Shown: positions 1-64,000 of the stretch, piece after piece | Layout: every line of letters begins with the position of its first letter | Position numbering within the stretch: the stretch's first letter is position 1 | Origin: a candidate division WOR-3 bacterium | GTDB lineage: Bacteria; Hydrothermota; UBA3073 | DNA length: 64,000 nt | Direction of reading: 5' to 3' | Assembly: GCA_023129165.1 (NCBI GenBank) | Contig: JAGMCL010000039.1 | Coordinates: forward strand, 1,839-65,838 | The notes under the pieces: generated by a model | Seen by the model: the letters and a program-made list of their open reading frames with translations, nothing else | The model's database searches: none | Told to the model about the DNA's origin: nothing | Position numbers and translations under genes: made by a program

Positions 1-487
1 GTAATTTTCCACACTCATCACACTGGTCACCCCTCGCACCTTCTGAACCACAATAAGGACAATCTCCCTCTACATATCTATCTGGAAGAAATCTCTGGCA
101 ATTCTGGCAAAAGAACTGTTTCTCTATTTTTGGTACTATATAACCCTTGCTGTGAAGCTTAAGAAAGAAATCCTGAGAAGTTTTATGATGGAGTGGTATT
201 GAGGTTCTTGAAAAGTTGTCGAATATTATACCAAATTTGGTGAAACTCTCCTTAATACTTTTGTAGAAATAATCAACGAGTTCCCGTGGAGTCTTTCCCT
301 CTTGCTCTGCCTTTATCGTTATTGGCACCCCATTTTCATCGGTTCCACCTATGTGTATACAATTCCTCCTCTTCAATCTCTGATATCTTACATAGACATC
401 AGCAGGCAGGTAGCATCCTGCAAGGTGACCAAGGTGGATTGGACCATTTGCATATGGTAGGGCAGTTGTAACGAGTATTCTACCCAT
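1..487 (-). CDS. metG: Methionyl-tRNA synthetase, N-terminal part; the gene continues beyond the window start.
   Basis: Minus-strand translation from the ATG (complement of 485-487) reads MGRILVTTALPYANGPIHLGHLAGCYLPADVYVRYQRL... This includes the class I HIGH motif, followed by a CPYCG...CDECG zinc knuckle typical of MetRS. The ORF runs off the window edge. An AGGAG-like RBS lies upstream. Confidence 0.85.
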   Translation of the reverse strand, partial: MGRILVTTALPYANGPIHLGHLAGCYLPADVYVRYQRLKRRNCIHIGGTDENGVPITIKAEQEGKTPRELVDYFYKSIKESFTKFGIIFDNFSRTSIPLHHKTSQDFFLKLHSKGYIVPKIEKQFFCQNCQRFLPDRYVEGDCPYCGSEGARGDQCDECGKL

Positions 488-490
488 ATT

Positions 491-1321
491 TTATCTCCTT
501 CTAAATAGATTACCTTTCAGTATTACCATTGGGGGGTTAGATATTTGTTTTATTTCATCGAGAGTGGTCGGTATCTTTTTTCCATCACTAAGTCTGATAA
601 TAACAGTTTCAGTAACCAGATTTCTATCTATAACTGTTCCCTTGCCCTTCTCCGTGTTCACTAAAGAGCCAACAAGTGGGAATTTTTTCCCCTGTTCTTG
701 ATAAAATTTTTCTTCGTATTTAAGACAACACATAAGTTTACCACAGAGACCTGTAGCCTTATCAGTACCACATGCAATATCCTGTAACCTGAGTAAAGTT
801 GTAGCAATAGATTCAAAACTATTGAGGTGTCGGGAACAACAGGTTTGTAAACCACATACACCATATTCTATATAACTCTTTGCATAATCCCTTGCACCTA
901 TCTGTTGAAATTCTACCCTCATACCCCAGCTTTTGGAGAGATGTTTAACCAGTGATCTATAATCAAGCTTTGTTTCTGCCAGAAAGTAAAATTTTATCTT
1001 TCTCCGATCGAATTGAATATGGCATCCGACGATTTTCATCTGAAGGTTAAATTTGGGCAGAAGAGAGATACACTCTTTAGTGTTTTTTATTTTCTCTTTC
1101 TCGAGTTGTTCAATTTTCTGCTTATGCTCGTAAGTAGCAACACAAGCAAATCTATAGGAGACTATATGAGATTTAGGCAGTATATCTATAACATGTCCTA
1201 TATCTTTGCCGCTTTCAGTTTTGTATATTATATAATCACCCTTGGATATTCCTATGTCTGGAGCCTTCACGACCCTTGTTTCCTGTTTCCCACAAGTAAC
1301 TTTAAATAACATAAAAAACAC
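491..1321 (-). CDS. PSP1 C-terminal domain protein (YaaT/RicT-like).
   Basis: 276 aa ORF containing the cysteine-rich GLCGKLMCCL motif characteristic of PSP1/YaaT. It sits immediately downstream of holB, the gene order seen with yaaT in many bacteria. Its stop abuts the metG start. Confidence 0.7.
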   Translation of the reverse strand: MFFMLFKVTCGKQETRVVKAPDIGISKGDYIIYKTESGKDIGHVIDILPKSHIVSYRFACVATYEHKQKIEQLEKEKIKNTKECISLLPKFNLQMKIVGCHIQFDRRKIKFYFLAETKLDYRSLVKHLSKSWGMRVEFQQIGARDYAKSYIEYGVCGLQTCCSRHLNSFESIATTLLRLQDIACGTDKATGLCGKLMCCLKYEEKFYQEQGKKFPLVGSLVNTEKGKGTVIDRNLVTETVIIRLSDGKKIPTTLDEIKQISNPPMVILKGNLFRRR

Positions 1322-1424
1322 CTCCAGAAATTAATTTTATATTGTAAATTTTATTTATGTAGGGGCACGGGGCACCTTGAATGGTGAATATTATAACATA
1401 GATTTGAGGAATTGTCAATAAAAT

Positions 1425-2363
1425 TTAAATCAATTCCGGAAGTTTATAAGATAGACGATATAATACATTTTCTGAATTTACATTATACTTTAAAGCAAGC
1501 ATAGCCTCGCGTATTACATCCATCCCCTTCAGGCTCAAGGGTAATTCTTTATCTGATAAATCTATATCTGTATTTCTCACCTTGAGACCAAAATGCTTGA
1601 CAAGCACATCACCATAAAGTACATAGAGAGAATCGAGGAACTCTTCTATAGATATATCTTTTAAGTTGCGAACAACAGAAAGGCGTTTTCTAACTGGAAA
1701 GTGGGCAAATTTTATTGCTTCTTTTCTAACAGGAGATTCCGAAAGACGAACTGCCTTCCCTATACTCCCGCCTGAAAGGTTTGCAAGTAATTTGTGATTT
1801 TTTATACCATGCTTCTTTAGTAAGATTTCAAGCTCGGATATATTTAATCTCCCGAATTTCACAATTTTACATCTTGAGATTATGGTTGAAAAGAGATAAT
1901 TTAGATTTGATGATATAAGAATGATTGTAGTATCAGGTGGTGGTTCTTCAAGTGTTTTTAAGAATGCGTTTTGTGCTTCATCATTCATTGTTTCTGCATC
2001 ATCAATTATAACAACTCTTTTTGCTGTTGTCCTGAGAGAGAGTATCTGCTTTAGTTCTCTTATTCTGTCGATCTTAATATTCCCCTTTTCGTTTGGAGAG
2101 ATAAGAATAAGATCAGGAAAGTGACCTTTGTCAATAAGCTTGCAAATAACACAATCATCACAGGGTTCAGACATTTTCTTAAGGCAATTAAGTGTCTTTG
2201 TAAGGTTAATAGCTGTAAGCTTTTTGCCCACACCATTAGGTCCTACAAAAAGATAGGATGAGGCTACCCTCCCTTTGATTATATCTTTTTGAATTATTTC
2301 CTTGGCAATATCCTGACCTATGATATCATTGAAAGACATAATACTAAAATATTCATTAACCAC
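1425..2363 (-). CDS. holB: DNA polymerase III delta-prime subunit. The true start may be the internal Met at about 2339.
   Basis: Walker-A-like FVGPNGVGKKLTA motif, a CxxC zinc module (CDDCVICKLIDKGHFPDL) and the family-typical SRC-like motif (ISRCKIVKF). Confidence 0.75.
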   Translation of the reverse strand: MVNEYFSIMSFNDIIGQDIAKEIIQKDIIKGRVASSYLFVGPNGVGKKLTAINLTKTLNCLKKMSEPCDDCVICKLIDKGHFPDLILISPNEKGNIKIDRIRELKQILSLRTTAKRVVIIDDAETMNDEAQNAFLKTLEEPPPDTTIILISSNLNYLFSTIISRCKIVKFGRLNISELEILLKKHGIKNHKLLANLSGGSIGKAVRLSESPVRKEAIKFAHFPVRKRLSVVRNLKDISIEEFLDSLYVLYGDVLVKHFGLKVRNTDIDLSDKELPLSLKGMDVIREAMLALKYNVNSENVLYRLSYKLPELI

Positions 2364-2549
2364 AGATAGTTAAGACTGAAGACTACAGACCGAAGACCAC
2401 AGACTAAAATGACCAATAAATGCACAAGGAAATATAAAAAGTACTATGTCTTTGGTCTTGTGTCTCTGGTCTTTCGTTTCTTGTGAAATCCCTGTCCTAT
2501 GAAATAAATTATTTCACAGGGTGAATGGTTTCTTAATACATATTATATA

Positions 2550-3617
2550 TTACTTTAATAAAGTCAATGGGTCAATTGCACGTCCATCCCTTCTGATTTC
2601 AAAGTGGAGAGTTGACTCTGTTACCATTCCTGATGAACCAACCTTTCCTATTATTTCACCCTTGTCTACCATTTCTCCATTTATTACATTAATAACCAAG
2701 AGGTGTGCATAGAGTGTATGGTATCCATTTTCATGGTCAATTATGATGATATTTCCATATCCATAGAACCTATCTGCATATACTACACTACCGCCATAGG
2801 AGGCGATCACAGTAGAACCTTCGCTGGTCTTTATGTCTATACCATTATTTAATAGTTTAGTACCATAAATAGGATCAACAATAGTTCCAAATTTCGACGT
2901 TACTGTTCCCTGTGAAGGCCAGATAAAATTATCGACCTTACCTGTTACTTTATCCCTTACCATTCGTAGGATAAATTGCTCTAACTCCTCTCTTGAACGT
3001 TTGAGTTCTTCAACAAGTTTTCCAAGTTCACTCTGCTTGCTTTTAACATTCTTTAATAAATTTTCTTTTGCATTCTTCTGATCAAGAATATTTTTCCTTA
3101 CAGATTTCTCTTCCTTTTCCAGGGCGATTAGAGCGCTGAGTTCTTCCCGGGCTATGTTCTTTGATATGAGGATTGAATTTCTTCTCACAGATAGACTGTC
3201 TAAAAAGGTCTTCTCTTGATTGAGAAATATATTAAGACAAAAGATATTCTCCTCTCTCTGCCTGCAAAGTGTGACATCAAAAGAGGGTGTTGTGTAATAC
3301 TCCCTGTATAATAGAAGTATAGCTTCATCGAGATTCTTAGTTTCCTTGTCTACGGATTCCTTAATTGAAGTTTCATCTTTAATCAAAAAATCTATCTTCT
3401 CACGCAGGCTTTTTTTATCTCTCTCTATTTGCGACAGCTTTCTTCTCTGCCTTTCCTCTTCTCTCTCTATTTTCTCGAGCCCCTGTAATATTCCTCCCTC
3501 ATCCTGTTTAAGGAGTTCCAATTCTTCTTGAGTTTCCGTTAGCCTTTCCTCTATTTTATTGAGCTCTCCATGGTAGTCTGAAGAGAGAATCAATATAAAT
3601 ATGAAAATACAAAGCAT
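2550..3617 (-). CDS. Coiled-coil M23 family metallopeptidase (EnvC/NlpD-like murein hydrolase activator).
   Basis: N-terminal signal/TM segment, a long charged coiled-coil region, and a C-terminal LytM/M23 domain (GIDIKTSEGSTVIASYGGSVVYAD...GYGNIIIIDHENGYHTLYAHL). Confidence 0.7.
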   Translation of the reverse strand: MLCIFIFILILSSDYHGELNKIEERLTETQEELELLKQDEGGILQGLEKIEREEERQRRKLSQIERDKKSLREKIDFLIKDETSIKESVDKETKNLDEAILLLYREYYTTPSFDVTLCRQREENIFCLNIFLNQEKTFLDSLSVRRNSILISKNIAREELSALIALEKEEKSVRKNILDQKNAKENLLKNVKSKQSELGKLVEELKRSREELEQFILRMVRDKVTGKVDNFIWPSQGTVTSKFGTIVDPIYGTKLLNNGIDIKTSEGSTVIASYGGSVVYADRFYGYGNIIIIDHENGYHTLYAHLLVINVINGEMVDKGEIIGKVGSSGMVTESTLHFEIRRDGRAIDPLTLLK

Positions 3618-3740
3618 ATGTAAATTATATCTTATTTTTGTATAATTGTCAAGAAAAAAATTATATTAATAATCAGGTGTATAATACATAGATATCATAT
3701 TATTAATTCATTATGGTTCAAAGATAGGTAAGAATCATAT

Positions 3741-3897
3741 TACAATGAGATTGCTTCGTCCGTCAAGAAGAGCTACGGACTCGCAATGACAGAGACTGTA
3801 ATGAGATTGTTCGTCCGTCAAGAAGAGCTACGGACTCGCAATGACACTTTTATTATCGTCATTGCGAGCCGCAGGCGAAGCAATCGCATTATTAAGG
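3741..3897. repeat. Intergenic repeat cluster: a tandem about 50 bp unit x2 ending in GGACTCGCAATGACA, an 11 bp-stem hairpin, and one copy of the dispersed GTCATTGCGAG...GAAGCAATCGCATTATTAAG element.
   Basis: 3741-3791 and 3799-3846 are near-identical. ctcgcaatgac (3835-3845) and gtcattgcgag (3858-3868) are inverted. gaagcaatcgcattattaagg (3877-3897) recurs at 10509-10528 and 46862-46874. Confidence 0.8.
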
Positions 3898-4094
3898 ACT
3901 AATGGAATAATATAAGGAATATAAACGAACTGCCTGCTATTTTGGCGTACACCATAGAGTATTCTATGGAGTGCCTGCCTGCGGTAGGCAGGCGTTAACC
4001 ATGTTAACGCATAGCTGTGACCCCATAGAGTATTTCTCCACAGGGTAAACGCGGTCACAGCACTCCAAAAATGGTTTGAGATAGTGCTGAGTAG

Positions 4095-7000
4095 TTAATT
4101 TGTGGAGTATACAGGAAGGAAGACCTTAAAAACAGAACCTTTACCCAACTCACTTTCGACATTTATCCAGCCATCGTGTTGTTTAATAATACCAAAAACA
4201 GTAGATAAACCAAGTCCGGTACCCTTTCCAACATCTTTAGTACTAAAAAAAGGCTCGAAGATGTGTGAAATGATTTTCCTATCCATACCGATTCCTGTGT
4301 CTGTAACAGATAGGCAGACAAATTTTCCGGGTCGTGCTTCGCGTATGGTTTGACAATCCTTTTTCTTCAGGGTCACATTTTCTGTTTTAATAGTGAGCTT
4401 TCCTCCTTTAGGCATGGCATCTTTGGCATTGACTCCCAGATTCATGATTATCTGTTCAATATTTCCTTTATTGCCCTGTACCATCCAGATGTCGGATTGC
4501 AGCTCAATGTTAACTTTGATATTTTTACCAAAGAGCTGGCTGAGCATTTTTAATAAATCATCAACTATTTCATTTATGTTAAGGGAGGTGAACTCTATTG
4601 GCTCTCTACGACTGAAAAGGAGTAACTGGTTTGTGAGACCTGTTCCACGTTTAGAAGCATCATTTATGTGGCATAGAAACTTATGTAGAAGGTCCGTGTT
4701 TTTTATATTCTCAATCGACAGGTCAGTATACCCTTTGATAGTCGTCAACAGGTTGTTGAAATCATGAGCAATTCCTCCGGCTAATCTCCCTATAGATTCC
4801 ATCTTTTGTGCCTGTAAAAACTGGTCACGTATCTTCTCTTTTTCTTCTTCTGCCTTTTTACGATCCTTCATCTCTTTCCTCAATTGCTCATTGGTAATAC
4901 TTAATTCGGAAGTTCGCTCATCTACTCTTATCTCTAATTCTTCTTTGATCTTTTCTACCTTCTCTTTTTCCTCTTTTAATTGTCTGGTTCGGACATCAAC
5001 TTCCTTCTCTAATATTCTTTGTCGTCTTTCCAAATTTACGATACGCATTTTGACAGAAGCATAAATGGTACCTATCCCTACTATTATACAAAATAGATAA
5101 AACCACCAGGTTCTCCAGAAAGGAGGGATTATTCTAAAACTATAGGTAGATAGATTTTTATTCCATAGACCATCACCGTTGCAAGCTTTTACCTTGAATG
5201 TATATTTCCTGGATGGCAAATTTGAGTAGGTAATATAGGTTTCTTTAGTTATTGGTGACCAATTTTTATCAACTCCTTCAAGTTTATATTGATATCTTAC
5301 TTTTTCAGGGTTGGTTAGACTTATGCCTATGAAATCAAACGTTATATGGTTTTGGTTATAGAGTAATTTCAAGCCAATTGGTAAACCTGATTTTTTACTG
5401 ATACTATCGGTGTAGGTAGACCAATCGACATCTTCGAAAAAGAGACGCAAATTTGTAATATGTGTGAGTGGTTCCACTGTATTTGGCTTATCTTCCCTGG
5501 GGTTGTATTTCACAACTCCTTTTATTGTGCCAAACCATATGTTGCCTTTACTATCTTTACAAACTGCGTTTTGATTACATTCTATACCGATAAAACCCTC
5601 TTCTTTACCATAATGTTTGAATGTTTTTTTTCCTGTTTTATTATACTCTGAAATATCGAGTTTGTCTATTCCCCTGTTTGTACCTATCCATAGGTTCCCT
5701 GTGTCATCAAAAACCATTGAAAGTACTGCATCGTCACATAAGCCAACCTCGGATGTGAAGGTCTCAAATGAGCCAGGCTCTCCATTATTAGAATAAATAT
5801 GTTTTAAAACCCCACCACCATAGGTACCAATCCATATATTTCCTTCCTTATCTTTCCTAAGACACATAATAGCATTACTACTTAGGCCCTCTTTTGTGGT
5901 ATAATTAATAAACGCTTTGCCATCATATTTACTTATACCACCACCATCAGTTCCAAACCACATATTTCCGTCTTTATCTTCCAAAATAGACATTACAATA
6001 TTATTACCTAAGCCATCTTTTGTAGTAAAGCTTATAAAGGATTTTCCATTATATCTACATACACCACCACCATCAGTTCCAAACCACATATTTCCTTTTT
6101 GGTCCTCAGTAATAGAATGTATGCTATTACTACTCAATCCCTCTTTTGTAGTATAATTAGTAAAAGTATCTCCATCATATTTAATTAAACCACCGCTATT
6201 ACAACCAAACCACATATTTCCTTTTTGGTCCTCAAAAACAGACATAATAAAATCGTCGCTTAAGCCATCTTTTATTGTATAGTTAATAAAATTTCTTCCG
6301 TTATATTTACTTACTCCCCCTCCGTATGTTCCAAACCACATATTTCCTTTTTGGTCCTCAAAAATAGAATAGATAGTATTATTATTTAGACCATCTTTAG
6401 TAGTATAATAGATAAAAGTATCTCCACCATATTTACATACACCACCATCAGTTCCTATCCATATATTTCCTTCTCTATCCTCTAAAAAATACCATATTGA
6501 ATTATTACTTAACCCATCTTTTGTGGTGTAGTTAATAAAGGTTTTTCCATCGTATTTATATACACCTTTGCCATTAGTCCCAAACCACATATTTCCTTCC
6601 TGATCCTCTAAAATAGAGTAAATTGTATTTTCAGCTAACCCTTTTTCTAAAGTGAAATCTGTAAAGGTTATTCTGTCATATTTACTAATACCAACATCAG
6701 ACCCAAACCATAGGTTTCCTTTACTATCTTCAAGGATATAAAAGATGTTATTACTATTAAGACCATCTTTAGTTGTAAAATTAGTAAAGGTTGCTCCATC
6801 ATATTTTGTTACACCACCGCCGCCAGTCCCAAACCATAGGTTACCATCTTTATCCTCTAAGATCGACCAGATTGTATTATTACTTAAGTTCTCGTTTGTG
6901 GTTATTGTAGTGAATTTCGCTCCGTCATAATTATTTACACCTTCACCAGTCCCAAACCATAGGTTACCATCTTTATCCTCTAAGATCGACCAGATTGTAT

Positions 7001-7358
7001 TATCGTTTAGTCCCTCTTCAGCTGTAAAATTTGTAAAGGTTTCCCCATCATATTTACTTAAACCAACATCTGTTCCGAACCACGTATTCCCTTTTCTATC
7101 TTCTACAATAGACAAGATTATATTATTACTTAAGCCATTTTTTGTAGTTAGGTTAGTAAAATTTACCCCATCATATCTGCTAACTCCTCCTCCATTTGTG
7201 CCAAACCACATATAACCTTTGCTGTCCTGATAAATAGCCATTACCTGAGATTGTGCCAGGCCGTCTTCTACCGAGTAGATCTTGAAATTATAATGTTGAC
7301 CGGAAATAGTCTGGGGTAAGTTTAATAATGTTATGAAAGTGTAAAATAAAATACGCAT
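4095..7358 (-). CDS. Large sensor histidine kinase: periplasmic two-component-regulator propeller repeats plus Y_Y_Y domain, TM, HisKA and HATPase_c. No receiver domain.
   Basis: About 20 tandem beta-propeller repeats (G(N/Y)(L/M)WFGT...GGGV(S/C)(K/R)YDG). A Y_Y_Y-like segment (PSRKYTFKVKACNGDGLWN) is followed by a TM helix (WWFYLFCIIVGIG) and a coiled coil. H-box IAHDFNNLLTTI, then a GHKL ATPase region (GxGxG near the C-terminus). The repetitive DNA generates many spurious overlapping ORFs. Confidence 0.8.
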   Translation of the reverse strand: MRILFYTFITLLNLPQTISGQHYNFKIYSVEDGLAQSQVMAIYQDSKGYMWFGTNGGGVSRYDGVNFTNLTTKNGLSNNIILSIVEDRKGNTWFGTDVGLSKYDGETFTNFTAEEGLNDNTIWSILEDKDGNLWFGTGEGVNNYDGAKFTTITTNENLSNNTIWSILEDKDGNLWFGTGGGGVTKYDGATFTNFTTKDGLNSNNIFYILEDSKGNLWFGSDVGISKYDRITFTDFTLEKGLAENTIYSILEDQEGNMWFGTNGKGVYKYDGKTFINYTTKDGLSNNSIWYFLEDREGNIWIGTDGGVCKYGGDTFIYYTTKDGLNNNTIYSIFEDQKGNMWFGTYGGGVSKYNGRNFINYTIKDGLSDDFIMSVFEDQKGNMWFGCNSGGLIKYDGDTFTNYTTKEGLSSNSIHSITEDQKGNMWFGTDGGGVCRYNGKSFISFTTKDGLGNNIVMSILEDKDGNMWFGTDGGGISKYDGKAFINYTTKEGLSSNAIMCLRKDKEGNIWIGTYGGGVLKHIYSNNGEPGSFETFTSEVGLCDDAVLSMVFDDTGNLWIGTNRGIDKLDISEYNKTGKKTFKHYGKEEGFIGIECNQNAVCKDSKGNIWFGTIKGVVKYNPREDKPNTVEPLTHITNLRLFFEDVDWSTYTDSISKKSGLPIGLKLLYNQNHITFDFIGISLTNPEKVRYQYKLEGVDKNWSPITKETYITYSNLPSRKYTFKVKACNGDGLWNKNLSTYSFRIIPPFWRTWWFYLFCIIVGIGTIYASVKMRIVNLERRQRILEKEVDVRTRQLKEEKEKVEKIKEELEIRVDERTSELSITNEQLRKEMKDRKKAEEEKEKIRDQFLQAQKMESIGRLAGGIAHDFNNLLTTIKGYTDLSIENIKNTDLLHKFLCHINDASKRGTGLTNQLLLFSRREPIEFTSLNINEIVDDLLKMLSQLFGKNIKVNIELQSDIWMVQGNKGNIEQIIMNLGVNAKDAMPKGGKLTIKTENVTLKKKDCQTIREARPGKFVCLSVTDTGIGMDRKIISHIFEPFFSTKDVGKGTGLGLSTVFGIIKQHDGWINVESELGKGSVFKVFLPVYSTN

Positions 7359-7629
7359 TGTATTCTCCTTGAGGAATGAGTGGGATTAAAATATATCTTT
7401 TTATTTATTGTTGAGTTTCCTTAATGTTTATCCTGCTTAAACTTCTATTATTAGAATCCAGCCAGAGTGGGTGCAGTAAATTTTGTAAAGAATTATATTA
7501 TCTCTAAAACATATTATAACAGAAGTAAGACTAAAAGTCAAGCTTTTTTATGTAGATGACAGATTCCTTAAAACTACCTTTGAACTCTCTTGATTTTCGG
7601 ATTTTTTTCAGAAATCTCAAGGAAAAAAC

Positions 7630-7658
7630 TTGACAGACTGAAATTTTTGTGGTATGAT
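7630..7658 (+). promoter_or_regulatory. Consensus sigma70 promoter for the TonB-dependent receptor gene.
   Basis: TTGACA (7630-7635), 17 nt spacer, TATGAT (7653-7658), with an extended -10 TG. About 130 nt upstream of the start codon. Confidence 0.6.
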
Positions 7659-7788
7659 ATAAACATCCCTTATTTAAAGTAGGAAAAGGTATAATACGCC
7701 CTTAGAATCTGAACAGTTCCGAGTTTTCCAAGGTTAAGATTCATTTTTATATATTAATTTTACTACCGAAAGACAAACCTTAAAAAGG

Positions 7789-10473
7789 ATGAAACCCTTA
7801 GCATGTATTTTGCTATATCCCGCCATTTTGTTACTTTCTCAGGGTGTTCTTCATTCTCAAACCTCAGAATATAATATAGTAGGATATGTATATGATGCTG
7901 TATCAGGTGTTGGTTTACCTGGTGTCAATCTTGTGCTCGAAGGAACTACTATGGGAGCAAGCACAGATTTAGATGGAGCATTTAAGATTAGTGGTATAAA
8001 GTCCGGTGTATATACACTCACAGCAACTATGATGGGTTATAAAAATAAAAGTTACAGGTTAGATTTATCAGGCGATAAAACGGTTAGAACTGATTTCTAC
8101 CTTGAGGAGAAGGTTATAGAGATGAAAGGAATTGAGGTAGTGGGGGAGAGACCAATGATAGAAAAGGATATGACTGCCTCCCAAAGGGTTATGGATAAAC
8201 GTACACTCGAAGCTTTACCCATTCAGGATGTGAGAAGCGCCCTTACAACCCGAGCTGGGATATCTGGTGAGGGAACTGATATACACATAAGAGGAGGAAG
8301 GTCGAATGAAATTCTTACAATAGTTGACGGTATGCCTATTCGGGACCCCCTTTCTGGTTCCGCCTTTGGGATGTATCTTCCCATTTCTTCAGTCAGTGAA
8401 GTGGAGGCTCTCACAGGCGGTTTCAATGCAGAGTACGGTCAGGCCATGTCAGGAGTGGTAGAAGTAAGATTAAAAGAGGGCGGTGATATCTACCATGGTG
8501 AGATTGAATTTTCTTCAACCACACCATTTGGTTATTCTGAGAACATCATGATACTACAATTAGAAGGGCCTGAGTTCTTAACCAAAAGTCTTCTACCTAT
8601 TTTTGGTATTCGCATGCCTGGTAGGGTTTCATTCTTTTCGAATCTCTATATAAGATTTTCTGATACATATCTACCTCATGCAGACAATCTTTACTCGAGT
8701 GTTTTTAAATCATCATCACTATCTCCATGTGAGGAAAATACTATGTCAGGTGTATTGAAATTCACCTGGTCTCCAAGTAATAAGCATAAGTTTGCTCTAT
8801 CCTTTTCAAGATCAATGGAGATAAACCAGGGTTATTTCCTCTCGAGAAGTGATTATCCTTTTTCATATGGGTTTCCATACAGATATATTAATATACTTGA
8901 TAATTATCCAACGTTTACCAGGGATGGCAACCAGATAACGATCTCATACCACAGTGTTCCAGCTCTTAATACCTTTTATGATATAAAATTTTCAAGATTC
9001 TTTACAAATCTTCATATAGATGTAGCAGGAAAGCATTGGTCAGAATACGATGAGCTGTTGGATATATTTCCGGTAGGTGACACTCTTAAGCCTGCTGGTG
9101 ATGGGTTCTGGGATGTTGGTGATGCCCCTTACTGGCATGACCATTATGTTGAGACATACACAGGTAAGTTTGATTTATCAAGGGCAATAAGTTCTCTCTA
9201 TAACGTCAAAGTAGGGCTTACCTTACAGAGTTCTGAAATTCAATGGATAGATATCCACTACCCATGGTTTGCATCACCTGGAGGTCTGGGATTAAACCAG
9301 GATATATACAGGGCAAGGGAATTTGATGGTGGGGTTTACTTTCAGAATCAGATAACCTTCGCAGGTATGATCGCAAATCTTGGTGCAAGACTCGACTTCT
9401 GGGTTCCTGGAAGATACCTTGAGGATGGTGTTAGAAGTGCTCTTCAGGATGAGGACATACCACCAATAGTAGAACAGCAATATAGTGCCTATCTGAACGA
9501 AAATCCTAAAATACCCTTTACAGATTATCACATTAAGGCACACCTATCTCCAAGGGTTGGTATATCATACCCTGTTACGGATAGAGATAAGGTTTTCTTT
9601 TCCTACGGGCATTTTTCACAACTCCCTGATAGAAAATTTGTATATTCAAAACTGGGAAGACGAGCAACCTCAACATATGAGCTTGTTGGTAATCCTAACC
9701 TGAATCAAACGATTACTGTTGCCTATGAGCTTGGGTTGGAACATCTTTTTGGTGAATATACAAAGCTTGTAACTACAGCCTATTATAAAGATGTCTTTAA
9801 CTATCCAACTGCTTTAAAGGTTCCTGGAATTCCACCAAATCCAGATTTCTGGATGTACTTCAACTCGGACTATTCGAGGTCACTGGGAATTGAAATCACT
9901 CTTGAGAGAAGGTTATTTAAAAATTGGTATGCTGACATTGAATTAACTATTTCACAAAGTAAGGGTAGGACATCTACAGCTGAGGACATATACTGGAGAG
10001 GAGAGGAAGAGACCCTTAAGGAATGGTATCTAAAGTGGGATAGACCAATTAAATTTTTTGGCTCAGTTGCCTATATTTTAAATGAGGATGAGAAACTCAA
10101 TATTTTAGGCATAACCATACCAGGGGATTTAAGAGCCAATTTCTCCCTCTCTTTACAATCAGGACGGAGATATACACCACAGGATAATTATGGCAATAGA
10201 GGGGAGGTAAACTCGGGTATTGGACCATACTGGAGTAGGGCAGATATTGGGTTGGAGAAAGGGATGAAAATATTTGGTTTAAAATTAAAATTATTTTTTG
10301 AGGGTAAGAATATTTTCAACCACAGGAATGTCTATTATATTAATCCTATTACTGGTAGGGATTACAGACTTGGTGACCCGCTTCCTCCATATACAGATGA
10401 GGAAGATATGCTCAGTCCCGCAAGATACAGAGAGGGGAGAAAGTTAAGACTTGGGCTTGTTCTTGAACTTTGA
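7789..10473 (+). CDS. TonB-dependent outer-membrane receptor with an N-terminal carboxypeptidase-regulatory-like domain (SusC/RagA-like architecture).
   Basis: Signal peptide; CarbopepD_reg-like segment (IVGYVYDAVSGVGLPGVNLVLEGTTMGASTDLDGAFKI); TonB plug region (TLEALPIQDVRSALTTRAGISG...IHIRGGRSNEILTIVDGMPIRDP); then about 650 aa of beta-barrel-like sequence. A consensus promoter lies upstream at 7630-7658. Confidence 0.75.
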   Translation: MKPLACILLYPAILLLSQGVLHSQTSEYNIVGYVYDAVSGVGLPGVNLVLEGTTMGASTDLDGAFKISGIKSGVYTLTATMMGYKNKSYRLDLSGDKTVRTDFYLEEKVIEMKGIEVVGERPMIEKDMTASQRVMDKRTLEALPIQDVRSALTTRAGISGEGTDIHIRGGRSNEILTIVDGMPIRDPLSGSAFGMYLPISSVSEVEALTGGFNAEYGQAMSGVVEVRLKEGGDIYHGEIEFSSTTPFGYSENIMILQLEGPEFLTKSLLPIFGIRMPGRVSFFSNLYIRFSDTYLPHADNLYSSVFKSSSLSPCEENTMSGVLKFTWSPSNKHKFALSFSRSMEINQGYFLSRSDYPFSYGFPYRYINILDNYPTFTRDGNQITISYHSVPALNTFYDIKFSRFFTNLHIDVAGKHWSEYDELLDIFPVGDTLKPAGDGFWDVGDAPYWHDHYVETYTGKFDLSRAISSLYNVKVGLTLQSSEIQWIDIHYPWFASPGGLGLNQDIYRAREFDGGVYFQNQITFAGMIANLGARLDFWVPGRYLEDGVRSALQDEDIPPIVEQQYSAYLNENPKIPFTDYHIKAHLSPRVGISYPVTDRDKVFFSYGHFSQLPDRKFVYSKLGRRATSTYELVGNPNLNQTITVAYELGLEHLFGEYTKLVTTAYYKDVFNYPTALKVPGIPPNPDFWMYFNSDYSRSLGIEITLERRLFKNWYADIELTISQSKGRTSTAEDIYWRGEEETLKEWYLKWDRPIKFFGSVAYILNEDEKLNILGITIPGDLRANFSLSLQSGRRYTPQDNYGNRGEVNSGIGPYWSRADIGLEKGMKIFGLKLKLFFEGKNIFNHRNVYYINPITGRDYRLGDPLPPYTDEEDMLSPARYREGRKLRLGLVLEL

Positions 10474-11104
10474 AAATTGTCGTTGCGAGACCCGATTGAC
10501 GTCGGGACGAAGCAATCGCATTATTAAGACGGGGGATCCTACTCTGCGGGAAATTTGTGCTTATAAAAACCTATAAATAATAAAGGTAATTATAAGACGT
10601 TTGACACAAAGAGAGTTATATACATCAATATTAGTCGTAGTTTTTGTTGTTTCACCTTCATTTCTTTTGCTTGCCCCGTGGAATAGATAGTATTATGTTT
10701 GGGGAACTCCTTGCAATATGTTTTATTCCACAGGGCGGGCCCAAAAGAAACGAAGCAAAGAAAAAGGCACCCCAATGTTTTTCTTAACGGCAGATTGACT
10801 GCGTCTTATGGCTAATTTCCAGAACTCGCTTCGCTCAAACACCTGTAAATCTTGACGCCAACGCCTTGCAATCTGCCTAAAAAACAACATGGGGATTTAA
10901 AAGAAAAGTTAACTTTTAACATCGGTTAGCTATTGTCTTAATACGTAATAACATATAATTTAGTATCAAATCTTTTATAATTACCTTAAGTTATTATGTA
11001 ATTGTAGGAGGGACTTCATAGTCCCGATAACACATTTAAAAAATGTAGGCACGCCTGCCTGACGGCAGTCAGGATTTCAAATCGTGCTGGCTAACAAATA
11101 AGTA

Positions 11105-12073
11105 ATGAAATACAAAACAGGCATCATATTTTTAGCAATAGTACTTGTATCCTTTCCCCTTCATGCGGATATCTTCGAGATACTCGGGGGCCAGAAGGTA
11201 GGTACTACATCACTCACATTCCTTAAAATAGGTGTCGATATAAGGTCTGAGGGGATGGGACAGACACTCGTCTCTACAACAAGAAATGCATCTGGTGTAT
11301 ATTTTAATCCTGCAAATGCGGTATTTGCAATAAATAGCATGACATTTTCCCATACTTTATGGCTTGCAGATATCAGTTATAACTATATTGGTTTTGTTAA
11401 GAATGTCGGTAATAGTGCAATTGCACTTCAGGTTTCGAGTCTATCAAGTGGTTATATTGAAGAGACCGACGAACTGCATCCAACAGGAACAGGAAATCAT
11501 TTCAGATTTGCTGACAACCTTCTCTCTCTATGCTATGCATTTAGAATTACAGACAGATTTGCCATAGGCATTACAACAAAAGGAGTAATGGAAACTCTTG
11601 CAGATATTCATTCTTATTCCCTGGTGCTGGATATAGGAACTGTTTATAATGTAGGTTATAGAGATATAAAAATTGGAATGTCTCTTTTAAATATGGGTTC
11701 TGATGTAAGACCAACTGGTGAATACTCCATTGATGGTGTAGATTATTCTTATGAGGCTTATCCTCTTCCAATTGTTTATAGAATTGGAGTCTCTGGAAAA
11801 ATTTTTAAGAATCTTCTTTTTGCCATCGAAATGGATAAACCCTCAGATAATGTAGAGGCATTTAAGATAGGTTGTGAATTCTCACTATCTTCTTTTCTGG
11901 CACTCAGGGGTGGATATAGATTAAATTCAAAAGCATCGGGAAGTAGTGGTTTATCTTTTGGAGCTGGATTTATTATCCCCTGGCATAGCAAGGAGTTCTT
12001 TTTAGATTATGCATTTACTGAGATGGGTTATATAGGGGGAACTCATAGAATGGGAGTAAGTCTAAAATTATGA
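11105..12073 (+). CDS. FadL-like/PorV-PorP-like outer-membrane beta-barrel protein; putative T9SS-associated.
   Basis: Signal peptide. N-terminal motif LKIGVDIRSEGMGQTLVSTTRNASGVYFNPANA resembles the G-x-R-x-x-GMG-x-A...YNPA signature of PorV/UPF0164/FadL-like OM proteins. An alternating hydrophobic beta-strand pattern runs to the C-terminal aromatic residue. The gene is adjacent to T9SS cargo genes. Confidence 0.4.
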   Translation: MKYKTGIIFLAIVLVSFPLHADIFEILGGQKVGTTSLTFLKIGVDIRSEGMGQTLVSTTRNASGVYFNPANAVFAINSMTFSHTLWLADISYNYIGFVKNVGNSAIALQVSSLSSGYIEETDELHPTGTGNHFRFADNLLSLCYAFRITDRFAIGITTKGVMETLADIHSYSLVLDIGTVYNVGYRDIKIGMSLLNMGSDVRPTGEYSIDGVDYSYEAYPLPIVYRIGVSGKIFKNLLFAIEMDKPSDNVEAFKIGCEFSLSSFLALRGGYRLNSKASGSSGLSFGAGFIIPWHSKEFFLDYAFTEMGYIGGTHRMGVSLKL

Positions 12074-12981
12074 GATATTCTATATCCATATTGTTCTTTT
12101 TTCTTCTTGTTGGTTGTGGAAAGAAATATCCTATACCACCTGAGTACGACTACAGCCTACCACCTGAGGAATCGTATGTACTTGTGGATACCTGGACAGG
12201 TGATGGTGAATATGTTTTGGATAATATGGTTGATGTAATTGTTGGAACTGATGGTTTTATTTATGCCCTGACGGATAATGACGTAAAGAAATTGTATGAA
12301 AATGGACAGCTTAATAAAATAATAATTGAAGACCTATTCTTACCTTCTGCAATATATCAAGATATAAAGCGGAATATTTTTATATCAGATGGTAATATAA
12401 TAAGGTTATTCGACAGGGAGGGGGATTCGATTTTTGCCTTCCAGGATACAGCAGTAGCTGTTTCAGCTGGTATATCCTCGGTTGATGATAAGATTTTTAT
12501 GTCAGATAGTGAAAGGGACCTGGTTTTATCATATGATACTCTGGGAAATCTTATAGATACATTGTCATCTTTTGGGGCAGGCATCCTCAACGTTGATAAA
12601 CCATTGGATTTGTGCATCTGGGAGAACAGAATCTTTATCGTCTCATCAGAACACAATTGGGTTGAAGCAATCTCGACATATACACCAAGGGTAAACCTTC
12701 TACACCTGGGTGGAGAGTCTCATGAGGGGGATACGCTTCCTGGTTATTTTATTAATCCTGTGGATGTGGCAGTTGATGATTCGGGTTGTGTCTATGTAGC
12801 AGAAACTGGTAACCAGAGGATACAGAAGTTCGATATGTATGGCGATTTTATAGTAGAGACAAAACTATCTGAGGCACCGGTAAGTGTGGCTGTGTCGCGT
12901 GATGGTATGAGTCTATATGTAGCTTTTACAGACAGGATAGAGAAATATAAAAGACCCGAGACGCCCGGGGCGCCGGAGTAG
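12070..12981 (+). CDS. NHL-repeat (six-bladed beta-propeller) lipoprotein.
   Basis: Lipobox LLVGCGKK, then NHL-like repeats (e.g. VDVAVDDSGCVYVAETGNQRIQKFDMYGDFIV). Its start overlaps the upstream stop by 4 nt (ATGA), consistent with translational coupling. Confidence 0.5.
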   Translation: MRYSISILFFFLLVGCGKKYPIPPEYDYSLPPEESYVLVDTWTGDGEYVLDNMVDVIVGTDGFIYALTDNDVKKLYENGQLNKIIIEDLFLPSAIYQDIKRNIFISDGNIIRLFDREGDSIFAFQDTAVAVSAGISSVDDKIFMSDSERDLVLSYDTLGNLIDTLSSFGAGILNVDKPLDLCIWENRIFIVSSEHNWVEAISTYTPRVNLLHLGGESHEGDTLPGYFINPVDVAVDDSGCVYVAETGNQRIQKFDMYGDFIVETKLSEAPVSVAVSRDGMSLYVAFTDRIEKYKRPETPGAPE

Positions 12982-13125
12982 CAATCAGACCGAAGACCAC
13001 CCTGTAAAACTCCTTCGGAGCAACGGGGCAAGCAGATATGAGACAAAAGACCAAAGACATAAAAATAATAAAAGAATTTCGTGTATTTCGTGTTTTTCGT
13101 GGGTAGATTATCCGTAGAAATGTAT

Positions 13126-14973
13126 ATGAGGAAGTTGCTCATCATATTTCTCTTCCCCCTGGTGGTTTTTGCAAAGACTGACAATTCGAAGTATACGATT
13201 GCTGGAAATGTCCACCTTACTGTTACGAATTTCGGAATGTTAGGTACGGGTTTCAGGGTGTGGAACCCTGAGACAGGTGAACCTCAACCATCCTGTGAGT
13301 ATCCTGTTGGTACCAGGACTGAGCATCTCTATAGAGCTGGACTTTGGGTGGGTGCTGTCTCTCCCCAAGGAATTAATGTCACCACAGGAGTGAACGATGC
13401 AACTTCAGTAACACCCGGTTCCAGTGAGGGATTCGAATTCTATCCTACAAGAAGCTCTGATGATGTGGTAATAGAGAAATCCAATCTTATGACATCACAG
13501 TATTATTCACTGGATGCAGTATCTGAGCAGGATTTTTACGCAGTGTATTATGATACTTCTTATGTAGTTAATCACACTTCGTTGGGATTATGTATAAAAC
13601 AGACGTCTTATGTATGGTCCTACTCATATATTGATGATGTTGTAATTGTTACATATAGTATAAAGAATATTGGAGATGCAGATTTAGAGGATATCTATGT
13701 TGGCATTTATGCAGAGATGGTATCAGGTAATCGGGATTTCTGGGGCGACGATTTCAATTCAACACCATTTTTCGGTCATAAACGCATCTTCTATAATGAT
13801 ACTCTATATCTTATGTATGAGAGAAACGATGGATTCGATTACCTTGCGAAGGGTTTTGTTGGTATAGGTTTTTTAGGAATTGAGACTAATGCTGGTCAGA
13901 TAGAACTTGACAGTCTTAAAAAAACTTTTTACTGGTGGAAGTGGAGAGAGATGGAAGGTGATGTATCAGACCTTCGGAGATATGAAATTATATCAAGTGG
14001 TATAAGGAAGCCTGATATGGATGATGTATATTACTATGAAAATGGATATCCAGACCCCATACCTCTCATTTCTATGGGAGCCATTCCCTATCTTAATATG
14101 CAAGATTCCATCACTTTAACAATTGCACTATGTTGCGGGATAACAGATAATGAGTTGTTTCAGAACTTCGGTTGGGCAAGGAAGGCATATGAATCAGATT
14201 ATGTTTTACCTGCTCCACCCCCATCTCCAAGACTCGTCATAATACCTGATTCAAGGAAGGTCACTCTTCTATTTGATGATTCTCCTGAGTTTGTGAGAGA
14301 CCCTTCACCACCAAACTTAAGAGATTTTGAGGGATACAGGATATATAGAAGCGAGACAGGTTTGGCTGACCCGGATGAGTGGATACTCCTATATCAGTTT
14401 GACAAGACACCTGATGATTCAATACAGGATGTTGACCACTCCCAGGGTTTTAATACTGGTATGCCAGAGAAGGAAACTGAGGGTGAGCATGAGGGATGGT
14501 ATAAGATAATTGACCAGGGTGTGAGAAATGGGTTCAGGTACTATTATACTGTGACGTCTTATGACGTTGGGAATCCAGAGATAGGTCTTCCTCCTCTTGA
14601 ATCCGCATTAAGGCAAAATATGGTTGAGGTCATTCCAGGTACACCACCTACTTCTGAACCCGACAAAGCAGTAGGTGTTTATCCAAATCCATACAGAATG
14701 AGTTCTATGTGGGACACAGGTTCACCAAGGGGAAGGGTAATCAGATTTTTCAATCTACCGGAAAACACTACAATATACATATATAACCTTGCCGGAGATC
14801 TGGTTAAGACTTTAGAACACAAAGGCGTTTTAGAAGAAGGAGCAGGTGGTGAGGCAGTATGGGATCTTATTACAGATAGAGAGCAGGCAGTTGCAACAGG
14901 ACTCTATATATTCTGCGTTAAGGACCATAATACCGGGAGAATTAAGAAGGGAAAGTTTTTAGTGATAAAATAA
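13126..14973 (+). CDS. Secreted protein with a T9SS (Por) C-terminal sorting domain and an FN3-like region. The ORF-track start at 13081 is probably too far upstream; the signal peptide begins at MRKLLIIFLFPLVVFA.
   Basis: C-terminal about 80 aa (VGVYPNPYRMSS...TIYIYNLAGDLVKTLEH...GLYIFCVKDHNTGRIKKGKFLVIK) matches the T9SS CTD pattern (YPNP...IYNxxGxxV...GxYxxxx...KxxxxK). An FN3-like stretch (DFEGYRIYRSETG) is also present. Confidence 0.6.
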   Translation: MRKLLIIFLFPLVVFAKTDNSKYTIAGNVHLTVTNFGMLGTGFRVWNPETGEPQPSCEYPVGTRTEHLYRAGLWVGAVSPQGINVTTGVNDATSVTPGSSEGFEFYPTRSSDDVVIEKSNLMTSQYYSLDAVSEQDFYAVYYDTSYVVNHTSLGLCIKQTSYVWSYSYIDDVVIVTYSIKNIGDADLEDIYVGIYAEMVSGNRDFWGDDFNSTPFFGHKRIFYNDTLYLMYERNDGFDYLAKGFVGIGFLGIETNAGQIELDSLKKTFYWWKWREMEGDVSDLRRYEIISSGIRKPDMDDVYYYENGYPDPIPLISMGAIPYLNMQDSITLTIALCCGITDNELFQNFGWARKAYESDYVLPAPPPSPRLVIIPDSRKVTLLFDDSPEFVRDPSPPNLRDFEGYRIYRSETGLADPDEWILLYQFDKTPDDSIQDVDHSQGFNTGMPEKETEGEHEGWYKIIDQGVRNGFRYYYTVTSYDVGNPEIGLPPLESALRQNMVEVIPGTPPTSEPDKAVGVYPNPYRMSSMWDTGSPRGRVIRFFNLPENTTIYIYNLAGDLVKTLEHKGVLEEGAGGEAVWDLITDREQAVATGLYIFCVKDHNTGRIKKGKFLVIK

Positions 14974-14977
14974 TCGG

Positions 14978-15196
14978 GACGCAGATGTGCGCAGATATAC
15001 AGGATAAGAATTTTATATATAAAGGACTAACTGGAAAAATTATAAACATTTTCTTTAGGATTTAAAACAAACTTGGATATGGGCTTTCTGGAAAATTATG
15101 CGAAAATACATTAATGATAGAGTTAAAAAAATAGGCATTTGATAACAGCAGAAAATAAAAATAAAGAATCATGATAATCTGCGTTTATCTGCGTCC
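14978..15196. repeat. MITE-like element: 20 bp terminal inverted repeats flanking about 180 bp of AT-rich sequence between two plus-strand genes.
   Basis: ggacgcagatgtgcgcagat (14978-14997) and atctgcgtttatctgcgtcc (15177-15196) are inverted. A solitary third copy, atctgcggcaatctgcgtcc, lies at 42436-42455 just 3' of rocA. Confidence 0.5.
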
Positions 15197-15209
15197 TAAA
15201 AAGAGCTAT

Positions 15210-16523
15210 ATGAAGAAATTCATTATCATATTTATTGCAGTAATAGCCTTTATAAGCTGTAAGAGGGAGCCGCCTATTGAGCCTGTCTTGAATATACCAC
15301 CTGAAACCCACATATATGTTGAAGGTTTAGTTGATACAGTTCCTGCAAGGCAGGTAATCCACTGGTGGGGAAATGACCCTGATGGATGGGTGGTTGGTTA
15401 TCATTATAACTGGGATGGTAATGAGGATACAGTATTTACTACACTGACCTGTGACACCTTTATTCTGACAGCAGAGGATACTGTGAATTTTCATACGATT
15501 AGTGTATGGGCAGAGGATAATGAGGCAGCAGTAGATACGACTCCAGCAGTATTGACAATACCAGTTATGAACAGCCCACCTATGGTCTATTTCAAGGAAG
15601 GAAGTTTACCAAAGGATACTACATTTTCAGTTGTTACATTCTATCTGGAAGCAGAAGATGTAGATGGAAATGAAAGCATAAAGGGTTTCTATTATAGACT
15701 TGATACCGATGTATCTATGAATTTCATTCCTATAGATACACCCTATATAACCCTCAGAGATATTCAAACTGATGAGAGAACGTTTTTTGCATGGGCAGTG
15801 GATGAGTCGAATGCCATATCTGATTCTATAAGCCATACCTGGTGTGTAGAGGAAGTAGTATCAAACATCCTTCTCGTTGATGAAGAACCTGGTACTGGAG
15901 CAAGGCTGTTCTACATAGGGATATTAGAATCAATAGGATTGACCTATAATCTATGGAGGATTGAGGATGCTCTTCCGTATTCACCATTTGATGTGGATAT
16001 AACTGTAAATGAGCTTGGATTTAATACTATTATCTGGTTCACAGGTAGGGATGTAAGTCAGATACCACATGTCCAGATGACAATAGAGAAATATCTTGAC
16101 GATGGGAAGAACCTTCTCCTTGTGAGCCCTTCTGTCTTGAACGGGTTCTACGATCCAGAGATTCCTTCGCTATTTCCCCATAACTACCTTTGTGTTGATT
16201 CTGCCACTGTTGTGTGGGATAAATTTATCCCAGCTGATTCTATTATCTCACGCGATACCCTTATAACTGGCTATCCTGAGATGCTTGAGGTGTCTACATT
16301 CATATCAAGGTTTGATGCCTTTGAGGCGATTGAGGGGGCAGAAATCATATACAGATTACCAGAATCAGGATTGTGGGAAGGGACACCTGGTGTAGCAGTT
16401 AGATGTCCAGCACAAAATGTAAATCTTGTCTTCTTCTCAATTCAAATAGATAAGTTAAATGGTATGGGTAATGCTGGTGAAGTAGTTGGGTATGTTCTTG
16501 AAAATGAGTTTGGTCTGAAGTGA
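15210..16523 (+). CDS. Hypothetical lipoprotein. Start taken at MKKFIIIFIAVIAFISCK; the ORF-track start at 15171 is likely spurious.
   Basis: Lipoprotein signal peptide ending ISC. Acidic, Ig-like/cadherin-like composition. No recognisable catalytic motif. Confidence 0.4.
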   Translation: MKKFIIIFIAVIAFISCKREPPIEPVLNIPPETHIYVEGLVDTVPARQVIHWWGNDPDGWVVGYHYNWDGNEDTVFTTLTCDTFILTAEDTVNFHTISVWAEDNEAAVDTTPAVLTIPVMNSPPMVYFKEGSLPKDTTFSVVTFYLEAEDVDGNESIKGFYYRLDTDVSMNFIPIDTPYITLRDIQTDERTFFAWAVDESNAISDSISHTWCVEEVVSNILLVDEEPGTGARLFYIGILESIGLTYNLWRIEDALPYSPFDVDITVNELGFNTIIWFTGRDVSQIPHVQMTIEKYLDDGKNLLLVSPSVLNGFYDPEIPSLFPHNYLCVDSATVVWDKFIPADSIISRDTLITGYPEMLEVSTFISRFDAFEAIEGAEIIYRLPESGLWEGTPGVAVRCPAQNVNLVFFSIQIDKLNGMGNAGEVVGYVLENEFGLK

Positions 16524-16663
16524 TGGCAAGAGGGAAATGTTTAATGTTGTATGTTAAATGTTAAAAGATAGATAGTAGGAGCGACTTCCCAGTCGCGATA
16601 GTTGATTAGTTAATTAGTTGAATAGTTGATTTTTGAATTTTGCAGTGAAAAAAAGGGGGTAGT

Positions 16664-18529
16664 ATGTATAAAGGAAGCATAGTGTTTTTAGTTCTCCTTA
16701 TCGCAGTTGCGTGCTTTGGTCAGCATGTAACAACGATATACGAGATTCAGTCAAATAGGGACCCTGTTACTCAATGGACCAACTGGATAGATTCTCTTGT
16801 AATTGTAGAGGGTATAGTGACCTGTGACTATGGAGTAACTGGTAGTTATAACTTCTTCCTTGAAATGAAACAGGGAGGACCCTGGAGTGGTATAATGGTG
16901 TATGTTCCAGAGACACCTGCAGGTTGTTTTGAGGTTGATGTGGGTGATTCACTCATTGTTACCGGCACTGTGCTCGAATATTATGACAATACAGAACTTA
17001 GGATTGACGATACAACACTGGTTGAACGATGCGGTTCTATAGGTTTACCACCTGTTACAGTAATATCAGCAGCACATCTTGATACTACGTTATCCTCGTC
17101 ACTATATCTATATCAACCAGACTCTGCCGAAAAGTATGAAGGTGTATTAGTTCAGGTACAGAATGCATTCGTAACAGATCCATTGGATGTAAACAATAAT
17201 TGGGAGATATCTGATGGTTATGGTTACGCAACTGTTCTTAATAATTACACATATACGCCGGGAGTTGGTGATTTTCTCAATGTCGCTGGTATAGTGCACA
17301 CCCACTACGATATTTACAAGATAAGACCAAGAGATATAAATGATATAGAAGTCCTTGGTGAGGGTCGTCTATCTGTTGTATACTCAACATCAAGGACAGG
17401 AGTAAATGTTCAATTCACCAGAGACGTTGATGATGTTACTGCAGGTAATACGGCTAACTATGAGATAATACCCGTAGTGACTGTAACAGGTGCATCACGG
17501 GATGCTGATGACTTTTCTCTTGTCCATCTTGTTACAGGTACACAAACTGATGCGCAATTATGCACACTTGTCGTTGATGGTGTTGAAGATATTGGAGGGA
17601 ATCTAATATGTGATACGATGACTTTTTACAGCGGATTTGTCCCAATAACAACCATACAGAGTGATACTGCATCCGGGGACCCTGAGTTTGCAAGTCTCTG
17701 GGATGGACGCCTTGTTACCCTTACTGGTATCATTACTGCTGAAAGTGAATGCTTCTATATTCCTGCATGGTACTGGATACAGCAGGTTGAAGGTCCATGG
17801 TCTGGTATAATGGCGTACCATCCAGGTCATACTTACATAACAACAAGGGGTGACTCAGTGGTTATAGCTGGTGGGATAGAAGAATACTATGGTATGACAG
17901 AGATTTTGGATATTATCTATTATAATATTGAATCCTCTGGTAATACAATCCTTCCTTCAGAGGTTAACTCAGGAGATTTAAACGCCGTCACAGGTGCAAT
18001 TGCTGAGCAGTGGGAGGCTGTACTTGTAATGGTTGATACTGCTGAAGTAGTTGATGCAGGAACTGACCCTGGTAACTCCCCGTGGGATATTGATGATGGA
18101 ACTGGTCGGTGTATTGTAAGCAACTATGAAGCGTATACCTATGAACCTGATAGTGGAAATCTCGTAAATGTTACAGGTGTAACAAGGTTTGACAATGGGT
18201 TCAACCTCTATCCAAGGGATGATGGAGATATAGACCTGCTGCCACACGGTATTGAAGACCATAAAGTAGGGTATTTTGATATTGCTCTCTTATTCAATCC
18301 TGTATCTCGCTCATCTGGGGTGCTCCTCACCATTCCCAAAAGGTCTTCTGTAGAGCTGTCGTTATATAACCTCGCAGGTCGACGAATCGCGGATATAAAG
18401 CAAGGTATACTAGAAGCCGGTGTCCATGAATTGACCTTGGACATAAGGGAAATACCAAATGGTGTTTACTTCTACCGTTTTAAGACAGAGAATAGAAGTC
18501 TTACGAGAAAGGTTGTAATATTGAAATGA
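16664..18529 (+). CDS. Secreted T9SS cargo protein with two copies of an OB-fold-like N-terminal module (similar to the ExeM/NucH extracellular-nuclease N-terminal module) and a Por C-terminal sorting domain.
   Basis: Signal peptide. Two repeats of the pattern I.EIQS...V.GIVT....G...FF.Q....PWSGI.VY (residues about 25-90 and about 330-400). C-terminal T9SS CTD (LLFNPVSRSS...SLYNLAGRRIADI...GVYFYRFKTENRSLTRKVVILK). A rho-independent terminator lies at 18623-18652. Confidence 0.55.
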   Translation: MYKGSIVFLVLLIAVACFGQHVTTIYEIQSNRDPVTQWTNWIDSLVIVEGIVTCDYGVTGSYNFFLEMKQGGPWSGIMVYVPETPAGCFEVDVGDSLIVTGTVLEYYDNTELRIDDTTLVERCGSIGLPPVTVISAAHLDTTLSSSLYLYQPDSAEKYEGVLVQVQNAFVTDPLDVNNNWEISDGYGYATVLNNYTYTPGVGDFLNVAGIVHTHYDIYKIRPRDINDIEVLGEGRLSVVYSTSRTGVNVQFTRDVDDVTAGNTANYEIIPVVTVTGASRDADDFSLVHLVTGTQTDAQLCTLVVDGVEDIGGNLICDTMTFYSGFVPITTIQSDTASGDPEFASLWDGRLVTLTGIITAESECFYIPAWYWIQQVEGPWSGIMAYHPGHTYITTRGDSVVIAGGIEEYYGMTEILDIIYYNIESSGNTILPSEVNSGDLNAVTGAIAEQWEAVLVMVDTAEVVDAGTDPGNSPWDIDDGTGRCIVSNYEAYTYEPDSGNLVNVTGVTRFDNGFNLYPRDDGDIDLLPHGIEDHKVGYFDIALLFNPVSRSSGVLLTIPKRSSVELSLYNLAGRRIADIKQGILEAGVHELTLDIREIPNGVYFYRFKTENRSLTRKVVILK

Positions 18530-18622
18530 GATGAAAAATTGAATAGCAAAAGAGGTTGTTGAGGAAGGAGTGGTTTAATTTATTATATTATTTGTGTTAT
18601 GATCACGAAACAATAAGCAGTA

Positions 18623-18652
18623 GGGGGACAAAGCTTGTCCCCCTTGTTTTTT
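18623..18652 (+). terminator. Rho-independent terminator after the T9SS cargo gene.
   Basis: GGGGGACAA-agc-TTGTCCCCC forms a 9 bp GC-rich stem, followed by TTGTTTTTT. Confidence 0.7.
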
Positions 18653-18828
18653 ACCAGTTGAAAGTTAATTCTTTTTTAACTTATTTTCTTACAGTTACAA
18701 AATGAGTTATAAAAATGGTGTGTAAAGGGATTTTTGATTTTTAGATGATGATATTCTAATTGGGAATTTAATAAAATAGAGAATGTTATTTACATATGCC
18801 TCACTCAATACAGGATTTATAGTTAGCT

Positions 18829-21828
18829 CTATTTCATTAATACGAATTTTTTTGTTATCTTATACTTATCTGATACAAACTTTGCAAAATAGATTCCAGA
18901 TGGAAGATTCTTACTATTTAGTGTTATATTATGATAACCAACATCAAGTTTATTGTCTTCAAGTGTCTTTACTTCTTTTCCTAATACATCATAAATCTTG
19001 AGAGAAACTTTCTTCTTCTTTGGAACACAAATCCTGATAGTCATATCATTCATTGCTGGATTTGGGTATAAAGATAGAGAATGAATAAGAGGTGTATCCT
19101 CCAATGCAGTTTGTGAACCACCTTTATAATATATACGTCTGACAAGCCTTTCTTTAAATGCAACCTTATCCACATAAGTATATAACATCTGTAAATAGAC
19201 ATCAGTATACTCACCAGGTACTATAGTAGATCGGATGGCGATGTGAGGAGGCTTATTGGGAATAGGACCCTCTAGTTTGATACCATTAAGTAGGGATAGT
19301 GAAACCCAGTTTATTGCTTGCTCCGCTTTATAGCTATACCATACACCAGGATCAAAATATGTTGAAGTAAACGATAATAAATAAAGATAACCATTGTTCT
19401 TTGCCATATTGACCTGTTGTGGCTGATGTCCGTCTGGGTTATCTATCACTCTTACCCCCCAAGAGATACCCCCCATCGAGGTATCTGGATAGAACCCGTA
19501 GTATATTCTAAGAGGAGGACGTGGTTCGTGTAGGTCCTTTCCGATCCATACCATAGTAACATATTCTTCATTATCATGAGATATAGAAAATGGATCGCGC
19601 CTCGCTGAATAAAGTTCATCAACGAACCATGGACCTTGCCATTCATTAGCATGGGTTTTTGAGGCATACTTTAGGAAATCGTAGTCATAGTAGTCCTCAT
19701 ATTTCCTCCATAGTACTATTTTGTTATCATATACTTCTCTTCTTACAATTGACGGTTGTACGTATTCGGTCCAACCCGAACCATTTGAAATAAAGGTGCT
19801 GTCTAAAAAACTTTTGGCTGGTCTAAGAAGATAAATATATATTTCATGATATGTACCGTTTTTAGCATCAAACACAAGATCTGCTCCTCCAGAATATTTG
19901 TTTTCACACAGACTTGGATACCTTGCATTCCAAGAAGAAGGTACGTCAATAGTTGAGATAGAATTCCAACCGGTAGATGTGAGATAGCGGTATTTAATTG
20001 AGGTAAGTTCAGACCATGCTACTACTGGTCCGTAACCATAGAAATAAGAAAGCGCCGGATCTTGTGCAATATTCTCGTCATCAGATATCTGATAAGGCTC
20101 CGACCATGTTCTTCCATTGTCTAAAGACGAAATATACCATATCTTATTTTGATGCTGGTATACTGCATGTAAGCAACTATTTTTATCACGAAGCAGGTTC
20201 TTTCCGTTAACTCCTCCCGTTGTTCCAGTAAATGTAGGATTTAGCATTACTAATGCCTCATTGGAAAAGTCTGAACATCCTCCTCCATCAATCTCAGCAT
20301 ATACTCTGTAATAATAGTCATAACTGAATAATAAATCCTTTGTATCAGTGTAAGTAGTAACATTGGCGGGCACGCTACCAATAGTTTCCCATTCTCCACC
20401 TACTGGCTTCCTCTGAATTATGTAGTAATCCTCATAATTTGAGTTATCCTCCCAGTTAAGTACTACTTTATCATATGATACAACATCTGCAATGAGGTTG
20501 GTGGGGGCATGTAATATAATGACTGTAGCTGTGCCCTCAAAAGGAATATAATTGTTAGCAGTTACAGTTACAGACATATCACCTGATTGCTGTGGATATA
20601 TTGATAAATTCACTTCTCCTTGTGCATCTGTATATTCATATGCGTATATGTCCTCACCCATCATAAGGCAAACGAGTGCATTAGGCACAGGGGAGGAGTC
20701 ACCACTATTATGGACATTAACTGCAAAGATTAGGGTACCCAAAGCTATAATTTCTGGATATGATACTGTAAGAACTTCAGGTGTAAATGTCCAAAGATTT
20801 AATTCTGGATCACCAAGACAGATGAAACTGTTATAATGCTCTATACTATTGTATAAGTTATAAACTTTCTTTCGACCTTCCTCACAGGATAGGCCAAGAT
20901 TAAGTGAATGTTCGAACATCCCTTCAACAAAACCTCTCGCAAGTGCGCTTCTAAAACATGCCAAATCAACGCCAATAATTGTCGTTCCAGCAAATCCAAC
21001 AGCCCCTCTTGGTGAGTCTACTCCACCAGCCGTCAGAAGTTCATAGCCAATTCCATGACATGTAGCGCAGGTGGCTGACACTATAACCGGTAGTTTAAAT
21101 TCGCAGACCATATCATTTGGATCTATATCAAATGGTTGCCACCAATATGCGACAGACGATCCTCTAAACTGCACAAATGTCCTTCCATTTGTCACGGCAT
21201 CTTCTACATCATCTGCATTATCACCTTCTAATCCAGAGAAGGTGTCAATAAGGGTATAACCGCACTCTAACATTTTATCTATAGCAAAAAAAGCATCACC
21301 CCAATAGATATCATCATCACCACTTCCATCTAAATCTTCCCTCACTATAACTGTTCCCTGCCTAAACCAAAGTGGGTCGTCGATATAGGGTGTTTTCTCA
21401 TATCCTAGTGTCTTGGAAACCATTGTGCCTACATGATTCTCATGCACTGCAGGGAATCTACCCGGTATTATCTCATTGTAAAAGTCACTTTCTATATCTG
21501 TATAATAATTATCAGAATTAGGCGCACCACCATATTCCGGCATCTCTATTTTGCTGTCATCACCTACTAAAAGTAGATATTCCGGTTTTGTTTCCCATTC
21601 GTTGTAAGCAACTGTTATATATGTCCTTATCTGGGATGCAGAATTGCCTATCTCTGAAAGTTTTACGACCTTAGCCAACATACCCTTTTTTGTCTTCCAT
21701 TCCGCAAGTGGACAAATTGCTTCATATAAATCGTCGTGAGTAATTATAAGATACCTTGCTCCTTCTGAGAAACAAAATGAATAAAGTAATAATGAGAAAA
21801 GAGCACAAGTTCTAAGTAGATTTTTCAT
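18829..21828 (-). CDS. Gingipain-like C25 family cysteine peptidase with a T9SS C-terminal sorting domain.
   Basis: Signal peptide. N-terminal C25 propeptide/catalytic-domain pattern (YLIITHDDLYEAICPLAEWKTKKGMLAKVVKLSEIG...YLLLVGDDSKIEMPEYGG). Cys/His-containing core. C-terminal CTD (LYPNPAMNDMTIRI...SLKIYDVLGKEVKTLED...GIYFAKFVSDKYKITKKFVLMK). Confidence 0.65.
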   Translation of the reverse strand: MKNLLRTCALFSLLLYSFCFSEGARYLIITHDDLYEAICPLAEWKTKKGMLAKVVKLSEIGNSASQIRTYITVAYNEWETKPEYLLLVGDDSKIEMPEYGGAPNSDNYYTDIESDFYNEIIPGRFPAVHENHVGTMVSKTLGYEKTPYIDDPLWFRQGTVIVREDLDGSGDDDIYWGDAFFAIDKMLECGYTLIDTFSGLEGDNADDVEDAVTNGRTFVQFRGSSVAYWWQPFDIDPNDMVCEFKLPVIVSATCATCHGIGYELLTAGGVDSPRGAVGFAGTTIIGVDLACFRSALARGFVEGMFEHSLNLGLSCEEGRKKVYNLYNSIEHYNSFICLGDPELNLWTFTPEVLTVSYPEIIALGTLIFAVNVHNSGDSSPVPNALVCLMMGEDIYAYEYTDAQGEVNLSIYPQQSGDMSVTVTANNYIPFEGTATVIILHAPTNLIADVVSYDKVVLNWEDNSNYEDYYIIQRKPVGGEWETIGSVPANVTTYTDTKDLLFSYDYYYRVYAEIDGGGCSDFSNEALVMLNPTFTGTTGGVNGKNLLRDKNSCLHAVYQHQNKIWYISSLDNGRTWSEPYQISDDENIAQDPALSYFYGYGPVVAWSELTSIKYRYLTSTGWNSISTIDVPSSWNARYPSLCENKYSGGADLVFDAKNGTYHEIYIYLLRPAKSFLDSTFISNGSGWTEYVQPSIVRREVYDNKIVLWRKYEDYYDYDFLKYASKTHANEWQGPWFVDELYSARRDPFSISHDNEEYVTMVWIGKDLHEPRPPLRIYYGFYPDTSMGGISWGVRVIDNPDGHQPQQVNMAKNNGYLYLLSFTSTYFDPGVWYSYKAEQAINWVSLSLLNGIKLEGPIPNKPPHIAIRSTIVPGEYTDVYLQMLYTYVDKVAFKERLVRRIYYKGGSQTALEDTPLIHSLSLYPNPAMNDMTIRICVPKKKKVSLKIYDVLGKEVKTLEDNKLDVGYHNITLNSKNLPSGIYFAKFVSDKYKITKKFVLMK

Positions 21829-22267
21829 AAATACCCCCATTTTACTGTGAATTTAATCACAACTAAAACATCCTCAATAATATAATACAATCTCTACCCA
21901 GCAGTGAGCAGCGCAAGCTTTATGTTTACTTTATTGTAAAGATGAAGCTTTACCCTACAGTTTGCTCTGATATAGATATTATACTACAAAAGTGATGATT
22001 TGTCAAGTAAAACATTTTAAAATTCAATACTTATTGAAGTTAAAAATTACTTTTTACAACTTAAAGCATAATTTGGGACATTGTCTAACAATGAACGTCA
22101 TTGTGTTTATAAAAACGATTTTATTTAACAGGCTTTATCAATGCACTAAAATAACAATGCATTTGAGAGACGAAATCAGATACATTTGTAGCTTAAAAGA
22201 AGGTATAAGATTAGTCTTGTGAGAGGTCACAACATCTGTGGTTAAGTTTATTACAATAAACGTAAAT

Positions 22268-22301
22268 AAAAGAGGGGGGCATACTCTATGCCCCCCTCTT
22301 T
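22268..22301 (-). terminator. Strong hairpin terminator after the lipoprotein gene.
   Basis: aaagaggggggcat-actct-atgcccccctcttt forms a 14 bp perfect stem. It lies 19 nt downstream of the minus-strand gene ending at 22320. Confidence 0.6.
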
Positions 22302-22319
22302 ATCTGTTGGTGTAATGTG

Positions 22320-23138
22320 TCATTCAACCCTGTAAGGTAATATCCATGCATTTGAGTCATACGGATATTCACTGTCTAGCAAAGTAGGTTGTGCAATCAT
22401 GTCTATGGCTATATGGTGAACTCCATCCCTGGCACAGAGACACCAACCATGATATGTGCCATTGCCGTACTGGAGTCTCCAGCGATGTGGATGGCCATAT
22501 TTTGGTGTGTGGAGAAATACAAATGCCGGGACATCGTTCGTATATACGGTAATAATCAATTCCTCATTTGGGCTGAATGTGAGAACCTCATCCCTATTCT
22601 GTAATTCAAGAGGGTCGGTTATCATTTCTATATTACCATTCCATTCGATCTGTATACTGTCGATATCTACTGTGTTTGTATCTGATATTACCTCTATGCC
22701 AGAAAGTGCATATAATCTCCATCCTCTGAAGTATGAGGGTAAAGTATCCTTTTTAAAGATTGCATACCTTTTACCATAGTCTATATAGGGCTTTTTATAT
22801 AGTGTGATTGTAGTATCACCGAAGCTATCTACTGCCTGGATGAACAAGGTGTCGTATATGGTTGTATTTATCTCTACGAAAGCAGAATCATCAACTATAG
22901 TGATATAGATTTCACGTTCAATTTTTGCAGGTCTTCCCCTCCACCAGAATATTGGTAGTATATCATCCTTGGTATCCTCTGCTTCTTCGTTACCGTAATG
23001 CTCATCTGTGGTCAGGTATGCGGAACTTTCTATTAGCGATTCTAATGCAGCCCTGTCCTGATCAACCCCTTCAAGTCCCTGTTTACCACACCCAAAAATT
23101 AGAACTATGGGTATTATTAGCAGCAGCAACCATTTCAT
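22320..23138 (-). CDS. Hypothetical lipoprotein.
   Basis: Lipobox LIFGCGKQ after MKWLLLLIIPIV. No recognisable domain. A strong terminator hairpin follows at 22268-22301. Confidence 0.4.
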   Translation of the reverse strand: MKWLLLLIIPIVLIFGCGKQGLEGVDQDRAALESLIESSAYLTTDEHYGNEEAEDTKDDILPIFWWRGRPAKIEREIYITIVDDSAFVEINTTIYDTLFIQAVDSFGDTTITLYKKPYIDYGKRYAIFKKDTLPSYFRGWRLYALSGIEVISDTNTVDIDSIQIEWNGNIEMITDPLELQNRDEVLTFSPNEELIITVYTNDVPAFVFLHTPKYGHPHRWRLQYGNGTYHGWCLCARDGVHHIAIDMIAQPTLLDSEYPYDSNAWILPYRVE

Positions 23139-23483
23139 ATAACCTCCTTTTGATAAAAACATAATAAAAAAATAAATCCATTAGACAGATTAACAATTTT
23201 TAAGTCTTCATTTATATAAACGAGGAACTATTGTCTTTATTTTGTTTTTTTGTTACAAGAAACTATTATTTAACAGGGACTTGCCCGTCAGCTGACGGGC
23301 AGGTAAGAGACTTTCAGGAGACTAATATATGGATTGTTACCTCAACAGAGTAAGTATAACTACAATATGCTATGAATAATTACGATAACTCCTTATAACA
23401 GCGTAAACGCTGTCACTCCGCATATTGTGGGAATACCCTTAGGGTGGTAGACTTTAGACTGTTAAAGAGGAGGGTGATAGGAA

Positions 23484-24524
23484 TTATTCCTTCTTTTTAT
23501 TCATATGTATTGTCCTTATAGGAAATGGTATTTCAATTCCTTCTTCGTTATATTTTTTATGGAGTTTCTTTATAAACTCATGTTTTAGGATATACTTGTC
23601 GAGGAACTCCCTGACACGCATTATAACACTGAAGTTGATGCTGAAATCGTCAAATGTATGGTATCGAATGAAGGGTGTAAATTCAGAAACACCGCCATGA
23701 ACTTCTTCCATTACCTCCTTTGCTATATCAATTGTTACCCTTTCAACCTTAGCAAGGTCACTATCATAACTTACTCCAACCTGAACAATTACTGACATCT
23801 CTCTTGCTGGTTGGTTGTAGTTTATAACTATTGTTGATGCCAACTTAGAGTTTGGGACTATGACCATATTATTTGGGAGTGCTCTGATTGTGGTGTTTCT
23901 CCATGTTACATCTGTAACGTAACCTTCTTGACCGGTTTCAAGCTGTATGTAGTCCCCTGGTTTCACCTGTCTTGATATTAATATCTGTAATCCAGAAAAG
24001 AGGTTTGAGAGTGTGTCTTGAAGTGCAAGGGCTACTGCGAGCCCACCGATTCCTAAAGCAGTAATAAGAGGTGTTATTGAAACTCCAAGTGATTGGAGTA
24101 TGATTAGTATTCCTATTACAAAAACCAAAATCCTTGTTATATTTACAAATATTGAACTCTGGGGTAATAAACCTTCTGTTTTCTTACTATATACATTGAC
24201 AAAACCAGATGCAAGTCTTGCTAAAACAATGGTCCCTGATATTATAATGATTACCAATAGGATTTTCTGCAGTATATTCAATATATCAGGCCTAATTGAT
24301 GTTCTTAGTATCGCAACATAAATACCTGCAAGAACAAACCAGAGGATGCTAACTCCTCGAAGCGAACCAATGATTATTTCATCATAACTCCATCTTGTCC
24401 TTTTAGCAATTTTTCTAATCCTGGTTAAGATAAACTTTTCAAAGATAAATCCGAGTATAAGTGCTCCCACTATTATAGAAGCTGGTATTATAAATTGTAT
24501 TAATTTAAGAATTTCTTCATTCAT
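23484..24524 (-). CDS. Small-conductance mechanosensitive channel (MscS family).
   Basis: Multiple N-terminal TM helices. Conserved MscS beta-domain segment VKPGDYIQLETGQEGYVTDVTWRNTTIRALPNNMVIVPNSKLASTIVINYNQP. Confidence 0.8.
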   Translation of the reverse strand: MNEEILKLIQFIIPASIIVGALILGFIFEKFILTRIRKIAKRTRWSYDEIIIGSLRGVSILWFVLAGIYVAILRTSIRPDILNILQKILLVIIIISGTIVLARLASGFVNVYSKKTEGLLPQSSIFVNITRILVFVIGILIILQSLGVSITPLITALGIGGLAVALALQDTLSNLFSGLQILISRQVKPGDYIQLETGQEGYVTDVTWRNTTIRALPNNMVIVPNSKLASTIVINYNQPAREMSVIVQVGVSYDSDLAKVERVTIDIAKEVMEEVHGGVSEFTPFIRYHTFDDFSINFSVIMRVREFLDKYILKHEFIKKLHKKYNEEGIEIPFPIRTIHMNKKKE

Positions 24525-24672
24525 AACAACTCCTGGTTTGATAGAATGGCTTCTTTATGAAAATTTAATTCTATATATAAACCAAATAATTCCTATTTTA
24601 TTTTTTTATCTCTTATGTTCTCTTTAAATCCCTGTCGTTTTTTTTCTTTTATATTTTTTAAAAAGGCTGGTT

Positions 24673-27594
24673 TTACTGGCTTGATTCTATGAGTTCCTTA
24701 ATAATTTTTAACAGCTCTGATAAGGCATAGGGCTTGTTAATGAATCGAAAATTACTCTCGCGGATTTTGGACAATTGTGATAGTTGTTCGGTGTAACCAC
24801 TACACAATAAAGCTGGTATTTTTGGATTGGAAGATTGTATCTGCTCAACCAGTTCAATACCATTTATATCTGGCAGAACCACATCGCTGAAAATTAGTTG
24901 GAAATTCTCTTGCTCTCTTTTAAAAATTTCTAGCGCTTTTTTTGCATCAGCAGCCTCAAATATCGTATAACCATGTTCTCTAAGCCCTCCCACTGCAAAT
25001 TCACGTACAATATTATTATCTTCGATTAGAAGAATCCGTTTACCTTTACCATGGAGTTCTATTAGTGGGATTTTAACCCTTGCTTTTTTTAAGGTCTCAT
25101 CTGGAAACGCTGGCAGGTAGACCTTGAATGTACTTCCCTTATCGGATTTACTGTAGACATTTATCCAGCCATCGTGTTGTTTAATAATACCGTATGCAAC
25201 AGATAAGCCAAGACCTGTTCCCTTTCCAGATTCTTTCGTGCTAAAGAAAGGTATAAAAATATGGTCAATAATATCTTTATCAATACCCAATCCTGTATCA
25301 GAAACTGATAGACAGACAAATTTACCCATCCTGGATTCAGGGATATTTTTAGATTGCTTTATATTTATTTTTACATTTTCTGTTTTAATCATCAACTTAC
25401 CTCCATTTGGCATGGCATCTCTGGCATTAAGTGCTAAATTCATAATAACTTGTTCTATATTTGCTACATCTGCCTTTATATTCCAGATATTAGAATCCTG
25501 TTTGGTTTTAATATCGATAGTCTCGGTTATAACGCGAGAGAGCATATTTATCAAACCATTAACTGTTTGGTTAATGTTAATCAGGGAGAGTTTCATTGGC
25601 TGTTTACGACTAAAAAGGAGTAATTGACGGGTTAGACCGGCTGCACGTATTGAGGCCCGGTGTATATTTTTTAGATATTTATGCAAGGGATTTTTCTCTT
25701 CAACCTTCATCAACATCAGGTCAGTATAACCCTGAATAGCAGTAAGTAAGTTGTTAAAATCATGGGCAACACCTCCTGCAAGTGTTCCTATAGCTTCCAT
25801 CTTTTGAACCTGTAGAAGTTGTGTATGCATCCTTTCTTTCTCCTTTTCTGCCTTTTTACGCTCAGTGAATTCTTCTATAAGTTGATCAATGGCTTTACTG
25901 AGTTTGGAGGTACGCTCTTCTACTCTTGTCTCAAGCTCTTCTTTAGTTTTTTGTAGTAACTCTTCGGCTTGCTTCTGTTGGGTTATATCTTTGTATAAGA
26001 CCATAACACCAATAAGATCACCTTCAATTGTGATAGGCGCTGCCGATATAGAAACAGGAACTAAAGAACCGTTTTTCTTTTGTCTAAAAGTATCGTGTGA
26101 TACATAACCTGTAACAGATTTTTTATCTAACAACTTTGCTTCTTTCATCCTTTTTTTCTGAACTATCATGTCATTAATGTATTTGCTTTTTAGTTCATCT
26201 ACACTATATCCGAAAAGTTCACAGAAGCGGGGATTAACATTAAGTATTTTACCATCCGGGTTTATGTAAACTGAAGCCTCGGGATTGTTCATAAACAACC
26301 TCTGGAATTTTTCTCGGCTTTCCCGAATAGCTTTTTCTGCCTTCTTTCGCTCAATAGCCATTGCAATTTGCGTCGAAACAAACGTAAGTATATTTTTATC
26401 TTCATCCCCATATATGATGTCTTTTGTATAGCTCTGAACAGCAAGAACACCAATAGTCCTATCTTTTGTCTTTAAGGGTACGCCGAGCCAGTAAAAGGAA
26501 TGCTTACCAATAAGGTCAATTTTCCCTTCCTTTGCAAGCCTATTATACACATTTGGTGAAGCCAGTAGGGGCTTTTCAGTTTTAAAAACATACTCTGTTA
26601 ATCCCTTGCCCATTTTTTTGATAGGAGGTTGTAAATCGTATTCATCGACATAGTAAGGAGAACTAAGCATATCATTATCATCATAAAGGGCAATATAGAA
26701 ATTTTCTGCTGGCATTAATTCACATATGGTTTTATGAATTGTCTTGTATAACTCTCCCATGTCTGTGGTAGATAATACCGCTCTTGATATCCTGTTGATT
26801 GAACTACGGAGTTTTTCTGCACGTTTTTGTTCTATTTTCTCCTCTGCTCTTTTACGTTCAGTTATGTCTGTTACAATTCCCCGGGTATGAGGTTTACCTT
26901 CGTACATCACCCTGGTTAATGATAATTCCAGGAAAATATCTTTTCCGTCTATTCTTTTTGCTCTCACATCATATCTGTATTCAGATATTTTATCCTTAAG
27001 AGTCCTTTGTATATCCTTTTGTATTTTTTTTGCAGTTTTACTCTCTATGAATTCAAGGAAATTTTTATTTTTAAGTTCCGAAAAGGTTTTTACTCCTAAG
27101 GTTTTTAGTAATGTAGAATTTGTATAGACAAATTTAAAGTTGAAAGCAAGAAATATTCCTTCCATTGATTGCTCTACAAGTATATGGTATTTTTCCTCAC
27201 TGTCCCTTAACTTTTTGTTAAACTTATATTTATAAAGAGCCATTTCAATTGTAAAGTATAGTTCTTTTTCTTCGAAGGGTTTATGTATATATCCAAATGG
27301 TCCTGTTATTTTTGCTCTTTCGAGGGTTTTGTCTTCTGTATATGCTGTTAGATATACAATAGGAATATCGAAATGAGTGTTTAGGTAGTTAGCAGTTTCT
27401 ATACAATCCATTACTCCTTCGAGAACAATATCCATAAGTATCAAATCAGGGCGTGTCTCTTTAACCTTTGCAACAGCTTCTTCTCCTGTATAGGCAATAG
27501 CTGAAACAGTATATCCAAGATTTTCTAGTGTGTTTTTTATGTCCTTTGCAACTATACTTTCATCTTCTACGACTAATATTTTAGTCTTTGACAT
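24673..27594 (-). CDS. Hybrid sensor histidine kinase: REC-PAS-GAF-PAS-HisKA-HATPase-REC.
   Basis: N-terminal receiver (KILVVEDESIVAKDI...DLILMDIVLEG). PAS/GAF-like segments. H-box VAHDFNNLLTAI. GHKL ATPase G-boxes (DTGLGI, GKGTGLGLS). C-terminal receiver (KRILLIEDNNIVREF...LIFSDVVLPDINGIEL). Confidence 0.8.
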   Translation of the reverse strand: MSKTKILVVEDESIVAKDIKNTLENLGYTVSAIAYTGEEAVAKVKETRPDLILMDIVLEGVMDCIETANYLNTHFDIPIVYLTAYTEDKTLERAKITGPFGYIHKPFEEKELYFTIEMALYKYKFNKKLRDSEEKYHILVEQSMEGIFLAFNFKFVYTNSTLLKTLGVKTFSELKNKNFLEFIESKTAKKIQKDIQRTLKDKISEYRYDVRAKRIDGKDIFLELSLTRVMYEGKPHTRGIVTDITERKRAEEKIEQKRAEKLRSSINRISRAVLSTTDMGELYKTIHKTICELMPAENFYIALYDDNDMLSSPYYVDEYDLQPPIKKMGKGLTEYVFKTEKPLLASPNVYNRLAKEGKIDLIGKHSFYWLGVPLKTKDRTIGVLAVQSYTKDIIYGDEDKNILTFVSTQIAMAIERKKAEKAIRESREKFQRLFMNNPEASVYINPDGKILNVNPRFCELFGYSVDELKSKYINDMIVQKKRMKEAKLLDKKSVTGYVSHDTFRQKKNGSLVPVSISAAPITIEGDLIGVMVLYKDITQQKQAEELLQKTKEELETRVEERTSKLSKAIDQLIEEFTERKKAEKEKERMHTQLLQVQKMEAIGTLAGGVAHDFNNLLTAIQGYTDLMLMKVEEKNPLHKYLKNIHRASIRAAGLTRQLLLFSRKQPMKLSLININQTVNGLINMLSRVITETIDIKTKQDSNIWNIKADVANIEQVIMNLALNARDAMPNGGKLMIKTENVKINIKQSKNIPESRMGKFVCLSVSDTGLGIDKDIIDHIFIPFFSTKESGKGTGLGLSVAYGIIKQHDGWINVYSKSDKGSTFKVYLPAFPDETLKKARVKIPLIELHGKGKRILLIEDNNIVREFAVGGLREHGYTIFEAADAKKALEIFKREQENFQLIFSDVVLPDINGIELVEQIQSSNPKIPALLCSGYTEQLSQLSKIRESNFRFINKPYALSELLKIIKELIESSQ

Positions 27595-27622
27595 TTTGAA
27601 TTCCCCACTTTAATATTTATTA

Positions 27623-28024
27623 TCAACCAATTCTTCTTGTTGCTATCAAGAATTTCTCTCCCCCAACTCCTCTACCAATATCCATTATCTGGACGAGCTT
27701 ATCAATGGTTACAGATTTATCTGCCCTTATGATTACTATCTTCTCATCACTTTCCTTTATCAAAGTTTCCAGTTGTGTAGAAAGGTCATTTAATGTTACC
27801 TCTTTGTCATTCAAATACAGTTTGCCTTCAGCGCTTATGGTGACCTGTATATCTTTCATTGAAACCACATCACTCGTATATGCTCGTGGGAGTTTAACTC
27901 TAATACCAGGTTCGAGTACATATGTAGATGTGAGCAGGAAGAATATGAGGAGAAGAAATATAATGTCAGCAAGGGAAACAGGAGAGAATGCAGACAATTT
28001 TTTATGATGTAGTTCTATATTCAT
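27623..28024 (-). CDS. exbD: Biopolymer transport protein ExbD/TolR. Start taken at the internal MNIELHH, which has a GGAGG RBS.
   Basis: Single N-terminal TM (ADIIFLLLIFFLLTSTYV), then a periplasmic domain with the ExbD pattern (IRVKLPRA...ISAEGKLYLNDKEV...VIIRADKSV). Confidence 0.7.
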   Translation of the reverse strand: MNIELHHKKLSAFSPVSLADIIFLLLIFFLLTSTYVLEPGIRVKLPRAYTSDVVSMKDIQVTISAEGKLYLNDKEVTLNDLSTQLETLIKESDEKIVIIRADKSVTIDKLVQIMDIGRGVGGEKFLIATRRIG

Positions 28025-28285
28025 AAAACCTCCATAAACCAAAGTAGTTATTGTCAAAAATCTAACCACAGATTAACCCTGTTAAATATCTTAACGATTA
28101 ATGTCAGAAGGCTACAGTAAACGTTTCTATTAAACAGGGTGAACCCTGTCAAATATTTACAAAATTAAGTACAAGTAATCATCTCTGGTACTTTATCTAA
28201 CAGGGGAGCCACAGGGAATTAATTTTATTTGTGAGATTCAATGAACTTAGCTCCCATTAGTAAAGCTCACTGGTTCTATTGCCTG

Positions 28286-28885
28286 TTACATTTTTTGAAT
28301 CATTATGCTTGATATAGCATCAGTGTTTGTTTCGATCTCCTCTTTTATGCTTTGTATCCTTCCAATAAAGTAGTTATAAAAAATATAGGATATTATACCC
28401 ACCCCAAGACCAACGGCTGTAGTTATCAGGGCTTCCCAAATTCCTCCTGCAAGTACTGATGCATTCACATTTCCCCCCAGTCGTTCAACCTGCATAAAGG
28501 CCCTTATCATCCCAGTTACAGTTCCAAGAAATCCAAGAAGGGGGGAGACACCAGCAACTGTTGCAAGGCCGGTGAGATATCTTTCAAAGGCTAAAATTTC
28601 CTTCTTTGCTTCAGTCTCCATTATCTTCTCTTTTTCCTGTTCAGATTTAAGACCAGCATATATTATTCTTGTCAGGGGAGTATCGGTTTTGTGGCAGATT
28701 TGTATAATGGATTCGATGTCGCCATCCCTAAGTCTCGACTTGCATCTATTGAATACATCTCTGGGTGTTCTTGTTTTTCGATAGTATATAAATCTTTCTA
28801 TAATTATAGCTATGCCAAAAAGTGAAGCGATGGCTATAGGTATCATCATGTAACCACCCTTTATCAAAATTTCCAGTAGATTCAT
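28286..28885 (-). CDS. exbB: MotA/TolQ/ExbB proton-channel family protein.
   Basis: Three TM helices and the conserved TolQ/ExbB C-terminal region (TVAGVSPLLGFLGTVTGMIRAF...LAGGIWEALITTAVGLGVGI). Confidence 0.75.
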   Translation of the reverse strand: MNLLEILIKGGYMMIPIAIASLFGIAIIIERFIYYRKTRTPRDVFNRCKSRLRDGDIESIIQICHKTDTPLTRIIYAGLKSEQEKEKIMETEAKKEILAFERYLTGLATVAGVSPLLGFLGTVTGMIRAFMQVERLGGNVNASVLAGGIWEALITTAVGLGVGIISYIFYNYFIGRIQSIKEEIETNTDAISSIMIQKM

Positions 28886-29194
28886 ATCAACCTCCCTTTT
28901 AGAACAGTAAAATGCTTTTTTCGAGTTTCGTTATTAGTGCTATGTTAGCAAAGCTAATTTCGCTTTTTTATGAGTATGGTAGGCGCAGGCTTCAGCCTGC
29001 GAATTACAACGCAACCTGAAGGTTGCGGCTACCTCTAAAATGTAACATACCTTACTTTACACAGTACCAGCTTCCACACCGTTTACCCTGTTAAATAATA
29101 TAACAATAAATGTCAGGGTTCCACAGTAACCGCTTCTATTTAGCGGGGTGACCCGAGTTTCGATATACTAAGTTGTATAAAGGTTTAATTTTGT

Positions 29195-30260
29195 TTAGGT
29201 ATTCTTTGACAGCAGGTACTCTTTTATAAAGTCATCTATTTCTCCACCCATAACTCTCTCAACATTGCCAGTCTTATGACCAGTGCGATGGTCCTTTATA
29301 AGCTTATATGGATGAAGCACATAAGAACGTATCTCTCTACCCCAGCCAATTTCTTTCTTGTCCTTCTCGAGCTTCTTTAATTTCTTCCTTTCCTCTTCTC
29401 TCTTTATCTCATAGAGTTTTGCTCTTAGAACCTTTAATGCGTTTACTCTGTTTTGATACTGTGAGCGTTCACTCTGGCAGGTTACAACTATTTTGGTTGG
29501 AATATGAGTAATTCTAACTGCAGTGCTTAATTTATTCACATTCTGTCCTCCTGGTCCAGATGAACGGAATGTATCCATCCTTAATTCAGTCTCTTTAATT
29601 TCTATTTCTGCCGTATCTTCGATGACAGGATATACAAAACAGGATGCGAATGATGTGTGTCTTCTCGCCCCAGAATTAAAGGGAGATATACGCACTAATC
29701 TATGAATGCCTGTTTCAGATTTTAGATATCCGTATGCATATTCTCCCTTTATTTCGATTGTGACATCCTTGATGCCTGCAACGTCTCCTGGTTCAAGGTC
29801 GAGAATATTGGAGGAGAATTTATGCCTTTCTACCCATCTTAGATACATACGAAGAAGCATCTCTGCCCAATCACATGCCTCTGTTCCTCCTGCACCAGGA
29901 TGTATGCTGAGTATGGCATCGTTTTTATCATCTTTATTGTTCAGGGTAAATTGTATCTCAAAATCATCTATTTTTTTTTCGAGTGTCTCTATTTCCTCTG
30001 TAACCTCTTCTGTGTCTTCTATCATGGAAGTTAATTCTTTAGTATCTATTATGTCTTTTTTCAGATTCTCAAAAGTGGACAGAATATTTTTGATATTAGA
30101 TAATTCTTTTGTAATTTCCTGAGCTCTAATATTATCGTTCCATAAATCAGGTTTTACAGCCTTTTTTTCGAGTTCAGAGAGTCTTTTCCTTAATTTATCT
30201 AGGTCAAAGAAACCTCCCGAGCTTATCTACTCGCTCAATCAATGTATCTATATTACTCAT
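29195..30260 (-). CDS. prfB: Peptide chain release factor 2, requiring the conserved programmed +1 ribosomal frameshift at CTT TGA C (complement of 30203-30209).
   Basis: Frame 0 from the ATG (complement of 30258-30260): MSNIDTLIERVDKLGRFL, then in-frame TGA, with an SD-like GGGAGG 3 nt upstream of CTT. The +1 frame continues DLDKLRKRLSELEKK... into the 276 aa ORF. That ORF carries the SPF motif (ISPFNSGARRHTSF) and GGQ (SGPGGQNVNK). AGGAGG RBS before the ATG. Confidence 0.85.
30203..30209 (-). promoter_or_regulatory. prfB: prfB programmed +1 frameshift site CUU UGA C, with an upstream SD-like GGGAGG.
   Basis: Read directly: ...CTC GGG AGG TTT CTT TGA CCT AGA TAA. The +1 frame continues into the RF2 body. 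Confidence 0.85.
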
Positions 30261-30353
30261 AATTCCTCCTATAAATTAAAAAAGTATTGTCAAAAAACTT
30301 TTGCCTATTTTCTTCTAATTCGTTAGCTAACGAATAACCTACAATTTTACAAG

Positions 30354-30652
30354 CAGTTATCTACTTTTTGCTTGCCTCCCCCTGATTCTTGTAGGGGTCG
30401 GATTCATCCGATCCGTTTCTTTTGTGGGTTCGATAAATCGAACCACTACATTTTTGCTTTCATATTCTTTCATATTATTTTGACACTATTTTAAACAGTT
30501 ATCTACTTTTTGCTTGCCTCCCTCTGATTCTTGTAGGGGTCGGATTCCCGTCTACCGTCGGGCGGGTATCCGACCCGTTTCTTTTGTGGGTTCGATAAAT
30601 CGAACCACTACATTTTTGCTTTCATATTCTTTCATATTATTTTTCGCAGTAT
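30354..30652 (-). repeat. Two tandem copies (142 and 157 bp) of a structured repeat upstream of prfB. A third copy lies at 52785-52934 upstream of ppiD.
   Basis: Unit cagttatcta...ttgcttgcctccccctgattcttgtaggggtcggattcccgtctaccgtcgggcgggtatccgacccgtttcttttgtgggttcgataaatcgaaccactacatttttgctttcatattctttcatattatttt. It contains hairpins GGGTCGGAT...ATCCGACCC and GGGTTCGAT-aaa-ATCGAACCC. Copy 1 has a deletion in hairpin 1. Confidence 0.85.
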
Positions 30653-30815
30653 CATTAAAAGAAATTGTACAACATTTGACACTACAGGTTAATGGTAATG
30701 AAAGACGTACTTTGTTGAATTTATGAACTTAATGGAAATTTATTATACCACAATTTTTTACCATTGTCAAGCCTTTTTAAAAAAGTCACATAAAGAAATA
30801 TATCTTATTTTTTCC

Positions 30816-30844
30816 TTGACACATGCTGCCATATATGATATAAT
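30816..30844 (+). promoter_or_regulatory. Consensus sigma70 promoter for the 2-hydroxyacid dehydrogenase gene.
   Basis: TTGACA, 17 nt spacer, TATAAT (30839-30844). Confidence 0.6.
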
Positions 30845-30879
30845 ATATTAAATTGGACTTTTTAGATGGGAGATTAATG

Positions 30880-31839
30880 TCAAAAATATTTCTTACAAGG
30901 AGAATTCCAAAGCCCGGGTTAATGAAATTAAATGAATATACTGATGATTATGCCATCTTTCCTCCTGATAAGCCTATTACAGAGAAAGAGTTGATAGAAG
31001 ATATTAGTAGTGTAGAAGGGCTTATTTGTCTTCTTACAGACCCGATTACAAGAAATGTTATAGATAGTGGTCGAAAACTGAGGATTATAGCTAACTATGC
31101 CGTGGGATATGATAACATTGATATAGACTATGCCACTAATAAGGGGATTATAGTAACAAATACACCGGGTGTTCTTACTGATGCAACTGCTGAGCTTACG
31201 TGGGCTCTTCTCTTTGCCTGCACGAGAAGGATTGTCGAGGCAGATATGTTTTCAAGAGAAGGAAGATTTGACGGATGGTCGCCAACTCTTTTGCTGGGAA
31301 AGGGATTAAAGGGAAAGATTCTTGGTATCATTGGAGCCGGAAGGATAGGCACTGCCTTTGTCCTCAAGGGAATAGGATTTGGTGTTAAAGTTCTATATAG
31401 TGATCCGTATATAAATGAGGTCCTCGAGAAAAAAACTGGGGCGAAGAGGGTAAAGATGGAAGAGTTATTAAGGAAATCCGACTTCATTTCATTACATATA
31501 TCTTTAAAAGAAAGTACCCATCATTTAATAGGTGCAAGGGAAATTTCTCTATTAAAACCGAGTGCTTGTCTTATCAATACGTCAAGAGGACCAATTGTAG
31601 ATGAAAAGGCGCTTATACGAGCATTGAAGGATGGTAAAATAGGTGGAGCGGGTCTGGATGTTTATGAAGACGAACCAAATATTCCCGAGGAATTGATTGA
31701 ATTAACTAATGTGGTCTTGTTACCTCATATAGGCAGTGCTACCCATGAGGCAAGGAATAAGATGGCTGTAATGGCAGTCGAAAACCTGATTGCAGGTCTT
31801 GAGGGTAAGAAACCACCCAACCAGGTGAATATAAAATAA
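30880..31839 (+). CDS. D-isomer-specific 2-hydroxyacid dehydrogenase (glyoxylate/hydroxypyruvate reductase-like). An alternative upstream start at 30853 is possible.
   Basis: NAD-binding GxGxxG (LGIIGAGRIGTAFV) and the catalytic His/Glu/Arg region of the family (LLPHIGSAT...). A consensus sigma70 promoter lies at 30816-30844. Confidence 0.8.
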   Translation, partial: SKIFLTRRIPKPGLMKLNEYTDDYAIFPPDKPITEKELIEDISSVEGLICLLTDPITRNVIDSGRKLRIIANYAVGYDNIDIDYATNKGIIVTNTPGVLTDATAELTWALLFACTRRIVEADMFSREGRFDGWSPTLLLGKGLKGKILGIIGAGRIGTAFVLKGIGFGVKVLYSDPYINEVLEKKTGAKRVKMEELLRKSDFISLHISLKESTHHLIGAREISLLKPSACLINTSRGPIVDEKALIRALKDGKIGGAGLDVYEDEPNIPEELIELTNVVLLPHIGSATHEARNKMAVMAVENLIAGLEGKKPPNQVNIK

Positions 31840-31948
31840 GAGGATAGATAAGTTTTTGTAAAAAGAAATTAGCTTACCACGTCCATCAAGAAGTATATGC
31901 GAGAGAGAAGCAATCATTTTTTAAAGTAAATGTTGGGTTTTGAATCAA

Positions 31949-33358
31949 CTAAATAGTGGATGAACCTACTATGTTGATTAACCTGCCCACAGGTGTCCAT
32001 CCAGAGATTGATTCGACATAGACTCTGGTAAAATCTCCAATATTTAAGGTTTTAATATCATTCCAGGGGCTTTTAATTATTACCTCCTTATTTGTTCTGG
32101 TTTTACCCATTGGAAGACCATCTCTCCTGCTTTTTCCTTCTATAAGAATTTCTACATCCTTTCCCACAAGTTCTTTATTTTTTTCTTTTGTCATTTTGTT
32201 CTGGAGTTCTATTAACTCTTTGAGTCTTTTCTTCTTCACCTCGACTGGGATATCATTAGAAAATCCTGCTGCCTTTGTGCCTTCTCTCTTTGAGTACATA
32301 AACATATATGCGAAGTCAAATCTTTCCTCTCTAACAATATCGAGTGTTTTTTGGAAATCTTCTTCTGTCTCTGTGGGAAATCCGACTATAATATCTGTAG
32401 TTATAGTAATGTCTGGAATTCTTTCTCTCATTATCTGAATCCATTTTCTGTATGTGTCTACCGTATACCTTCTTTCCATCATATTAAGGATTCTATCTGA
32501 GCCAGATTGGATTGGCAGATGAATATTCTCACATACAGAATCGCATTTTGCCATTGAATCTATAAGTTCATGGCTCATATATGCAGGATGCGAGGTAAGG
32601 AATCTAATTCTTATTCCATTTGATACTTTGTCTATCATTTTTAGGAGAGCTGAAAAATCAAATTGGTTCCATCGGTATTCATTTACACTCTGACCAAGTA
32701 GTGTTACTTCCTTTATACCTCTACTTTTTAGGAATTCTAATTCGTCAAGAATATCATAAGGATTTCTTGATGTTGCTTCTCCTCTTACATAAGGAACAAC
32801 ACAGTAGGAGCAAAAGTTATCACATCCCCTCATTACAGGAAGAAAGGTAGATGTGTCTTTATCAGGGTTAGGATAGGGAGGAGGAGGTTTTCGCCCCGCC
32901 AAAGGCGGAGCTCCTACTGGCATGCTGCATACTGCATACTGCGTATTTATCCCGTGGAATGCTTCAACTATTCCACTGGGACTGCTTACTATATTTTTTA
33001 TAATCTCATCCAATCTATCGTATTTCTTTGGACCTATAAAAAAATCTGCCCCGACGATATTATCGCCGAGGCGCTCTGCCATACATCCAATCACTCCAAT
33101 TTGGAGTGTTGGCCTTTCTCTCCTTAATTTTTGGAGACTCGATATTCTACCAAGTGCCCTTTGCTCTGCATGTTCTCTTACACTACAGGTATTTATAATT
33201 ATTATATCAGCATCTTCTTGATTATCAGTCTCTTTAAGTCCTTCACCTTCAAACAGGGATGCAACCATCCTTGAATCATACACATTCATCTGACAACCAT
33301 ATGTCTTAATATAGAATGAAGGCTTTTTGACGCCGAAAGTCTTTAATTCTGTTGACAT
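31949..33358 (-). CDS. miaB: Radical-SAM methylthiotransferase of the MiaB family, with an unusual Pro-rich linker insertion.
   Basis: N-terminal MTTase domain (YIKTYGCQMNVYDS), radical SAM CxxxCxxC (GCDNFCSYCVVPYVRG) and a C-terminal TRAM domain. The inter-domain linker carries PVGAPPLAGRKPPPPYPNP, encoded by locally GC-rich, repeat-containing DNA (about 32860-32950). Confidence 0.75.
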   Translation of the reverse strand: MSTELKTFGVKKPSFYIKTYGCQMNVYDSRMVASLFEGEGLKETDNQEDADIIIINTCSVREHAEQRALGRISSLQKLRRERPTLQIGVIGCMAERLGDNIVGADFFIGPKKYDRLDEIIKNIVSSPSGIVEAFHGINTQYAVCSMPVGAPPLAGRKPPPPYPNPDKDTSTFLPVMRGCDNFCSYCVVPYVRGEATSRNPYDILDELEFLKSRGIKEVTLLGQSVNEYRWNQFDFSALLKMIDKVSNGIRIRFLTSHPAYMSHELIDSMAKCDSVCENIHLPIQSGSDRILNMMERRYTVDTYRKWIQIMRERIPDITITTDIIVGFPTETEEDFQKTLDIVREERFDFAYMFMYSKREGTKAAGFSNDIPVEVKKKRLKELIELQNKMTKEKNKELVGKDVEILIEGKSRRDGLPMGKTRTNKEVIIKSPWNDIKTLNIGDFTRVYVESISGWTPVGRLINIVGSSTI

Positions 33359-33391
33359 CTGTAAATTTTCTCCTGTTTAAATAATCCTTTT

Positions 33392-33978
33392 TCACAGCAT
33401 AGCTTCCAATCTTGGCTTTATGATATTATCAACACGGCAAATCTTGGCGTATTGCATAATCTCTTTTGGCTTTGTGCCTTTCTCCGTTACAGCCACCTTG
33501 AGAGCTTTCCGTGCAGTATTTATACCTATTCTATTGCGAAACTTGAAACAATCGGCAATAGTTTTGGCAAGATTGTAAACTCTGATTTTATGTCCCTCGA
33601 GTTTATATTCCTCTATCTCTGCTTTCCATACCTCGGGCGCAAAGCGGTAAAACTTGACTGGAGGATATTTAATTCTATTTGCATGGGTACTCTGTGGAAT
33701 AGCAATTTCCACATATTTGGGGATTTCACTGGTTGCTTCGTAAAAAGACAAAGCGGAAAGAAGACAAATAACGCCCCGTGGTGCCTGAAGAGATGCAATA
33801 ATTAGATCAGGATGAGACCCTGGTTCGTAATCAACTACGCGATAAAGACCTTGGGCAATCCTTTCGACTTTTCCCTCTTTTTCAGGAGCAATAAGCGAAT
33901 CCGGATGAAACCCAGCCTTTCAGTATAGCAGAAAACCTAACCACGCCGCCCTGGTTCTGGAAAAAACTCATAAGCTCC
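33392..33978 (-). pseudogene. AbiEi-family (type IV TA antitoxin/COG5340-like) gene, interrupted by a 1-nt frameshift near 33915. No AbiEii partner is present.
   Basis: From the ATG (complement of about 33976-33978): MSFFQNQGGVVRFSAILK, then a frame change, then AGFHPDSLIAPEKEGKVERIAQGLYRVVDYEPGSHPDLIIASLQAPRGVICLLSALSFYEATSEIPKY... This continues into the 119 aa ORF. It matches the AbiEi N-terminal wHTH pattern (G.VR...L...G.....L..L...G.LER..RG.YR...........L......P.GVICLLSAL.FH.LT). Frame 0 hits TGA after ...GFAYCS. Confidence 0.5.
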
Positions 33979-34277
33979 TGTGTTCTCGTGTTCACCTAAC
34001 CTCCGTAGAATTTCTTACTACTTGCGAATAAGTATATATAATTTATACGGTATGTCAATGTTTTTTTGGCTTCATAAATCAACAAGATAATTGAGAGAGA
34101 ACAGGCAGAAAATGCCGGTTTCGGGCGAGGGAACTTTCGTAACCGGTAATTCCTGCTCTCAATCAAACAATTGCGATGCGGATTGACCAAAGGGCAAAAG
34201 GTATCAAGTCCACTACGAATAACGCCGAAGGCGGTTGAAGTCGGACGACTACAATTACCGAAGGTGAGAAATGGCAC

Positions 34278-34727
34278 TTATATATATTGCTTTAATTGCT
34301 TTTTTCTTCTCGCCAAAGCATTCGTAACTTCTTTGGCACATAATAGCGCGTCTTTCTTTATTTTGAAATCCCAAAATCTAAAAACTTTCCAGCCATCTTT
34401 TCTTAATTTTCTATTGACTCTTTTGTCTCGGGCGATATTGTCTTCGATTTTTTTGTACCAAAAACTTTTTCTGACTTTTATTTTTTTCTTTTCCTTCGAC
34501 CAATTGAAACCGTGCCAAAATGAGGAATCGCAAAAAACTGCAATCTTCTGCAGTCTCCAACAGAAATCGGGCGTGCCGAGTACACCCCTTTTATTTTTAC
34601 GATAGCCCCGCAAACCAGACGCCCAAAGCGCTCGCCCCATGATCTTTTCAATTTCGGTCCCTTTTGCCCTTACATGGGACATTTTGTAGGCGACAATTTC
34701 CTTTTTACTTCTCTTCAAATGAGTCAT
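34278..34727 (-). CDS. vsr: Very-short-patch repair endonuclease (T:G mismatch endonuclease).
   Basis: MSHVRAKGTEIEKIMGRALW...TPDFCWRLQKIAVFCDSSFWHGFNWSK...FWYKKIEDNIARDKRVNRKLRKDGWKVFRFWD matches the Vsr pattern (MS.IR.K.T.PE...R..L...G.R.......GKPD.V.P..K.A.FV.GCFWH.H.C......K....FW..K...N..RD......L...GW.VL.VWE). Confidence 0.8.
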   Translation of the reverse strand: MTHLKRSKKEIVAYKMSHVRAKGTEIEKIMGRALWASGLRGYRKNKRGVLGTPDFCWRLQKIAVFCDSSFWHGFNWSKEKKKIKVRKSFWYKKIEDNIARDKRVNRKLRKDGWKVFRFWDFKIKKDALLCAKEVTNALARRKKQLKQYI

Positions 34728-34749
34728 TACATATAAAGCTATTCTAGTA

Positions 34750-36636
34750 TCAACTATTTTTTATATCTACATAATCTTTTATTTTGCGGATGTTTTCTTC
34801 CCGAGTTCTTTTTTTATATTCCAATCTGTTACACATATCCTCGACTTTTGACGCAAATTTATCGCATTCAACCCTAGTCATAGATAAACCGTCTTTGGTT
34901 CGAATGCTAGTATGCCATTCAACATCTGTATTGAGAGGTCTAGCAGGTGTATGTCCCTTGATATTAAAAACCTTATGATCCCTACGTGTTATCCAACCAG
35001 CTCCAACTTCTGTTACAGCACCCCATGCTTTCGCCATATCTTTACTGGTTACATAAATAACATATATTTTTTCGGCTGAATAACTTTCAACGAAAAATGT
35101 TCTTAAATAATCATATACTTCTACCCCTTCAGGGATTCTGCTAATTTCATCATCACAATTTGTATATATGATATCTTCTGGAGGAACACGATTAAACAAC
35201 AATAAACTGTAGATAACGTCCGATAGGTCTTTGTCATCTTTTGTGTGGCATATTAGAATCTTCTTTTTCTGAGCATCTACCTTCTTTTTTATCCCAACGA
35301 TAGGAAGAAAAATATTCATCTCATCTTCAATGATTTTCTTCATTTTTGTCAATGTATTTTTATCACTTTGATTTATCATTTCGGTAATTCTCCTGGTCGC
35401 GCTACCAGATGTTTCTTTCTTATATTTATCAACCAATTTTCTTAGCTCTCTTTCTTTTTGTTCTTGTTTCTTTAATTTCTCTTTTTCTTTCTCCTCTTTG
35501 TGATAGTTAGCATAAACGGTTCTAATTTCGACAATGTCGGGTAATAATTTTTTGGCAACAAACGAAATCACTTCCTGATATCTCGGATCATCTGTTTTAT
35601 ATCCCTGCCGATTACTTAATGCCATATCCGGCAACTCTGTCTCTTCAAATAAATCCACATGAAGTTGACCAACAACATAAACTTCTTGAAGCTTATTTTT
35701 TCCGACAACGGGTAGTATATTATACTCACCAATTTTGCTATTGGATAACAACGAAATAAAATTGTCAGGAAAGTCGCCATGCATTGCTTTCCTTCCTCTT
35801 GTGGTCTTGTATGCGCCAACCCAACCTTTTATGATAAGATTGTATTCCTTTTCTTTTCCATCTTTATTTCTAAGTTTCATTGGCTTCTTTTTTTCTTTTC
35901 GCACTTGCAATAATTTCTTTTCTTTGTCTGGATAATCGTTATTAAAAAAGTTAGCCAAGTATTCAAAATCGCTACCAATAATAATTAGTCCCCCCAGTTG
36001 CTTAATCATTTCTCGATCAAAGCTTTTTATGATTTCCTCTTTGTCATTCTGGATTATATGTATTCTAAAATTTCTGTTTATAAGAGGGAATATTTTGAGT
36101 AGATTTTTCTTAATCGTCTCAAAGCTTTTATTCAATCCATAATGAGGCTCTTTCATTATTATTGAGGTACCGTGTTTTTTAATCTTTTCAAATCGCATGT
36201 CTTTCTCTTCCAAGGGATCCAGAATTCTGTCATCTCTAACGTATATTGTAAAAATGAATCCTAATTTTTTACCGTCTTTGATTGTCTGAACCCATATATT
36301 GTCCGAAACCGAAAGTGCTGCCAGTTTTCCAACGCCTTTTCTACCTATTTTCCGGCGCCCTTTTTTTGTATACGAATCTTTTTTTGTTGTACGAGTTTCA
36401 GCTGCCACATTCAAGTATATTTTTGTATCTTCATATGACATCCCAATTCCATCATCCTCAACAATAATGGAATCAGGTTTTGCTATAATATATACATTTC
36501 TTGCATCGGCATCATAAGCATTGGCAATCAACTCAGCAAGAATATAATAAATATTCGTGTAAAGACTTGGCCCCAATAACCTCAATATTTTAGGATCAAG
36601 TTGCAATTCATATTTACGTTCTGATTGGTTATTCAT
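34750..36636 (-). CDS. GHKL-superfamily ATPase (MORC/MutL-like HATPase_c_3) with a long Lys-rich middle region and an unassigned C-terminal domain of about 180 aa. Candidate restriction/effector partner of the adjacent Dcm.
   Basis: Bergerat fold boxes: N-box ELIANAYDADA, G1 DDGIGM, G2 GRKGVGKLAA. Lys/Glu-rich coiled-coil-like segment (EKEKEKLKKQEQKERELRKL). The C-terminal segment (KKKILICHTKDDKDLSDVIYSLLLFNRVPPEDIIYTNCDDEISRIPEGVEVYDYLRTFFVES...) begins like a TIR-like/alpha-beta nucleotide-binding fold, but I cannot assign it confidently. The gene overlaps the dcm stop by 4 nt. Confidence 0.6.
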   Translation of the reverse strand: MNNQSERKYELQLDPKILRLLGPSLYTNIYYILAELIANAYDADARNVYIIAKPDSIIVEDDGIGMSYEDTKIYLNVAAETRTTKKDSYTKKGRRKIGRKGVGKLAALSVSDNIWVQTIKDGKKLGFIFTIYVRDDRILDPLEEKDMRFEKIKKHGTSIIMKEPHYGLNKSFETIKKNLLKIFPLINRNFRIHIIQNDKEEIIKSFDREMIKQLGGLIIIGSDFEYLANFFNNDYPDKEKKLLQVRKEKKKPMKLRNKDGKEKEYNLIIKGWVGAYKTTRGRKAMHGDFPDNFISLLSNSKIGEYNILPVVGKNKLQEVYVVGQLHVDLFEETELPDMALSNRQGYKTDDPRYQEVISFVAKKLLPDIVEIRTVYANYHKEEKEKEKLKKQEQKERELRKLVDKYKKETSGSATRRITEMINQSDKNTLTKMKKIIEDEMNIFLPIVGIKKKVDAQKKKILICHTKDDKDLSDVIYSLLLFNRVPPEDIIYTNCDDEISRIPEGVEVYDYLRTFFVESYSAEKIYVIYVTSKDMAKAWGAVTEVGAGWITRRDHKVFNIKGHTPARPLNTDVEWHTSIRTKDGLSMTRVECDKFASKVEDMCNRLEYKKRTREENIRKIKDYVDIKNS

Positions 36637-37772
36637 AAATACCCCTCAAAATGTTTAATAATGCTTTTTCCGATTATCTCACCCAAGCGAACCGGCACAG
36701 CATTTCCTATGTACTTCCCCAATCTTTTAAGTTCTACCGGTGAAGTAAAAGGGATAAATTTATATTTTTTAGGAAAAGTTTGTAAAATTGCGCCCTCACG
36801 TATTGATATGGCTCGATCTTGTTCGGGGTGACCAAATCGTCCCGTCCCAAAACTAAAAAACTGTGTTGTAATCGTAGGTGCTGGTTTATCCCACTCCATC
36901 CTTGCATAAACAGAACCATATGTGTTGCCGGTTTCTTTTCTATGACAATCTGCTCTTAGATTCACATCCCAATCTCTCCATGAACCACCTGGTACCGATT
37001 TCTTTATTCTCTTGAGATTGACTTTCGAGAGAGTTGCCGATTTATGCAATCTATCTTTTTTTGATGAAGTACCGGCTTTAATTGGCTCTAAATTACCGGT
37101 AGCCATTTTGACTGTTTTATAATTTTCCGGCTTATGTGTCGGAGCTATTAATTTTATTTCTCCTAACTGCGAAGCCAATAATACCAACCTTCTTCTATTT
37201 TGTGGAATTCCGTAATCGGGGCAATAAACATTTTGCCAATTGATATAATACCCTTTTGATTTGAGACCGTCGACAAAATCGGAGAAAACTGTATGTTTAA
37301 TTATTTGAGGAACATTTTCCATCGAAACAACATCAGGTTCCACTTCCTTAATCAATTTTATAAAATGATAAAGCAATCCCCAATCGTCTTTAGTCTCTCT
37401 ATCTTTTTCCTTTTGAGTATACTTGGAGAATGGTTGACAGGGAGCACAACCTACCAAAACCATCAGACTTTCAGCAGGATATAGTTTTGAAATTTCCTTT
37501 GATGTGATTTCTTTGATACTCTTGTGAATAAACGATGCGCCATTATTCTCTTCAAATGCAAACTTACATTTTTCATCGACATCAACTCCGGCTACGACTT
37601 TAATACCTGACTTCTGCAAACCATAAGTCAAACCCCCAACTCCACAGAACAAATCCACCGCAACTATGGATAACTTCTTTCTTTTTCTAATCATTGCCTT
37701 TTCTTCCTCTCCACTAAAATTGTTTCTCATACCAGACCTTAATAATTCAATCATTGATTTCTTATTCCTCAC
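36633..37772 (-). CDS. dcm: DNA (cytosine-5)-methyltransferase, Dcm-type.
   Basis: Motif I (VDLFCGVGGLTYGLQKSG), motif IV PC (GCAPCQPFS), motif VI ENVPQI. Followed by the GHKL gene and vsr. Confidence 0.85.
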   Translation of the reverse strand: MRNKKSMIELLRSGMRNNFSGEEEKAMIRKRKKLSIVAVDLFCGVGGLTYGLQKSGIKVVAGVDVDEKCKFAFEENNGASFIHKSIKEITSKEISKLYPAESLMVLVGCAPCQPFSKYTQKEKDRETKDDWGLLYHFIKLIKEVEPDVVSMENVPQIIKHTVFSDFVDGLKSKGYYINWQNVYCPDYGIPQNRRRLVLLASQLGEIKLIAPTHKPENYKTVKMATGNLEPIKAGTSSKKDRLHKSATLSKVNLKRIKKSVPGGSWRDWDVNLRADCHRKETGNTYGSVYARMEWDKPAPTITTQFFSFGTGRFGHPEQDRAISIREGAILQTFPKKYKFIPFTSPVELKRLGKYIGNAVPVRLGEIIGKSIIKHFEGYL

Positions 37773-37778
37773 GATTAA

Positions 37779-39212
37779 TTATTTTATACTTAGCTTTTTT
37801 AATTCCGAGTCCATCCACATTTGGGCTTGCTGTTCGTCTTTTTCGATAGCCATTTCAACGCCTTGTTTAGCAATGTCAAGTAACCGCTTTGAAAACTCAC
37901 GATTGCAAAAGGAATCATTAACCGTTTCGGCGATTTTCTTTTGTTTCCCAATTGGTAAAACAGGAATAAGTGTATTCTTAACCTGATCCACACGCCAGTG
38001 ATTTATAACCGAACCACCAGCGTCACGCTCTATCTGTTTTTGTACAATTACCGAATTCAACACCAGTGTCAAATACTCTGGATATAATTTATCTTCATCT
38101 TCAACTGTTAACCGCAATATGCCACCTGACGGAATCATTTTTTCTGGCTCATCTTTCAAATAATATGCAATGCCCGGAGTGGCGTCTTTTGATAACAATA
38201 TTTCACCCTTTTTCGGTTGATTTTGTTTTATTGTCCTGTATAATTCCTCGCTTAAATACTGTTGATTGCCATCCTTTAAGCCAAACTTTGAAAGATTGCT
38301 CACGCGCAAGAATAAAATTCCACTTTCTTGATATGCTCCACTTCCGGGCTCAATACATTTATTAATCGAGACTAAATCACCCAAACAATAATACCCTTTT
38401 GTTGAGATAATCCTTTGTACTATCTCATCATACACAGGCTGAAAGTACTCGGCATCATTTCGATCTGCGGATTGCGTGTCGGAGTAATTCTTCACAAATG
38501 AAAGCCGATGTTTCGGCCTCCAGTTTAACAAGTTAAGCTCGGATAAGAGCATCTGCTCGGCTTGAGAATAAAAAAGATGAGCAGATTGAATTTTATTGAA
38601 TGCTTTTGTGACTAAACCTGAGACAACTTTATAAAATATATCTAAAAAAACAGGTAAGCGTAAATTCTCAATGTCAGAAACATTTAATTTTGGCTGTGCG
38701 TTTCCGCTGATCAATCTTAATACTTGTATTTGACCAATTTTAGAATTTAAGTGGGATAAAATATAGTCTCTATAAAAATCCGGTAAATTCTCCGGTAATC
38801 TTATTCCAAGATTATTCTCGCTTATATTACAATTGCCGATTTCGGGTGTTACTTTTGAAACAACACCAATTGTATTACCAACTTTTGAAAGAACTAAGTC
38901 CCCAATTTTTAGTTGAGACGATGTGAGTCTTTTATTATCTTCTTCAGATATATAAATCAAATCATCTTTGGATATAAAAAAATCTTTTAAATCGGATATT
39001 CTGACAAATGGTATCCCGTTTGTTAGATATGCTTCGCTTTTTAAAGATGAGCCGAATGGTCCACTTACGACCTTACACCCTATCTCTTTTAATGTTTTTC
39101 CATGACGCTGGCTAATAATGCTTTCATACTTTAAGGCAGTAGGGTGAAAATATTCAGCATCAAGCCTGAATATACCTTTTACATCTTTAAATTTTACAAC
39201 TGAATATTGCAT
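37779..39212 (-). CDS. hsdS: Type I-like restriction-modification specificity subunit with two target-recognition domains.
   Basis: 477 aa with duplicated Methylase_S architecture: two variable TRDs separated by the conserved central/distal repeats (LSELNLLNWRP and the C-terminal EMAIEKDEQQAQMWMDSELKKL coiled coil). N-terminus typical of HsdS (GIFRLDAEYF...). Confidence 0.8.
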   Translation of the reverse strand: MQYSVVKFKDVKGIFRLDAEYFHPTALKYESIISQRHGKTLKEIGCKVVSGPFGSSLKSEAYLTNGIPFVRISDLKDFFISKDDLIYISEEDNKRLTSSQLKIGDLVLSKVGNTIGVVSKVTPEIGNCNISENNLGIRLPENLPDFYRDYILSHLNSKIGQIQVLRLISGNAQPKLNVSDIENLRLPVFLDIFYKVVSGLVTKAFNKIQSAHLFYSQAEQMLLSELNLLNWRPKHRLSFVKNYSDTQSADRNDAEYFQPVYDEIVQRIISTKGYYCLGDLVSINKCIEPGSGAYQESGILFLRVSNLSKFGLKDGNQQYLSEELYRTIKQNQPKKGEILLSKDATPGIAYYLKDEPEKMIPSGGILRLTVEDEDKLYPEYLTLVLNSVIVQKQIERDAGGSVINHWRVDQVKNTLIPVLPIGKQKKIAETVNDSFCNREFSKRLLDIAKQGVEMAIEKDEQQAQMWMDSELKKLSIK

Positions 39213-39214
39213 AG

Positions 39215-40051
39215 TTATTTATTAGTTATTTGAAAGATCGCCAACTTCAAAACCTGCCAGCATAATTTAGCCGTGTGCTCATCTGGATTAAATTGCTGAT
39301 TTGCTTGCTGATATGGGTGAATATAATTTCTAAAATCTCTCAATGAATGGCTGAATTTCTTTACATCTTCTTTTAAAAACCCAATTTCCTTAGCAACATC
39401 TATAAAATTACTTAGCGTCCATTTATGAAATTGTAAAACTTTTCCGTTTTTATCTTTTGGACTGGTTTTTGCCATATTGAATTTTTGCGGATTGCTTGTT
39501 GCAACACCAAGCAATATTCCTTCAAGCGTGCTTCCGCATAGAAAGATTGTTGCTAAAGCCGCTTTTGAATTTAAGCATTTTTTAATTTCTTCAAGTCTCT
39601 GCTCAAGTATACTCGTTATTATCCCATCTAATTTTAACGAACCAATTGAAACTTCATTAAATTCCTTTTTTAAAAATTCATCCTCTGTAATGTTTTTGTT
39701 TTGCGTTTGTTTACCAAGCAATCTATCACTAATCTTCTTAGCCTTGTCAATAAGATTTTGAGGGAAATCGTTTTGTTGAAGATTGTCAATTAAAATTTGG
39801 TTTTCAATGTACTCAACAAGTTTTTCTATAGATTTGCCAACTAAAGAATCGCCAGCCACTTGCCAAAAACCTCTCATGCAATTGGCTTTTGATCCGCTTG
39901 CATAGTTATATTTTTCATCGTAGATATTAATGCCGACATCATCATTAAAAAACTCCCCCATTGTCCTATCGGAGAAATTAAGGACATAACCTCCGCTCAT
40001 TTGAAAAAGCTTCTCTAACGCTTGCTTATCGTTTGTAGTTAGACTTGCCAT
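39215..40051 (-). CDS. HEPN-like (Abi/DUF4145-like) protein inserted between hsdM and hsdS.
   Basis: The C-terminal about 120 aa (ALATIFLCGSTLEGILLGVA...KFSHSLRDFRNYIHPYQQ...AKLCWQVLKLAIFQI) contains an R-x(4-6)-H HEPN-type motif in an all-helical context. The position between M and S genes matches the known tendency of HEPN/Abi genes to embed in type I RM operons. The N-terminal 150 aa is unassigned. Confidence 0.35.
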   Translation of the reverse strand: MASLTTNDKQALEKLFQMSGGYVLNFSDRTMGEFFNDDVGINIYDEKYNYASGSKANCMRGFWQVAGDSLVGKSIEKLVEYIENQILIDNLQQNDFPQNLIDKAKKISDRLLGKQTQNKNITEDEFLKKEFNEVSIGSLKLDGIITSILEQRLEEIKKCLNSKAALATIFLCGSTLEGILLGVATSNPQKFNMAKTSPKDKNGKVLQFHKWTLSNFIDVAKEIGFLKEDVKKFSHSLRDFRNYIHPYQQANQQFNPDEHTAKLCWQVLKLAIFQITNK

Positions 40052-40054
40052 GGA

Positions 40055-42145
40055 CTATCTCCAAAAACTTAATTTCTCTTTTTTCGCCCAATCAATAAAC
40101 GCTTCGGCAATACCATCTGCAAGCTCGCCGTTGTGATTTTGCAAGTCATGATCCACAATCAAATGACCAAATTTATCCAACATAGGCTTACCGTCACAAT
40201 TTTTGACATAAATATAATCCCCTGAATTATCTTTCCCCGCCTTCTCTGATACACCAAAAAATATTGGGTAATCTTTCTGTTTGGGACATAATTCATCATC
40301 CCATTTCTGAACGAACAACATGCTTGTCTTTGTGCCGGTATGAGGTTTAAAAGTATTTACATGCAGACCCACAACCGCAATGATTCGCGCCTTATCGGCA
40401 ATATATTCCCGAATGTCTTTATCCGATGTATTGTTAAATCTTCCTTGAGGTAAAACAATCGCCATACGTCCACCGGGCTTGATAAAATCAAGATTACGCT
40501 CGATAAAAAGAATATCCCGACCGACCTTTGACTTGGGCTTGTTTTTATTATTATAACCAAGCTCGTATTTATGGATTATACGGGATTCCTTAATATCTCC
40601 GGCAAAGGGTGGATTTGCCATCAAAATATCAAACAGAAAATCTGTATTTCCTTCGCTGTTTTTTTTCAATTCTTTTAAACGCTTATATCCGCCTCCATAA
40701 GTCTCGATCCAATTCGGATTTTTCGTTGTCTCGTCCCAACGGTCATAATCAAGTGTGTTTAAATGTAAAACATTTGTCTCACCGTCTCCTGCAATGAGAT
40801 TTAAGGTGCGTGCCACACGCACCACTTTCTCGTCGAAATCGATGCCGAACACTTTCAATACATCTTCTTTTTCTTCGGCAGATATCTCCTTGTTTTCGAA
40901 CAAATGGCCAGTTAAATAAAAAATTGTATGAACGGTAAATCCGCAGGATCCGGCAGCAGTATCGATCATATATTCGCCCTTTTTGGGATTGAGCATCTTA
41001 ACGCACATATCGATTACGTGACGAGGCGTAAAATACTGCCCTTTTTCACCTTTGGAAGATTTGCTGACCAAATATTCGAATGCCTCATCGATAACCTGTA
41101 AATTGGAATTGAAAAGCTTTACGTCTTGAAGGCTCGATATACATATGGAAAGATGCGAAGGTGAAAGATCGATTTTACTTTCATCGGGAAACACACCGGT
41201 CCATTTCCTTTTTGCTTCATCGAATAGCTTTTGAATTTTCTTTTTTAATTCTCCTTCCGACTGACCGGTATTCCTGAATTCCAGGATCCTGAACGATGAA
41301 TCATCCACCCCTTGAATAGCTTCTTTGATTTCATCGAATGAATTTTCTTTCGGCTTTCCATATTTAGCTTTAGGCTCGGCAATCATAGGATAATCTTTAT
41401 CCCTTAAAAAATAATTTATAACCACCCTATCCTTCTGGCTTTTGTGTTCATCATATAATTTAGTGAATATCAGCTTAAAAACTTCTTCGAATACATCGAC
41501 TCCAGCATTGGCAAGAACCTCATCTTCCATATCCTGGATAATCGTCTTGAGGGATTTCCCCTCCGAAGGAATTTTATCTTTGATAATTAGGTCTTTAATC
41601 GTATATCGTTCTTTAAGGATATCCGCAAGAGTCTGACTGGCATTTGGAATATCGGTTATATCCTCGAAAAAATTAGGGTCTTTGCGGTTATAATGGGAAA
41701 TCTGACCTCCGTTTGTCCATACGGCTATAGGCGCACCAGTAGCATTACAATAACTCTTGAGCTGTTCCTTGCCATCTTTCAGCTTGGGTTTTTTAACCTC
41801 GATGATGATATATTCGATGGTCGGACGCTCTTTATCGAAAACTACGATATCGGAAGATTTCGTCTGCCGTCCAAACTGCACAGGATGCTCGAATCTAATT
41901 CTTTTCTTGGGATAGCCATAATAATTTATCAATTTTGCAGTATAAAGCTGGCGTACGACTTCTTCGGGTTTAAGTTGAATTTCCTTTTCTCGAATTATGC
42001 ACTCCACATATAGCTTGCCTTTTTTTTCGATAATCTTTTTCTCAAGAACCGTTATTTCTTCAGGCGCAAATATCGAAAGATTGTATTGTGAATCTTTTAA
42101 TATGGAAAGCAGAGTAATTTTATCGTCACTTTTTGCCATAAACAC
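40055..42145 (-). CDS. hsdM: N6-adenine DNA methyltransferase (HsdM-like, gamma class) fused to an N-terminal PD-(D/E)xK (HSDR_N-like) nuclease domain.
   Basis: N-terminal about 170 aa: ...SDIVVFDKERPTIEYIIIEVKKPKLK (D...E-V-K nuclease signature) within an HSDR_N-like fold. Then the HsdM N-domain and catalytic domain with motif I (IDTAAGSCGF) and motif IV NPPF (MANPPFAGD). 696 aa, versus about 500 aa for a plain HsdM. Confidence 0.75.
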   Translation of the reverse strand: MFMAKSDDKITLLSILKDSQYNLSIFAPEEITVLEKKIIEKKGKLYVECIIREKEIQLKPEEVVRQLYTAKLINYYGYPKKRIRFEHPVQFGRQTKSSDIVVFDKERPTIEYIIIEVKKPKLKDGKEQLKSYCNATGAPIAVWTNGGQISHYNRKDPNFFEDITDIPNASQTLADILKERYTIKDLIIKDKIPSEGKSLKTIIQDMEDEVLANAGVDVFEEVFKLIFTKLYDEHKSQKDRVVINYFLRDKDYPMIAEPKAKYGKPKENSFDEIKEAIQGVDDSSFRILEFRNTGQSEGELKKKIQKLFDEAKRKWTGVFPDESKIDLSPSHLSICISSLQDVKLFNSNLQVIDEAFEYLVSKSSKGEKGQYFTPRHVIDMCVKMLNPKKGEYMIDTAAGSCGFTVHTIFYLTGHLFENKEISAEEKEDVLKVFGIDFDEKVVRVARTLNLIAGDGETNVLHLNTLDYDRWDETTKNPNWIETYGGGYKRLKELKKNSEGNTDFLFDILMANPPFAGDIKESRIIHKYELGYNNKNKPKSKVGRDILFIERNLDFIKPGGRMAIVLPQGRFNNTSDKDIREYIADKARIIAVVGLHVNTFKPHTGTKTSMLFVQKWDDELCPKQKDYPIFFGVSEKAGKDNSGDYIYVKNCDGKPMLDKFGHLIVDHDLQNHNGELADGIAEAFIDWAKKEKLSFWR

Positions 42146-42463
42146 CTCGTTTCTTCAAAAACTTTTCGATGTGATAGGACTGTATCTTGTTAGGATTGTT
42201 GGAATGTCAATATGTACAACATATTATAACACGAAACTCAGAGAATGTCAAGCAATTGAGTTAAATTGTCGTATTACTAAACTATACAATAGTTTACAAC
42301 AATTTTATGGTTCATAAATGGACAATTCTCAAGAATTTTTTAGTGTTTTTCGGATTAGATTCAAGATACATAATAATCAATACTGAAGAATTTAGAAACA
42401 GGTCTTCCAGTATGAAGAGTGAAGAAACAATTGTAATCTGCGGCAATCTGCGTCCTATTATTC

Positions 42464-44011
42464 TCACACCTTCTCTGTTATAGCCTTTGCCTGGAGGAAA
42501 AAGAGAAGATAATCCCTTGAGCCTGTTTTCGTATCAGTTCCAGAAAGGTTAAACCCGCCAAAAGGATGAACTCCTACAAGAGCACCTGTGCATTTTCTGT
42601 TTATATATAGGTTTCCAACATGGAATTCTACCTTTGCCCTTTCTATCTTTTCTCTGTTATTTGTATATACTGCACCAGTTAGTCCATAATCCGTACCATT
42701 TGCTATATCCATAGCATCATCGAAATCCTTTGCGGGTATGACTGCAAGTACTGGACCAAATATCTCTTCCTGTGCTATTCTTGCGTTGGGGTTTAAATCG
42801 GTTATTATAGTGGGCTTTATATAGTATCCATCGCCTTCAGCAGGTTCACCACCAAGAACGAGTTTTCCTTCTTTTTTACCAACTTCTATATATTCAAGAA
42901 TGCTTCTATATGCCCGTTCATTTATTACTGCACCCATGAAGTTTTCAGGGTCTTCTGGTGGTCCTTGTTTTATCTTCTTTCCTTTTTGTACAAGTTTATC
43001 GATGAATTCGTTGTAAATTTCATCAAGAACTATAGCTCTTGAACAGGCTGAGCATTTCTGACCCTGGTATCCAAATGCTGCTACAATTACTCCATTCACT
43101 GCAGAATCAAGGTCTGTTTCAGAATCCACTATAATCGTATCTTTACCACCCATCTCAGCTATAACTCTCTTTATCCATTTCTGACCTTTGGATAGTTTGG
43201 CAGCAAGCTCCACTATTCTTAGGCCTACTGCCTTAGAACCTGTAAATGTTATAAATCGTGTCTTTGGAGAATTCACAAGAATATCACCAATCTTACCTCC
43301 GCTTCCTGGTAGGTAGTTTACAACACCATCAGGTACACCAGCTTCCTCAACGATTTCCATGAACTTCGCACCTGTAACAGGAGAATCACTTGATGGTTTT
43401 AAAACAACAGTGTTACCTGCTCCAAATGCAGCGGCTGTCATACCAGTAAGTATAGACATTGGAAAGTTCCAGGGTGGTATAGATACTCCAACTCCAAGTG
43501 GTATATACCACATCTCAGGCTTTTCACCAGGAAATGGAGTTATATCGCCTCCCTTACCGTATCTAATGACCTCCCTGGCATAATAGTCAAGAAAGTCTAT
43601 TGCTTCTGCAATATCTCCATCTGCCTCAGGCCAGGATTTTCCAACTTCATATACGAGCCAGGCATCAAGTTCGTATCTCATTCTTCTCATTATATCTGCC
43701 ATTTTAAAGAGGTATTCTGCTCTTTCCTCTGCTTTTGTATATCTCCATTTTTTAAAGGCCTCCGTTGCTACTTCGAGTGCTCTCTCTGCGTCTTCTACAG
43801 ATGAGTTCTCAACTATTCCTACAACATCGTCCTTGTGGGATGGATTTATAGATTTTATAGGTGTTACAATTTTACCTTTCTTTCCCCCGATTATGTTGGG
43901 ATACTCTTTGCCCAATTCACCCTTTACTTTTGTCAGGGCATTCTGCATCATTTTTTTATTCTCGTCGTTTTTGAAGTCTATAATAACTTCGTTTTTGAAA
44001 TCTCCCCTCAT
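42464..44011 (-). CDS. rocA: L-glutamate gamma-semialdehyde (1-pyrroline-5-carboxylate) dehydrogenase, aldehyde dehydrogenase family.
   Basis: 515 aa. The N-terminus (KNEVIIDFKNDENKKMMQNALTKVKGELGKEYPNIIGGKK) matches RocA/PruA. Catalytic Cys region (GQKCSACSRAIV) and Glu (AEMGGKD). Confidence 0.8.
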   Translation of the reverse strand: MRGDFKNEVIIDFKNDENKKMMQNALTKVKGELGKEYPNIIGGKKGKIVTPIKSINPSHKDDVVGIVENSSVEDAERALEVATEAFKKWRYTKAEERAEYLFKMADIMRRMRYELDAWLVYEVGKSWPEADGDIAEAIDFLDYYAREVIRYGKGGDITPFPGEKPEMWYIPLGVGVSIPPWNFPMSILTGMTAAAFGAGNTVVLKPSSDSPVTGAKFMEIVEEAGVPDGVVNYLPGSGGKIGDILVNSPKTRFITFTGSKAVGLRIVELAAKLSKGQKWIKRVIAEMGGKDTIIVDSETDLDSAVNGVIVAAFGYQGQKCSACSRAIVLDEIYNEFIDKLVQKGKKIKQGPPEDPENFMGAVINERAYRSILEYIEVGKKEGKLVLGGEPAEGDGYYIKPTIITDLNPNARIAQEEIFGPVLAVIPAKDFDDAMDIANGTDYGLTGAVYTNNREKIERAKVEFHVGNLYINRKCTGALVGVHPFGGFNLSGTDTKTGSRDYLLFFLQAKAITEKV

Positions 44012-44100
44012 AAAACCCCCGATATAAAATCAAAAATCAAATATTAAATATTAAAATTAGACATTATCCTAAAGTGTTGTGATGACTAACAATAGGGCAA

Positions 44101-44243
44101 CTGTCATTGCAAGTCTCTACGAACTTGGCAATCTTATCTACTCAATCTGTCATTGCGAGTGAATAAAATGAACGCGGCAATCTCATATGTGATATAATTC
44201 AGTAAAAAGCGATTGCTTCATCCTTACGGATTCGCAATGACAG
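44101..44243. repeat. Cluster of GTCATTGCGAG-family motifs in both orientations, between radC and rocA.
   Basis: ctgtcattgcaag (44101), ctgtcattgcgag (44147), gcgattgcttc (44209) and ggattcgcaatgacag (44228). Related copies lie at 10478-10528, 46840-46874 and 57954-57969. Confidence 0.75.
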
Positions 44244-44328
44244 AAAAGACCCGTATCACGTAACTTTGAGACACTCCCTAAAATCAAATATCAAAAATAA
44301 CCCAATGACGAGTGACCAATGATCGACT

Positions 44329-45012
44329 TTATAGCAATTTCTCAGATGCAAAGCTGAAGTATTTATTATCTCCAATTATAATATGGTCCAAAACCCTAAT
44401 ATCTACTGGGTTAAGTGCATTTACAACATCTTGAGTTATCGTTTTGTCTTCAGGTGATGGGGTTGGATCTCCTGATGGATGGTTGTGTACGAGAATGACA
44501 GAACTTGCGTTCTTTTTTAAAGCAGTTTTTACAATTTCCCTGGGATAAACAGCTGATGAGTCGACTGTTCCATTAAATAGATTATCTATATCAAGTAGCC
44601 TGTTTTTGATATCTAAAAAAAGAATTTTGAAGACCTCTTTTTTAATACCTCTCATTGAAACATATAGATAGTCAAATACATCCTGTGGATTTTTATAAAC
44701 ATCATTCTTTAAAATTTTATCTTTGAGATATCTTTCTGTTACCTCTTTTATTAATCTTATACCGAAGATATTTTTAGGACCTATACCACATACCCTCCGT
44801 AGCTCATCAGGTTCTCCCTCTATAACACCACGCAATGTCTTGAATTTTTTTATAAGTATCTTGGCTTCTTGTTTACAATCCTTTCTCGGAGTACCAAGGG
44901 TTAGTAAGAGTTCTACAATCTCATAATCATGCAACCCTAATAGTCCCGACATAATAAATTTATCTCGCAGTCTCTTCCTATGTCCTTCTCTGGTATCCAT
45001 AATAGATATCAA
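44329..45012 (-). CDS. radC: RadC-like JAB/MPN domain protein (UPF0758).
   Basis: C-terminal JAMM-like motif (ASSVILVHNHPSGDPTPSPEDKTITQ) plus the N-terminal helix-hairpin-helix region typical of RadC. Confidence 0.8.
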   Translation of the reverse strand: MISIMDTREGHRKRLRDKFIMSGLLGLHDYEIVELLLTLGTPRKDCKQEAKILIKKFKTLRGVIEGEPDELRRVCGIGPKNIFGIRLIKEVTERYLKDKILKNDVYKNPQDVFDYLYVSMRGIKKEVFKILFLDIKNRLLDIDNLFNGTVDSSAVYPREIVKTALKKNASSVILVHNHPSGDPTPSPEDKTITQDVVNALNPVDIRVLDHIIIGDNKYFSFASEKLL

Positions 45013-45047
45013 AATTGCAAATCAAAATTCAAAAACTTGGGCAACAC

Positions 45048-45773
45048 CTACACCTCAAAAACATTTATAACCTCTTCCCCAAGCATATCAATGATTTTTA
45101 CTGCAACTTGGGTTTTAGATTCTGGGATTTCAATTTCATATTTTCCTTTTACTAAGTCGTTTTTTCTTTCTGGAACATCGGAGTAAACGATATGGAAGGT
45201 TTTGCCATCGTAATTTTTATCAATTAAAACTGTATCAATCATAGATCTATAATCGGGGATTTTTACCTTGAAGAGTTTATTGTCAATGTTAAGACGTTCA
45301 ATTATTGTGGGAGAGATAAAGTTCTGAATCTCCACTAATGTCTTTGTCTTATCAATCCTTTCAACTTTTATTTTTGCTTCTGCGGGCTTGTGGATTAAGA
45401 AATTACCATATTTTTTATTTGTCTTTAACTCAATTACTTTAATCTTATTTACAGGATGTTTCTTGTTCCACTCATCAATCCAGGGGTCAACCGCTAATTC
45501 TTTGCCAAGACAGACAATAGTTATATCCCTATCTTCAGTTGGTCTTTTCTTTAATTCATCTTGAAGAAGTTGTAAGTCAAGAAGTGTTAGGGGATGATTA
45601 AAATCAATAATTTTTACGAGATTTTTCCCTAAATATCCATCAAAAAATCTATCGGTTCGTGTCCTTTGAATTCCAATATGCTGGACTGCAAGTTCAATTG
45701 CCTCGGTTTTTAAAAGTTGCAAATCATAGTCGTTAACCTTATAGATACCGAAAGAATAATACTTCTTACACAT
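45048..45773 (-). CDS. Hypothetical protein in the defence operon; unassigned.
   Basis: 241 aa. Overlaps the upstream DUF1016 gene by 8 nt. I recognise no motif. Confidence 0.3.
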   Translation of the reverse strand: MCKKYYSFGIYKVNDYDLQLLKTEAIELAVQHIGIQRTRTDRFFDGYLGKNLVKIIDFNHPLTLLDLQLLQDELKKRPTEDRDITIVCLGKELAVDPWIDEWNKKHPVNKIKVIELKTNKKYGNFLIHKPAEAKIKVERIDKTKTLVEIQNFISPTIIERLNIDNKLFKVKIPDYRSMIDTVLIDKNYDGKTFHIVYSDVPERKNDLVKGKYEIEIPESKTQVAVKIIDMLGEEVINVFEV

Positions 45774-46800
45774 CTTTTGCCTCCAGTTTTAATTGTGCAG
45801 TTTGTATGGCTTTATGTAATTTTTCAGCAAATAATTCTTTTGGTGGCAATTTTGTCAGGTATTCCGCTACTTTTATTCTATCCTTTGGTAAAAATAGAAG
45901 TTCTATCTGCTCTTTACCTTTTTCAGCACAGAGTATAAGTCCAACAGGTGGATTCTCTCCTTCAAGCATTTCATATTTCTCTAAATATCTGAGATAAAGT
46001 TCCATCTGACCTTTGTAGTCTGCTTTAAATTTCCCAAGTTTTAAGTCTATCACTATGAAGCATCTTAATTTTCTGTGGTAAAATACCAAATCCATATAGT
46101 AATCCTCGTTATCAACAGTAATTCTTTTCTGTCTTGCCACAAAATAGAAATCTTTTCCTAATTCAAGGATAAATTTCTCAAGGGCATTCAATATTGCTCT
46201 TTCTAAATCTCTTTCACTATAAGTATCGCTGAGTTCTAAAAAGTCCAATACATAAGGGTCTCTAAAAACTAATTCTGGTGTCATTTTGTCTTTTTCTTTT
46301 AGTTCTTTTAATTGCATTTTTATAGTCTTTTCTGGAAGTTTTGACAATGCGGTTCTTTCATAAAGCATACTATTCATTCTTTCCTGAAGTGTGCGTGTGC
46401 TCCAGTGTTCTTTCAAGCATAAGGTAGCGTAAAATTCTCGTTTTAATTTATCTTTTGTTGGCAAAAGAGTTCTAATATGTGTCCAACTCAGCCCTTCTAA
46501 TTCTCCACGCAGTGCGTGGAGAATTGGGTAGCTTTCATATAACTGAATCATATACCACAAATTTTGTGTTGAATATCCTTTACCGTATTTTTGTGTTAAT
46601 AGTGAACTAACCGAGTTCACTATCTTTTTCCCATACTCAGCCCTATATGACTTTATTATCTCTTCTTTGACTGTCTTACCTATGTTCCAGTAGAGCAACA
46701 CCATCTCCTGATTGATAGTAGTGGCAACTTTTCTTCTTGCCTGTTCTATCAAGCCAGAAATTTTGTCAAACAGACCTTTACCTTTCTCAATTTTATTCAT
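45766..46800 (-). CDS. DUF1016/YhcG-family PD-(D/E)xK nuclease-fold protein.
   Basis: Matches the YhcG pattern: N-terminal helical domain (LSWTHIRTLL) and C-terminal PDDEXK core (GKDFYFVARQKRITVDNEDYYMDLVFYHRKLRCFIVIDLKLGKFKADYKGQMELYLRYL). Confidence 0.7.
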   Translation of the reverse strand: MNKIEKGKGLFDKISGLIEQARRKVATTINQEMVLLYWNIGKTVKEEIIKSYRAEYGKKIVNSVSSLLTQKYGKGYSTQNLWYMIQLYESYPILHALRGELEGLSWTHIRTLLPTKDKLKREFYATLCLKEHWSTRTLQERMNSMLYERTALSKLPEKTIKMQLKELKEKDKMTPELVFRDPYVLDFLELSDTYSERDLERAILNALEKFILELGKDFYFVARQKRITVDNEDYYMDLVFYHRKLRCFIVIDLKLGKFKADYKGQMELYLRYLEKYEMLEGENPPVGLILCAEKGKEQIELLFLPKDRIKVAEYLTKLPPKELFAEKLHKAIQTAQLKLEAKDV

Positions 46801-47957
46801 TAACTAATTCCTTTTTTTTGATTTGTTGAAGTTCTTCCACTGTCATTGCGAGGCATAGCCAAAGCAATCGCATTTTTTATCTGCTCTTGTATTATTCCCT
46901 GCAATCTCTTGCTCGTTATCTGAATTGCTCCCTTGTTTATATCACACCCAATCCATCGCCTGCCAAGTGCTTGGGCAACCGCAAGAGTTGTGCCTGAACC
47001 GATGAAGCAGTCAAGGACTATTCCATTTTCATTGGAAGCGGCTTTTATAATACGCTTAAAAATCATATCATGCTTTTGTGTTTGAAAACCCGTTTTACTA
47101 TCACCCCTAATCGCTGGTACTTCGATAAAATTATCTGCTTTTTCTTCATAAACTAAAAAGTACCTTATTTTACCGTCTTTATCTCTGATCCTTTCTGCTT
47201 TGCCCATTTTTTCATTCCATTGATGCATACTTGCTTTTCTTGGCTTATCTAACTTTTCGTAAACTTCATTGTAGATATGTGATCCTTTATGTTTTGCGTA
47301 CCATAGAATATTCTCTGTATTTTGATGAAATTTCTTCGATTTCGCCTTTAGTCCCACAGCTGTATAATGAACAATCACTTCATTTAAAAAGTTATCTTCA
47401 CCGAATATTTCATCTATGAGCAGCTTTACATAGTGAGCCATACGCCAATCCAGGTGCACATAAATAGAGCCTGTATCTGCTAACAACTCCTTTAAAAGTA
47501 TCAATCTCTCATACATAAACTGCAAATAAGTATCATTATTCCAAATATCAAAATACATTGTCTGTTGTAAGATAGATGCTTCATCTTCTTCTATCCGCCC
47601 TAAATTTTTTAGTCCTCTGAGTTCAACTTTTCTTACATAATCCGCCCCGCTTTTAAATGGTGGGTCTATATAAATCAAATCAATCTTTCCTCTGAATCCT
47701 AATTCAAGAAGTGTTGCTAAAATATCCTTATTATCTCCGTGAAATAGTAAATTATGCCAATTATCTTTGAGATTCTCATATGAGATTGCTTCGCCTTTGG
47801 CTCGTAATGACAAATCGCCTGGCGGGTCAAAGACTTCTACAAGTTGGGCAGGAAATCCTTTAACATAATCGAGCGGCTTTTTACCTACCCAGTTAAGCAT
47901 TGGTCGTCCTTTAGCAGAAGAGATTTTGATTTTATTTTCTGCCATTATAGCCCCCAT
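46800..47957 (-). CDS. Beta-class N6-adenine/N4-cytosine DNA methyltransferase (Type III Mod-like; short).
   Basis: N-terminal LNWVGKK. Motif IV DPPF (IDLIYIDPPFKSGADY) precedes motif I near the C-terminus (LDCFIGSGTTLAVAQALGRRWIGCDIN), which is beta-class order. The last about 25 codons overlap a dispersed repeat copy. Confidence 0.75.
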   Translation of the reverse strand: MGAIMAENKIKISSAKGRPMLNWVGKKPLDYVKGFPAQLVEVFDPPGDLSLRAKGEAISYENLKDNWHNLLFHGDNKDILATLLELGFRGKIDLIYIDPPFKSGADYVRKVELRGLKNLGRIEEDEASILQQTMYFDIWNNDTYLQFMYERLILLKELLADTGSIYVHLDWRMAHYVKLLIDEIFGEDNFLNEVIVHYTAVGLKAKSKKFHQNTENILWYAKHKGSHIYNEVYEKLDKPRKASMHQWNEKMGKAERIRDKDGKIRYFLVYEEKADNFIEVPAIRGDSKTGFQTQKHDMIFKRIIKAASNENGIVLDCFIGSGTTLAVAQALGRRWIGCDINKGAIQITSKRLQGIIQEQIKNAIALAMPRNDSGRTSTNQKKGIS

Positions 47958-50538
47958 ATTTATATATTGCTTCTCTAACTTTATTCAAACCTTCAAAAGT
48001 TAGTTGCTCCCCCTTCGTCTCTACAATTTCATACTTCAATCTATCAGGGTTCAGTCCTTCAATTCTTCTCATTTCCTTTTCCTTTGCTTCATCTTTAAAT
48101 CGTTCAGCTTTTATCTCAATGATTAGCATTTTGCCATTTTTCCTTCTTATTAAAAAATCAGGTGAGTAATTATGATACCCGCCATCTTTACCTTTATATT
48201 CAAAGAGAAAATCGGTCTTTTTAGGGTCGTCAATTGCTCCTGTAAAATAAACATCCTCAACATCTGCTGGGTTTTCATTTAACATTGCTAACAGTTGCTG
48301 GAAGAAATCTACTTCAGGATTAGAATCAAACTTATAGGGATTATAGTGAAAACCAAAATCTCGTTTATTTAATTCTTTAAATTCCTCATACCTTTTAAGC
48401 AAATGTTCTTTATCTTTGTGATAAATTATTTCTGTCACATAGTTCTCATCTTTCTTATTGAAACCAGCAGTTTTCACAAGTGCCAATGCAGACTCAACTT
48501 CTTCCTCTATTATTTTATAATTTTTTAGTTGTCTCTCAATTTGTTTTTTAATTTCATGGGTATCATTGCTGGACATTTCTCCATCAGGATATAAATTCTT
48601 TAGTTTTTCATGTACTGGCATAAGCGGTAATCTATACAGAGCTGAAAGCTCAACAGCAAAAGAATAGGCATCAACAAAATCTTCTTCTGTTATTAGTTTT
48701 TCATCTTTCTGTGCTATCAAAACACCTTTTCTATCAGGAATTTCTTTTAGGTCATAGAAAATCTTTTTGACCTCATCTATAGAAATATCAGGTTTTTGTA
48801 ATTCTATTTGAGTGATATCAATTTCTTTATCAACTGGGATAACTTTTTGAATCTTTTTTCTGAGTAAAACGGGTGGTATCTCCACTTTTCTTAAAATTAG
48901 TCTATCCTTTCTTATATCTTGTGGAGTTCTATTTAAATCTTCAAGAGTTTCACCATAGGTCTCTTTAAGTTGTGTGTCTAAAATTCCGACATTATCTTTT
49001 GAAAGGTAGATTTTTGCCTTGTGTATATTGCCAGTAGTTTGTCTGAGGCAGCGGGAAGCAGCTTGAAGGCAAAAGTTATTACTTGCTGTCAGTTTTCGTG
49101 CTAAGGCAGTAGAAAAAAGAGATAAGCAATTCCATCCCTCAGTCCCTTTATTAACAAGAAGAAAAATGCGGTAAAGTAGGTGTGGGTCATTTATTCGGTT
49201 ATCAAATAAATCCTTAACCTCTTGTTTTGACTCATTATGCACTTCTAAAACTATAGAAGGATCAAAGCCGAGCTCTATTAAGGTTTTTTCAACAACTGGC
49301 TTGGCATTTGTTAAATCCTCTATTTTTGGAAAATATATTGCCAGTTTAGAAGGACTACCATCATAGATCTTTACATCTTTATAACTCTTAAAGAAATCTG
49401 TAATAACATCTTTTAGAAAATCTCTATCCGTTACTTCTGAATAAGATACAATATTGCCCCGGACTTCTTTCAATATTCCATCTTTTATCCCTTGCGATAG
49501 ACCATACCAACAAACAACATCTTTAAGGATCTGTCTTTTATAATATGGAGTCCCAGTGGTGTTTACCACAACTAAAACATTTGTCTCTTCTGATAAATAA
49601 TTAACTGTTTGTCTCACTCTCTTCAGTTCTTTACCGAGTGCCAGTCCATAGGTATGGTGTGCTTCATCAGAAAAGATAGCAAGATTTGGAAGAGAGGCAA
49701 TTGTTTGCAATCTCTGATTGGCTATCACCTCCTTTACCTCATCTTCTCGGGATGGGTCAACAAATAAATCTTTGATTAAAGATTTGGTTATTGATTGTTT
49801 TTGTATTCTAATCTTTTCTGTATTAGTTACCACGATATTATAACTTGAACCTTTGATTATTGGAATGTCTTTTTCGCCATCGCGAGTATAGGTAAATTTT
49901 GTAGTGGTTATAAACTGTTTATAAAGCCTTTCAGGCAATATTTTCTCATAAGGAACATCCGATAGCTCTTTTAATGCTCCTAAGATGGTCTTGCCTGGCG
50001 CAAATACCAGGGCATTTTTGACAAAGTAATCCTCTGGATATTCAAGAGCCATTGCAAATTCTGTAGCGATAATAGCGCCAATTAAAATGGTCTTACCTGC
50101 TCCCATCGCCAATGCTAATATGTAGCTGGAGTAAGACAGGATTAGTGTTTCTCTGAGAGCTTGTAACCTATATTTTTTTACAAAGGCGTCGTCGTCTCTT
50201 ATTTTTTTAAATATTGAATTTATTCCGCCACCAGAGATAGCAATTTTTTTCCAGTCTTCATCTGTTAGTTTAATACCCAGAGCATCTAAAAGGTCATTTG
50301 GAGGAAAGATTTTTTTGTATAAATCAAAAATATGTGGAGTTTTTTCAATGAGTCTTAAATACCAGTAAGTTTCAAGGGCATCAAATTGGGCTTTTCGTAA
50401 GAAACGAAGGTTTTGGGTTCCTGAATTATAGTTGAAATTGAGAATTTCACCAATAACAGAATACCCTGTATTATAACTGTTATTTCTCCATTCAGACACT
50501 CTTGTTCTTAGTGTATCATGTAAATACATAACAGGCAA
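47932..50538 (-). CDS. SF2 helicase with a C-terminal PD-(D/E)xK nuclease motif (Type III Res-like restriction subunit).
   Basis: Walker A (AMGAGKT), DEAH box (FSDEAHH), motif III (TGTP), motif VI (QAASRCLRQ). C-terminal YSPDFLIRRKNGKMLIIEIKA (D...E-I-K). Overlaps the methyltransferase start by 26 nt. Confidence 0.65.
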   Translation of the reverse strand: MPVMYLHDTLRTRVSEWRNNSYNTGYSVIGEILNFNYNSGTQNLRFLRKAQFDALETYWYLRLIEKTPHIFDLYKKIFPPNDLLDALGIKLTDEDWKKIAISGGGINSIFKKIRDDDAFVKKYRLQALRETLILSYSSYILALAMGAGKTILIGAIIATEFAMALEYPEDYFVKNALVFAPGKTILGALKELSDVPYEKILPERLYKQFITTTKFTYTRDGEKDIPIIKGSSYNIVVTNTEKIRIQKQSITKSLIKDLFVDPSREDEVKEVIANQRLQTIASLPNLAIFSDEAHHTYGLALGKELKRVRQTVNYLSEETNVLVVVNTTGTPYYKRQILKDVVCWYGLSQGIKDGILKEVRGNIVSYSEVTDRDFLKDVITDFFKSYKDVKIYDGSPSKLAIYFPKIEDLTNAKPVVEKTLIELGFDPSIVLEVHNESKQEVKDLFDNRINDPHLLYRIFLLVNKGTEGWNCLSLFSTALARKLTASNNFCLQAASRCLRQTTGNIHKAKIYLSKDNVGILDTQLKETYGETLEDLNRTPQDIRKDRLILRKVEIPPVLLRKKIQKVIPVDKEIDITQIELQKPDISIDEVKKIFYDLKEIPDRKGVLIAQKDEKLITEEDFVDAYSFAVELSALYRLPLMPVHEKLKNLYPDGEMSSNDTHEIKKQIERQLKNYKIIEEEVESALALVKTAGFNKKDENYVTEIIYHKDKEHLLKRYEEFKELNKRDFGFHYNPYKFDSNPEVDFFQQLLAMLNENPADVEDVYFTGAIDDPKKTDFLFEYKGKDGGYHNYSPDFLIRRKNGKMLIIEIKAERFKDEAKEKEMRRIEGLNPDRLKYEIVETKGEQLTFEGLNKVREAIYKYGGYNGRK

Positions 50539-50577
50539 CCTTTAAGAATTGAGTTGTAAAAAATTTGTTTAACACCC

Positions 50578-50633
50578 TGCCCCTGGAGGGATTCGAACTC
50601 TCGCTAACCCGGTTCCGACCCCACACCGCTTTA
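50578..50633 (-). other. tRNA-like 3'-half fragment (T-arm plus acceptor 3' strand) immediately 3' of tRNA-Arg.
   Basis: Minus strand ...GGGTTAGCGAGAGTTCGAATCCCTCCAGGGGCA carries a TTCGAAT T-loop and acceptor strand CAGGGGC. The T-stem has one mismatch. Confidence 0.3.
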
Positions 50634-50707
50634 TGCCCCGAGCAGGATTCGAACCTGCAACGCTCGGTTCCGAAGACCGACGCTCTTATCCATTGAGCTA
50701 CCGGGGC
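50634..50707 (-). tRNA. tRNA-Arg (anticodon TCG).
   Basis: Minus-strand sequence GCCCCGGTAGCTCAATGGATAAGAGCGTCGGTCTTCGGAACCGAGCGTTGCAGGTTCGAATCCTGCTCGGGGCA folds as a canonical cloverleaf. 7 bp acceptor stem (one G-U pair). D arm GCTC/GAGC. Anticodon stem TCGGT/ACCGA with loop CTTCGGA. T arm GCAGG-TTCGAAT-CCTGC. No encoded CCA. Confidence 0.8.
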
Positions 50708-50710
50708 CCC

Positions 50711-50747
50711 TGAAATGGTGTGGGGCTATCCACTGAGCTACAGGGGC
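50711..50747 (-). other. tRNA-like 5'-half fragment (acceptor 5' strand plus D-loop) immediately 5' of tRNA-Arg.
   Basis: Minus strand GCCCCTGTAGCTCAGTGGATAGCCCCACACC is 22/26 identical to the 5' part of the adjacent tRNA-Arg. Its acceptor GCCCCTG pairs perfectly with CAGGGGC of the downstream fragment. CCCCACACC / GGTGTGGGG form a 9 bp helix bracketing the intact tRNA-Arg. Confidence 0.3.
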
Positions 50748-50981
50748 AGTCGCCAAAATCAAATATCAAAAATCAAATATAAAAATTGTAATCACAGCTT
50801 ACACAGATTTTATCAGATTAAATAATTTTTCCCAGTCAGTGAAGTCCTTGCCTACCGGCTGGTAGCTGTGGCTCTTAAAGAAAAAAATCTGTTTTATTAT
50901 TTTTCTCTGTGCCCTCTGTGGTTTTATTAACGCATATTTTAGGATAATTTTAATTTTTGCATTTTGATTTTTAACTTGTAT

Positions 50982-52691
50982 CTAATATCTATAGTCTTCT
51001 ATCTTTGATAATTCTATCTGGGACTTGAGCCATTCATTAAATGCTTTATCTCTTCTTTCCTTCCATAACTCAACCTGAAACTCAGAAAATTTCTCCTGTA
51101 TTGTTTCTATCTCTGGTTCTTCTCTTTTTATACATTTAATTATAAAACAAGCGTCTTTTCCAATGACCGGGTTGCTTACGTTTCCTTCAGAGGTTACCCA
51201 AATTGCTCCATAAAATGTGGGATCTGTGGGCATATCAATTGGAGGATTTACTATAGAGAATTTGTCAACCTTTTTATATTTAATGTCTTTCAATGCCCTA
51301 TTAAATGTAGTTCCATATTCTACATTATTTTTAACTTCTATTAGTATAGTTTTTATAATCGCTTCCCTTTTCTCCTTTAAATAACTTTCCTTAACTTCCT
51401 CTTTTATCTCACTGAAGGGTGGTATTGTTTCAGGTATTGTGCCTCTATTTGTCCATACATAGATACCATCTTTTCTGCGGATAGGCTGGGATATTTTGCC
51501 TATCTTTGATGTGAGAAGAAGATTTGATATATCAAAACCATCTAATTCTTCAGATGTGGTTTCTTGAAGTTCGAGGTTCATAGCTTGTGCTCCATTTTCG
51601 AATCCATTCTCCTGTGCAAGTTCTATGAATGAGAAGGCATTATCCATAGCTAAACCAATTGTTTCATAAGAGGGAACAAGTCTCAGGTAGATTTGAGAAA
51701 TTTCAACGGAATCTCTTGTCCTACTATAGCATTTAAAGATATAAACTCCATCTTCTGTTTTTATAGGACCATATATGTCATCCCTGGACATTGAGAATAT
51801 TGCCTTTTCAAGCTTGTTGCTTAATTTACCCCTTTTAACAAAACCGATATAGCCAAATTCTCTTTTGGTTTTTGAATCGTCAGAAAAACGGAGAACAAGT
51901 GTGTCAAACGATTCACCTGAATGTAGTTGTGATATAATATCCGTTGCTTCTTCTATTAGCATGTTCTCATCTTCAAGTGATGCCGATAGATTGAATTTAA
52001 CATACTGTACGAGTATAGCTTTAGGTCTTTTAAAGAGCTCTTTTTCTCTCTCATAGTATTCCTGCAAATCGCTTTCATCAAAATCAACAATTATGTCCTC
52101 TGTGTGTATCTCTCCATACTCTACAGTAAACAGTGTATTTCTCTTAAAATATTCATTAATTGATGCTGTAGGTTGTACTGTTGAGAGCACCTGCATATAG
52201 AGTCGTTGTCTGGGTATTATATCTCTTATCCAGGATTCGTACTGTCTAAAGTATCTTATGTTTTGAGGATTTTGAAATAATTCTGCATACTTCAGGTAGT
52301 CAAACTCCCCACTGGTATAGAAGGTTGTGTCCTGCAGTATCTGTGGGGGAGGATTGGTCTTTATTGCATCTACAACCTCCTTATCACTGGGGATTAGTCC
52401 AACCTTTTGGTAATAGTCTCTTAAGATTGTTGCCTCAACAAGTGTATTGAATGCCGAATCTGATGCCTCATCCTCAGTATAGCCCATCTCCATGTAATTT
52501 CTTACGAGATTGCTATAGGCAATAGAAGAGATTTCTTTACCATTTACCTCTGCTATAACCCCTTTCTGTAGTTGTGTCATTGATCGAGAGCTGGCAAATC
52601 GCATACCCCATTGAAAGAAGATGAATGCAACAAATATTGCAACGGCAAACCACAAGAAGACGGTAATCTGTTTTCTCAATCTTTGTATCAT
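50982..52691 (-). CDS. Periplasmic chaperone / peptidyl-prolyl cis-trans isomerase, PpiD/SurA-like.
   Basis: N-terminal TM anchor, a SurA_N-like chaperone region, and a parvulin (PpiC-type) domain (IGFVKRGKLSNKLEKAIFSM...GPIKTEDGVYIFKCYSRT). Confidence 0.7.
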   Translation of the reverse strand: MIQRLRKQITVFLWFAVAIFVAFIFFQWGMRFASSRSMTQLQKGVIAEVNGKEISSIAYSNLVRNYMEMGYTEDEASDSAFNTLVEATILRDYYQKVGLIPSDKEVVDAIKTNPPPQILQDTTFYTSGEFDYLKYAELFQNPQNIRYFRQYESWIRDIIPRQRLYMQVLSTVQPTASINEYFKRNTLFTVEYGEIHTEDIIVDFDESDLQEYYEREKELFKRPKAILVQYVKFNLSASLEDENMLIEEATDIISQLHSGESFDTLVLRFSDDSKTKREFGYIGFVKRGKLSNKLEKAIFSMSRDDIYGPIKTEDGVYIFKCYSRTRDSVEISQIYLRLVPSYETIGLAMDNAFSFIELAQENGFENGAQAMNLELQETTSEELDGFDISNLLLTSKIGKISQPIRRKDGIYVWTNRGTIPETIPPFSEIKEEVKESYLKEKREAIIKTILIEVKNNVEYGTTFNRALKDIKYKKVDKFSIVNPPIDMPTDPTFYGAIWVTSEGNVSNPVIGKDACFIIKCIKREEPEIETIQEKFSEFQVELWKERRDKAFNEWLKSQIELSKIEDYRY

Positions 52692-52784
52692 ATATCCTCC
52701 TTATAGAAAAAAAGGTATTGTCAAAAAACTTTTGCCTATTTTCTTCTAATTCGTTAGCTAACGAATAACCTACAATTTTAAAAG

Positions 52785-52934
52785 CAGTTATCTAATTATT
52801 GCTTGCCTCCCCCTGATTCTTGTAGGGGTCGGATTCCCGTCTGCCATCGGGCGGGTATCCGACCCGTTTCTTTTGCGGGTTCGATAAATCGAACCCCTAC
52901 ATTTTTGCTTTCATATTCTTTCATGTTATTTTTC
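52785..52934 (-). repeat. Third copy of the structured repeat, upstream of ppiD. It is followed by the same about 75 bp leader seen at prfB.
   Basis: About 95% identical to the unit at 30496-30652. The shared flank tattgtcaaaaaacttttgcctattttcttctaattcgttagctaacgaataacctacaatttta(c/a)aag is also present (52716-52784 vs 30285-30353). Confidence 0.85.
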
Positions 52935-53175
52935 ACATTATCTTAATTACGGTGTTGTCAAAAACTAACCACAGACCTGCCTATGGTCATACAAGCGAAT
53001 TTATTAACAGTTCAAGCCAGTTTCGAAATCCTTCTTGTTTAACGTTGTCGATACTTGCCTGCCTGCGGTAGGCAGGTATCGGTGCTCGATATTTTGATGC
53101 TCGAAGCTCGTCTCCACTTGTCGCTTATTATATCATAAAATGCAAAAAAAGTCAAGGAAAAAGAGGGTGGGTGTA

Positions 53176-54012
53176 TTATTGACTTTGTAGTATTTGCTTT
53201 AGTCTCCTGTATGATTCAATCGCACGCTCTTTTGGTCTCACCTCTATTATAAAGTATATATCAAGATTTACAAGTTTTGACAGATAGAAGAGGAAGTCTA
53301 TGTTTCCTTCGCCTATTATATTATGTTCATCCCATTCTCCATGATTATCATGGAGATGGCAGTTTCGTATAAGATGTAAGTAATCTTGCATAAACTCGAT
53401 TTCTTTTATTTTTTTATTACCTTTCAGCTCGTTAGTATGTCCAATATCCCATGTAAGGTATAACTGCTCTTTATTTAGAAAGTCTCTCAATACCTTCTTG
53501 GATAAATCATATCTTGAACTAGATGTATTCTCTACACATAGAAATGTCTTATCCTTTGCATATTCTGATAATCTCGTTAGAGAAGACCTCAGCGCATATT
53601 CGTATTCTTGTGGAAAGAATTCATGTATAAGTGTAAGCTTTCCACCCACTGATATGCGATATGAGGAGCCAAGATGTATAGTAACACATCTTGCTCTAAT
53701 CTCATCTGCAAAGTCTATAATTTCACAAAGCCTATCTACTGTTGCCTCAAGTGGTTTATTATGAAGATTAAAAAATGAAAGTCCATCAGGTGCATGTAAT
53801 AGGATTGGAATTTGTGATGATGAGAGGATTTTTCGTGAATCTTCATCTATATTCTCTGGGAAGAATGCCGGGGATGACATATTGAGCTCAATGGCAGCAA
53901 ACCCATGATTTAATGAATATTTAAGTGCATTTTCAGGGCTTTTAAAATCAAATAATAGCTGTATCCCTATTCTTTTTTCTATATCAGCGACATCTATCTT
54001 CATATTTAACAT
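53176..54012 (-). CDS. Sugar-phosphate isomerase/epimerase-like TIM-barrel protein (xylose isomerase-like/AP endonuclease 2 fold).
   Basis: 278 aa with the beta/alpha alternation and conserved His/Glu positions of the family (AIELN..., HAPDG..., VTIHLGSS..., IIEVRP). Confidence 0.55.
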   Translation of the reverse strand: MLNMKIDVADIEKRIGIQLLFDFKSPENALKYSLNHGFAAIELNMSSPAFFPENIDEDSRKILSSSQIPILLHAPDGLSFFNLHNKPLEATVDRLCEIIDFADEIRARCVTIHLGSSYRISVGGKLTLIHEFFPQEYEYALRSSLTRLSEYAKDKTFLCVENTSSSRYDLSKKVLRDFLNKEQLYLTWDIGHTNELKGNKKIKEIEFMQDYLHLIRNCHLHDNHGEWDEHNIIGEGNIDFLFYLSKLVNLDIYFIIEVRPKERAIESYRRLKQILQSQ

Positions 54013-54068
54013 GAATGGTAAGATTAGAGAAAAAGACTTTAGACTACGGATAAAGAGAATGAAGGTAT

Positions 54069-55289
54069 CTATTCTGGCGAAACTATCGAGACTGCGAATT
54101 GGTCTTTGTTGAAGAATTCTCTCGCAAGAGATATAACCTCATCCTCTTTCACATTTTCAATCGATTGCAGTATCTTATCAATTGAAATTTCCTTTTGGAG
54201 ATACATTTCCTCTTTCAGTATTCTTACCATTCTATTAACTGTTGATTCAAGCCCAAGTATAAATCCCCCTTTCAAGTGCTCTTTGGTGTTCTTTAGCTCG
54301 TTCTTATTCAACCCATCTTTTGTTAATCTTTTTAATTCCTTAAGAACTAAATCGATCGCTTTTTTCTGTTTTGAAGGATTTGTTGCGAGATATATTCCTA
54401 TGATTCCAGTATTACTAAAGAATTGAAGAAATGAGAATATATTATATGCAAGTCCTTCTGTCTCACGTAGACGTTGAAAAAGACGTGAACTCATTGAACC
54501 GCCCAAAAGGGTGTTTAGGATGAGTGCCGGATATCTGTAAGGTGAGTTATATTTGAAGGTCCTTCTTCCTATTGCAATATGAGCCTGTGATATGTCCTTT
54601 TTTTTCTTCTCCTTGAATTTTATAGTCTCTTCTGGAAATGGTTTTGAGGTTGTTTTCTGTACATTGTTGGGAAGTGATGTAAGTGTTGAGGCAACAAGTT
54701 CCTTTATCCTATCAAAAGAGAGTTTTCCAGAAGCAGCCACTATTGCATTGTTACCACAATATCTTTTATTTTTGAATTCGATTAGATTTTTTCTTTCTAT
54801 TTTTCTTACGGTATCCTCTTGCCCTAATATAGGAGATGAGATGGGATGACCGGAATAAAGACAGTTCGATAACTGCCGGAAGACTTCCTCTTCAGGGGAA
54901 TCTTTTGAGTTTCTTATTTCTTCAATAACCACACCCTTTTCTTTTTCTAAATCTTCCCTGTTGAATAAAGGATTGAGTATTATATCTGTAAGTATGTCCC
55001 AAACCTTCTCTAAATATTGGTCAAGAAATCTTGCATAGTAGTAGGTAAACTCCTTTGTTGTAAAGCCGTTAAGCTCAGCACCCAGAGAATCAGCCTCGAC
55101 TGCTATCCTGTAGGCATCTCTTTTCGGAGTACCCTTGAAAAGCATATGTTCTATAAGGTGTGATATACCAGACTGCCTTTTATCCTCGTGTACAGAGCCT
55201 GTTTGGAATGCAATTCCGAGTGACACAGACCTTACACCTTTTACCTCTTCATTAACCAATCTCAACCCGTTGTCAAGACAAGTCTTCAT
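54069..55289 (-). CDS. M16 family zinc peptidase (insulinase/pitrilysin-like).
   Basis: Inverted zinc motif HxxEH (SHLIEHMLFKGT) and downstream Glu (ELNGFTTKE). Peptidase_M16 N- and C-lobes. The ORF-track start at 55295 is a TTG; the ATG is at 55289. Confidence 0.75.
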   Translation of the reverse strand: MKTCLDNGLRLVNEEVKGVRSVSLGIAFQTGSVHEDKRQSGISHLIEHMLFKGTPKRDAYRIAVEADSLGAELNGFTTKEFTYYYARFLDQYLEKVWDILTDIILNPLFNREDLEKEKGVVIEEIRNSKDSPEEEVFRQLSNCLYSGHPISSPILGQEDTVRKIERKNLIEFKNKRYCGNNAIVAASGKLSFDRIKELVASTLTSLPNNVQKTTSKPFPEETIKFKEKKKKDISQAHIAIGRRTFKYNSPYRYPALILNTLLGGSMSSRLFQRLRETEGLAYNIFSFLQFFSNTGIIGIYLATNPSKQKKAIDLVLKELKRLTKDGLNKNELKNTKEHLKGGFILGLESTVNRMVRILKEEMYLQKEISIDKILQSIENVKEDEVISLAREFFNKDQFAVSIVSPE

Positions 55290-55407
55290 AAACAACTCCT
55301 GAGAAAAGTTATAGTATTGTTAAAAATCTAACCACATACCTGCCCTACACCCCTCTTCGTCCGTCAAACGACGGACTCCTACCTTTTATCGTCCCGCCAG
55401 ATGTGGG

Positions 55408-55883
55408 GCTCCTACATTCCCTTTCCGGTAGGAGGGGTTTCCTAACCCCGATTAAATTATCGCGACGGGGACGTTGCTCCTACCCTGTATCGCGACTAGG
55501 AAGTCGCTCCTACATTCCCTTTCCGGTAGGAGGGGTTTCCTAACCCCGATTAAATTATCGCGACGGGGACGTTGCTCCTACCCTGTATCGCGACTAGGAA
55601 GTCGCTCCTACATTCTCCTTTCCGGTAGGAGGGGTTTCCTAACCCCGATTAAATTATCGCGACGGGGACGTTGCTCCTACCCTGTATCGCGACTAGGAAG
55701 TCGCTCCTACATTCTCTTTCCGGTAGGAGGGGTTTCCTAACCCCGATTAAATTATCGCGACGGGGACGTTGCTCCTACCCTGTATCGCGACTAGGAAGTC
55801 GCTCCTACATTCTCCTTTCCGGTAGGAGGGGTTTCCTAACCCCGATTAAATTATCGCGACGGGGACGTTGCTCCTACCCTGTA
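55408..55883. repeat. Tandem array of a 98-99 bp unit, about 4.8 near-identical copies, each with three hairpins.
   Basis: Unit gctcctacattccctttccggtaggaggggtttcctaaccccgattaaattatcgcgacggggacgttgctcctaccctgtatcgcgactaggaagtc repeats at 55408, 55506, 55604, 55703 and 55801. It is truncated in the fifth copy. Copies differ by 1-nt indels at cattccc / cattctcc / cattctc. Confidence 0.9.
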
Positions 55884-56035
55884 ATTAGTCTGATGTCTTA
55901 CTAAATACGCTCTATGGAGTGCATTTACCATGTCGATGCATATTATGAAATTGTATTTTAACGTGCGTAGATTATACCATATTTAAGGGTTTTTGTCAAG
56001 CAAAAAAGCAGAGAGTTACTTACGTTTGTTTTTTC

Positions 56036-56064
56036 TTGACATTTAGGCTTTTTTCATTTATAAT
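56036..56064 (+). promoter_or_regulatory. Consensus sigma70 promoter for the permease-EIIA gene.
   Basis: TTGACA (56036-56041), 17 nt spacer, TATAAT (56059-56064). Confidence 0.6.
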
Positions 56065-56089
56065 AGATAGCGTGTATTAGAAGTTAATA

Positions 56090-57952
56090 GTGAGTACAGA
56101 TAAAGTTATGGTTAAGTTGTTAAAATTCAGGCGTCTAAAAAAGCAGTTATCTTTGTTTGATGTCTTTGCCATCAGTACGGGGGCAATGGTAAGCTCAGGC
56201 TTATTTCTTTTGCCCGGGTTGGCTGCGGCAAAGGCTGGACCTGCTGTTATTATTGCCTATTTATTATCAGGTATATTGATTCTACCAGCACTTCTAAGTA
56301 AGGCTGAGCTTTCTACTGCAATGCCTCGTGCCGGCGGGACATATTATTTTACGAGTCGAAGTCTGGGTCCACTTTTTGGGGTGATTGATGGAATTGGTGC
56401 ATGGTTGAGTCTTGTTCTAAAGAGTAGTTTTGCTATCGTGGGATTAGCAGCCTATCTTGTATATTTTATAGGATTGCCTGTTAAGCCAGTTGCTATTTCT
56501 GGTTGTATTTTGTTTACAATACTCAATGTATTCGGAGCACGAGAGGCTGCACGTTTACAGGTCTTGATGGTGGTTGTACTTATAGGTTGCCTGATTTACT
56601 TTATAGGTCGCGGTCTATTTCATATAGATACAGCTAATTTTACACCATTTGTACCATTCGGTGGTTTATCCGTTCTTGGAACAGCAGGTTTTGTATTTGT
56701 CTCTTATATCGGTTTGACCAAGGTTTCCAGTGTTTCAGAAGAGATTAAGAATCCTGAGCGTAATATTCCTCTTGGAATGTTACTTTCACTATTTACTGCA
56801 ATAATAATTTACACCTTAGGCACACTGGTGATTGTTGGTGTAGTACCTGCAGATAGGTTATTCCATAACCTGACACCTGTAGAGACAGCAGCTTCTCTTT
56901 TTCTTGGGAGTACAGGTATTATTATAGTTAGCATTGCCGCCATCCTTGCCTTTGCTACCACGGGTAATGCCGGTATCCTGTCTGCCTCCCGTTATATCTT
57001 AGCAATGGGGCGTGATGGTGTAGTACCATCTGCTTTATCTCGTGTGGGTCGATTTCGTTCTCCATTAAACTCTATTATTTTAACATCGATTGTAATCCTC
57101 CTTGCAATCGTATTTCTCGATGTAGAAAACATCGCTAAATTAGCTGGTAGTTTTCAGTTACTGGTATTCGCTTTTATTAATGTTTCTGTAATTTTAATGC
57201 GTGAAAGCAAGATAAAGTCGTATGATCCAGGGTTTCGCTCACCTGGTTATCCATGGGTTCAAATTATGGGTATAATAGTTTCTCTTGTTTTGATTCCCCT
57301 GTTAGGAAAAATCTCATTGTTATTCACAGCTGGTGTAGTTTTACTTGGTCTTGGTTGGTATTTTTGTTATGCACGTTCCAGGGTAACAGGTTCAGGTGCT
57401 ATAGTGCACGTAGCAGAACGTGTTGCAAATTTACTTCGTCGCGATGCTTCTGAACTCGGTCTGGAGCGTGAGCTGCGGGAAATTTTAAAAGAGAAGGGTC
57501 TGCGGTCAGATGATCCCTATAAAGAGGTTGTTATTCGAGCCTCTATCCTTGATGTAGGACCCGATACGAGATGGGATGAAATTATAATTAGTGCATCCGA
57601 TTTGTTGGCAGAGCGTTTCGGGGGTTTTGATATTGATATTCGTCGTGGTCTTTTGGATTGCAGCGGACCCGGCAAGACACCGTCTGAAGCAGGTATAGCA
57701 CTTCCTCATGTTCGCTTATCAGGTATAGACCACCATGAGTTAGTTATAGTACGTTCCCGTACTGGCTTTTATCTGCCAGGAGCTGATTCTCTGATATATG
57801 CTGCTTTTATACTGATTGGTTCACTTGACAACCCACGTAGACATTTACGCTTTCTTGCTGAACTTGCGAGACGAACTGATATCCCTGGATTTTTAGAAAG
57901 GTGGCTTGTAGCTGATGGTTTGGATGAATTAAGGGAAGTGTTGCTGGATTGA
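56090..57952 (+). CDS. APC-family amino-acid permease fused to a C-terminal PTS EIIA(Ntr/fructose)-type regulatory domain.
   Basis: About 12 TM helices in the first 440 aa with the APC N-terminal signature (FDVFAISTGAMVSSGLFLLPG). The C-terminal about 170 aa carries the PTS_EIIA_2 pattern with its phosphorylatable His (EAGIALPHVRLSGIDHHELVIVRS). A consensus promoter lies at 56036-56064. The coding sequence is noticeably GC-richer than its surroundings. Confidence 0.7.
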   Translation: MSTDKVMVKLLKFRRLKKQLSLFDVFAISTGAMVSSGLFLLPGLAAAKAGPAVIIAYLLSGILILPALLSKAELSTAMPRAGGTYYFTSRSLGPLFGVIDGIGAWLSLVLKSSFAIVGLAAYLVYFIGLPVKPVAISGCILFTILNVFGAREAARLQVLMVVVLIGCLIYFIGRGLFHIDTANFTPFVPFGGLSVLGTAGFVFVSYIGLTKVSSVSEEIKNPERNIPLGMLLSLFTAIIIYTLGTLVIVGVVPADRLFHNLTPVETAASLFLGSTGIIIVSIAAILAFATTGNAGILSASRYILAMGRDGVVPSALSRVGRFRSPLNSIILTSIVILLAIVFLDVENIAKLAGSFQLLVFAFINVSVILMRESKIKSYDPGFRSPGYPWVQIMGIIVSLVLIPLLGKISLLFTAGVVLLGLGWYFCYARSRVTGSGAIVHVAERVANLLRRDASELGLERELREILKEKGLRSDDPYKEVVIRASILDVGPDTRWDEIIISASDLLAERFGGFDIDIRRGLLDCSGPGKTPSEAGIALPHVRLSGIDHHELVIVRSRTGFYLPGADSLIYAAFILIGSLDNPRRHLRFLAELARRTDIPGFLERWLVADGLDELREVLLD

Positions 57953-58021
57953 CGGACTCGCAATGACAGGAGTACTTTTTTCTGTAATTATTTGAGTTTG
58001 AAACATTCTCTATTATTTATT

Positions 58022-58585
58022 ATGCGGCTTTTTATTGCAATAGAGATACCAGAGGATATAAAAGATGAGATTGTAGGGATTGAAGAAGAGCTTCGCACTT
58101 TCTGGAGTGCGAAATGGGTTGAAAGAGATAACATTCATCTCACACTAAAATTTTTGGGTGAGATTGAAGATGGTAGAATAGAAGAGGTAAAAAGGATTGT
58201 GTCCGAGACATCCCAAATGAATCACGGGTTTTCACTCAATCTGGAAAACATTGGGGGATTCCCGAATCTTAAAAAGCCGAGGATAATATGGATTGGTGTA
58301 AGAGAGGTAGATAAATGTGTCGTGAATATCATGGAGAACCTTGAGGAGAAATTTATCAAATTTGGTATAGAACCAGAAAGAAAGAAGAAGACCCCACATA
58401 TAACCATAGGCAGGATAAAGGGATATTCAAGGAAATATAGTGAAAAAGAGAGTAAGGTTATAGATGGATTGATATATAAGAGTAGAATATTCAGGGTTGA
58501 ATCAATTTCTGTTATAAAGAGTGTACTAACACCAAAAGGAGCGATTCACACTGTTATTAAGCAGTACCCACTGAAGACATTATGA
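58022..58585 (+). CDS. thpR: RNA 2',3'-cyclic phosphodiesterase (2H phosphoesterase, LigT/ThpR). The ORF-track start at 57992 is probably upstream of the true start MRLFIAIEIP.
   Basis: Two H-x-T/S-x motifs (HLTLKFLG and HITIGR) with the typical about 80 aa spacing. Confidence 0.75.
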   Translation: MRLFIAIEIPEDIKDEIVGIEEELRTFWSAKWVERDNIHLTLKFLGEIEDGRIEEVKRIVSETSQMNHGFSLNLENIGGFPNLKKPRIIWIGVREVDKCVVNIMENLEEKFIKFGIEPERKKKTPHITIGRIKGYSRKYSEKESKVIDGLIYKSRIFRVESISVIKSVLTPKGAIHTVIKQYPLKTL

Positions 58586-59286
58586 TATTTATTCTTCTCT
58601 CCCTTATATTATCCCAGGCGTTTGACGATGTAAATGATTTCGTAACCTCAGTTCCCTCTGATTTTATTTATGGAGCATCATTCCCGTTTAGGCTTGATAA
58701 AAGGGGATGTGTCATTACTACTACTTTTCTATCACTTACAGGATTAACGGTATATCTTGATGAGGATATAAATAAGAGGGTTGGGAATTATTGTAATAAA
58801 AACCCGCAGATCCTGGATTTTAGTTCGAGGTTGTCAAAGCTTGGTAAAGGTGAATGGGGGGGACTTGTTATTGCAACAATGGGTGCTGTTGGTTATACAA
58901 CTAACAATCGTAGATTACAGAATACATTCTGGTTAAGTTTAGAAAGTGCCTTGATTTCAAGTGCATATTCGGATATTAATAAGATATTGTTTGGACGTGA
59001 AAGACCATACAGTAACTCGCAGGGTGATTTTAAGGGTCCTTGCTATGGAATAAAGGGAAGTGAATATCATTCATTTCCATCCGGGCATGCATCACTTGCC
59101 TTTTCAATTGGTACGGTAGTAGCCGAACAATATAGTGATAATTTATGGGTAAAGGTGCTGGTGTATACACTTGCATCAGGGATAGCACTGTCCAGAGTCA
59201 TAGAAAATAAGCACTATCTATCAGATGTTATTGTGGGAAGTGCCATCGGATATGCGACAGCGAAGATGGTTATATCGCTACACTAA
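58582..59286 (+). CDS. PAP2-family membrane phosphatase.
   Basis: PAP2 motifs: KxxxxxxRP (KILFGRERP), PSGH (SFPSGHAS) and SRxxxxxHxxxD (SRVIENKHYLSDV). Overlaps the thpR stop by 4 nt. Confidence 0.75.
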   Translation: MIFILLSLILSQAFDDVNDFVTSVPSDFIYGASFPFRLDKRGCVITTTFLSLTGLTVYLDEDINKRVGNYCNKNPQILDFSSRLSKLGKGEWGGLVIATMGAVGYTTNNRRLQNTFWLSLESALISSAYSDINKILFGRERPYSNSQGDFKGPCYGIKGSEYHSFPSGHASLAFSIGTVVAEQYSDNLWVKVLVYTLASGIALSRVIENKHYLSDVIVGSAIGYATAKMVISLH

Positions 59287-59443
59287 TTACCAATAATTAT
59301 TTCAAAAATAATAGTTCCACCACCCGTATATTTGCAGGGGTCTAGACATTGTATGTAGGCATTTAAGGTCTTTTCTTTGGACAATCCAAGAGATTTTGGC
59401 GAGATTCCTCTTGATAAAGGGATGTAATATGGCATATAGGTTC

Positions 59444-59926
59444 TTATCTGATTTGAAACTTCTCCCGTAACTTATCCTGGACAATCTTTGGTACAAATTT
59501 GCTCACATCACCTCCCAATGAGGCGATTTCCTTCACACTCGATGCTGAGAGGTAGAAATATTCTTCACCAGGCATCAAGAACACAAATTCAACTGAAGGA
59601 TGGAGTTTTCTGTTCATAAGTGTCATCTGAAACTCATAGTCGAAGTCAGATACAGCTCTTAAACCTCTCATAACTATTTTCAGGTTATTCTTCCTTAAGT
59701 AATCCGAGAGTAGGCCATCAAATCCATCACACTTCACTCCTTCAATACTATCAATGGCAATTTTGACGATATTCAACCTCTCTGTGAATGAAAAAAGGGT
59801 ATTTTTATTGATATCCTTTGCTACAAGAACTCTTACACAGGGAAACAGACACATAGCTCTCTTTATTAAATCAATATGTCCATTAGTTATTGGGTCAAAT
59901 GTTCCAGGATATATACATATATTCAT
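59444..59926 (-). CDS. coaD: Phosphopantetheine adenylyltransferase.
   Basis: MNICIYPGTFDPITNGHIDLIKRA carries the T/HxGH nucleotidyltransferase motif. About 160 aa, as expected for CoaD. Confidence 0.85.
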   Translation of the reverse strand: MNICIYPGTFDPITNGHIDLIKRAMCLFPCVRVLVAKDINKNTLFSFTERLNIVKIAIDSIEGVKCDGFDGLLSDYLRKNNLKIVMRGLRAVSDFDYEFQMTLMNRKLHPSVEFVFLMPGEEYFYLSASSVKEIASLGGDVSKFVPKIVQDKLREKFQIR

Positions 59927-60234
59927 TTTATCTTTAATGTGCATTTCTCACCCTCCTTAATCATACCATAGGTTTGTCTCAAAACCATCTGCATGTATGT
60001 TGAGTCAGTCTCCATGTTATTTTTATCAATGGTGAGTGCTTCTTTTATGGCTGAGGAAACGGCAATCTGTCTCTCTATTTTGCTTATTTTATTTGAAAGT
60101 ATTAGGATCTTTATCAGACCATATCCCCCAAAAAAGAAGATATAGATTAATAGAAAAATTCCAAGTATGATAAACACATGTTTAAACCTTTTGATTTTTT
60201 TAAAAAGAGAGGTAACACCCGAATTAGAATTCAT
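59923..60234 (-). CDS. Small bitopic membrane protein with a coiled coil (FtsB/DivIC-like septum formation initiator candidate).
   Basis: Single TM (VFIILGIFLLIYIFFFGGYGLIKILIL) followed by a short coiled-coil segment. Overlaps the coaD start. Assigned from architecture only. Confidence 0.3.
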   Translation of the reverse strand: MNSNSGVTSLFKKIKRFKHVFIILGIFLLIYIFFFGGYGLIKILILSNKISKIERQIAVSSAIKEALTIDKNNMETDSTYMQMVLRQTYGMIKEGEKCTLKIK

Positions 60235-60335
60235 AAGATTTTAGAACAAATAAAGGTAAAACAACCACTACTATCGGTTTAATTAGCTTTCTTAGTGTCA
60301 AATGTTCTATAATCGCCAAAATATATAAATAAGTA

Positions 60336-61661
60336 TTATAACCCGTTTAAAGGGATACCGCATCCAAGCAGGACTATCTTTTTCCTTCCCTCCTTTACCA
60401 TCTTTGTAGCGTTTCTGGTATCGATAATCAGCCTTGCTTTCTTGACAATAAATTTATAATCAAAGGAGGAGTGGTCAGTTATTATTAGTGAGCAATCAGA
60501 CTCTTTGAGTATTTTTTCATTGAGTGCAACAGCCTTATAGGTACAATCTTTTAATGTTAATGTATTTATGAATGGGTCTGAATATGTTATCCTGCTGACC
60601 TTATTCTTTAATATCTCAATGATCTTAAGGGAAGGAGAATCTCTCATGTCACCCACATCCCTTTTGAATGTAACACCAAGTATGTGCAACTTTGCATCCT
60701 TGGGACAAACTCCTGTATTTGAAAGGGTAGAGATCACTAAATTCGCCACGTAGTAGGGCATTCCCTCGTTTGTCTCTGCTGAGAGCTCTATAAAGTCTGT
60801 ATGAAAGTCATACTCCTTTGCCTTCCATGAGAGGTAGTACGGATCTATGGGTATACAGTGACCCCCAACACCAGGACCGGGATAGAAGGGCATAAATCCG
60901 AATGGTTTTGTTTTGGCTGCATCTATAACCTCCCATATGTTTATACCCATCCTGTCTGTCATCATGGCGAATTCGTTGAGAAGGGCAATATTTACATTAC
61001 GGAAGGTATTTTCAAGGAGCTTTGTAAGTTCTGCTGCCTCTGTAGATGATACCTTATGAACATTACCAACGACCTTTTTATAGAGAAGATAAGCAAGTTC
61101 CGTTGAGGTCTCACCGACTCCACCGACAACAACTGGTGTGTTGCCTACTGTATATTTCTTGTTTCCTGGGTCGACCCTTTCAGGTGAAAAGGCAAGAAAC
61201 AAGTCTTTGCCAACTTTTAGTCCTGAACCCTCAAGTATCGGAAGTACAACCTCTTTGGTTGTCAAGGGAAAGGTCGTGGACTTTAGTATGACCAGTTCAT
61301 CTGGATGGAGTATGCTGGAAAGTTTTTTTGAAGTTGCTACAATATAGGATATATCAGGGACTTTATTTTCAGTAACAGGTGTAGGTACACATATCTGGAC
61401 GACATCGCAGTTCTTCAAGTCTTTATAATCTGTACTCGTCCTTATCATTCCTTTTCTGGTGAGGTTTCTTAATTCAGATGAAGATGTATCCTGTATGTAG
61501 CTTTCACCACGGTTCACTGAATTTACTCGTGACCTCTTTCTGTCAATCCCAATAACCTTGAACCCTTTTCTGGCAAAAGAACAGGCAAGCGGTAATCCCA
61601 CATAACCCAATCCAATTATTCCAATTACAGCAGATTTGTTATCTATTTTCTGCCTGAGCAT
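60336..61661 (-). CDS. Nucleotide-sugar dehydrogenase (UDP-glucose/GDP-mannose dehydrogenase family; UDP-GlcNAc/ManNAc 6-dehydrogenase-like).
   Basis: N-terminal Rossmann GxGxxG (IGIIGLGYVGLPLA). Catalytic Cys region (GFMPFYPGPGVGGHCIPID). The C-terminal UDP-binding domain is present. Confidence 0.8.
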   Translation of the reverse strand: MLRQKIDNKSAVIGIIGLGYVGLPLACSFARKGFKVIGIDRKRSRVNSVNRGESYIQDTSSSELRNLTRKGMIRTSTDYKDLKNCDVVQICVPTPVTENKVPDISYIVATSKKLSSILHPDELVILKSTTFPLTTKEVVLPILEGSGLKVGKDLFLAFSPERVDPGNKKYTVGNTPVVVGGVGETSTELAYLLYKKVVGNVHKVSSTEAAELTKLLENTFRNVNIALLNEFAMMTDRMGINIWEVIDAAKTKPFGFMPFYPGPGVGGHCIPIDPYYLSWKAKEYDFHTDFIELSAETNEGMPYYVANLVISTLSNTGVCPKDAKLHILGVTFKRDVGDMRDSPSLKIIEILKNKVSRITYSDPFINTLTLKDCTYKAVALNEKILKESDCSLIITDHSSFDYKFIVKKARLIIDTRNATKMVKEGRKKIVLLGCGIPLNGL

Positions 61662-61694
61662 GAATCCCCCATTTTTTAGGTGAATTGTCCAGAA

Positions 61695-62087
61695 CTATCT
61701 CTTTGAGAACTGGAATCTCTTTCTTGCTTTAGGATGACCGTACTTCTTTCTTTCTACCTCTCTCGGGTCCCTTGTAAGTAGACCCTCTTTCCTAAGAGTA
61801 GGCTTGACTTCAGGGTTTAGTTCTACGAGTGCCCTTGCAATACCAAGTGAGATCGAATCAGCCTGACCTCTAATACCCCCACCCTCAACCTTAACCTTTA
61901 TATTGAACTTAGCCATTGAATCAGTAACCCTGAGAGGGGATTCTGTTTTATGTATAAGGTCATCCCTTCCTCCAAAGAAGTCCGAAAGCTCTTTCCCGTT
62001 TACCATGATTTTCCCTTGTCCTTCTGTGAGTTTTACACGCGCAGTCGCTCGCTTACGCCTTCCTGTTTTTAGTAATATACCTGCCAT
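61695..62087 (-). CDS. rpsI: 30S ribosomal protein S9.
   Basis: GRRKRATARVKL... ending ...KYGHPKARKRFQFSKR, a diagnostic S9 C-terminus. Start taken at the internal MAGILLK to give a length of about 130 aa. Confidence 0.9.
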   Translation of the reverse strand: MAGILLKTGRRKRATARVKLTEGQGKIMVNGKELSDFFGGRDDLIHKTESPLRVTDSMAKFNIKVKVEGGGIRGQADSISLGIARALVELNPEVKPTLRKEGLLTRDPREVERKKYGHPKARKRFQFSKR

Positions 62088-62121
62088 ATAACCTCCGTAT
62101 AAAAATAAAAATTCAGTTATA

Positions 62122-62529
62122 CTATTTGATCTCCTGCTCAAACTTTATTGGATTTTGTGCCTTATGAGGATGTTTGCTCCCTGGATAGACCTTTAGTTTC
62201 TTAATCATTTTTCTACCAAGTGGTCCCTTGGGGAGCATCCCTTTAACAGCATGATGAATTATTTGTTCCGGTTTCTTCTCTCGCATCTGTTTAAGCGTGG
62301 TCTTTTTCAATCCTCCAGGATATCCTGTATATCTTGTATAAATCTTATCTGTTTCCTTTTTACCCGTGACCTTTACCTTGCTTGCATTTATACAGATGAT
62401 GTAATCACCCATGTCCACATTTGGCATAAATTCTACCTTATGTTTACCTCGTAAAATTGTGGCAATACGGGTTGCAAGCCTCCCGAGTATCTGACCATTT
62501 GCATCTATAATATACCATTTTTTTTCCAT
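62122..62529 (-). CDS. rplM: 50S ribosomal protein L13.
   Basis: [31 protein letters not shown]...[22 protein letters not shown] matches L13 along its whole length. It sits upstream of rpsI, the conserved rplM-rpsI operon order. Confidence 0.9.
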
Positions 62530-62652
62530 AAAACCCCCATATAGCAAAAATTAAATATTAAAGATTAAAATGCAAAGATTTTAAAAAAATTAATTGGCTG
62601 ATTGATAATTCTAACCAACCAGCTAACCAACCAACTAACAAACTAACTAAGT

Positions 62653-63159
62653 TTACTTTCTTTCTCTCACCTGATACGCTGGCAGATTTGGATTGTATTC
62701 AAGATGAAATCTTAAAAGTTCATCCTTTGGTAGAAAATCAATTATCAATCTACCATCAAGGTGGTCTACTTCATGTTGTATTACCCTTGCAAGGAGGTCT
62801 TTAGCCTTGAATTGGATCTCTTTGCCCTCTAAATCATAGCCTTTTATTGTTATTGCAGAGGGTCGTATTATTTGTATAAATGTTCCTGGTATAGAGAGAC
62901 ATCCCTCCTCAAAGGTCTCCTCTGCTTTTGTTTCCACTATCTCAGGATTAACAATAAATATAGGTTTCTGTCCTGTATCTGCCAGAATAATTCTCTCGGA
63001 GACTCCAATTTGAGGTGCGGCAAGACCTATTCCATTCAACCGTTGTATGAAGTTTCTCATAGAAGTAGCTATTTTCTTCACTCCCTCGTTGAACACAGTA
63101 ATAGGCATGGATTTTTCTCTTAGTATTGGGTCTGGATATGTGCGTATATTTAATTCCAT
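62653..63159 (-). CDS. def: Peptide deformylase.
   Basis: Motifs GIGLAAPQIG, EGCLSIP and HEVDHLDG (the three PDF motifs). Start taken at MELNIRTYPDPIL. Confidence 0.85.
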   Translation of the reverse strand: MELNIRTYPDPILREKSMPITVFNEGVKKIATSMRNFIQRLNGIGLAAPQIGVSERIILADTGQKPIFIVNPEIVETKAEETFEEGCLSIPGTFIQIIRPSAITIKGYDLEGKEIQFKAKDLLARVIQHEVDHLDGRLIIDFLPKDELLRFHLEYNPNLPAYQVRERK

Positions 63160-63394
63160 TTTTAATAACTTCGCCACCAAGTCCGTTAGCTAACGGAAAG
63201 GCACTAAGTTTTTTCTATTCAAATAACGAATAAAATATAACAACAAGCAATTTCTTTGTGCCTTCGTGGCAATATAGAAACCACAAAGGCACTGAGTTTA
63301 TAAGTTATTCTTTTGTTTTTTTTCAAATAATAATTTAAATCTTTTCTTTGTGTCTTTGTGCCTTCGTGGCAATATAGAGGCTACCAATCACTAA

Positions 63395-64000
63395 TTACCG
63401 ATTAACAGGAGATTTAATTCCTATCCTGAGCTCCCTTAATTTTTCCTCATCTATCTCTGATGGTACATTCTCCATGAGACCGAAGCCCGTGGTTGTCTTT
63501 GGGAATGGTATTACCTCCTGGATAGATTCCTCATTCAGTAGAATCATAAGTAGCCTATCGAGTCCAATTGCTATTCCACCGTGGGGTGGGGCACCATATT
63601 CAAGAGCAGAGAGTAAGAATTCATATTCCCTGCTCCTTTTATCTTTACGGATGTTGCCAATCTCCATCATCTTTTCCTGAAGGTCTCTTCTGTGGATTCG
63701 AATACTACCAGACCCGAGTTCCACACCATTTAACACAAGGTCGTATTGTTTGCCTATGATTTTGGATGGGTCTTTAAAATTGTCCGTATTTGGCATCGTG
63801 AATATGTGATGACATGGTACCCAGGTGTCAGATTCATCGTCGTATTCGAAAAGTGGAAAATCTGTGACCCAGAGTAGTTTATATTCATCCTTTGTAGCAT
63901 TTTCTATGTTTATTCGATTTCTTATTGCACCAAGTGTCTCAAGTGTCCTTTTCCATTTTCCTGCACAGAAGACAACAGTCTTTTCGGTGTCTATTGGTAG
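63395..64000 (-). CDS. aspS: Aspartyl-tRNA synthetase, C-terminal part; the 5' end lies beyond the window.
   Basis: Class II motif 3 and C-terminus: GSGSIRIH...[37 protein letters not shown]. The reading frame stays open upstream to the window edge. Confidence 0.8.

Follow-up and report, generated by a model that had tools for sequence, protein, structure and literature searches.

GTAG-REP systems are mobilised by RAYT tyrosine transposases, and REPs are usually regarded as lineage-specific. GTAG-tagged REP sequences are reportedly the subject of work by Nunvar from 2010, and REP sequences arranged as REPINs are said to have been treated by Bertels and Rainey in 2011. A superfamily of GTAG-tagged REPs has been described in which HH heterodimers, complex loops and clusters reiterated in tandem occur (Di Nocera et al. 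2013, PMC3733652). For insertion sequences of the IS6 family, an end consensus with GG tips, cTGTt and caaa is given together with 8-bp repeats (Varani et al. 2021, PMC7986276). Features resembling both kinds are combined in a stretch of 64,000 nt of DNA from candidate division WOR-3, in the following referred to as the window. Here, the leaders of prfB and of a ppiD-like gene carry the same cassette with about 92-95% identity, in both cases on the minus strand, which is the sense strand for both genes. In all likelihood, this shared leader is a non-autonomous transposable element (MITE, ~226 nt) of candidate division WOR-3 with other small mobile palindromes nested inside.

The cassette shared by prfB and the ppiD-like gene

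The prfB gene is identified by PCRF and RF-1 domains as well as the classical frameshift site GGGAGG-TTT-CTT-TGA-C, and the ppiD-like gene by SurA_N and Rotamase domains, the encoded PpiD-like protein being annotated from candidate division WOR-3 and its relatives being 56-66% identical. A repeat search within the window aligned positions 30483-30653 with 52772-52942 (91% over 171 nt) and 30257-30405 with 52688-52836 (92% over 149 nt), and recovered a 76-nt core three times at 95-99% identity; BLASTN of the distal prfB copy against the ppiD copy gave 94.7% over 150 nt. A first-pass annotation, made from the letters alone, had described near-identical sequence upstream of both genes with about 95% identity between the loci, and both statements are borne out by these searches. 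The same holds for its description of the parts, namely two tandem copies at prfB and one at ppiD (at prfB, the distal ~162 nt are duplicated in tandem), a 16-bp palindrome (TTCGTTAGCTAACGAA at 30319-30334 and 52750-52765), two strong hairpins (GGTTCGATTTATCGAACC found three times versus 0.06 expected, GGGTCGGAT...ATCCGACCC twice versus 0) and a motif located 13 nt before the Shine-Dalgarno sequence (SD), which is TTTTTTGACAATAC at 30284-30297 and 52715-52728, exactly 13 nt from AGGAGG. Palindrome, hairpins and TTTTTTGACAATAC are all far more frequent in the window than expected from shuffling. What had been taken for a 20-nt deletion in the proximal prfB copy is actually a short-loop second hairpin (GGAT-GA-ATCC), a form that is common in other genomes; a 20-nt loop extension of this hairpin is present in the distal prfB copy and in the ppiD copy. 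The individual features are as follows.

30284-30651, minus strand: whole cassette upstream of prfB, 368 nt, from the degenerate left end TACTGCGAAAAATAAT to the right end TTTGACAATAC, with two tandem REP-bearing units
30489-30651, minus strand: distal tandem unit, about 162 nt, made up of the left arm, REP-1, long-loop REP-2 and the beginning of the right arm
30586-30611, minus strand: distal REP-1, GTAG tag plus hairpin GGTTCGATTTATCGAACC
30533-30576, minus strand: distal REP-2 in inverted orientation, CTAC at its end, 20-nt extended loop
30424-30449, minus strand: proximal REP-1, GTAG plus hairpin
30391-30414, minus strand: proximal REP-2, short-loop form GGATCGGATGAATCCGACCCCTAC
30319-30334, no strand: 16-bp palindrome TTCGTTAGCTAACGAA, within a 19-nt block
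30284-30297, minus strand: right terminal inverted repeat TTTTTTGACAATAC at prfB, the earlier 'leader motif'
30271-30283, minus strand: 13-nt spacer from element end to SD, with TTTTAAT repeating the left flank TTTTAAT at 30654-30660 (imperfect target duplication)
30258-30270, minus strand: prfB SD AGGAGG (30265-30270) and ATG (30258-30260)
30661-30685, minus strand: GTAGTGTCAAATGTTGTACAATTTC, in which a motif resembling the left end adjoins a degenerate one resembling the right end; this may be what is left of another copy
30742-30770, minus strand: native prfB promoter TTGACA-17-TATAAT, 12/12 with extended -10 TG, upstream of the cassette and kept in the orthologs L119, L120 and L121
52715-52940, minus strand: cassette in front of the ppiD-like gene, a single unit of 226 nt
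52874-52900, minus strand: ppiD REP-1 GTAGGGGTTCGATTTATCGAACCC
52822-52865, minus strand: ppiD REP-2, long loop, CTAC at its end
52750-52765, no strand: palindrome TTCGTTAGCTAACGAA at ppiD
52715-52728, minus strand: right terminal inverted repeat at ppiD, 13 nt before the SD (52696-52701); ATG at 52689-52691
52951-52964, minus strand: right end TTTTTGACAACAC belonging to a separate family member upstream, with ~10 nt between it and the ppiD cassette's left end
53127-53155, minus strand: native ppiD promoter TTGACT-17-TATAAT, 11/12 with extended -10 TG, upstream of all inserted repeats and kept in L116, L117 and L118
28047-28060, minus strand: right end belonging to a further family member, 13 nt upstream of the SD of exbD
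55313-55326, minus strand: right-end variant TTTTTAACAATAC, 13 nt before the SD of an M16 peptidase gene, after a 98-nt tandem array of GTAG-tagged hairpins

The 19-nt block holding the palindrome is missing from an otherwise matching copy (L115), and a compensated palindrome variant, TCCGTTAGCTAACGGA, occurs at 63182-63197 as well as within the element of L120.

Nested in the element, the two strong hairpins together form a heterodimer of GTAG-tagged REP palindromes in head-to-head arrangement; the tags of the window copies read GTAG(T/G)GGTTCGAT.. and ..ATCCGACCCCTAC. The exact 18-mer GGTTCGATTTATCGAACC is present in more than 112 stretches of GTDB genomes, compared to ~17 expected by chance as calculated for this collection, and the hosts among the matches listed include Omnitrophota, Atribacterota, Auribacterota, WOR-3, Desulfobacterota, Zixibacteria, Ignavibacteria, Planctomycetia and others. 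Among these listed matches, the 18-mer has GTAGG in front of it in 94 of 115 occurrences and, in 69 of 115, a second hairpin with the pattern GGG-stem-GAT(A/G)AATC-stem-CCCCTAC behind it (median distance 34 nt); 20 of 122 occurrences (16%) fall within long open frames, which account for 83% of bases. Covariation, for which the first-pass annotation had suggested an analysis across relatives, is found in the stem of the partner hairpin, a REP palindrome across genomes. In a set of 32 distinct 24-mers, the selection of which ignored the variable stem positions, pairing is seen in 97.3% of cells, and 58 cells carry double changes versus 16 in shuffles; the covariation score of 0.545 (0.147 in shuffles) was reached by 0 of 500 shuffles. 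Based on the GTAG tags, the covariation and the extragenic placement, the dimer matches the GTAG-tagged REP superfamily with its HH heterodimers (PMC3733652). Three dimers of the prfB/ppiD type lie within the 64-kb window, and in one Omnitrophota MAG, more than 20 loci carry the exact 18-mer. Between prfB and exbB, at 28980-29031, there is a REP dimer of a second type. A search for RAYT genes in the window found none; RAYT-like genes occur in the relatives L118 and L115 (NF047646, 78.7 and 65.8 bits at a cut-off of 80, E 4e-22 and 4e-18), flanked by GTAG-tagged inverted repeats that differ in sequence from the REPs described here. The nested dimer would come from a separate, cross-phylum GTAG-REP system of the RAYT-mobilised kind.

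Terminal inverted repeats, target duplications and empty sites

When the copies in the window are compared with those on other WOR-3 contigs, terminal inverted repeats become apparent, with GGTAGTGTCAAA(T/A)AG... as left end and ...TTTGACAATAC as right end, the latter reading (G/A)GTATTGTCAAA in reverse complement. A second terminal block, AACCACAG/CTGTGGTT, is common to the canonical members, and the left ends are degenerate in both window copies. Hence, the 'leader motif' TTTTTTGACAATAC is the right end of the element, and the AATATGAAAGAATATGAAAG stretch represents its left arm. Copies measure 216-455 nt and are non-coding, with the sole open frame (27-42 codons) broken between copies; at least 14 right ends are contained in ~190 kb of WOR-3 sequence. 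Read in gene sense, a GGTAGTGTCAAA-like left end with its AATATGAAAGAATATGAAAG arm is followed by the REP heterodimer (GTAG-GGTTCGAT..ATCGAACC, then GGGTCGGAT..ATCCGACCC-CTAC), the right arm, a 19-nt palindromic mini-insert and the right end TTTGACAATAC. At prfB, a tandem duplication of the REP-bearing 162 nt followed the insertion.

The family inserts with target duplications of 7-9 bp; of seven complete copies, six have them where they are expected. The flanking direct repeats are TTCTTAATT in L120, CATTATAAT in L121, GTCAATAA in L100, GAAAAAAA in L099, AAGTTCG in L007 and TTTTAAT at prfB in the window, corresponding to shared flank words of 9, 8, 9, 8, 7 and 7 nt. Around the ppiD copy, no target duplication was recognisable, and this copy may have been placed or remodelled by recombination. 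Insertion as such is proven by an empty and a filled version of one orthologous site: the prfB-exbB junction is uninterrupted in L119 (gaaCTTCTTAATTtaacAGGAGG, with CTTCTTAATTtaacAGGAGG as target), whereas L120 carries a 455-bp element at this position with TTCTTAATT on both sides. The leader sites themselves are likewise empty in relatives, for ppiD in L116 and for prfB in L119 and L120. At ppiD, the closest relative, L116, has the same promoter and conserved flanks with only ~50 nt to the SD, and the two prfB orthologs have kept the orthologous TTGACA-17-TATAAT promoter in front of cassette-free leaders of 55-100 nt. In the window, the promoters of prfB and ppiD are intact and located upstream of 430-475 nt of inserted repeats. 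Since these promoters are shared with cassette-free orthologs, the cassette is a lineage-specific insertion into existing leaders and not an ancestral regulatory element.

Further copies, for which a wider search had been advised, are present in relatives upstream of unrelated genes. The same cassette precedes lepB in the WOR-3 MAG CSMAG_2245 (94-100% identity in blocks) and a variant precedes accC in a relative, while a copy from a JGI metagenome (L115) without hairpins and without the 19-nt palindrome block lies upstream of a gene for a secreted protein. The latter was the single extra locus obtained from a metagenome scan with the right-arm pattern, and scans of viral collections gave no match. 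Taken together, terminal inverted repeats, target duplications, the empty/filled site and copies before unrelated genes support the mobile cassette and the recent spread that had been suggested initially. The element would probably be mobilised in trans by a DDE-type transposase; its ends resemble the IS6/IS26-family consensus. A full-length parent insertion sequence with the same ends or an IS6-type transposase was not found in the ~0.9 Mb searched, and tblastn with an approximate IS26 transposase query gave no match in these ~0.9 Mb either.

It is possible, albeit rather doubtful, that the copies at prfB and ppiD go back to recombination or gene conversion instead of two independent transpositions. 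This would be in line with the ppiD copy being devoid of a target duplication and with a weak similarity that runs on through the T-rich spacer to the ATG. However, spacer similarity is low outside the generic SD/ATG positions (20/29), the prfB copy is flanked by an imperfect repeat of 7-10 nt, and synteny upstream of ppiD is intact. Such an origin of these two copies is compatible with the MITE explanation for the family as a whole. Overall, the cassette is very probably selfish DNA composed of a MITE and REP/BIME sequences and not a dedicated regulatory RNA.

Placement next to the Shine-Dalgarno sequence

A search for right ends in ~190 kb of WOR-3 sequence, blind to strand and context, yielded 14 copies, of which 13 precede an SD and start codon of the same strand by 12-15 nt, in most cases by 13. 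Both genes of a divergent pair in L121 are among those preceded in this way; the fourteenth copy is followed by the next cassette. Insertion occurs into the few AT-rich bases directly upstream of the SD with the right end toward the gene. The duplicated 8-9 bp stop 4 nt before AGGAGG, which results in the perfect TTGACA conserved at the right end being positioned 17 (16-19) nt from the SD. According to the first-pass annotation, consistent orientation relative to downstream genes should argue against a selfish MITE; this distinction fails here, as the copies are both transposon-like and consistently gene-directed.

For the orientation, a selective reason can be proposed. In sense direction, A-rich tracts come after the hairpins; in antisense direction, the hairpins are followed by T-tracts and resemble terminators. 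Sites with a terminator-like hairpin plus T-tract number 6 on the antisense versus 0 on the sense strand at prfB, and 3 versus 0 in both L120 and L100, with 0.1-0.5 expected. As such sites are confined to the antisense strand, insertion in the opposite orientation would presumably be polar and counter-selected. In gene-sense orientation, the cassette would be read through from the conserved upstream promoters within a 5'UTR of 430-475 nt. Selection alone, however, fits the orientation better than the distance, because other AT-rich targets are plentiful in leaders of 50-100 nt. The fixed distance of 13 nt to the SD is therefore most likely due to the way in which the transposition machinery chooses its target and not to a function in regulation. 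As a tentative extension of this idea, the MITE family might home to ribosome-binding sites, with the machinery reading the SD (or a tightly coupled feature) as an asymmetric landmark at fixed offset and in one orientation. If this were true, gene leaders would serve as a safe harbour, and each insertion would place a perfect TTGACA at one promoter-spacer length (17 nt) from an SD. It would also represent an undescribed mode of target selection for a bacterial transposon and offer a ready-made 5'UTR insertion system. More generally, SD-adjacent oriented insertion may result either from a new mechanism of target selection or from strong selection as to the places in which small transposons persist in compact genomes.

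An unlikely alternative regards the cassette as a portable expression module, mobile as well, with signals in its right end that the downstream gene uses, be it the outward-facing TTGACA as -35 box in a hybrid promoter or, at a fixed distance upstream of the SD, a site that enhances translation or serves processing. Every right end indeed contains TTGACAAT in perfect form at the fixed 17 (16-19) nt from the SD, the same sequence as in the -35 region of the lineage's native promoters, and all copies are gene-directed. In contrast to a promoter, however, AGGAGG and not a -10 box occupies the 17-nt position, and -10-like words in the spacer are only 7-13 nt away from TTGACA. A transcript starting there would be devoid of the SD, and the promoter scan of the right end was negative. 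Moreover, consensus native promoters are kept upstream at prfB, ppiD and the M16 peptidase gene, and copies are also located between the cistrons of the prfB-exbB-exbD operon. A scan for sigma-70-like promoters at prfB, ppiD, L120 and L100 predicted none at or in the element or near its right end. The promoter cassette initially considered is not upheld, with no promoter predicted in the element and ortholog-conserved consensus promoters upstream of it. TTGACAATAC was also considered as a standard -35 box and rejected, given that the SD occupies the position 17 nt downstream and promoter scans are negative. The exact TTGACA-17-AGGAGG geometry leaves a small probability for an expression-related role of the right end.

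Even less probable is a co-regulation of prfB and ppiD by a common cis-acting RNA in the form of an attenuator, a riboswitch-like leader or a leader bound by a protein, and this explanation is already largely refuted. Location in the 5'UTR, sense orientation and strong predicted structure (z = -4.1) would speak in its favour, but the antisense strand folds even better (z = -6.0), and such folding of both strands is to be expected of DNA palindromes rather than of a strand-specific RNA. Further objections are the transposon ends and target duplications, the presence of the cassette before unrelated genes elsewhere and the lack of sense-strand terminators. A search of the whole window against Rfam at gathering thresholds returned only a tRNA elsewhere, and relaxed thresholds at both loci gave one chance-level group II intron fragment and nothing else at E <= 1. 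The Rfam scan envisaged in the first-pass annotation has hence yielded no regulatory RNA family, and its attenuator or riboregulator does not hold for a cassette that is absent from orthologous prfB and ppiD leaders, matches no Rfam family and folds at least as well in antisense. Its third option, a small-RNA gene, considered here for both strands, is the least probable of all: the terminator-like hairpin plus T-tract sites of the antisense (plus) strand are the one feature in its favour, whereas no promoter-like site is placed to drive a transcript on either strand, the sense strand has no pair of promoter and terminator, and the hairpins are generic REP units found in many phyla and varied contexts.

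Three further candidates were rejected. A leader peptide was considered for the ATGAAAGAATATG... frame of 27-42 codons, which is not preceded by an SD and is shifted in frame from copy to copy. GGTTCGA, considered as tRNA-like, does not sit in a T-arm context, and the tRNA model has no match there. Finally, the divergent gene in L115 that starts with the right-arm string GGAGGCAAGCA has an N-terminus without homolog in the window.

With the cassette read as a MITE carrying REP palindromes, the near-identical 'leader' of two unrelated housekeeping genes finds an explanation, and the case is a caution against interpreting shared leaders as co-regulation. It also documents, for the uncultivated phylum WOR-3, long 5'UTRs made of nested mobile palindromes behind conserved promoters, as well as the spread of one exact GTAG-REP hairpin over many phyla.

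Comparison with known systems

The inner part of the cassette is closest to the GTAG-REP HH dimers, BIMEs and REPINs. Common to both are palindromes of 20-44 nt with an unpaired GTAG tag, arranged as an inverted pair with the tags outside. Additionally, both display heterodimers with different stems, loops of the short alongside the long 'complex' kind, a position outside genes, reiteration in tandem that includes flanking DNA, and mosaics with other conserved motifs. Unlike in these systems, however, the WOR-3 dimer is a passenger in a larger element with terminal inverted repeats and target duplications, and it resides in 5'UTRs instead of downstream of genes. Moreover, an identical 24-mer is common to many phyla, including Omnitrophota, Atribacterota, WOR-3, Desulfobacterota, Zixibacteria and others.

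The element as a whole resembles Correia/NEMIS of Neisseria and similar MITEs (ERIC, RUP, MITEAba12), which are non-coding as well, 100-450 bp in size and equipped with terminal inverted repeats and target duplications. Like the WOR-3 element, they are gene-adjacent and, as predicted for it, co-transcribed into mRNA leaders, and their ends are able to form a long RNA hairpin. In contrast to Correia/NEMIS, the target duplication in WOR-3 comprises 7-9 bp and not TA, orientation is strict, the distance to the SD is fixed at 13 nt, and REP palindromes are nested inside, while a promoter, an IHF site and RNase III processing are demonstrated features of Correia/NEMIS.

With the IS6/IS26 family and its rare MITEs, the element has in common the GG tip, TGT and CAAA in GGTAGTGTCAAA as well as target repeats of ~8 bp. 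The TGT-CAAA spacing, on the other hand, is 2 nt shorter in the WOR-3 element, the duplications look like 8-9 bp, and neither an IS6-type transposase nor a full-length partner was found in the ~0.9 Mb searched. Oriented insertion adjacent to an SD is not known from IS6 elements. The resemblance of the ends, seen at sequence level, is only a lead. Fixed distance and orientation relative to a short landmark are also features of site- or orientation-specific transposons such as Tn7 at attTn7, IS200/IS605 at tetranucleotides, and IS1397 and IS621, which insert into REPs. Here, the landmark would instead be a ribosome-binding sequence available at thousands of genes; the comparison is an analogy only. 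A MITE that carries a REP dimer and a mini-palindrome and is tandemly amplified at prfB is of already known kinds; what is new is the family in an uncultivated phylum, its strict placement beside ribosome-binding sites, and a REP unit that is identical across phyla.

Hairpin repeats beside prfB and the M16 peptidase gene

Window 28073-28145 and 29082-29154: 73-nt long-hairpin repeat (CACCCTGTTTAATAG...TATTTAACAGGG), 77% identity between the two copies
Window 28980-29031: second type of head-to-head dimer of GTAG-tagged hairpin palindromes (REPs), between prfB and exbB
Window 55322-55911, minus strand: tandem array of about six copies, unit 98-99 nt, upstream of an M16 peptidase gene

The long-hairpin repeat occupies the exbB-exbD spacer (28073-28145, directly followed by CTGTGGTTAGATTTTTGACAATA) and the prfB-exbB spacer (29082-29154) with one copy each, and a relative lies upstream of a 2-hydroxyacid dehydrogenase gene in the prfB relative L121. 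The REP dimer is laid out as GTAGG-CGCAGGCTTCAGCCTGCG, 8 nt and CGCAACCTGAAGGTTGCG-GCTAC. GTAG-tagged hairpins (GGTAGGAGCAACGTCCCCGTCGCGATAATTTAATCGGGGTTAGGAAACCCCTCCTACC...) also build the unit of the M16 peptidase array, which is accompanied by a consensus promoter near 56000 on one side and, on the other, by a right-end motif (a variant of the cassette's right terminal inverted repeat) at a distance of 13 nt from the SD downstream. Units akin to these were found at 7150-7290 of L100, a locus with an element copy.

Cassette arms and RAYT-like genes

Window 30367-30383: string GGAGGCAAGCAA in the cassette right arm, compared with L115 3345-3380
L118 5977-6705 and L115 130-1210: RAYT-like Y1 transposase genes

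In L100 (6700-6890), 26 nt of the MITE left arm (TTGATACTGTGAAAAATAATATTAAA) flank a cluster of three REP units as a direct repeat; this arrangement suggests that REP clusters expand jointly with flanking DNA. The right-arm string GGAGGCAAGCAA is identical to the SD-to-start context (GGAGGCAAGCAATG) of a small divergent gene, starting with MNKIARFVIWICSKFTRDEIEQIIQG, that adjoins the cassette copy in the metagenome locus L115. Both RAYT-like genes are bracketed by GGGG(A/T)CAGGCTAC ... GTAGCCTG(T/A)CCCC, i.e. by inverted half-sites with their GTAG tags toward the gene, and the 5' flank of the L115 gene is a 61-nt tandem duplication including a promoter-like TTGACA.

A possible tRNA-associated island and a repeat-domain ORF

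Window about 45048-50538: block of ResIII helicase, N6 DNA methylase and DUF1016 genes
Window 4095-7358, minus strand: 1087-aa ORF containing repeats with periods of 126 and 249 nt (repeat families D1, D2 and D6)

The gene block, located between RadC and ppiD/tRNA (tRNA at 50634-50707), is missing from two ppiD relatives (L116 and L117) and therefore looks like a restriction-modification island adjoining the tRNA gene. At the same tRNA, L118 carries its RAYT-like gene. The 1087-aa ORF is predicted to encode a repeat-domain protein.

Palindrome variants and further small repeats

Window 63182-63197 and L120 3438-3453: palindrome variant TCCGTTAGCTAACGGA
Window 53040-53075, 3755-3893 and 46842-46877, as well as L117, L120 and L121: further small palindromic repeats

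TCCGTTAGCTAACGGA corresponds to the leader palindrome TTCGTTAGCTAACGAA with a double compensated change; in the window it is located some 25 nt upstream of the start of the peptide deformylase gene, and a second copy, at 3438-3453, lies within the L120 element. Among the loci compared, this TTCGTTAGCTAACGAA/TCCGTTAGCTAACGGA family was found in WOR-3 sequence only. The further repeats include GTCATTGCGAG...GCAATC units as well as CCTGCCTACCGCAGGCAGG, also an insert within the REP-2 loop in L007, and such small palindromic repeats are common in uncultivated anaerobes.

What the first reader, a model, noticed from the sequence alone, without database searches (positions are those of the whole stretch)
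34278..42145. Six-gene translationally coupled defence operon: nuclease-fused HsdM, HEPN-like, HsdS, Dcm, GHKL ATPase, Vsr
Six minus-strand genes are packed with overlaps or gaps of 25 nt or less. These are 40055-42145, 39215-40051, 37779-39212, 36633-37772, 34750-36636 and 34278-34727. The layout implies one transcript. The combination is not a textbook system. It pairs an adenine methyltransferase/S-subunit pair that has its own PD-(D/E)xK domain but no HsdR translocase with a C5 cytosine methyltransferase. The Dcm partner is not a recognisable restriction endonuclease but a GHKL/MORC-like ATPase with an unassigned C-terminal domain. A HEPN-like gene and a Vsr repair nuclease complete the operon. 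Bacterial MORC/MutL-like GHKL ATPases have been reported next to restriction-modification genes. A co-operonic fusion of an m6A type-I-like module, an m5C/GHKL module and a HEPN toxin looks like a composite or undescribed defence architecture.
Basis: partly seen in the sequence, partly recalled or inferred. Interest (0 to 1): 0.8.

Follow-up and report, generated by a model that had tools for sequence, protein, structure and literature searches.

The report
Two stacked restriction-modification cassettes, one TIR-armed
The six tightly packed genes are real, but they are two separately mobile DNA-methylation defence cassettes sitting end to end, and the most interesting part is that the partner of the cytosine methylase is a MORC-like ATPase fused to a TIR domain rather than to a recognisable nuclease.

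Summary
The six minus-strand genes exist as described, with gaps of -4 to 22 nt. A consensus promoter lies upstream of the first gene, and no convincing promoter or terminator lies between the genes.

Comparative genomics splits the "operon" into two independent cassettes:
- **Cassette A:** a PD-(D/E)xK-fused N6-adenine methylase, the HEPN gene and HsdS. It recurs without dcm/GHKL in other metagenomic contigs. Homology to one such contig (L177) stops at the hsdS stop codon. It never has an HsdR, and one homologue is a single-chain R-M-S enzyme, so it is Type IIB/BcgI-like.
- **Cassette B:** Dcm, GHKL-TIR and Vsr. Dcm lies directly upstream in 58 of 76 related loci. Cassette A genes are absent from all 79, apart from two weak methylase-domain matches.

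Both cassette types were already described computationally (paraMORC4, REBASE putative enzymes, R-M-embedded HEPN genes). The composite reading is not supported. The methylation-gated TIR effector remains experimentally untested and worth testing.

The parts
42223..42251 (-). Consensus sigma-70 promoter (TTGACA-17-TATAAT with TG extension) about 75-80 nt upstream of the first gene. It is the likely promoter of the whole array.
   Evidence: Promoter scan, 12/12 match; sequence read.
40055..42145 (-). RM subunit of cassette A. It carries an N-terminal PD-(D/E)xK nuclease domain (HSDR_N_2, aa 60-167; E86, D99, E116-x-K118) fused to a gamma-class N6-adenine methyltransferase (aa 351-660; DTAAGSCGF, NPPF 511-514). 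The probable true start is ATG 42139.
   Evidence: Pfam, PADLOC and NCBIfam; best PDB match is the RM.BsaXI methylase region; motifs; the start is inferred from L177.
39215..40051 (-). 278-aa protein with an all-helical N-terminal domain and a C-terminal HEPN domain (aa ~143-276). Arg241 and His245 of the 238-RDFRNYIHP-246 stretch are invariant across the family and Arg238 is conserved in at least 90%. It is a predicted RNase-type toxin embedded in the R-M cassette.
37779..39212 (-). Specificity subunit (HsdS-like) with two target-recognition domains and conserved central and C-terminal regions. The recognition domains are swapped in otherwise near-identical cassettes.
   Evidence: Pfam and PADLOC. 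It is 30-31% identical to the S subunits of L177 and L010, while the flanking genes are 85-95% identical.
37773..37778 (.). Junction between the two cassettes, immediately after the hsdS stop codon.
   Evidence: DNA homology to L177 (RM-HEPN-S only) ends here. L010, which shares the composite, stays 92% identical through it.
36633..37772 (-). C5-cytosine DNA methyltransferase (motifs FCGVGG, PCQ, ENV, QNR, GNAV). The start is possibly ATG 37694. Its stop overlaps the GHKL start (ATGA).
   Evidence: PF00145 at 202 bits and TIGR00675 above cut-off; motifs; junction.
35587..36636 (-). GHKL ATPase plus S5/transducer module of the 628-aa protein (aa 1-350). The Bergerat motifs are intact (E35/N39/D42, D61xGxG, G98xxGxG, G156-T157). 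A conserved loop 337-DMALSNRQGYKTDDPRY-353 is also present.
35377..35586 (-). Single ~70-residue helix (aa 351-420), a predicted coiled-coil linker between the ATPase and the TIR domain.
   Evidence: AF2 secondary structure.
34753..35274 (-). C-terminal TIR domain (aa ~455-628) of SpbK type. Invariant Glu543, Gly545 and Trp548 align with SpbK E192, G194 and W197.
34278..34727 (-). Vsr very-short-patch repair endonuclease. It repairs T:G mismatches from 5-methylcytosine deamination.
   Evidence: TIGR00632 at 108.6 bits, above the 97.85 cut-off; PF03852.

Best explanation
The region holds two autonomous, horizontally mobile restriction-modification-type cassettes. They are joined head to tail in a defence island and are probably read from one strong promoter.

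**Cassette A (42145-37779)** is a BcgI-like, Type IIB-style system.
- A single polypeptide carries a PD-(D/E)xK nuclease and an N6-adenine methylase.
- It works with a two-TRD specificity subunit and needs no HsdR motor.
- It is predicted to methylate host sites and cut unmodified DNA.
- The HEPN gene between them is a predicted metal-independent RNase. By analogy with PrrC/EcoprrI, it would act as a second-line abortive-infection toxin, held in check by, or backing up, the R-M complex (inferred).

**Cassette B (37772-34278)** is a cytosine-methylation system.
- Dcm marks self DNA.
- Vsr repairs the T:G mismatches that 5mC deamination creates.
- The "restriction" arm is a MORC-like GHKL ATPase, a coiled coil and a TIR domain.
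- The ATPase module is predicted to dimerise or clamp on unmethylated target DNA in an ATP-dependent way. That would bring the TIR domains together, which in studied TIR enzymes switches on NAD+ hydrolysis. The expected outcome is growth arrest of the invaded cell rather than, or in addition to, DNA cutting.

**Shown here:** the domain identities, the conserved catalytic residues, the independence of the two cassettes and the obligatory dcm-GHKL linkage.

**Inferred:** DNA sensing by the ATPase module, NADase chemistry, the HEPN toxin role and co-transcription.

**Confidence by part:** anatomy and two-cassette reading ~0.85-0.9; TIR identity ~0.95; methylation-gated NADase mechanism ~0.4.
For: **Domain assignments**
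- Family searches for all six proteins.
- No HsdR in the window.

**Cassette A**
- Homologous RM+S pairs on complete 22-29 kb plasmids have no HsdR annotated within the stretches inspected (6-7 kb on each side).
- A 60%-identical homologue on Picosynechococcus pAQ6 is a single chain of nuclease, methylase and two S domains.
- The RM-HEPN-S trio occurs alone in L177-L180. The breakpoint is at the hsdS stop.
- HEPN fold and the conserved RDFRNYIHP stretch, with invariant Arg241 and His245.
- Of the tightly linked upstream neighbours of HEPN homologues, 19 of 36 are HsdS and 3 are MmeI-like. Downstream neighbours include HsdR, AbiJ, DarT and PIN genes.
- R-M-embedded HEPN genes are a documented theme.

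**Cassette B**
- GHKL-TIR model.
- MORC, MutL and SpbK-TIR structural matches.
- The SpbK profile hit places the invariant Glu on the residue changed in SpbK's E192A mutant.
- Dcm lies directly upstream in 58 of 76 loci. X278 and HsdS are absent from all 79, with only two weak methylase-domain matches to the RM gene.
- Two-gene dcm-GHKL-TIR loci have no other conserved partner in Treponema socranskii and others.
- SpbK literature: clustering of TIR domains activates the NADase.

**Transcription**
- A single consensus promoter and tight junctions.
Against: - No experiment supports NADase activity, DNA sensing or HEPN toxicity for these proteins.
- Pfam TIR models barely detect the domain (1 of 18 members, E 0.015), so it is a divergent TIR.
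- No sequence-specific DNA-recognition domain has been identified in the GHKL-TIR protein.
- REBASE-derived models and the 2008 literature treat such proteins as putative Type II endonucleases.
- Relatives that share the N-terminal module (HgiDII, BbrUII) are named restriction enzymes.
- One promoter for all six genes, and conservation of the same composite in L010, mean that functional cross-talk between the cassettes is not excluded.
Confidence: 0.65

Rival explanations
1. The GHKL-TIR protein is a true DNA-damaging Type II restriction enzyme. The MORC-like module finds unmethylated sites, and the TIR domain itself attacks DNA as a nuclease or N-glycosidase. Cassette B would then be an ordinary, if structurally unusual, m5C R-M system.
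For: - PADLOC REase_II models PDLC03485 and PDLC03419 match the N-terminal ~350-430 residues, and NCBIfam BbrUII/HgiDII matches aa 9-427.
- Orlowski & Bujnicki list several GHKL-headed REase subfamilies. R.LweSORF291P (Listeria) may be this family, since L. monocytogenes has a 46.5%-identical homologue, but its sequence was not compared here.
- Iyer et al. 2008 proposed that the paraMORC4 TIR may be a nuclease.
- The reference list of the SpbK paper includes a report of plant TIR domains acting as 2',3'-cAMP/cGMP synthetases. That such TIRs act on nucleic acids is my own recollection.
Against: - The conserved residue is the Glu at the position mutated in SpbK (E192A), an NAD+-cleaving TIR.
- No PD-(D/E)xK, HNH, GIY-YIG or PLD motif was found anywhere in the protein.
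- The C-terminal part of the BbrUII/HgiDII model (positions 405-659), which differs from this protein's C-terminus, is not matched.
Confidence: 0.25
2. All six genes form one integrated composite defence system in which the m6A module, the m5C/GHKL module and the HEPN toxin depend on each other.
For: - Same strand, tight junctions and a single consensus promoter.
- The same composite is present in the related contig L010 at 85-95% identity.
- One further contig (L093) has an HsdS-HEPN pair 5 kb from a dcm-GHKL pair.
Against: - RM-HEPN-S is found without dcm/GHKL in L177-L180, with a sharp homology breakpoint at the hsdS stop.
- dcm-GHKL is found without X278 or HsdS in all 79 genome loci; two have weak matches to the RM methylase domain only.
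- HEPN homologues also occur solo or in other R-M types.
- Stacking of independent systems is the norm in defence islands. This one continues with a Type III R-M and other genes at 44.3-50.5 kb.
Confidence: 0.08
3. The HEPN protein is not a toxin. It is a structural or regulatory subunit of the Type IIB-like complex, for example RNA- or nucleotide-binding, and is needed for assembly or control.
For: - In the closest relatives (at least 80% identity) whose contigs reach both sides, the gene sits between RM and S, with 2-12 nt junctions.
- Some HEPN domains are non-catalytic binders.
Against: - The R...H motif typical of catalytic HEPN RNases is invariant.
- More distant homologues (47-67% identity) stand alone or sit next to unrelated defence genes.
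- RM+S pairs on plasmids work without it, to judge from their gene content.
Confidence: 0.2
4. The GHKL protein is a MutL-like helper of Vsr in very-short-patch repair, not a defence effector.
For: - In E. coli, MutL stimulates Vsr (my own knowledge, not tested here).
Against: - Only 26 of 79 loci have a vsr at all, whereas 72 of 79 have dcm.
- The pairing is with dcm by start/stop overlap.
- The model does not explain the TIR domain with a conserved catalytic Glu.
- The closest structural relatives are MORCs.
Confidence: 0.04

Closest known systems
Type IIB restriction-modification enzymes (BcgI, BsaXI: RM subunit plus S subunit; single-chain AloI-type)
   Same: - One polypeptide has an N-terminal PD-(D/E)xK nuclease and a gamma-class N6-adenine methylase.
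- A separate two-TRD specificity subunit is present and there is no HsdR motor.
- The best solved-structure match is RM.BsaXI.
- A 60%-identical homologue is a single-chain R-M-S fusion.
   Different: - Similarity to BsaXI is limited to the methylase region (E 1e-17).
- PADLOC files the family under Type I methylases.
- Cutting on both sides of the site, which defines Type IIB, is untested.
- A HEPN gene sits between the RM and S genes.
PrrC anticodon nuclease embedded in the EcoprrI Type Ic locus
   Same: A HEPN-type predicted RNase gene lies inside an hsd-like operon. In PrrC the R-M complex silences the toxin until a phage disables restriction.
   Different: The 278-aa protein has no ABC-ATPase domain and no sequence relation to PrrC. 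The host R-M is Type IIB-like, not Type Ic. No interaction or activation has been shown.
paraMORC4 family (Iyer, Abhiman & Aravind 2008); possibly also the REBASE putative enzyme R.LweSORF291P
   Same: The architecture is GHKL + S5 with a C-terminal TIR domain, in gene neighbourhoods with cytosine methylases and Vsr, and with patchy, laterally mobile distribution.
   Different: - That description is purely computational and predates knowledge of TIR NADase chemistry.
- Its Hx[ST]xD loop motif reads H-T-K-D-D here, although several family members do have HxSxD.
- I could not compare directly with their sequences.
R.HgiDII / R.BbrUII (NCBIfam NF050001), Type II enzymes paired with m5C methylases
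   Same: The N-terminal GHKL + transducer module is homologous (E 4.9e-63 over aa 9-427), and the gene order is the same, with dcm directly upstream.
   Different: The score (213.7) is far below the family cut-off (550). The C-terminal 250 positions of that family are replaced here by a coiled coil plus a TIR domain.
SpbK (Bacillus subtilis ICEBs1 TIR NADase)
   Same: It is the closest TIR domain in sequence and structure. The catalytic Glu and the G and W of the alpha-C helix are conserved. In SpbK the NADase is activated by TIR clustering.
   Different: SpbK has a small four-helix N-terminal domain that senses a phage portal protein. Here the sensor is a MORC-like ATPase genetically tied to a DNA methylase.
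VcSduA (paraMORC3-type GHKL-Shedu nuclease) and SPARTA (short Argonaute with TIR-APAZ)
   Same: - VcSduA is a GHKL ATPase fused to a C-terminal effector and is shown to defend against phage. Both its ATPase and its effector are required.
- SPARTA is listed among NAD+-depleting abortive-infection systems. That it senses nucleic acid is my own knowledge.
   Different: VcSduA's effector is a PD-(D/E)xK nuclease and it has no methylase partner. SPARTA senses guide/target duplexes through an Argonaute rather than methylation state.

Membership tests
Type I restriction-modification | HsdR translocase/nuclease subunit | tested here: not met
   No HsdR in the 64-kb window. No ORF of at least 700 aa is an HsdR; the only helicase-type one is a ResIII protein beside an N6_N4 methylase, i.e. 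Type III. Homologous RM+S pairs on 22-29 kb plasmids have none annotated within 6-7 kb.
Type I restriction-modification | HsdM-type N6-adenine methylase and HsdS with two TRDs | tested here: met
   PF02384 at 120 bits and PF01420 at 46 bits; PADLOC MTase_I at 982 bits and Specificity_I at 142 bits; NPPF and AdoMet motifs.
Type IIB (BcgI-like) R-M | Nuclease and methylase in one polypeptide, plus an S subunit (separate or fused) | tested here: met
   HSDR_N_2 (aa 60-167; D99, E116xK118) + N6_Mtase in one ORF, with an S gene downstream. A single-chain R-M-S homologue exists.
Type IIB (BcgI-like) R-M | Cleavage on both sides of a bipartite recognition site | not testable with these tools
   Needs in vitro cleavage mapping.
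MADS (methylation-associated defence system) | MAD2 and MAD5 equivalog scores | tested here: not met
   MAD2 scores 303 against a cut-off of 720, and MAD5 scores 143 against 400. Apart from sub-threshold mad2 and mad5 matches, no other mad model hit any of the ten proteins scanned.
HEPN superfamily | Four-helix HEPN fold | tested here: met
HEPN superfamily | Conserved Rx4-6H catalytic motif | tested here: inconclusive
   In 238-RDFRNYIHP-246, Arg241 and His245 are invariant and Arg238 is conserved in at least 90%. R238-x6-H245 fits the motif, whereas R241-N-x-x-H245 has only 3 residues between. The model is of low confidence at 239-248.
Pfam DUF4145 | Gathering score | tested here: not met
   17.6 bits against a cut-off of 23.1.
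PrrC/RloC anticodon nucleases | N-terminal ABC-type NTPase fused to the HEPN domain | tested here: not met
   No ATPase domain was detected. The N-terminal 140 residues are helical with no family hit.
BbrUII/HgiDII family restriction enzyme (NF050001) | Equivalog cut-off and full-length match | tested here: not met
   213.7 bits against a cut-off of 550. Only model positions 1-404 of 659 are matched.
paraMORC4 (GHKL-S5-TIR of R-M neighbourhoods) | Intact GHKL ATP-binding motifs plus an S5/transducer domain | tested here: met
paraMORC4 (GHKL-S5-TIR of R-M neighbourhoods) | C-terminal TIR domain | tested here: met
paraMORC4 (GHKL-S5-TIR of R-M neighbourhoods) | [quoted passage not shown] | tested here: inconclusive
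   The window protein reads H-T-K-D-D. Other members read HKSTD, HTSLD, HTSAD and HASKD, which fit the motif.
paraMORC4 (GHKL-S5-TIR of R-M neighbourhoods) | Neighbourhood with a cytosine methylase and Vsr | tested here: met
   Among TIR-type loci, Dcm is directly upstream in 12 of 18 and Vsr is present in 9 of 19.
TIR NAD+ hydrolases | Catalytic glutamate in the alpha-C region | tested here: met
   E543 is invariant in 48 homologues. It aligns with the Glu changed in SpbK's E192A mutant.
TIR NAD+ hydrolases | NAD+ cleavage activity | not testable with these tools
   Needs an enzyme assay.
DISARM | drmA/drmB (and drmC/D/E) core genes beside the methylase | tested here: not met
   Dcm's best PADLOC hit is DrmMII (336 bits), but no Drm helicase, DUF1998 or PLD gene lies in the array.
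Vsr endonuclease | TIGR00632 cut-off | tested here: met
   108.6 bits against a cut-off of 97.85.

The most novel reading that the evidence does not exclude
Cassette B is a restriction-modification analogue in which the epigenetic self/non-self test is kept but the nuclease is replaced by an immune-type effector. A MORC-like ATP-driven clamp reads unmethylated Dcm sites on incoming DNA and, by clustering its TIR domains, depletes NAD+ or makes a TIR-derived signal. That would link DNA methylation directly to abortive infection. In the same transcript, a HEPN RNase guarded by a Type IIB-like complex would give a second such fail-safe.
Probability: 0.35. Interest if true: 0.8.

Novelty: new member of a known kind. 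Interest (0 to 1): 0.5.

Why it matters
If the TIR domain is the effector, the dcm-GHKL-TIR pairs would show that methylation-based self-recognition can drive NAD+-depletion immunity rather than DNA cutting.

- **Scale:** the search found more than 2,400 related protein clusters, and full-length TIR-type members occur in many phyla. These include organisms such as Treponema socranskii, Listeria monocytogenes and Marinobacter.
- **Wider link:** this would connect bacterial R-M systems to MORC ATPases and TIR signalling, both of which serve immunity and epigenetic silencing in eukaryotes.
- **Annotation:** many "putative Type II restriction enzymes" and "ATP-binding proteins" may be misdescribed.
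- **Testability:** the family has members in cultured species, and the point mutants are obvious (E35/N39 for the ATPase, E543 for the TIR), so the question can be tested directly.

The six-gene arrangement itself is ordinary defence-island stacking.

Tried and rejected
1. Exact-sequence look-ups of the window's GHKL protein and of P0001 found no contig. The source is therefore only inferred from the NCBI name of the 100%-identical protein, candidate division WOR-3.
3. Pfam does not recognise the TIR domain. PHROGs gave nothing for the HEPN protein.
4. MADS and DISARM were considered because of the PADLOC and NCBIfam hits. Both were rejected on cut-offs and missing partner genes.
5. The 263-aa gene after the S gene on a Klebsiella plasmid is not a HEPN homologue.
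6. ORF 33996-34277, directly after vsr, has no family hit and covers a promoter-containing spacer, so I treat it as spurious.
7. A hairpin after vsr is not distinguishable from shuffled sequence (z -0.9), so the 3' end of the transcript is undefined.
8. Literature searches found no experimental study of a Dcm-linked GHKL-TIR protein. The library lacks most subscription journals, so this is not proof of absence.


Full report
**Observation.** The junctions read from the sequence are 3, 2, 6, -4 and 22 nt. Two starts probably need adjusting. The first gene most likely begins at ATG 42139, which follows an AGGTG site, and the 90%-identical homologue in L177 aligns from that Met. dcm may begin at ATG 37694, which would make the hsdS-dcm spacer 84 nt. 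A perfect sigma-70 consensus promoter with an extended -10 lies at 42251-42223 on the minus strand. Nothing comparable, and no convincing terminator, lies between the genes. A single transcript is plausible but unproven. Base composition does not set the genes apart from the window.

**What the six proteins are.**
- **Gene 1** combines an HSDR_N_2 PD-(D/E)xK domain (aa 60-167; D99, E116-x-K118) with an N6-adenine methylase (NPPF at 511-514).
  - It matches PADLOC's MTase_I model PDLC03034 at 982 bits.
  - Its best solved relative is the RM subunit of the Type IIB enzyme BsaXI.
- **Gene 3** is an HsdS-type subunit with two TRDs.
- **Gene 4** is a C5-cytosine methylase with all canonical motifs.
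- **Gene 6** is Vsr, above the TIGRFAM cut-off.
- **Gene 2** (278 aa) has only a sub-threshold DUF4145 hit.
  - Arg241 and His245 of the stretch 238-RDFRNYIHP-246 are invariant.
- **Gene 5** (628 aa) has intact GHKL motifs.
  - Residues 351-420 form one long helix.

[quoted passage not shown] It is a TIR domain.
- PADLOC's spbK model matches aa 380-558 (E 1.9e-15).
- phmmer finds SpbK (9phb) at E 3.9e-5.
- A profile of 18 family members finds SpbK at E 3.4e-19.
- The alignment puts the family-invariant Glu543, Gly545 and Trp548 on SpbK E192, G194 and W197. These are the residues mutated in the structural study of SpbK, an NADase switched on by TIR clustering (PMC12847820).
- Pfam's TIR models miss the domain.
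- A search of 1.8 billion cluster representatives finds only 141 relatives. The strong hits are mostly ~615-650-aa proteins with the domain at the C-terminus. This TIR subtype is therefore narrow and is tied mainly to the GHKL fusion.

**One system or two?** Comparative genomics gives a clear answer: two.
- *Cassette B on its own.*
  - The GHKL-TIR protein belongs to a large family. More than 2,400 clusters match, and full-length members of at least 54% identity occur in WOR-3, Patescibacteria, Actinomycetota, Clostridia, spirochaetes and ANME-1 archaea.
  - In 79 loci from species-representative genomes, a Dcm gene lies directly upstream in 58 of 76 testable cases and somewhere in the locus in 72 of 79. 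Vsr is present in 26 of 79.
  - The HEPN gene and HsdS were found in none. The RM gene gave only two weak methylase-domain hits.
  - Loci in Treponema socranskii and others show a bare dcm-GHKL-TIR pair, with start/stop overlap, between unrelated genes.
- *Cassette A on its own.*
  - The closest relatives of the HEPN gene sit in an RM-HEPN-S trio that is followed by different genes. These are L177-L179 from an Omnitrophica MAG and other samples (HEPN 95% identical; in L177 the RM subunit is 90% identical), and L180 (HEPN 81%).
  - DNA homology between the window and L177 stops just after the hsdS stop codon, near window position 37773.
- *The composite elsewhere.* One related metagenomic contig, L010, shares the window's composite and is 92% identical through the junction. 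The fusion is thus a lineage-specific event, not a conserved architecture.
- *Specificity swapping.* The S subunits of L177 and L010 are only 30-31% identical to the window's, although the flanking genes are 85-95% identical. Conservation is confined to the central and C-terminal regions. This is the usual swapping of target-recognition domains.

**Cassette A.**
- No HsdR exists in the window.
- Plasmid-borne homologues are annotated "N-6 DNA methylase" plus "restriction endonuclease subunit S", with no HsdR in the stretches inspected on complete 22-29 kb plasmids.
- The 60%-identical homologue on Picosynechococcus PCC 7002 pAQ6 is a 1,179-aa single chain with nuclease, methylase and two S domains.
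- This is the architecture of Type IIB enzymes: BcgI and BsaXI as RM plus S, and the AloI type as one chain. Double-sided cleavage cannot be tested here. MADS is excluded on cut-offs.
- More distant HEPN homologues (47-67% identical) are often tightly linked to other R-M genes.
  - The upstream neighbour is HsdS in 19 of 36 tightly coupled cases and an MmeI-like enzyme in 3.
  - Downstream neighbours include HsdR, AbiJ, DarT and PIN genes.
  - Some homologues stand alone.
- HEPN genes embedded in R-M operons are an established theme, with PrrC/EcoprrI as the worked example (PMC3710099).
- I infer a PrrC-like fail-safe RNase. The protein has no ABC ATPase and is not a PrrC family member.

**Cassette B against what is known.**
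- Iyer, Abhiman and Aravind (2008) described paraMORC families in R-M neighbourhoods with cytosine methylases and Vsr. Their paraMORC4 carries a C-terminal TIR domain, which they guessed might be a nuclease or a ligand-binding site (PMC2292703).
- Orlowski and Bujnicki (2008) noted that R.HgiDII has a GHKL N-terminus and an unassigned C-terminus. They also noted other REBASE subfamilies with a GHKL head and different tails, including R.LweSORF291P from Listeria (PMC2441816). L. monocytogenes carries a 46.5%-identical full-length homologue behind a 351-aa ORF that I did not characterise.
- The window protein matches the BbrUII/HgiDII model over positions 1-404 only, at 213.7 bits against a cut-off of 550. 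It shares the sensor/ATPase module of real restriction enzymes but not their C-terminal part.
- A loop, 337-DMALSNRQGYKTDDPRY-353, is conserved across the whole Dcm-linked GHKL group but is modelled with low confidence. It may be the ATP-sensing loop of the transducer domain. That reading is my inference.
- A related architecture, GHKL plus a Shedu nuclease (paraMORC3, VcSduA), has been shown to defend against phage and to need both ATPase and effector (PMC12137116).
- I found no experimental work on the Dcm-linked TIR form.

**Mechanism proposed.** Dcm marks self DNA. The MORC-like module is predicted to close on unmethylated sites in an ATP-dependent way. The coiled coil and this dimerisation would bring the TIR domains together, which in SpbK and other TIR enzymes creates the composite NADase site. 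NAD+ loss, or a TIR-made signal, would then arrest the invaded cell. Vsr limits C-to-T mutation at methylated sites. The steps after [quoted passage not shown] are inference, and I give this mechanism about 0.4. The main rival (0.25) is that the protein damages DNA directly, as REBASE-style annotation assumes.

**Verdict.** The composite-system interpretation is not supported. Both cassettes are members of kinds already described computationally. The untested methylation-gated TIR effector is the part that merits follow-up.

Noticed in passing
window 33392-33996 (minus strand), promoter-like site 34058-34031: An AbiEi antitoxin gene appears frameshifted. The C-terminal 119 aa match AbiEi models at 1e-41, and the N-terminal part reads in another frame after a stop. 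No AbiEii toxin gene follows, so it is probably a decayed toxin-antitoxin remnant. ORF 33996-34277 over the spacer looks spurious.
   Followed up: partly
window 44329-50538 (minus strand): A second defence cluster lies here: RadC (44329-45012), a 241-aa protein with no family hit (45048-45773), a YhcG/DUF1016 PD-(D/E)xK protein (45766-46800), an N6_N4 methylase (46800-47957) and an 868-aa ResIII protein (47932-50538). The last two look like a Type III R-M pair. Together with the finding, this makes a defence island of ~17 kb, interrupted by an aldehyde dehydrogenase gene (42464-44011).
   Followed up: partly
L018 887-15914 (Marinobacterium profundum); probably also L017, L021 and L025, judged only from dcm-vsr lying 8-9 kb upstream: In these genomes the GHKL-TIR gene is not next to dcm. 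In L018 it sits in a larger array: Dcm - Vsr - SNF2-type helicase (1,048 aa) - MmeI/Eco57I-like methylase (1,458 aa) - GHKL-TIR - 1,341-aa Helicase_C protein. This is a DISARM-like context and suggests the TIR-armed ATPase can plug into helicase-based systems too.
   Followed up: partly
L170 7001-10540 (Picosynechococcus sp. PCC 7002 plasmid pAQ6): A 1,179-aa single-chain homologue (60% identical over the RM part) fuses nuclease, N6-adenine methylase and two specificity domains. It lies in a model cyanobacterium where its activity could be tested.
   Followed up: partly
window 37779-39212 versus L177 3930-5333 and L010 882-2270: The specificity subunit is only 30-31% identical between cassettes whose RM, HEPN and (in L010) dcm/GHKL genes are 85-95% identical. 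Conservation is limited to the central and C-terminal regions. This points to recent exchange of target-recognition domains.
   Followed up: partly
window 35578-35628 (aa 337-353 of the GHKL protein): The loop DMALSNRQGYKTDDPRY is almost invariant in the TIR-type family. It is recognisable (D[IM]A[TL]S.RQ...DDPRY) in relatives only 25-30% identical that have other C-termini. The structure model has its lowest confidence there (aa 331-346). Its role is unknown. It may be the ATP-sensor loop or a DNA contact.
   Followed up: partly
L181 1596-6849 (IMG/VR contig IMGVR_UViG_3300014206_004182, 52.8 kb): A contig classed as viral carries Vsr, Dcm and a 72-74%-identical GHKL-TIR gene. A second, distantly related GHKL gene (25% identical) follows immediately. 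Only 2 viral contigs had the TIR subtype.
   Followed up: partly
L177 252-965 and window 44329-45012: In L177 a RadC gene lies 28 nt upstream of the RM gene. In the window, RadC is separated from the RM gene by the aldehyde dehydrogenase gene and the consensus promoter. This hints that the dehydrogenase segment was inserted, or the cassette rearranged, in this lineage.
   Followed up: no
L093 4738-13058 (metagenome contig Ga0172381_10003309): This is the only other contig among 80 where a HEPN homologue (65% identical, directly after an HsdS) lies within 5 kb of a dcm-GHKL pair (GHKL 32% identical). It is probably defence-island clustering rather than a functional link.
   Followed up: no

Follow-up and report, generated by a model that had tools for sequence, protein, structure and literature searches.

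A GHKL ATPase-TIR protein coupled to a Dcm-type cytosine methyltransferase: a candidate NAD+-degrading partner in a restriction-modification-like module

Introduction

Restriction-modification (R-M) and abortive infection are commonly viewed as distinct layers of bacterial immunity. The locus described here raises the question of what stands beside a cytosine methyltransferase when a restriction enzyme does not. It lies in a stretch of 64,000 nucleotides from a candidate division WOR-3 bacterium (assembly GCA_023129165.1, contig JAGMCL010000039.1, positions 1,839 to 65,838), hereafter the window. No separate restriction endonuclease gene was found beside the Dcm methyltransferase gene of the window, as had been noted in a preliminary description of this DNA, in which the product of the gene next to dcm was taken to be the likely restriction or effector partner. 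An NCBI protein 100% identical to that product, which is 628 aa long, carries as its sole annotation 'ATP-binding protein [candidate division WOR-3 bacterium]'. The analysis reported here asked what this protein is made of, how firmly it is tied to the methyltransferase, and what it may do.

Results

The 628-aa protein is encoded between Dcm and Vsr in a six-gene cluster

The ORF begins with an ATG, is read from the minus strand, and was found exactly where the preliminary description had placed it, between the genes for Dcm and Vsr. The elements of the locus considered below are:

34278 to 34727, minus strand: Vsr very-short-patch-repair endonuclease (TIGR00632, 108.6 bits, cut-off 97.85; Pfam Vsr, 1.1e-16)
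34750 to 36636, minus strand: the entire gene of the 628-aa GHKL-S5-stalk-TIR protein (ORF list; AF2 model, mean pLDDT 79)
36633 to 37772, minus strand: Dcm, C5 cytosine DNA methyltransferase (Pfam DNA_methylase, 1.6e-59; TIGR00675, 134.7 bits)
42223 to 42251, minus strand: candidate promoter of the six-gene cluster (12/12 matches to TTGACA-17-TATAAT, with an extended -10 TG; a consensus match only)

More than 2,500 homologues of the 628-aa protein were found, the best 120 of which were full length throughout and 53-100% identical to it; the ORF is a real, conserved gene. It forms part of a cluster of six same-strand genes, in the order HsdM-like, DUF4145-like, HsdS-like, Dcm, GHKL-TIR and Vsr, with intergenic gaps of 3, 2, 6, -4 and 22 bp, respectively. 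In the window sequence the stop codon of dcm and the ATG of the GHKL-TIR gene share the tetranucleotide ATGA (the 4-bp overlap), and a Shine-Dalgarno sequence, GAGGGG, is readable at this junction. Vsr is an accessory of Dcm that mends the T:G mismatches arising through m5C deamination. The top PADLOC model for the window Dcm was DrmMII (7e-101); drmA, drmB and drmC (or drmD) were absent from the window neighbours scanned with PADLOC, and the DISARM core is thus missing there. The window copy of the GHKL-TIR gene neighbours further defence-type genes.

The N-terminal part is a GHKL ATPase module followed by a helical stalk

The first 447 residues comprise three elements:

36142 to 36612, minus strand: GHKL (Bergerat) ATPase domain, aa ~9-165 (Pfam HATPase_c_3, 1.5e-18)
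35587 to 36141, minus strand: S5/transducer-like middle domain, aa ~166-350 (conserved loop D337-M-A-L-S-N-R343-Q-G-Y-K347)
35296 to 35586, minus strand: Lys/Glu-rich helical stalk, aa 351-447 (AF2: continuous helix 351-420, then helices 427-447)

The HATPase_c_3 match scored 67.6 bits (cut-off 25). The motifs read in the preliminary description (ELIANAYDADA, DDGIGM and GRKGVGKLAA) were all present, within aa 34-107. They contain the N-box (E35, N39, D42), G1 (D61xGxG65) and G2 (G98RKGxGK104) residues, to which G156-T157 can be added. The N-box, G1 and G2 residues were invariant in 40 family members, and also in 36 sequences covering all three of the C-terminal classes described below. The S5/transducer domain follows directly after the Bergerat fold, an arrangement as in MutL, MORC and GyrB. 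By its motifs and domain order the protein is a member of the GHKL (Bergerat-fold) ATPase superfamily, and it is predicted to bind and hydrolyse ATP. The Lys/Glu-rich segment that the same description had reported after the ATPase corresponds to the modelled helices of the stalk, which probably serve as a coiled-coil or dimerisation element.

Relationship to well-known GHKL+S5 ATPases is distant: sequence identity to MORC, MutL and SMCHD1 is just 12-18%, and the eukaryotic reader domains, as well as the C-terminal endonuclease of MutL, are missing from the window protein. The segment nearest to the MORC-specific motif GhXhhpXXRhl is G271-W-V-G-A-Y-K-T-T-R280, in which the Arg lies one position off register; according to Iyer et al. 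(PMC2292703), paraMORCs are without the MORC-specific S5 motif.

The front end is shared with BbrUII/HgiDII restriction enzymes and bears exchangeable C-termini

By profile comparison, the N-terminal ~400 aa share homology with the BbrUII/HgiDII family of type II restriction enzymes, of which R.HgiDII was treated by Orlowski and Bujnicki in 2008 (PMC2441816). The model NF050001 ('BbrUII/HgiDII family restriction enzyme') matched aa 9-427 (4.9e-63), with a score of 213.7 bits, under the 550-bit cut-off, and an alignment over profile positions 1-404 of 659; true members scored 804.6 (L019) and 706.4 bits (L021) over positions 1-659. No recognisable nuclease domain was found in the window protein, either by Pfam or by C-terminal profile comparison. 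With its nuclease domain missing and its score too low, the protein would not be counted as a BbrUII/HgiDII equivalog. What the two have in common is the GHKL and S5 domains with their conserved ATPase and transducer motifs, and the gene order, in which a close relative of the Dcm is encoded immediately upstream and a Vsr often follows. The difference lies at the other end, where the BbrUII/HgiDII enzymes bear a ~250-aa C-terminal PD-(D/E)XK-type domain (D-I-x-Y...E-L-K) while the window protein has the stalk plus a TIR domain. The DNA or methylation reader of HgiDII could sit in the nuclease domain that is absent from the window protein.

Related loci were retrieved by an alignment-based profile search of genome contigs, a single-protein query having given no relatives. 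Across the 70 loci thus obtained, the ATPase module bears one of three C-termini: a PD-(D/E)XK nuclease (class A), an Rx4H HEPN-like domain, or a TIR domain (class C). The three are mutually unrelated (hhalign probability <1%; 0.1% for class A against class C), and two of them are typical abortive-infection effector types. The class-A C-terminal profile gave no match on the TIR class when run on the Listeria homologue. A cryptic TIR in the HgiDII-type C-terminal domain was discarded on the same hhalign value and on the PD-(D/E)XK signature of class A. When the N-terminal modules were placed in a neighbour-joining tree, the clades corresponded exactly to the C-terminal class. The TIR proteins formed a ~630-aa and a ~700-aa clade, as far apart from each other as either was from the other classes, which leaves a single fusion event undecidable from this tree.

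The C-terminus is a TIR domain related to that of SpbK

The C-terminal ~175 aa, which start with ...QKKKILICHTKDDKDL..., contain the following:

34753 to 35274, minus strand: SpbK-type TIR domain, aa 455-628 (PADLOC, PDB sequence search, fold searches)
34993 to 35013, minus strand: TIR alpha-C motif T542-E543-V-G545-A-G-W548 (aligns to SpbK N191-E192-M-G194-A-T-W197)

The fold is that of a flavodoxin-like TIR domain, and the nearest TIR domain, by sequence and by structure alike, is that of SpbK (PDB 9phb), the abortive-infection TIR NADase of the Bacillus subtilis element ICEBs1 (PMC12847820); the sequence match covers only aa 456-561 of the window protein, against the SpbK TIR region. Pfam returned zero matches for the isolated C-terminal domain, even at E-values up to 10, its TIR models remaining below threshold; a protein of the related ~700-aa subclass (L037) matched Pfam TIR_2 at 1.5e-4 (22.7 bits, cut-off 28).

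Residues E543, G545 and W548 were invariant in 40/40 homologues. E543 is predicted to be the catalytic glutamate, and G545 and W548 are predicted to belong to the assembly interface. In SpbK, E192 lines the modelled NAD+ site (E192A was among the mutants made), and with the substitutions N191R, G194R and W197A filaments were lost along with NADase activity and defence (PMC12847820). Of the nine residues at the modelled NAD+ site of SpbK, six are identical or conservatively replaced in the window protein, according to our own mapping, and the two proteins further share an IIYT strand and an IPxG...YL BB-loop region. SpbK activity also needs D158 (PMC12847820); the corresponding position is Gly/Glu here, so D158 is not conserved. 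The loop that follows the first TIR strand reads H464-T-K-D-D468, with D468 conserved at ≥90% and H464 at <90%. For the loop at this place Iyer et al. (PMC2292703) described the highly conserved pattern Hx[ST]xD; SpbK and L037 match it exactly, and its His is Gln in three loci (L003, L006 and L011). Among the conserved TIR residues, no metal-binding nuclease motif was evident. The AF2 model is that of a monomer (pTM 0.56) and is uninformative on assembly. Because the catalytic Glu and the interface residues are invariant, it can be argued that the TIR domain is active; by analogy with SpbK, that activity would be an NADase.

The gene is coupled to a methyltransferase across distant hosts

A dcm gene was present within 4 kb of the GHKL gene in 62/70 related loci, and abutted it upstream in 53 of these 70; in most loci, close Dcm homologues (E-values 1e-94 to 1e-154) were encoded immediately upstream. 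Thus, as in type II R-M systems, a cognate methyltransferase adjoins the gene in the R position. The gene consistently comes with a methylase of its own, and a reading of the window protein as a Type IV (modification-dependent) enzyme was rejected on that ground. Vsr is frequent yet dispensable, since it was found within 5 kb in just 23/70 loci (5/11 among those of the ~630-aa TIR class). The Dcm-then-GHKL-TIR pair was also present in an ANME-1 archaeon, a Patescibacterium, Treponema socranskii and Listeria. An intact GHKL-TIR copy is carried by L. monocytogenes; in strain FDAARGOS_57 the pair lies at about 1,893,257-1,896,252 of NZ_CP030101.1. The Patescibacterium and Treponema pairs have housekeeping genes on either side, and an adjacent Vsr was absent from the Patescibacterial, Treponema and Listeria copies. 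The distribution of the family is sporadic and cross-domain. No TIR-class copy was found in the phage collection, only a class-A protein ('ParaMORC3') plus Dcm in a P2-like phage; a P2-like phage hotspot is among the sites of class A.

The two TIR-class loci that lack Dcm had the DISARM methylase DrmMI directly upstream, again with a 4-bp overlap. Three TIR-class loci (L006, L008 and L084) lay within DISARM operons, so GHKL-TIR might be an add-on to other methylation-based systems rather than a self-sufficient R component. In one metagenome-assembled genome (L009) dcm was disrupted by two frameshifts and the TIR protein was intact; if the disruption is real, it would argue that the TIR protein is not lethal without the methylase.

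These observations bear on the preliminary description, which had likened the C-terminus to TIR-like or other alpha/beta nucleotide-processing domains and named two outcomes that would speak against its reading: a C-terminal match to a non-defence domain, and routine occurrence of the gene without a methyltransferase neighbour. The closest match proved to be the TIR domain of an abortive-infection protein and, contrary to the second outcome, most loci have a nearby dcm. The suggested restriction or effector role is supported by the BbrUII/HgiDII-homologous front end, the TIR domain and the linkage to Dcm.

Discussion

On balance, and with modest confidence, we incline to the reading that Dcm and the 628-aa protein together make up an R-M-like defence module of two genes, with the TIR protein in the 'R' slot, where it would respond to unmethylated DNA by degrading NAD+. 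Dcm would place a 5-methylcytosine mark on the host DNA, with Vsr as a repair accessory, and the 628-aa protein would stand in for the restriction enzyme. The MORC-like GHKL+S5 module of the protein would engage unmarked DNA by ATP-driven dimerisation or clamping. The DNA would not be cut; rather, the helical stalk and the clustering of the protein on DNA would gather the SpbK-type TIR domains, which would assemble head-to-tail into an active NADase able to hydrolyse NAD+ to ADPR or cADPR. The resulting loss of NAD+ would arrest or kill the infected cell, i.e. cause abortive infection. More tentatively, and with doubt outweighing conviction, the unit might be described as an 'epigenetic abortive-infection' system, a methylation-based discriminator wired to a TIR NADase, in which unmethylated DNA would lead to NAD+ collapse and to dormancy or death. 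A search of the literature found no experimental work on GHKL-TIR proteins or on methylase-linked TIR NADases, and no biochemical or genetic data for any member.

An unlikely, though serious, alternative is that the protein is a genuine restriction endonuclease or other DNA-processing enzyme of a conventional type II R-M system, the TIR domain attacking DNA as a nuclease or base N-glycosidase; a DNA-attacking TIR domain was the reading put forward by Iyer et al. in 2008 (PMC2292703). Against it stand the closest characterised relative by sequence and structure, which is an NADase, the conservation here of its active-site Glu and assembly interface, and conserved TIR residues among which no metal-binding nuclease motif is evident. 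We know of no bacterial TIR domain that acts as a restriction nuclease. The protein might instead be an accessory or guard that binds or monitors the methyltransferase (Dcm or DrmMI) and fires its NADase in answer to a phage that inhibits or hijacks methylation-based immunity, in the manner of PrrC/RloC. Its translational coupling by a 4-bp overlap to either of two upstream methylases, Dcm or the unrelated N6-methylase DrmMI, would suit such a role, as would the three loci embedded in DISARM operons; the broken Dcm of L009 would be tolerable, and GHKL(paraMORC)-HEPN fusions in RM contexts have been proposed as PrrC/RloC analogues in a survey of HEPN domains (PMC3710099). This role is nevertheless quite improbable in our view, since the smallest unit, set between housekeeping genes, consists of Dcm plus GHKL-TIR alone, leaving no restriction enzyme to guard, and the nuclease-bearing sister class takes its name from enzymes that are themselves classed as type II restriction enzymes.

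E. coli MutL stimulates the Vsr endonuclease in very-short-patch repair, and the window protein could be imagined as a MutL-like factor doing the same, with the TIR domain as a scaffold or nucleotide-binding regulatory domain. We consider this extremely improbable: Vsr is near only a minority of the loci, including those of the ~630-aa class, and is not adjacent to the gene in the Patescibacterium, Treponema or Listeria; the invariance of the catalytic Glu and of the interface residues points to an active TIR domain; the sister classes bear nuclease or HEPN-like effectors; and the sporadic cross-domain spread, the defence-type genes beside the window copy and the occurrence of class A in a P2-like phage hotspot all fit poorly with a repair function.

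The 2008 proposal of the paraMORC4 family predates knowledge of TIR NADase chemistry. That family of GHKL-S5-TIR proteins in RM neighbourhoods was a computer prediction (Iyer, Abhiman and Aravind 2008, Biol Direct 3:8; PMC2292703), and its TIR domain was proposed to provide a nuclease or ligand-binding site. The window protein resembles it in its GHKL domain with intact ATP-binding motifs, its S5 domain and C-terminal TIR, its sporadic distribution, and the presence of cytosine methylases and Vsr in its RM-type neighbourhoods. The first-strand loop H-T-K-D-D also recalls the Hx[ST]xD of paraMORC4, but the His highlighted there is not invariant in the family of the window protein. The latter appears to be a new member of this predicted kind, as judged from the published description of paraMORC4 rather than from its authors' alignment.

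Comparable arrangements are known in which one of the two ends differs. SpbK is a small protein encoded by a stand-alone gene, whose N-terminal domain binds the phage portal YonE and thereby clusters the TIR domains, whereas the window protein begins with a GHKL-S5-stalk module of 450 aa and is linked to a methyltransferase. In the GHKL-Shedu fusion VcSduA (earlier labelled paraMORC3), phage defence has been shown and residues of both the ATPase and the effector are needed (PMC12137116). There too an N-terminal GHKL ATPase governs a C-terminal effector within one polypeptide, but the effector is a DUF4263 PD-(D/E)XK nuclease, no methylase is linked, and the defence is reported as non-abortive. 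Vibrio cholerae WonAB (WASA) was rejected as a relative, its components being an ABC ATPase (WonA) and a small nuclease (WonB), as was membership of Hma or MADS, no match being obtained to models so named in PADLOC and NCBIfam. In short pAgo/TIR (SPARTA) systems, recognition of foreign DNA by a guide-loaded Argonaute leads to TIR oligomerisation, NAD+ depletion and abortive infection; in the window protein the sensor would instead be a methylation-based (epigenetic) discriminator of self and non-self. We know of no TIR system for which discrimination of this type has been shown.

One conserved ATPase module, usually paired with a cytosine methylase, thus bears a nuclease, an HEPN-like or a TIR domain. 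Annotation pipelines now call such proteins 'ATP-binding protein' or, via their N-terminal homology, type II restriction endonuclease, a label that probably does not suit the TIR and HEPN-like classes. If the TIR version is indeed an NADase set off by unmethylated DNA, a suicide or dormancy effector could be placed under the direct control of methylation-based recognition of self and non-self, and TIR biology would gain a new, DNA-state-dependent route of activation. Together with its nuclease and HEPN-like sister classes, the TIR version would then make up a family of GHKL sensors that are coupled to Dcm and carry exchangeable kill modules, some members being attached to DISARM. The mechanism of HgiDII-type restriction enzymes is, to our knowledge, unstudied; the module would shed light on the role of the GHKL domain in these enzymes and, possibly, on the way in which prokaryotic MORC relatives read epigenetic marks.

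Gene, neighbours and candidate promoter

An ORF of 628 aa was found on the minus strand where the preliminary description had placed it, flanked by a cytosine methyltransferase and a repair endonuclease gene whose assignments were borne out by Pfam and TIGR00632 matches:

34750-36636 (-): GHKL-TIR gene, ATG start, 628 aa
36633-37772 (-): Dcm, C5 cytosine methyltransferase (Pfam, 1.6e-59)
34278-34727 (-): Vsr endonuclease (TIGR00632, above cut-off)
42251->42223 (-): candidate promoter, perfect match to the sigma-70-type consensus

The Dcm stop and the GHKL-TIR ATG overlap in the sequence ATGA, preceded by a GAGGGG Shine-Dalgarno. The candidate promoter lies upstream of six same-strand genes in the order HsdM-like, DUF4145-like, HsdS-like, Dcm, GHKL-TIR and Vsr, separated by 3, 2, 6, -4 and 22 bp. 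The best NCBI match of the GHKL-TIR protein, with 100% identity, is an "ATP-binding protein" of a candidate division WOR-3 bacterium, this being its sole annotation. The top PADLOC model for Dcm was DrmMII (7e-101); no Drm core genes were found among the scanned neighbours in the window.

Behind the same candidate promoter, co-directional and tightly packed with Dcm, GHKL-TIR and Vsr, lies a Type I-like methylation module without HsdR (37779-42145, minus strand). It specifies a 696-aa HsdM-like protein (N6_Mtase with a PD-(D/E)XK-like HSDR_N_2 domain joined to its N-terminus), a 278-aa DUF4145-like protein (weak Pfam match, 0.004; DUF4145 is counted as a HEPN family, PMC3710099) and a 477-aa HsdS-like protein, and gave sub-threshold NCBIfam matches to MAD2 and MAD5 of MADS. 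At the edge of the island, a 119-aa ORF at 33392-33751 (-) aligns with AbiEi solely over its C-terminal half (81-197 of the 198 PADLOC profile positions, E 6e-41); since AbiEii is absent too, it looks like what is left of an AbiE toxin-antitoxin system. The prfB gene is a classical case of +1 programmed frameshifting; a release-factor-2-like ORF at 29195-30025 (-), with SPF and GGQ motifs, reaches only 276 aa in a single frame, and its N-terminal part presumably lies in another frame, as in prfB.

The window protein joins a GHKL ATPase to an SpbK-type TIR domain

All three Bergerat motifs (N-box, G1 and G2) lie within aa 34-107, and HATPase_c_3 of Pfam matched at 1.5e-18. The AlphaFold2 model (alignment of 40 homologues; mean pLDDT 79) starts with a GHKL domain, continues with a middle domain rich in beta structure and a helical stretch (a single very long helix at aa 351-420, then shorter helices to aa 447), and closes with a compact alpha/beta domain that begins at ∼aa 455. 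Structural comparison gave scores of 15.8 (280) for the MORC3 ATPase module, 15.7 (293) for that of MORC2 and 13.6 (260) for MutL, with SMCHD1 and Hsp90-family proteins in between, in agreement with the initial label "MORC/MutL-like".

The C-terminal domain, originally thought to be possibly TIR-like, is a TIR domain of the type found in SpbK, the abortive-infection NADase of Bacillus subtilis. The isolated domain was matched by the PADLOC spbK model (9.2e-17), phmmer retrieved the solved SpbK structure (9phb) with it, and when it was modelled alone (pLDDT 83) SpbK was the only significant Foldseek match (E 9.5e-7, TM 0.73). The Pfam TIR models did not detect this domain, and public annotation is therefore limited to HATPase_c_3; in a sister subclass of ∼700 aa, the Campylobacter concisus member gave a sub-threshold TIR_2 match (1.5e-4).

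SpbK yields ADPR and N1-cADPR, and its activity requires two-stranded head-to-tail TIR assemblies; E192, of which an E192A mutant has been made, is located at the modelled NAD+ site, while with the alpha-C helix substitutions N191R, G194R and W197A filaments no longer form and both NADase activity and defence are lost (PMC12847820). In the alignment, N191-E192-M-G194-A-T-W197 of SpbK corresponds to T542-E543-V-G545-A-G-W548 of the window protein. Among 40 homologues (54-100% identity), E543, G545 and W548 are invariant, as are E35/N39/D42 of the N-box, D61/G63/G65 of G1 and G98/G101/G103/K104 of G2; purifying selection thus acts on the ATPase as well as on the TIR active site. SpbK D158, in contrast, is not conserved; nor is the first-loop His universal, several members having Gln instead.

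More than 2,500 matches were present in a 90%-clustered database, the best 120 all being full length. An exhaustive search of 1.84 billion representatives with the TIR-domain profile yielded 655 clusters (E <= 1e-3), of which the top 54 are all members of the GHKL-TIR family (∼30 full-length clusters, 614-674 aa), the weaker ones being SpbK-like proteins of 250-380 aa and the subclass of ∼690-700 aa.

A restriction-enzyme front end with three C-terminal classes

NCBIfam NF050001, "BbrUII/HgiDII family restriction enzyme", matched aa 9-427 (4.9e-63), the alignment covering only profile positions 1-404 of 659 and scoring 213.7 bits, well under the 550-bit cut-off. R.HgiDII itself has an N-terminal GHKL domain and a C-terminal domain of unknown fold (Orlowski and Bujnicki 2008). 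An alignment-based scan for relatives, with one genome per species, provided 80 loci; when the parts that follow the shared module were clustered, three classes emerged.

Classes of GHKL proteins and presence of Dcm within 4 kb
Class A: 33 proteins (32 loci); ∼660 aa; true BbrUII/HgiDII members (706-805 bits); Dcm in 27/32 loci
Class B: 23 loci; ∼550 aa; conserved R-d-A-x-x-H-T, an Rx4H HEPN-like motif; Dcm in 22/23 loci
Class C: 15 loci plus the window; TIR; ∼630 aa (Dcm in 9/11 loci) and a ∼700-aa subclass (4/4 loci)
All classes: Dcm in 62/70 loci

Clustering joined 13 of the 15 class C loci with the window, L010 and L033 being placed by their TIR matches. The C-termini are mutually unrelated (hhalign probability <1%), that of class A bearing a PD-(D/E)XK signature (D-I-x-Y...E-L-K), while the GHKL motifs and the S5-domain loop D337...R343 are kept in every class. 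The deep clades of the shared-module tree correspond exactly to C-terminal class; the same front end carries swapped effectors.

The ∼150-aa C-terminal domain of class B (e.g. L041:8004-9671 and L059:3888-5543), in which Pfam found nothing, contains 'P-i-R-d-A-x-x-H-T', which suggests a HEPN-type RNase effector. In Acutalibacteraceae and Agathobacter, TIR proteins of the ∼700-aa subclass (L030:7965-10070, L033:7965-10067, L051:7965-10070) have an additional C-terminal tail with CxxC...CxC spacing, zinc-ribbon-like in look, and a more divergent Dcm partner (compared with the Dcm of the window, E 1e-12 to 1e-17).

Coupling to the methylase

The proposed partnership with a methyltransferase held across relatives, which do not routinely occur without one: a same-strand Dcm directly abuts upstream at 53 of 70 loci, while Vsr lies within 5 kb at 23. 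The order Dcm-TIR-Vsr recurs in an ANME-1 archaeon, and in a Patescibacterium and Treponema socranskii the Dcm-TIR pair stands alone with housekeeping genes on either side. The preliminary observation is confirmed and its interpretation supported. An intact pair is also present in the chromosome of Listeria monocytogenes FDAARGOS_57 (Dcm 55% identical, GHKL-TIR 48% over its full length). At L085 (NZ_CP030101.1, 1889330-1900460), positions 3928-6923 specify Dcm (351 aa) and GHKL-TIR (644 aa), with Vsr not adjacent; this 2.9 Mb record, labelled 'plasmid unnamed' in PLSDB, is evidently a chromosome, and the region is unannotated in the PLSDB table. In the P2-like E. coli phage PhiR44_1 (L086, PV340563.1, 3492-6540), a class A protein annotated 'ParaMORC3' and a convergent Dcm are bordered by gpQ (portal) and gpA (replication); the Dcm-linked GHKL module is therefore phage-mobile.

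Proposed mechanism and alternatives

The reading we favour, and consider somewhat probable, is a pair akin to R-M, whose TIR protein would act as an NADase when it meets DNA without the methyl mark, leading to arrest or death. The conserved unit would be Dcm plus GHKL-TIR, with the TIR protein filling the place of the restriction enzyme. The GHKL module would engage unmarked DNA in an ATP-dependent manner, clustering TIR domains through the stalk and neighbouring molecules; by analogy with SpbK, these may then assemble and hydrolyse NAD+, and its loss would arrest or kill the infected cell. Of the three effectors, the HEPN-like and TIR ones are of kinds typical of abortive infection, in keeping with a sensor whose kill domain can be exchanged.

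Alternatively, GHKL-TIR might serve methylation-based systems as a PrrC-like guard or an accessory. Its embedding in DISARM operons argues for this, with the following gene orders:

L006:473-15777 and L008:3580-15723 (the only TIR-class loci that lack Dcm; class-1 DISARM): DrmD-DrmMI-[GHKL-TIR]-DrmA-DrmB, 4-bp overlap with the DrmMI methylase
L084:1-7887: DrmA-DrmB-DrmC-Vsr-[GHKL-TIR], actinobacterial copy

So does a Pseudobutyrivibrio ruminis MAG (L009:2800-5717), where two frameshifts spread Dcm over three reading frames next to an intact downstream GHKL-TIR gene. This Dcm is either a real pseudogene or an assembly error (contig coverage ∼15x); a pseudogene would be relevant to whether the TIR protein is toxic in the absence of methylation. 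Even so, we regard a guard role as rather improbable. That the TIR domain itself acts on DNA, as in the proposal of Iyer et al. (2008), is also unlikely, if slightly less so, and a MutL-like helper of Vsr is very improbable, given the frequent absence of Vsr.

Relation to earlier predictions

In RM neighbourhoods with cytosine methylases and Vsr, Iyer, Abhiman and Aravind (2008) distinguished paraMORC1-5, of which paraMORC4 has a C-terminal TIR with an Hx[ST]xD loop, suggested to be a nuclease or ligand-binding site; a HEPN survey described Ymh-HEPN fused to paraMORCs, seen as PrrC/RloC analogues (PMC3710099). Given these fusions and the 'ParaMORC3' label of the phage class A protein, classes A-C plausibly map onto this scheme, and the window protein, whose architecture and RM-type neighbourhood agree with the published ones, is most likely paraMORC4. 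Its kind has thus already been predicted computationally and the hypothesis is not unprecedented; a literature search for experiments on any GHKL-TIR protein found none. The present analysis adds a specific tie between the TIR domain and SpbK, an NADase, and shows that the protein shares its front end with the HgiDII/BbrUII restriction enzymes. It also puts numbers on the methylase coupling, documents the association with DISARM and points to L. monocytogenes as a tractable host. The hypothesis put forward for GHKL-TIR is clearly defined, open to testing and appealing in its mechanism.
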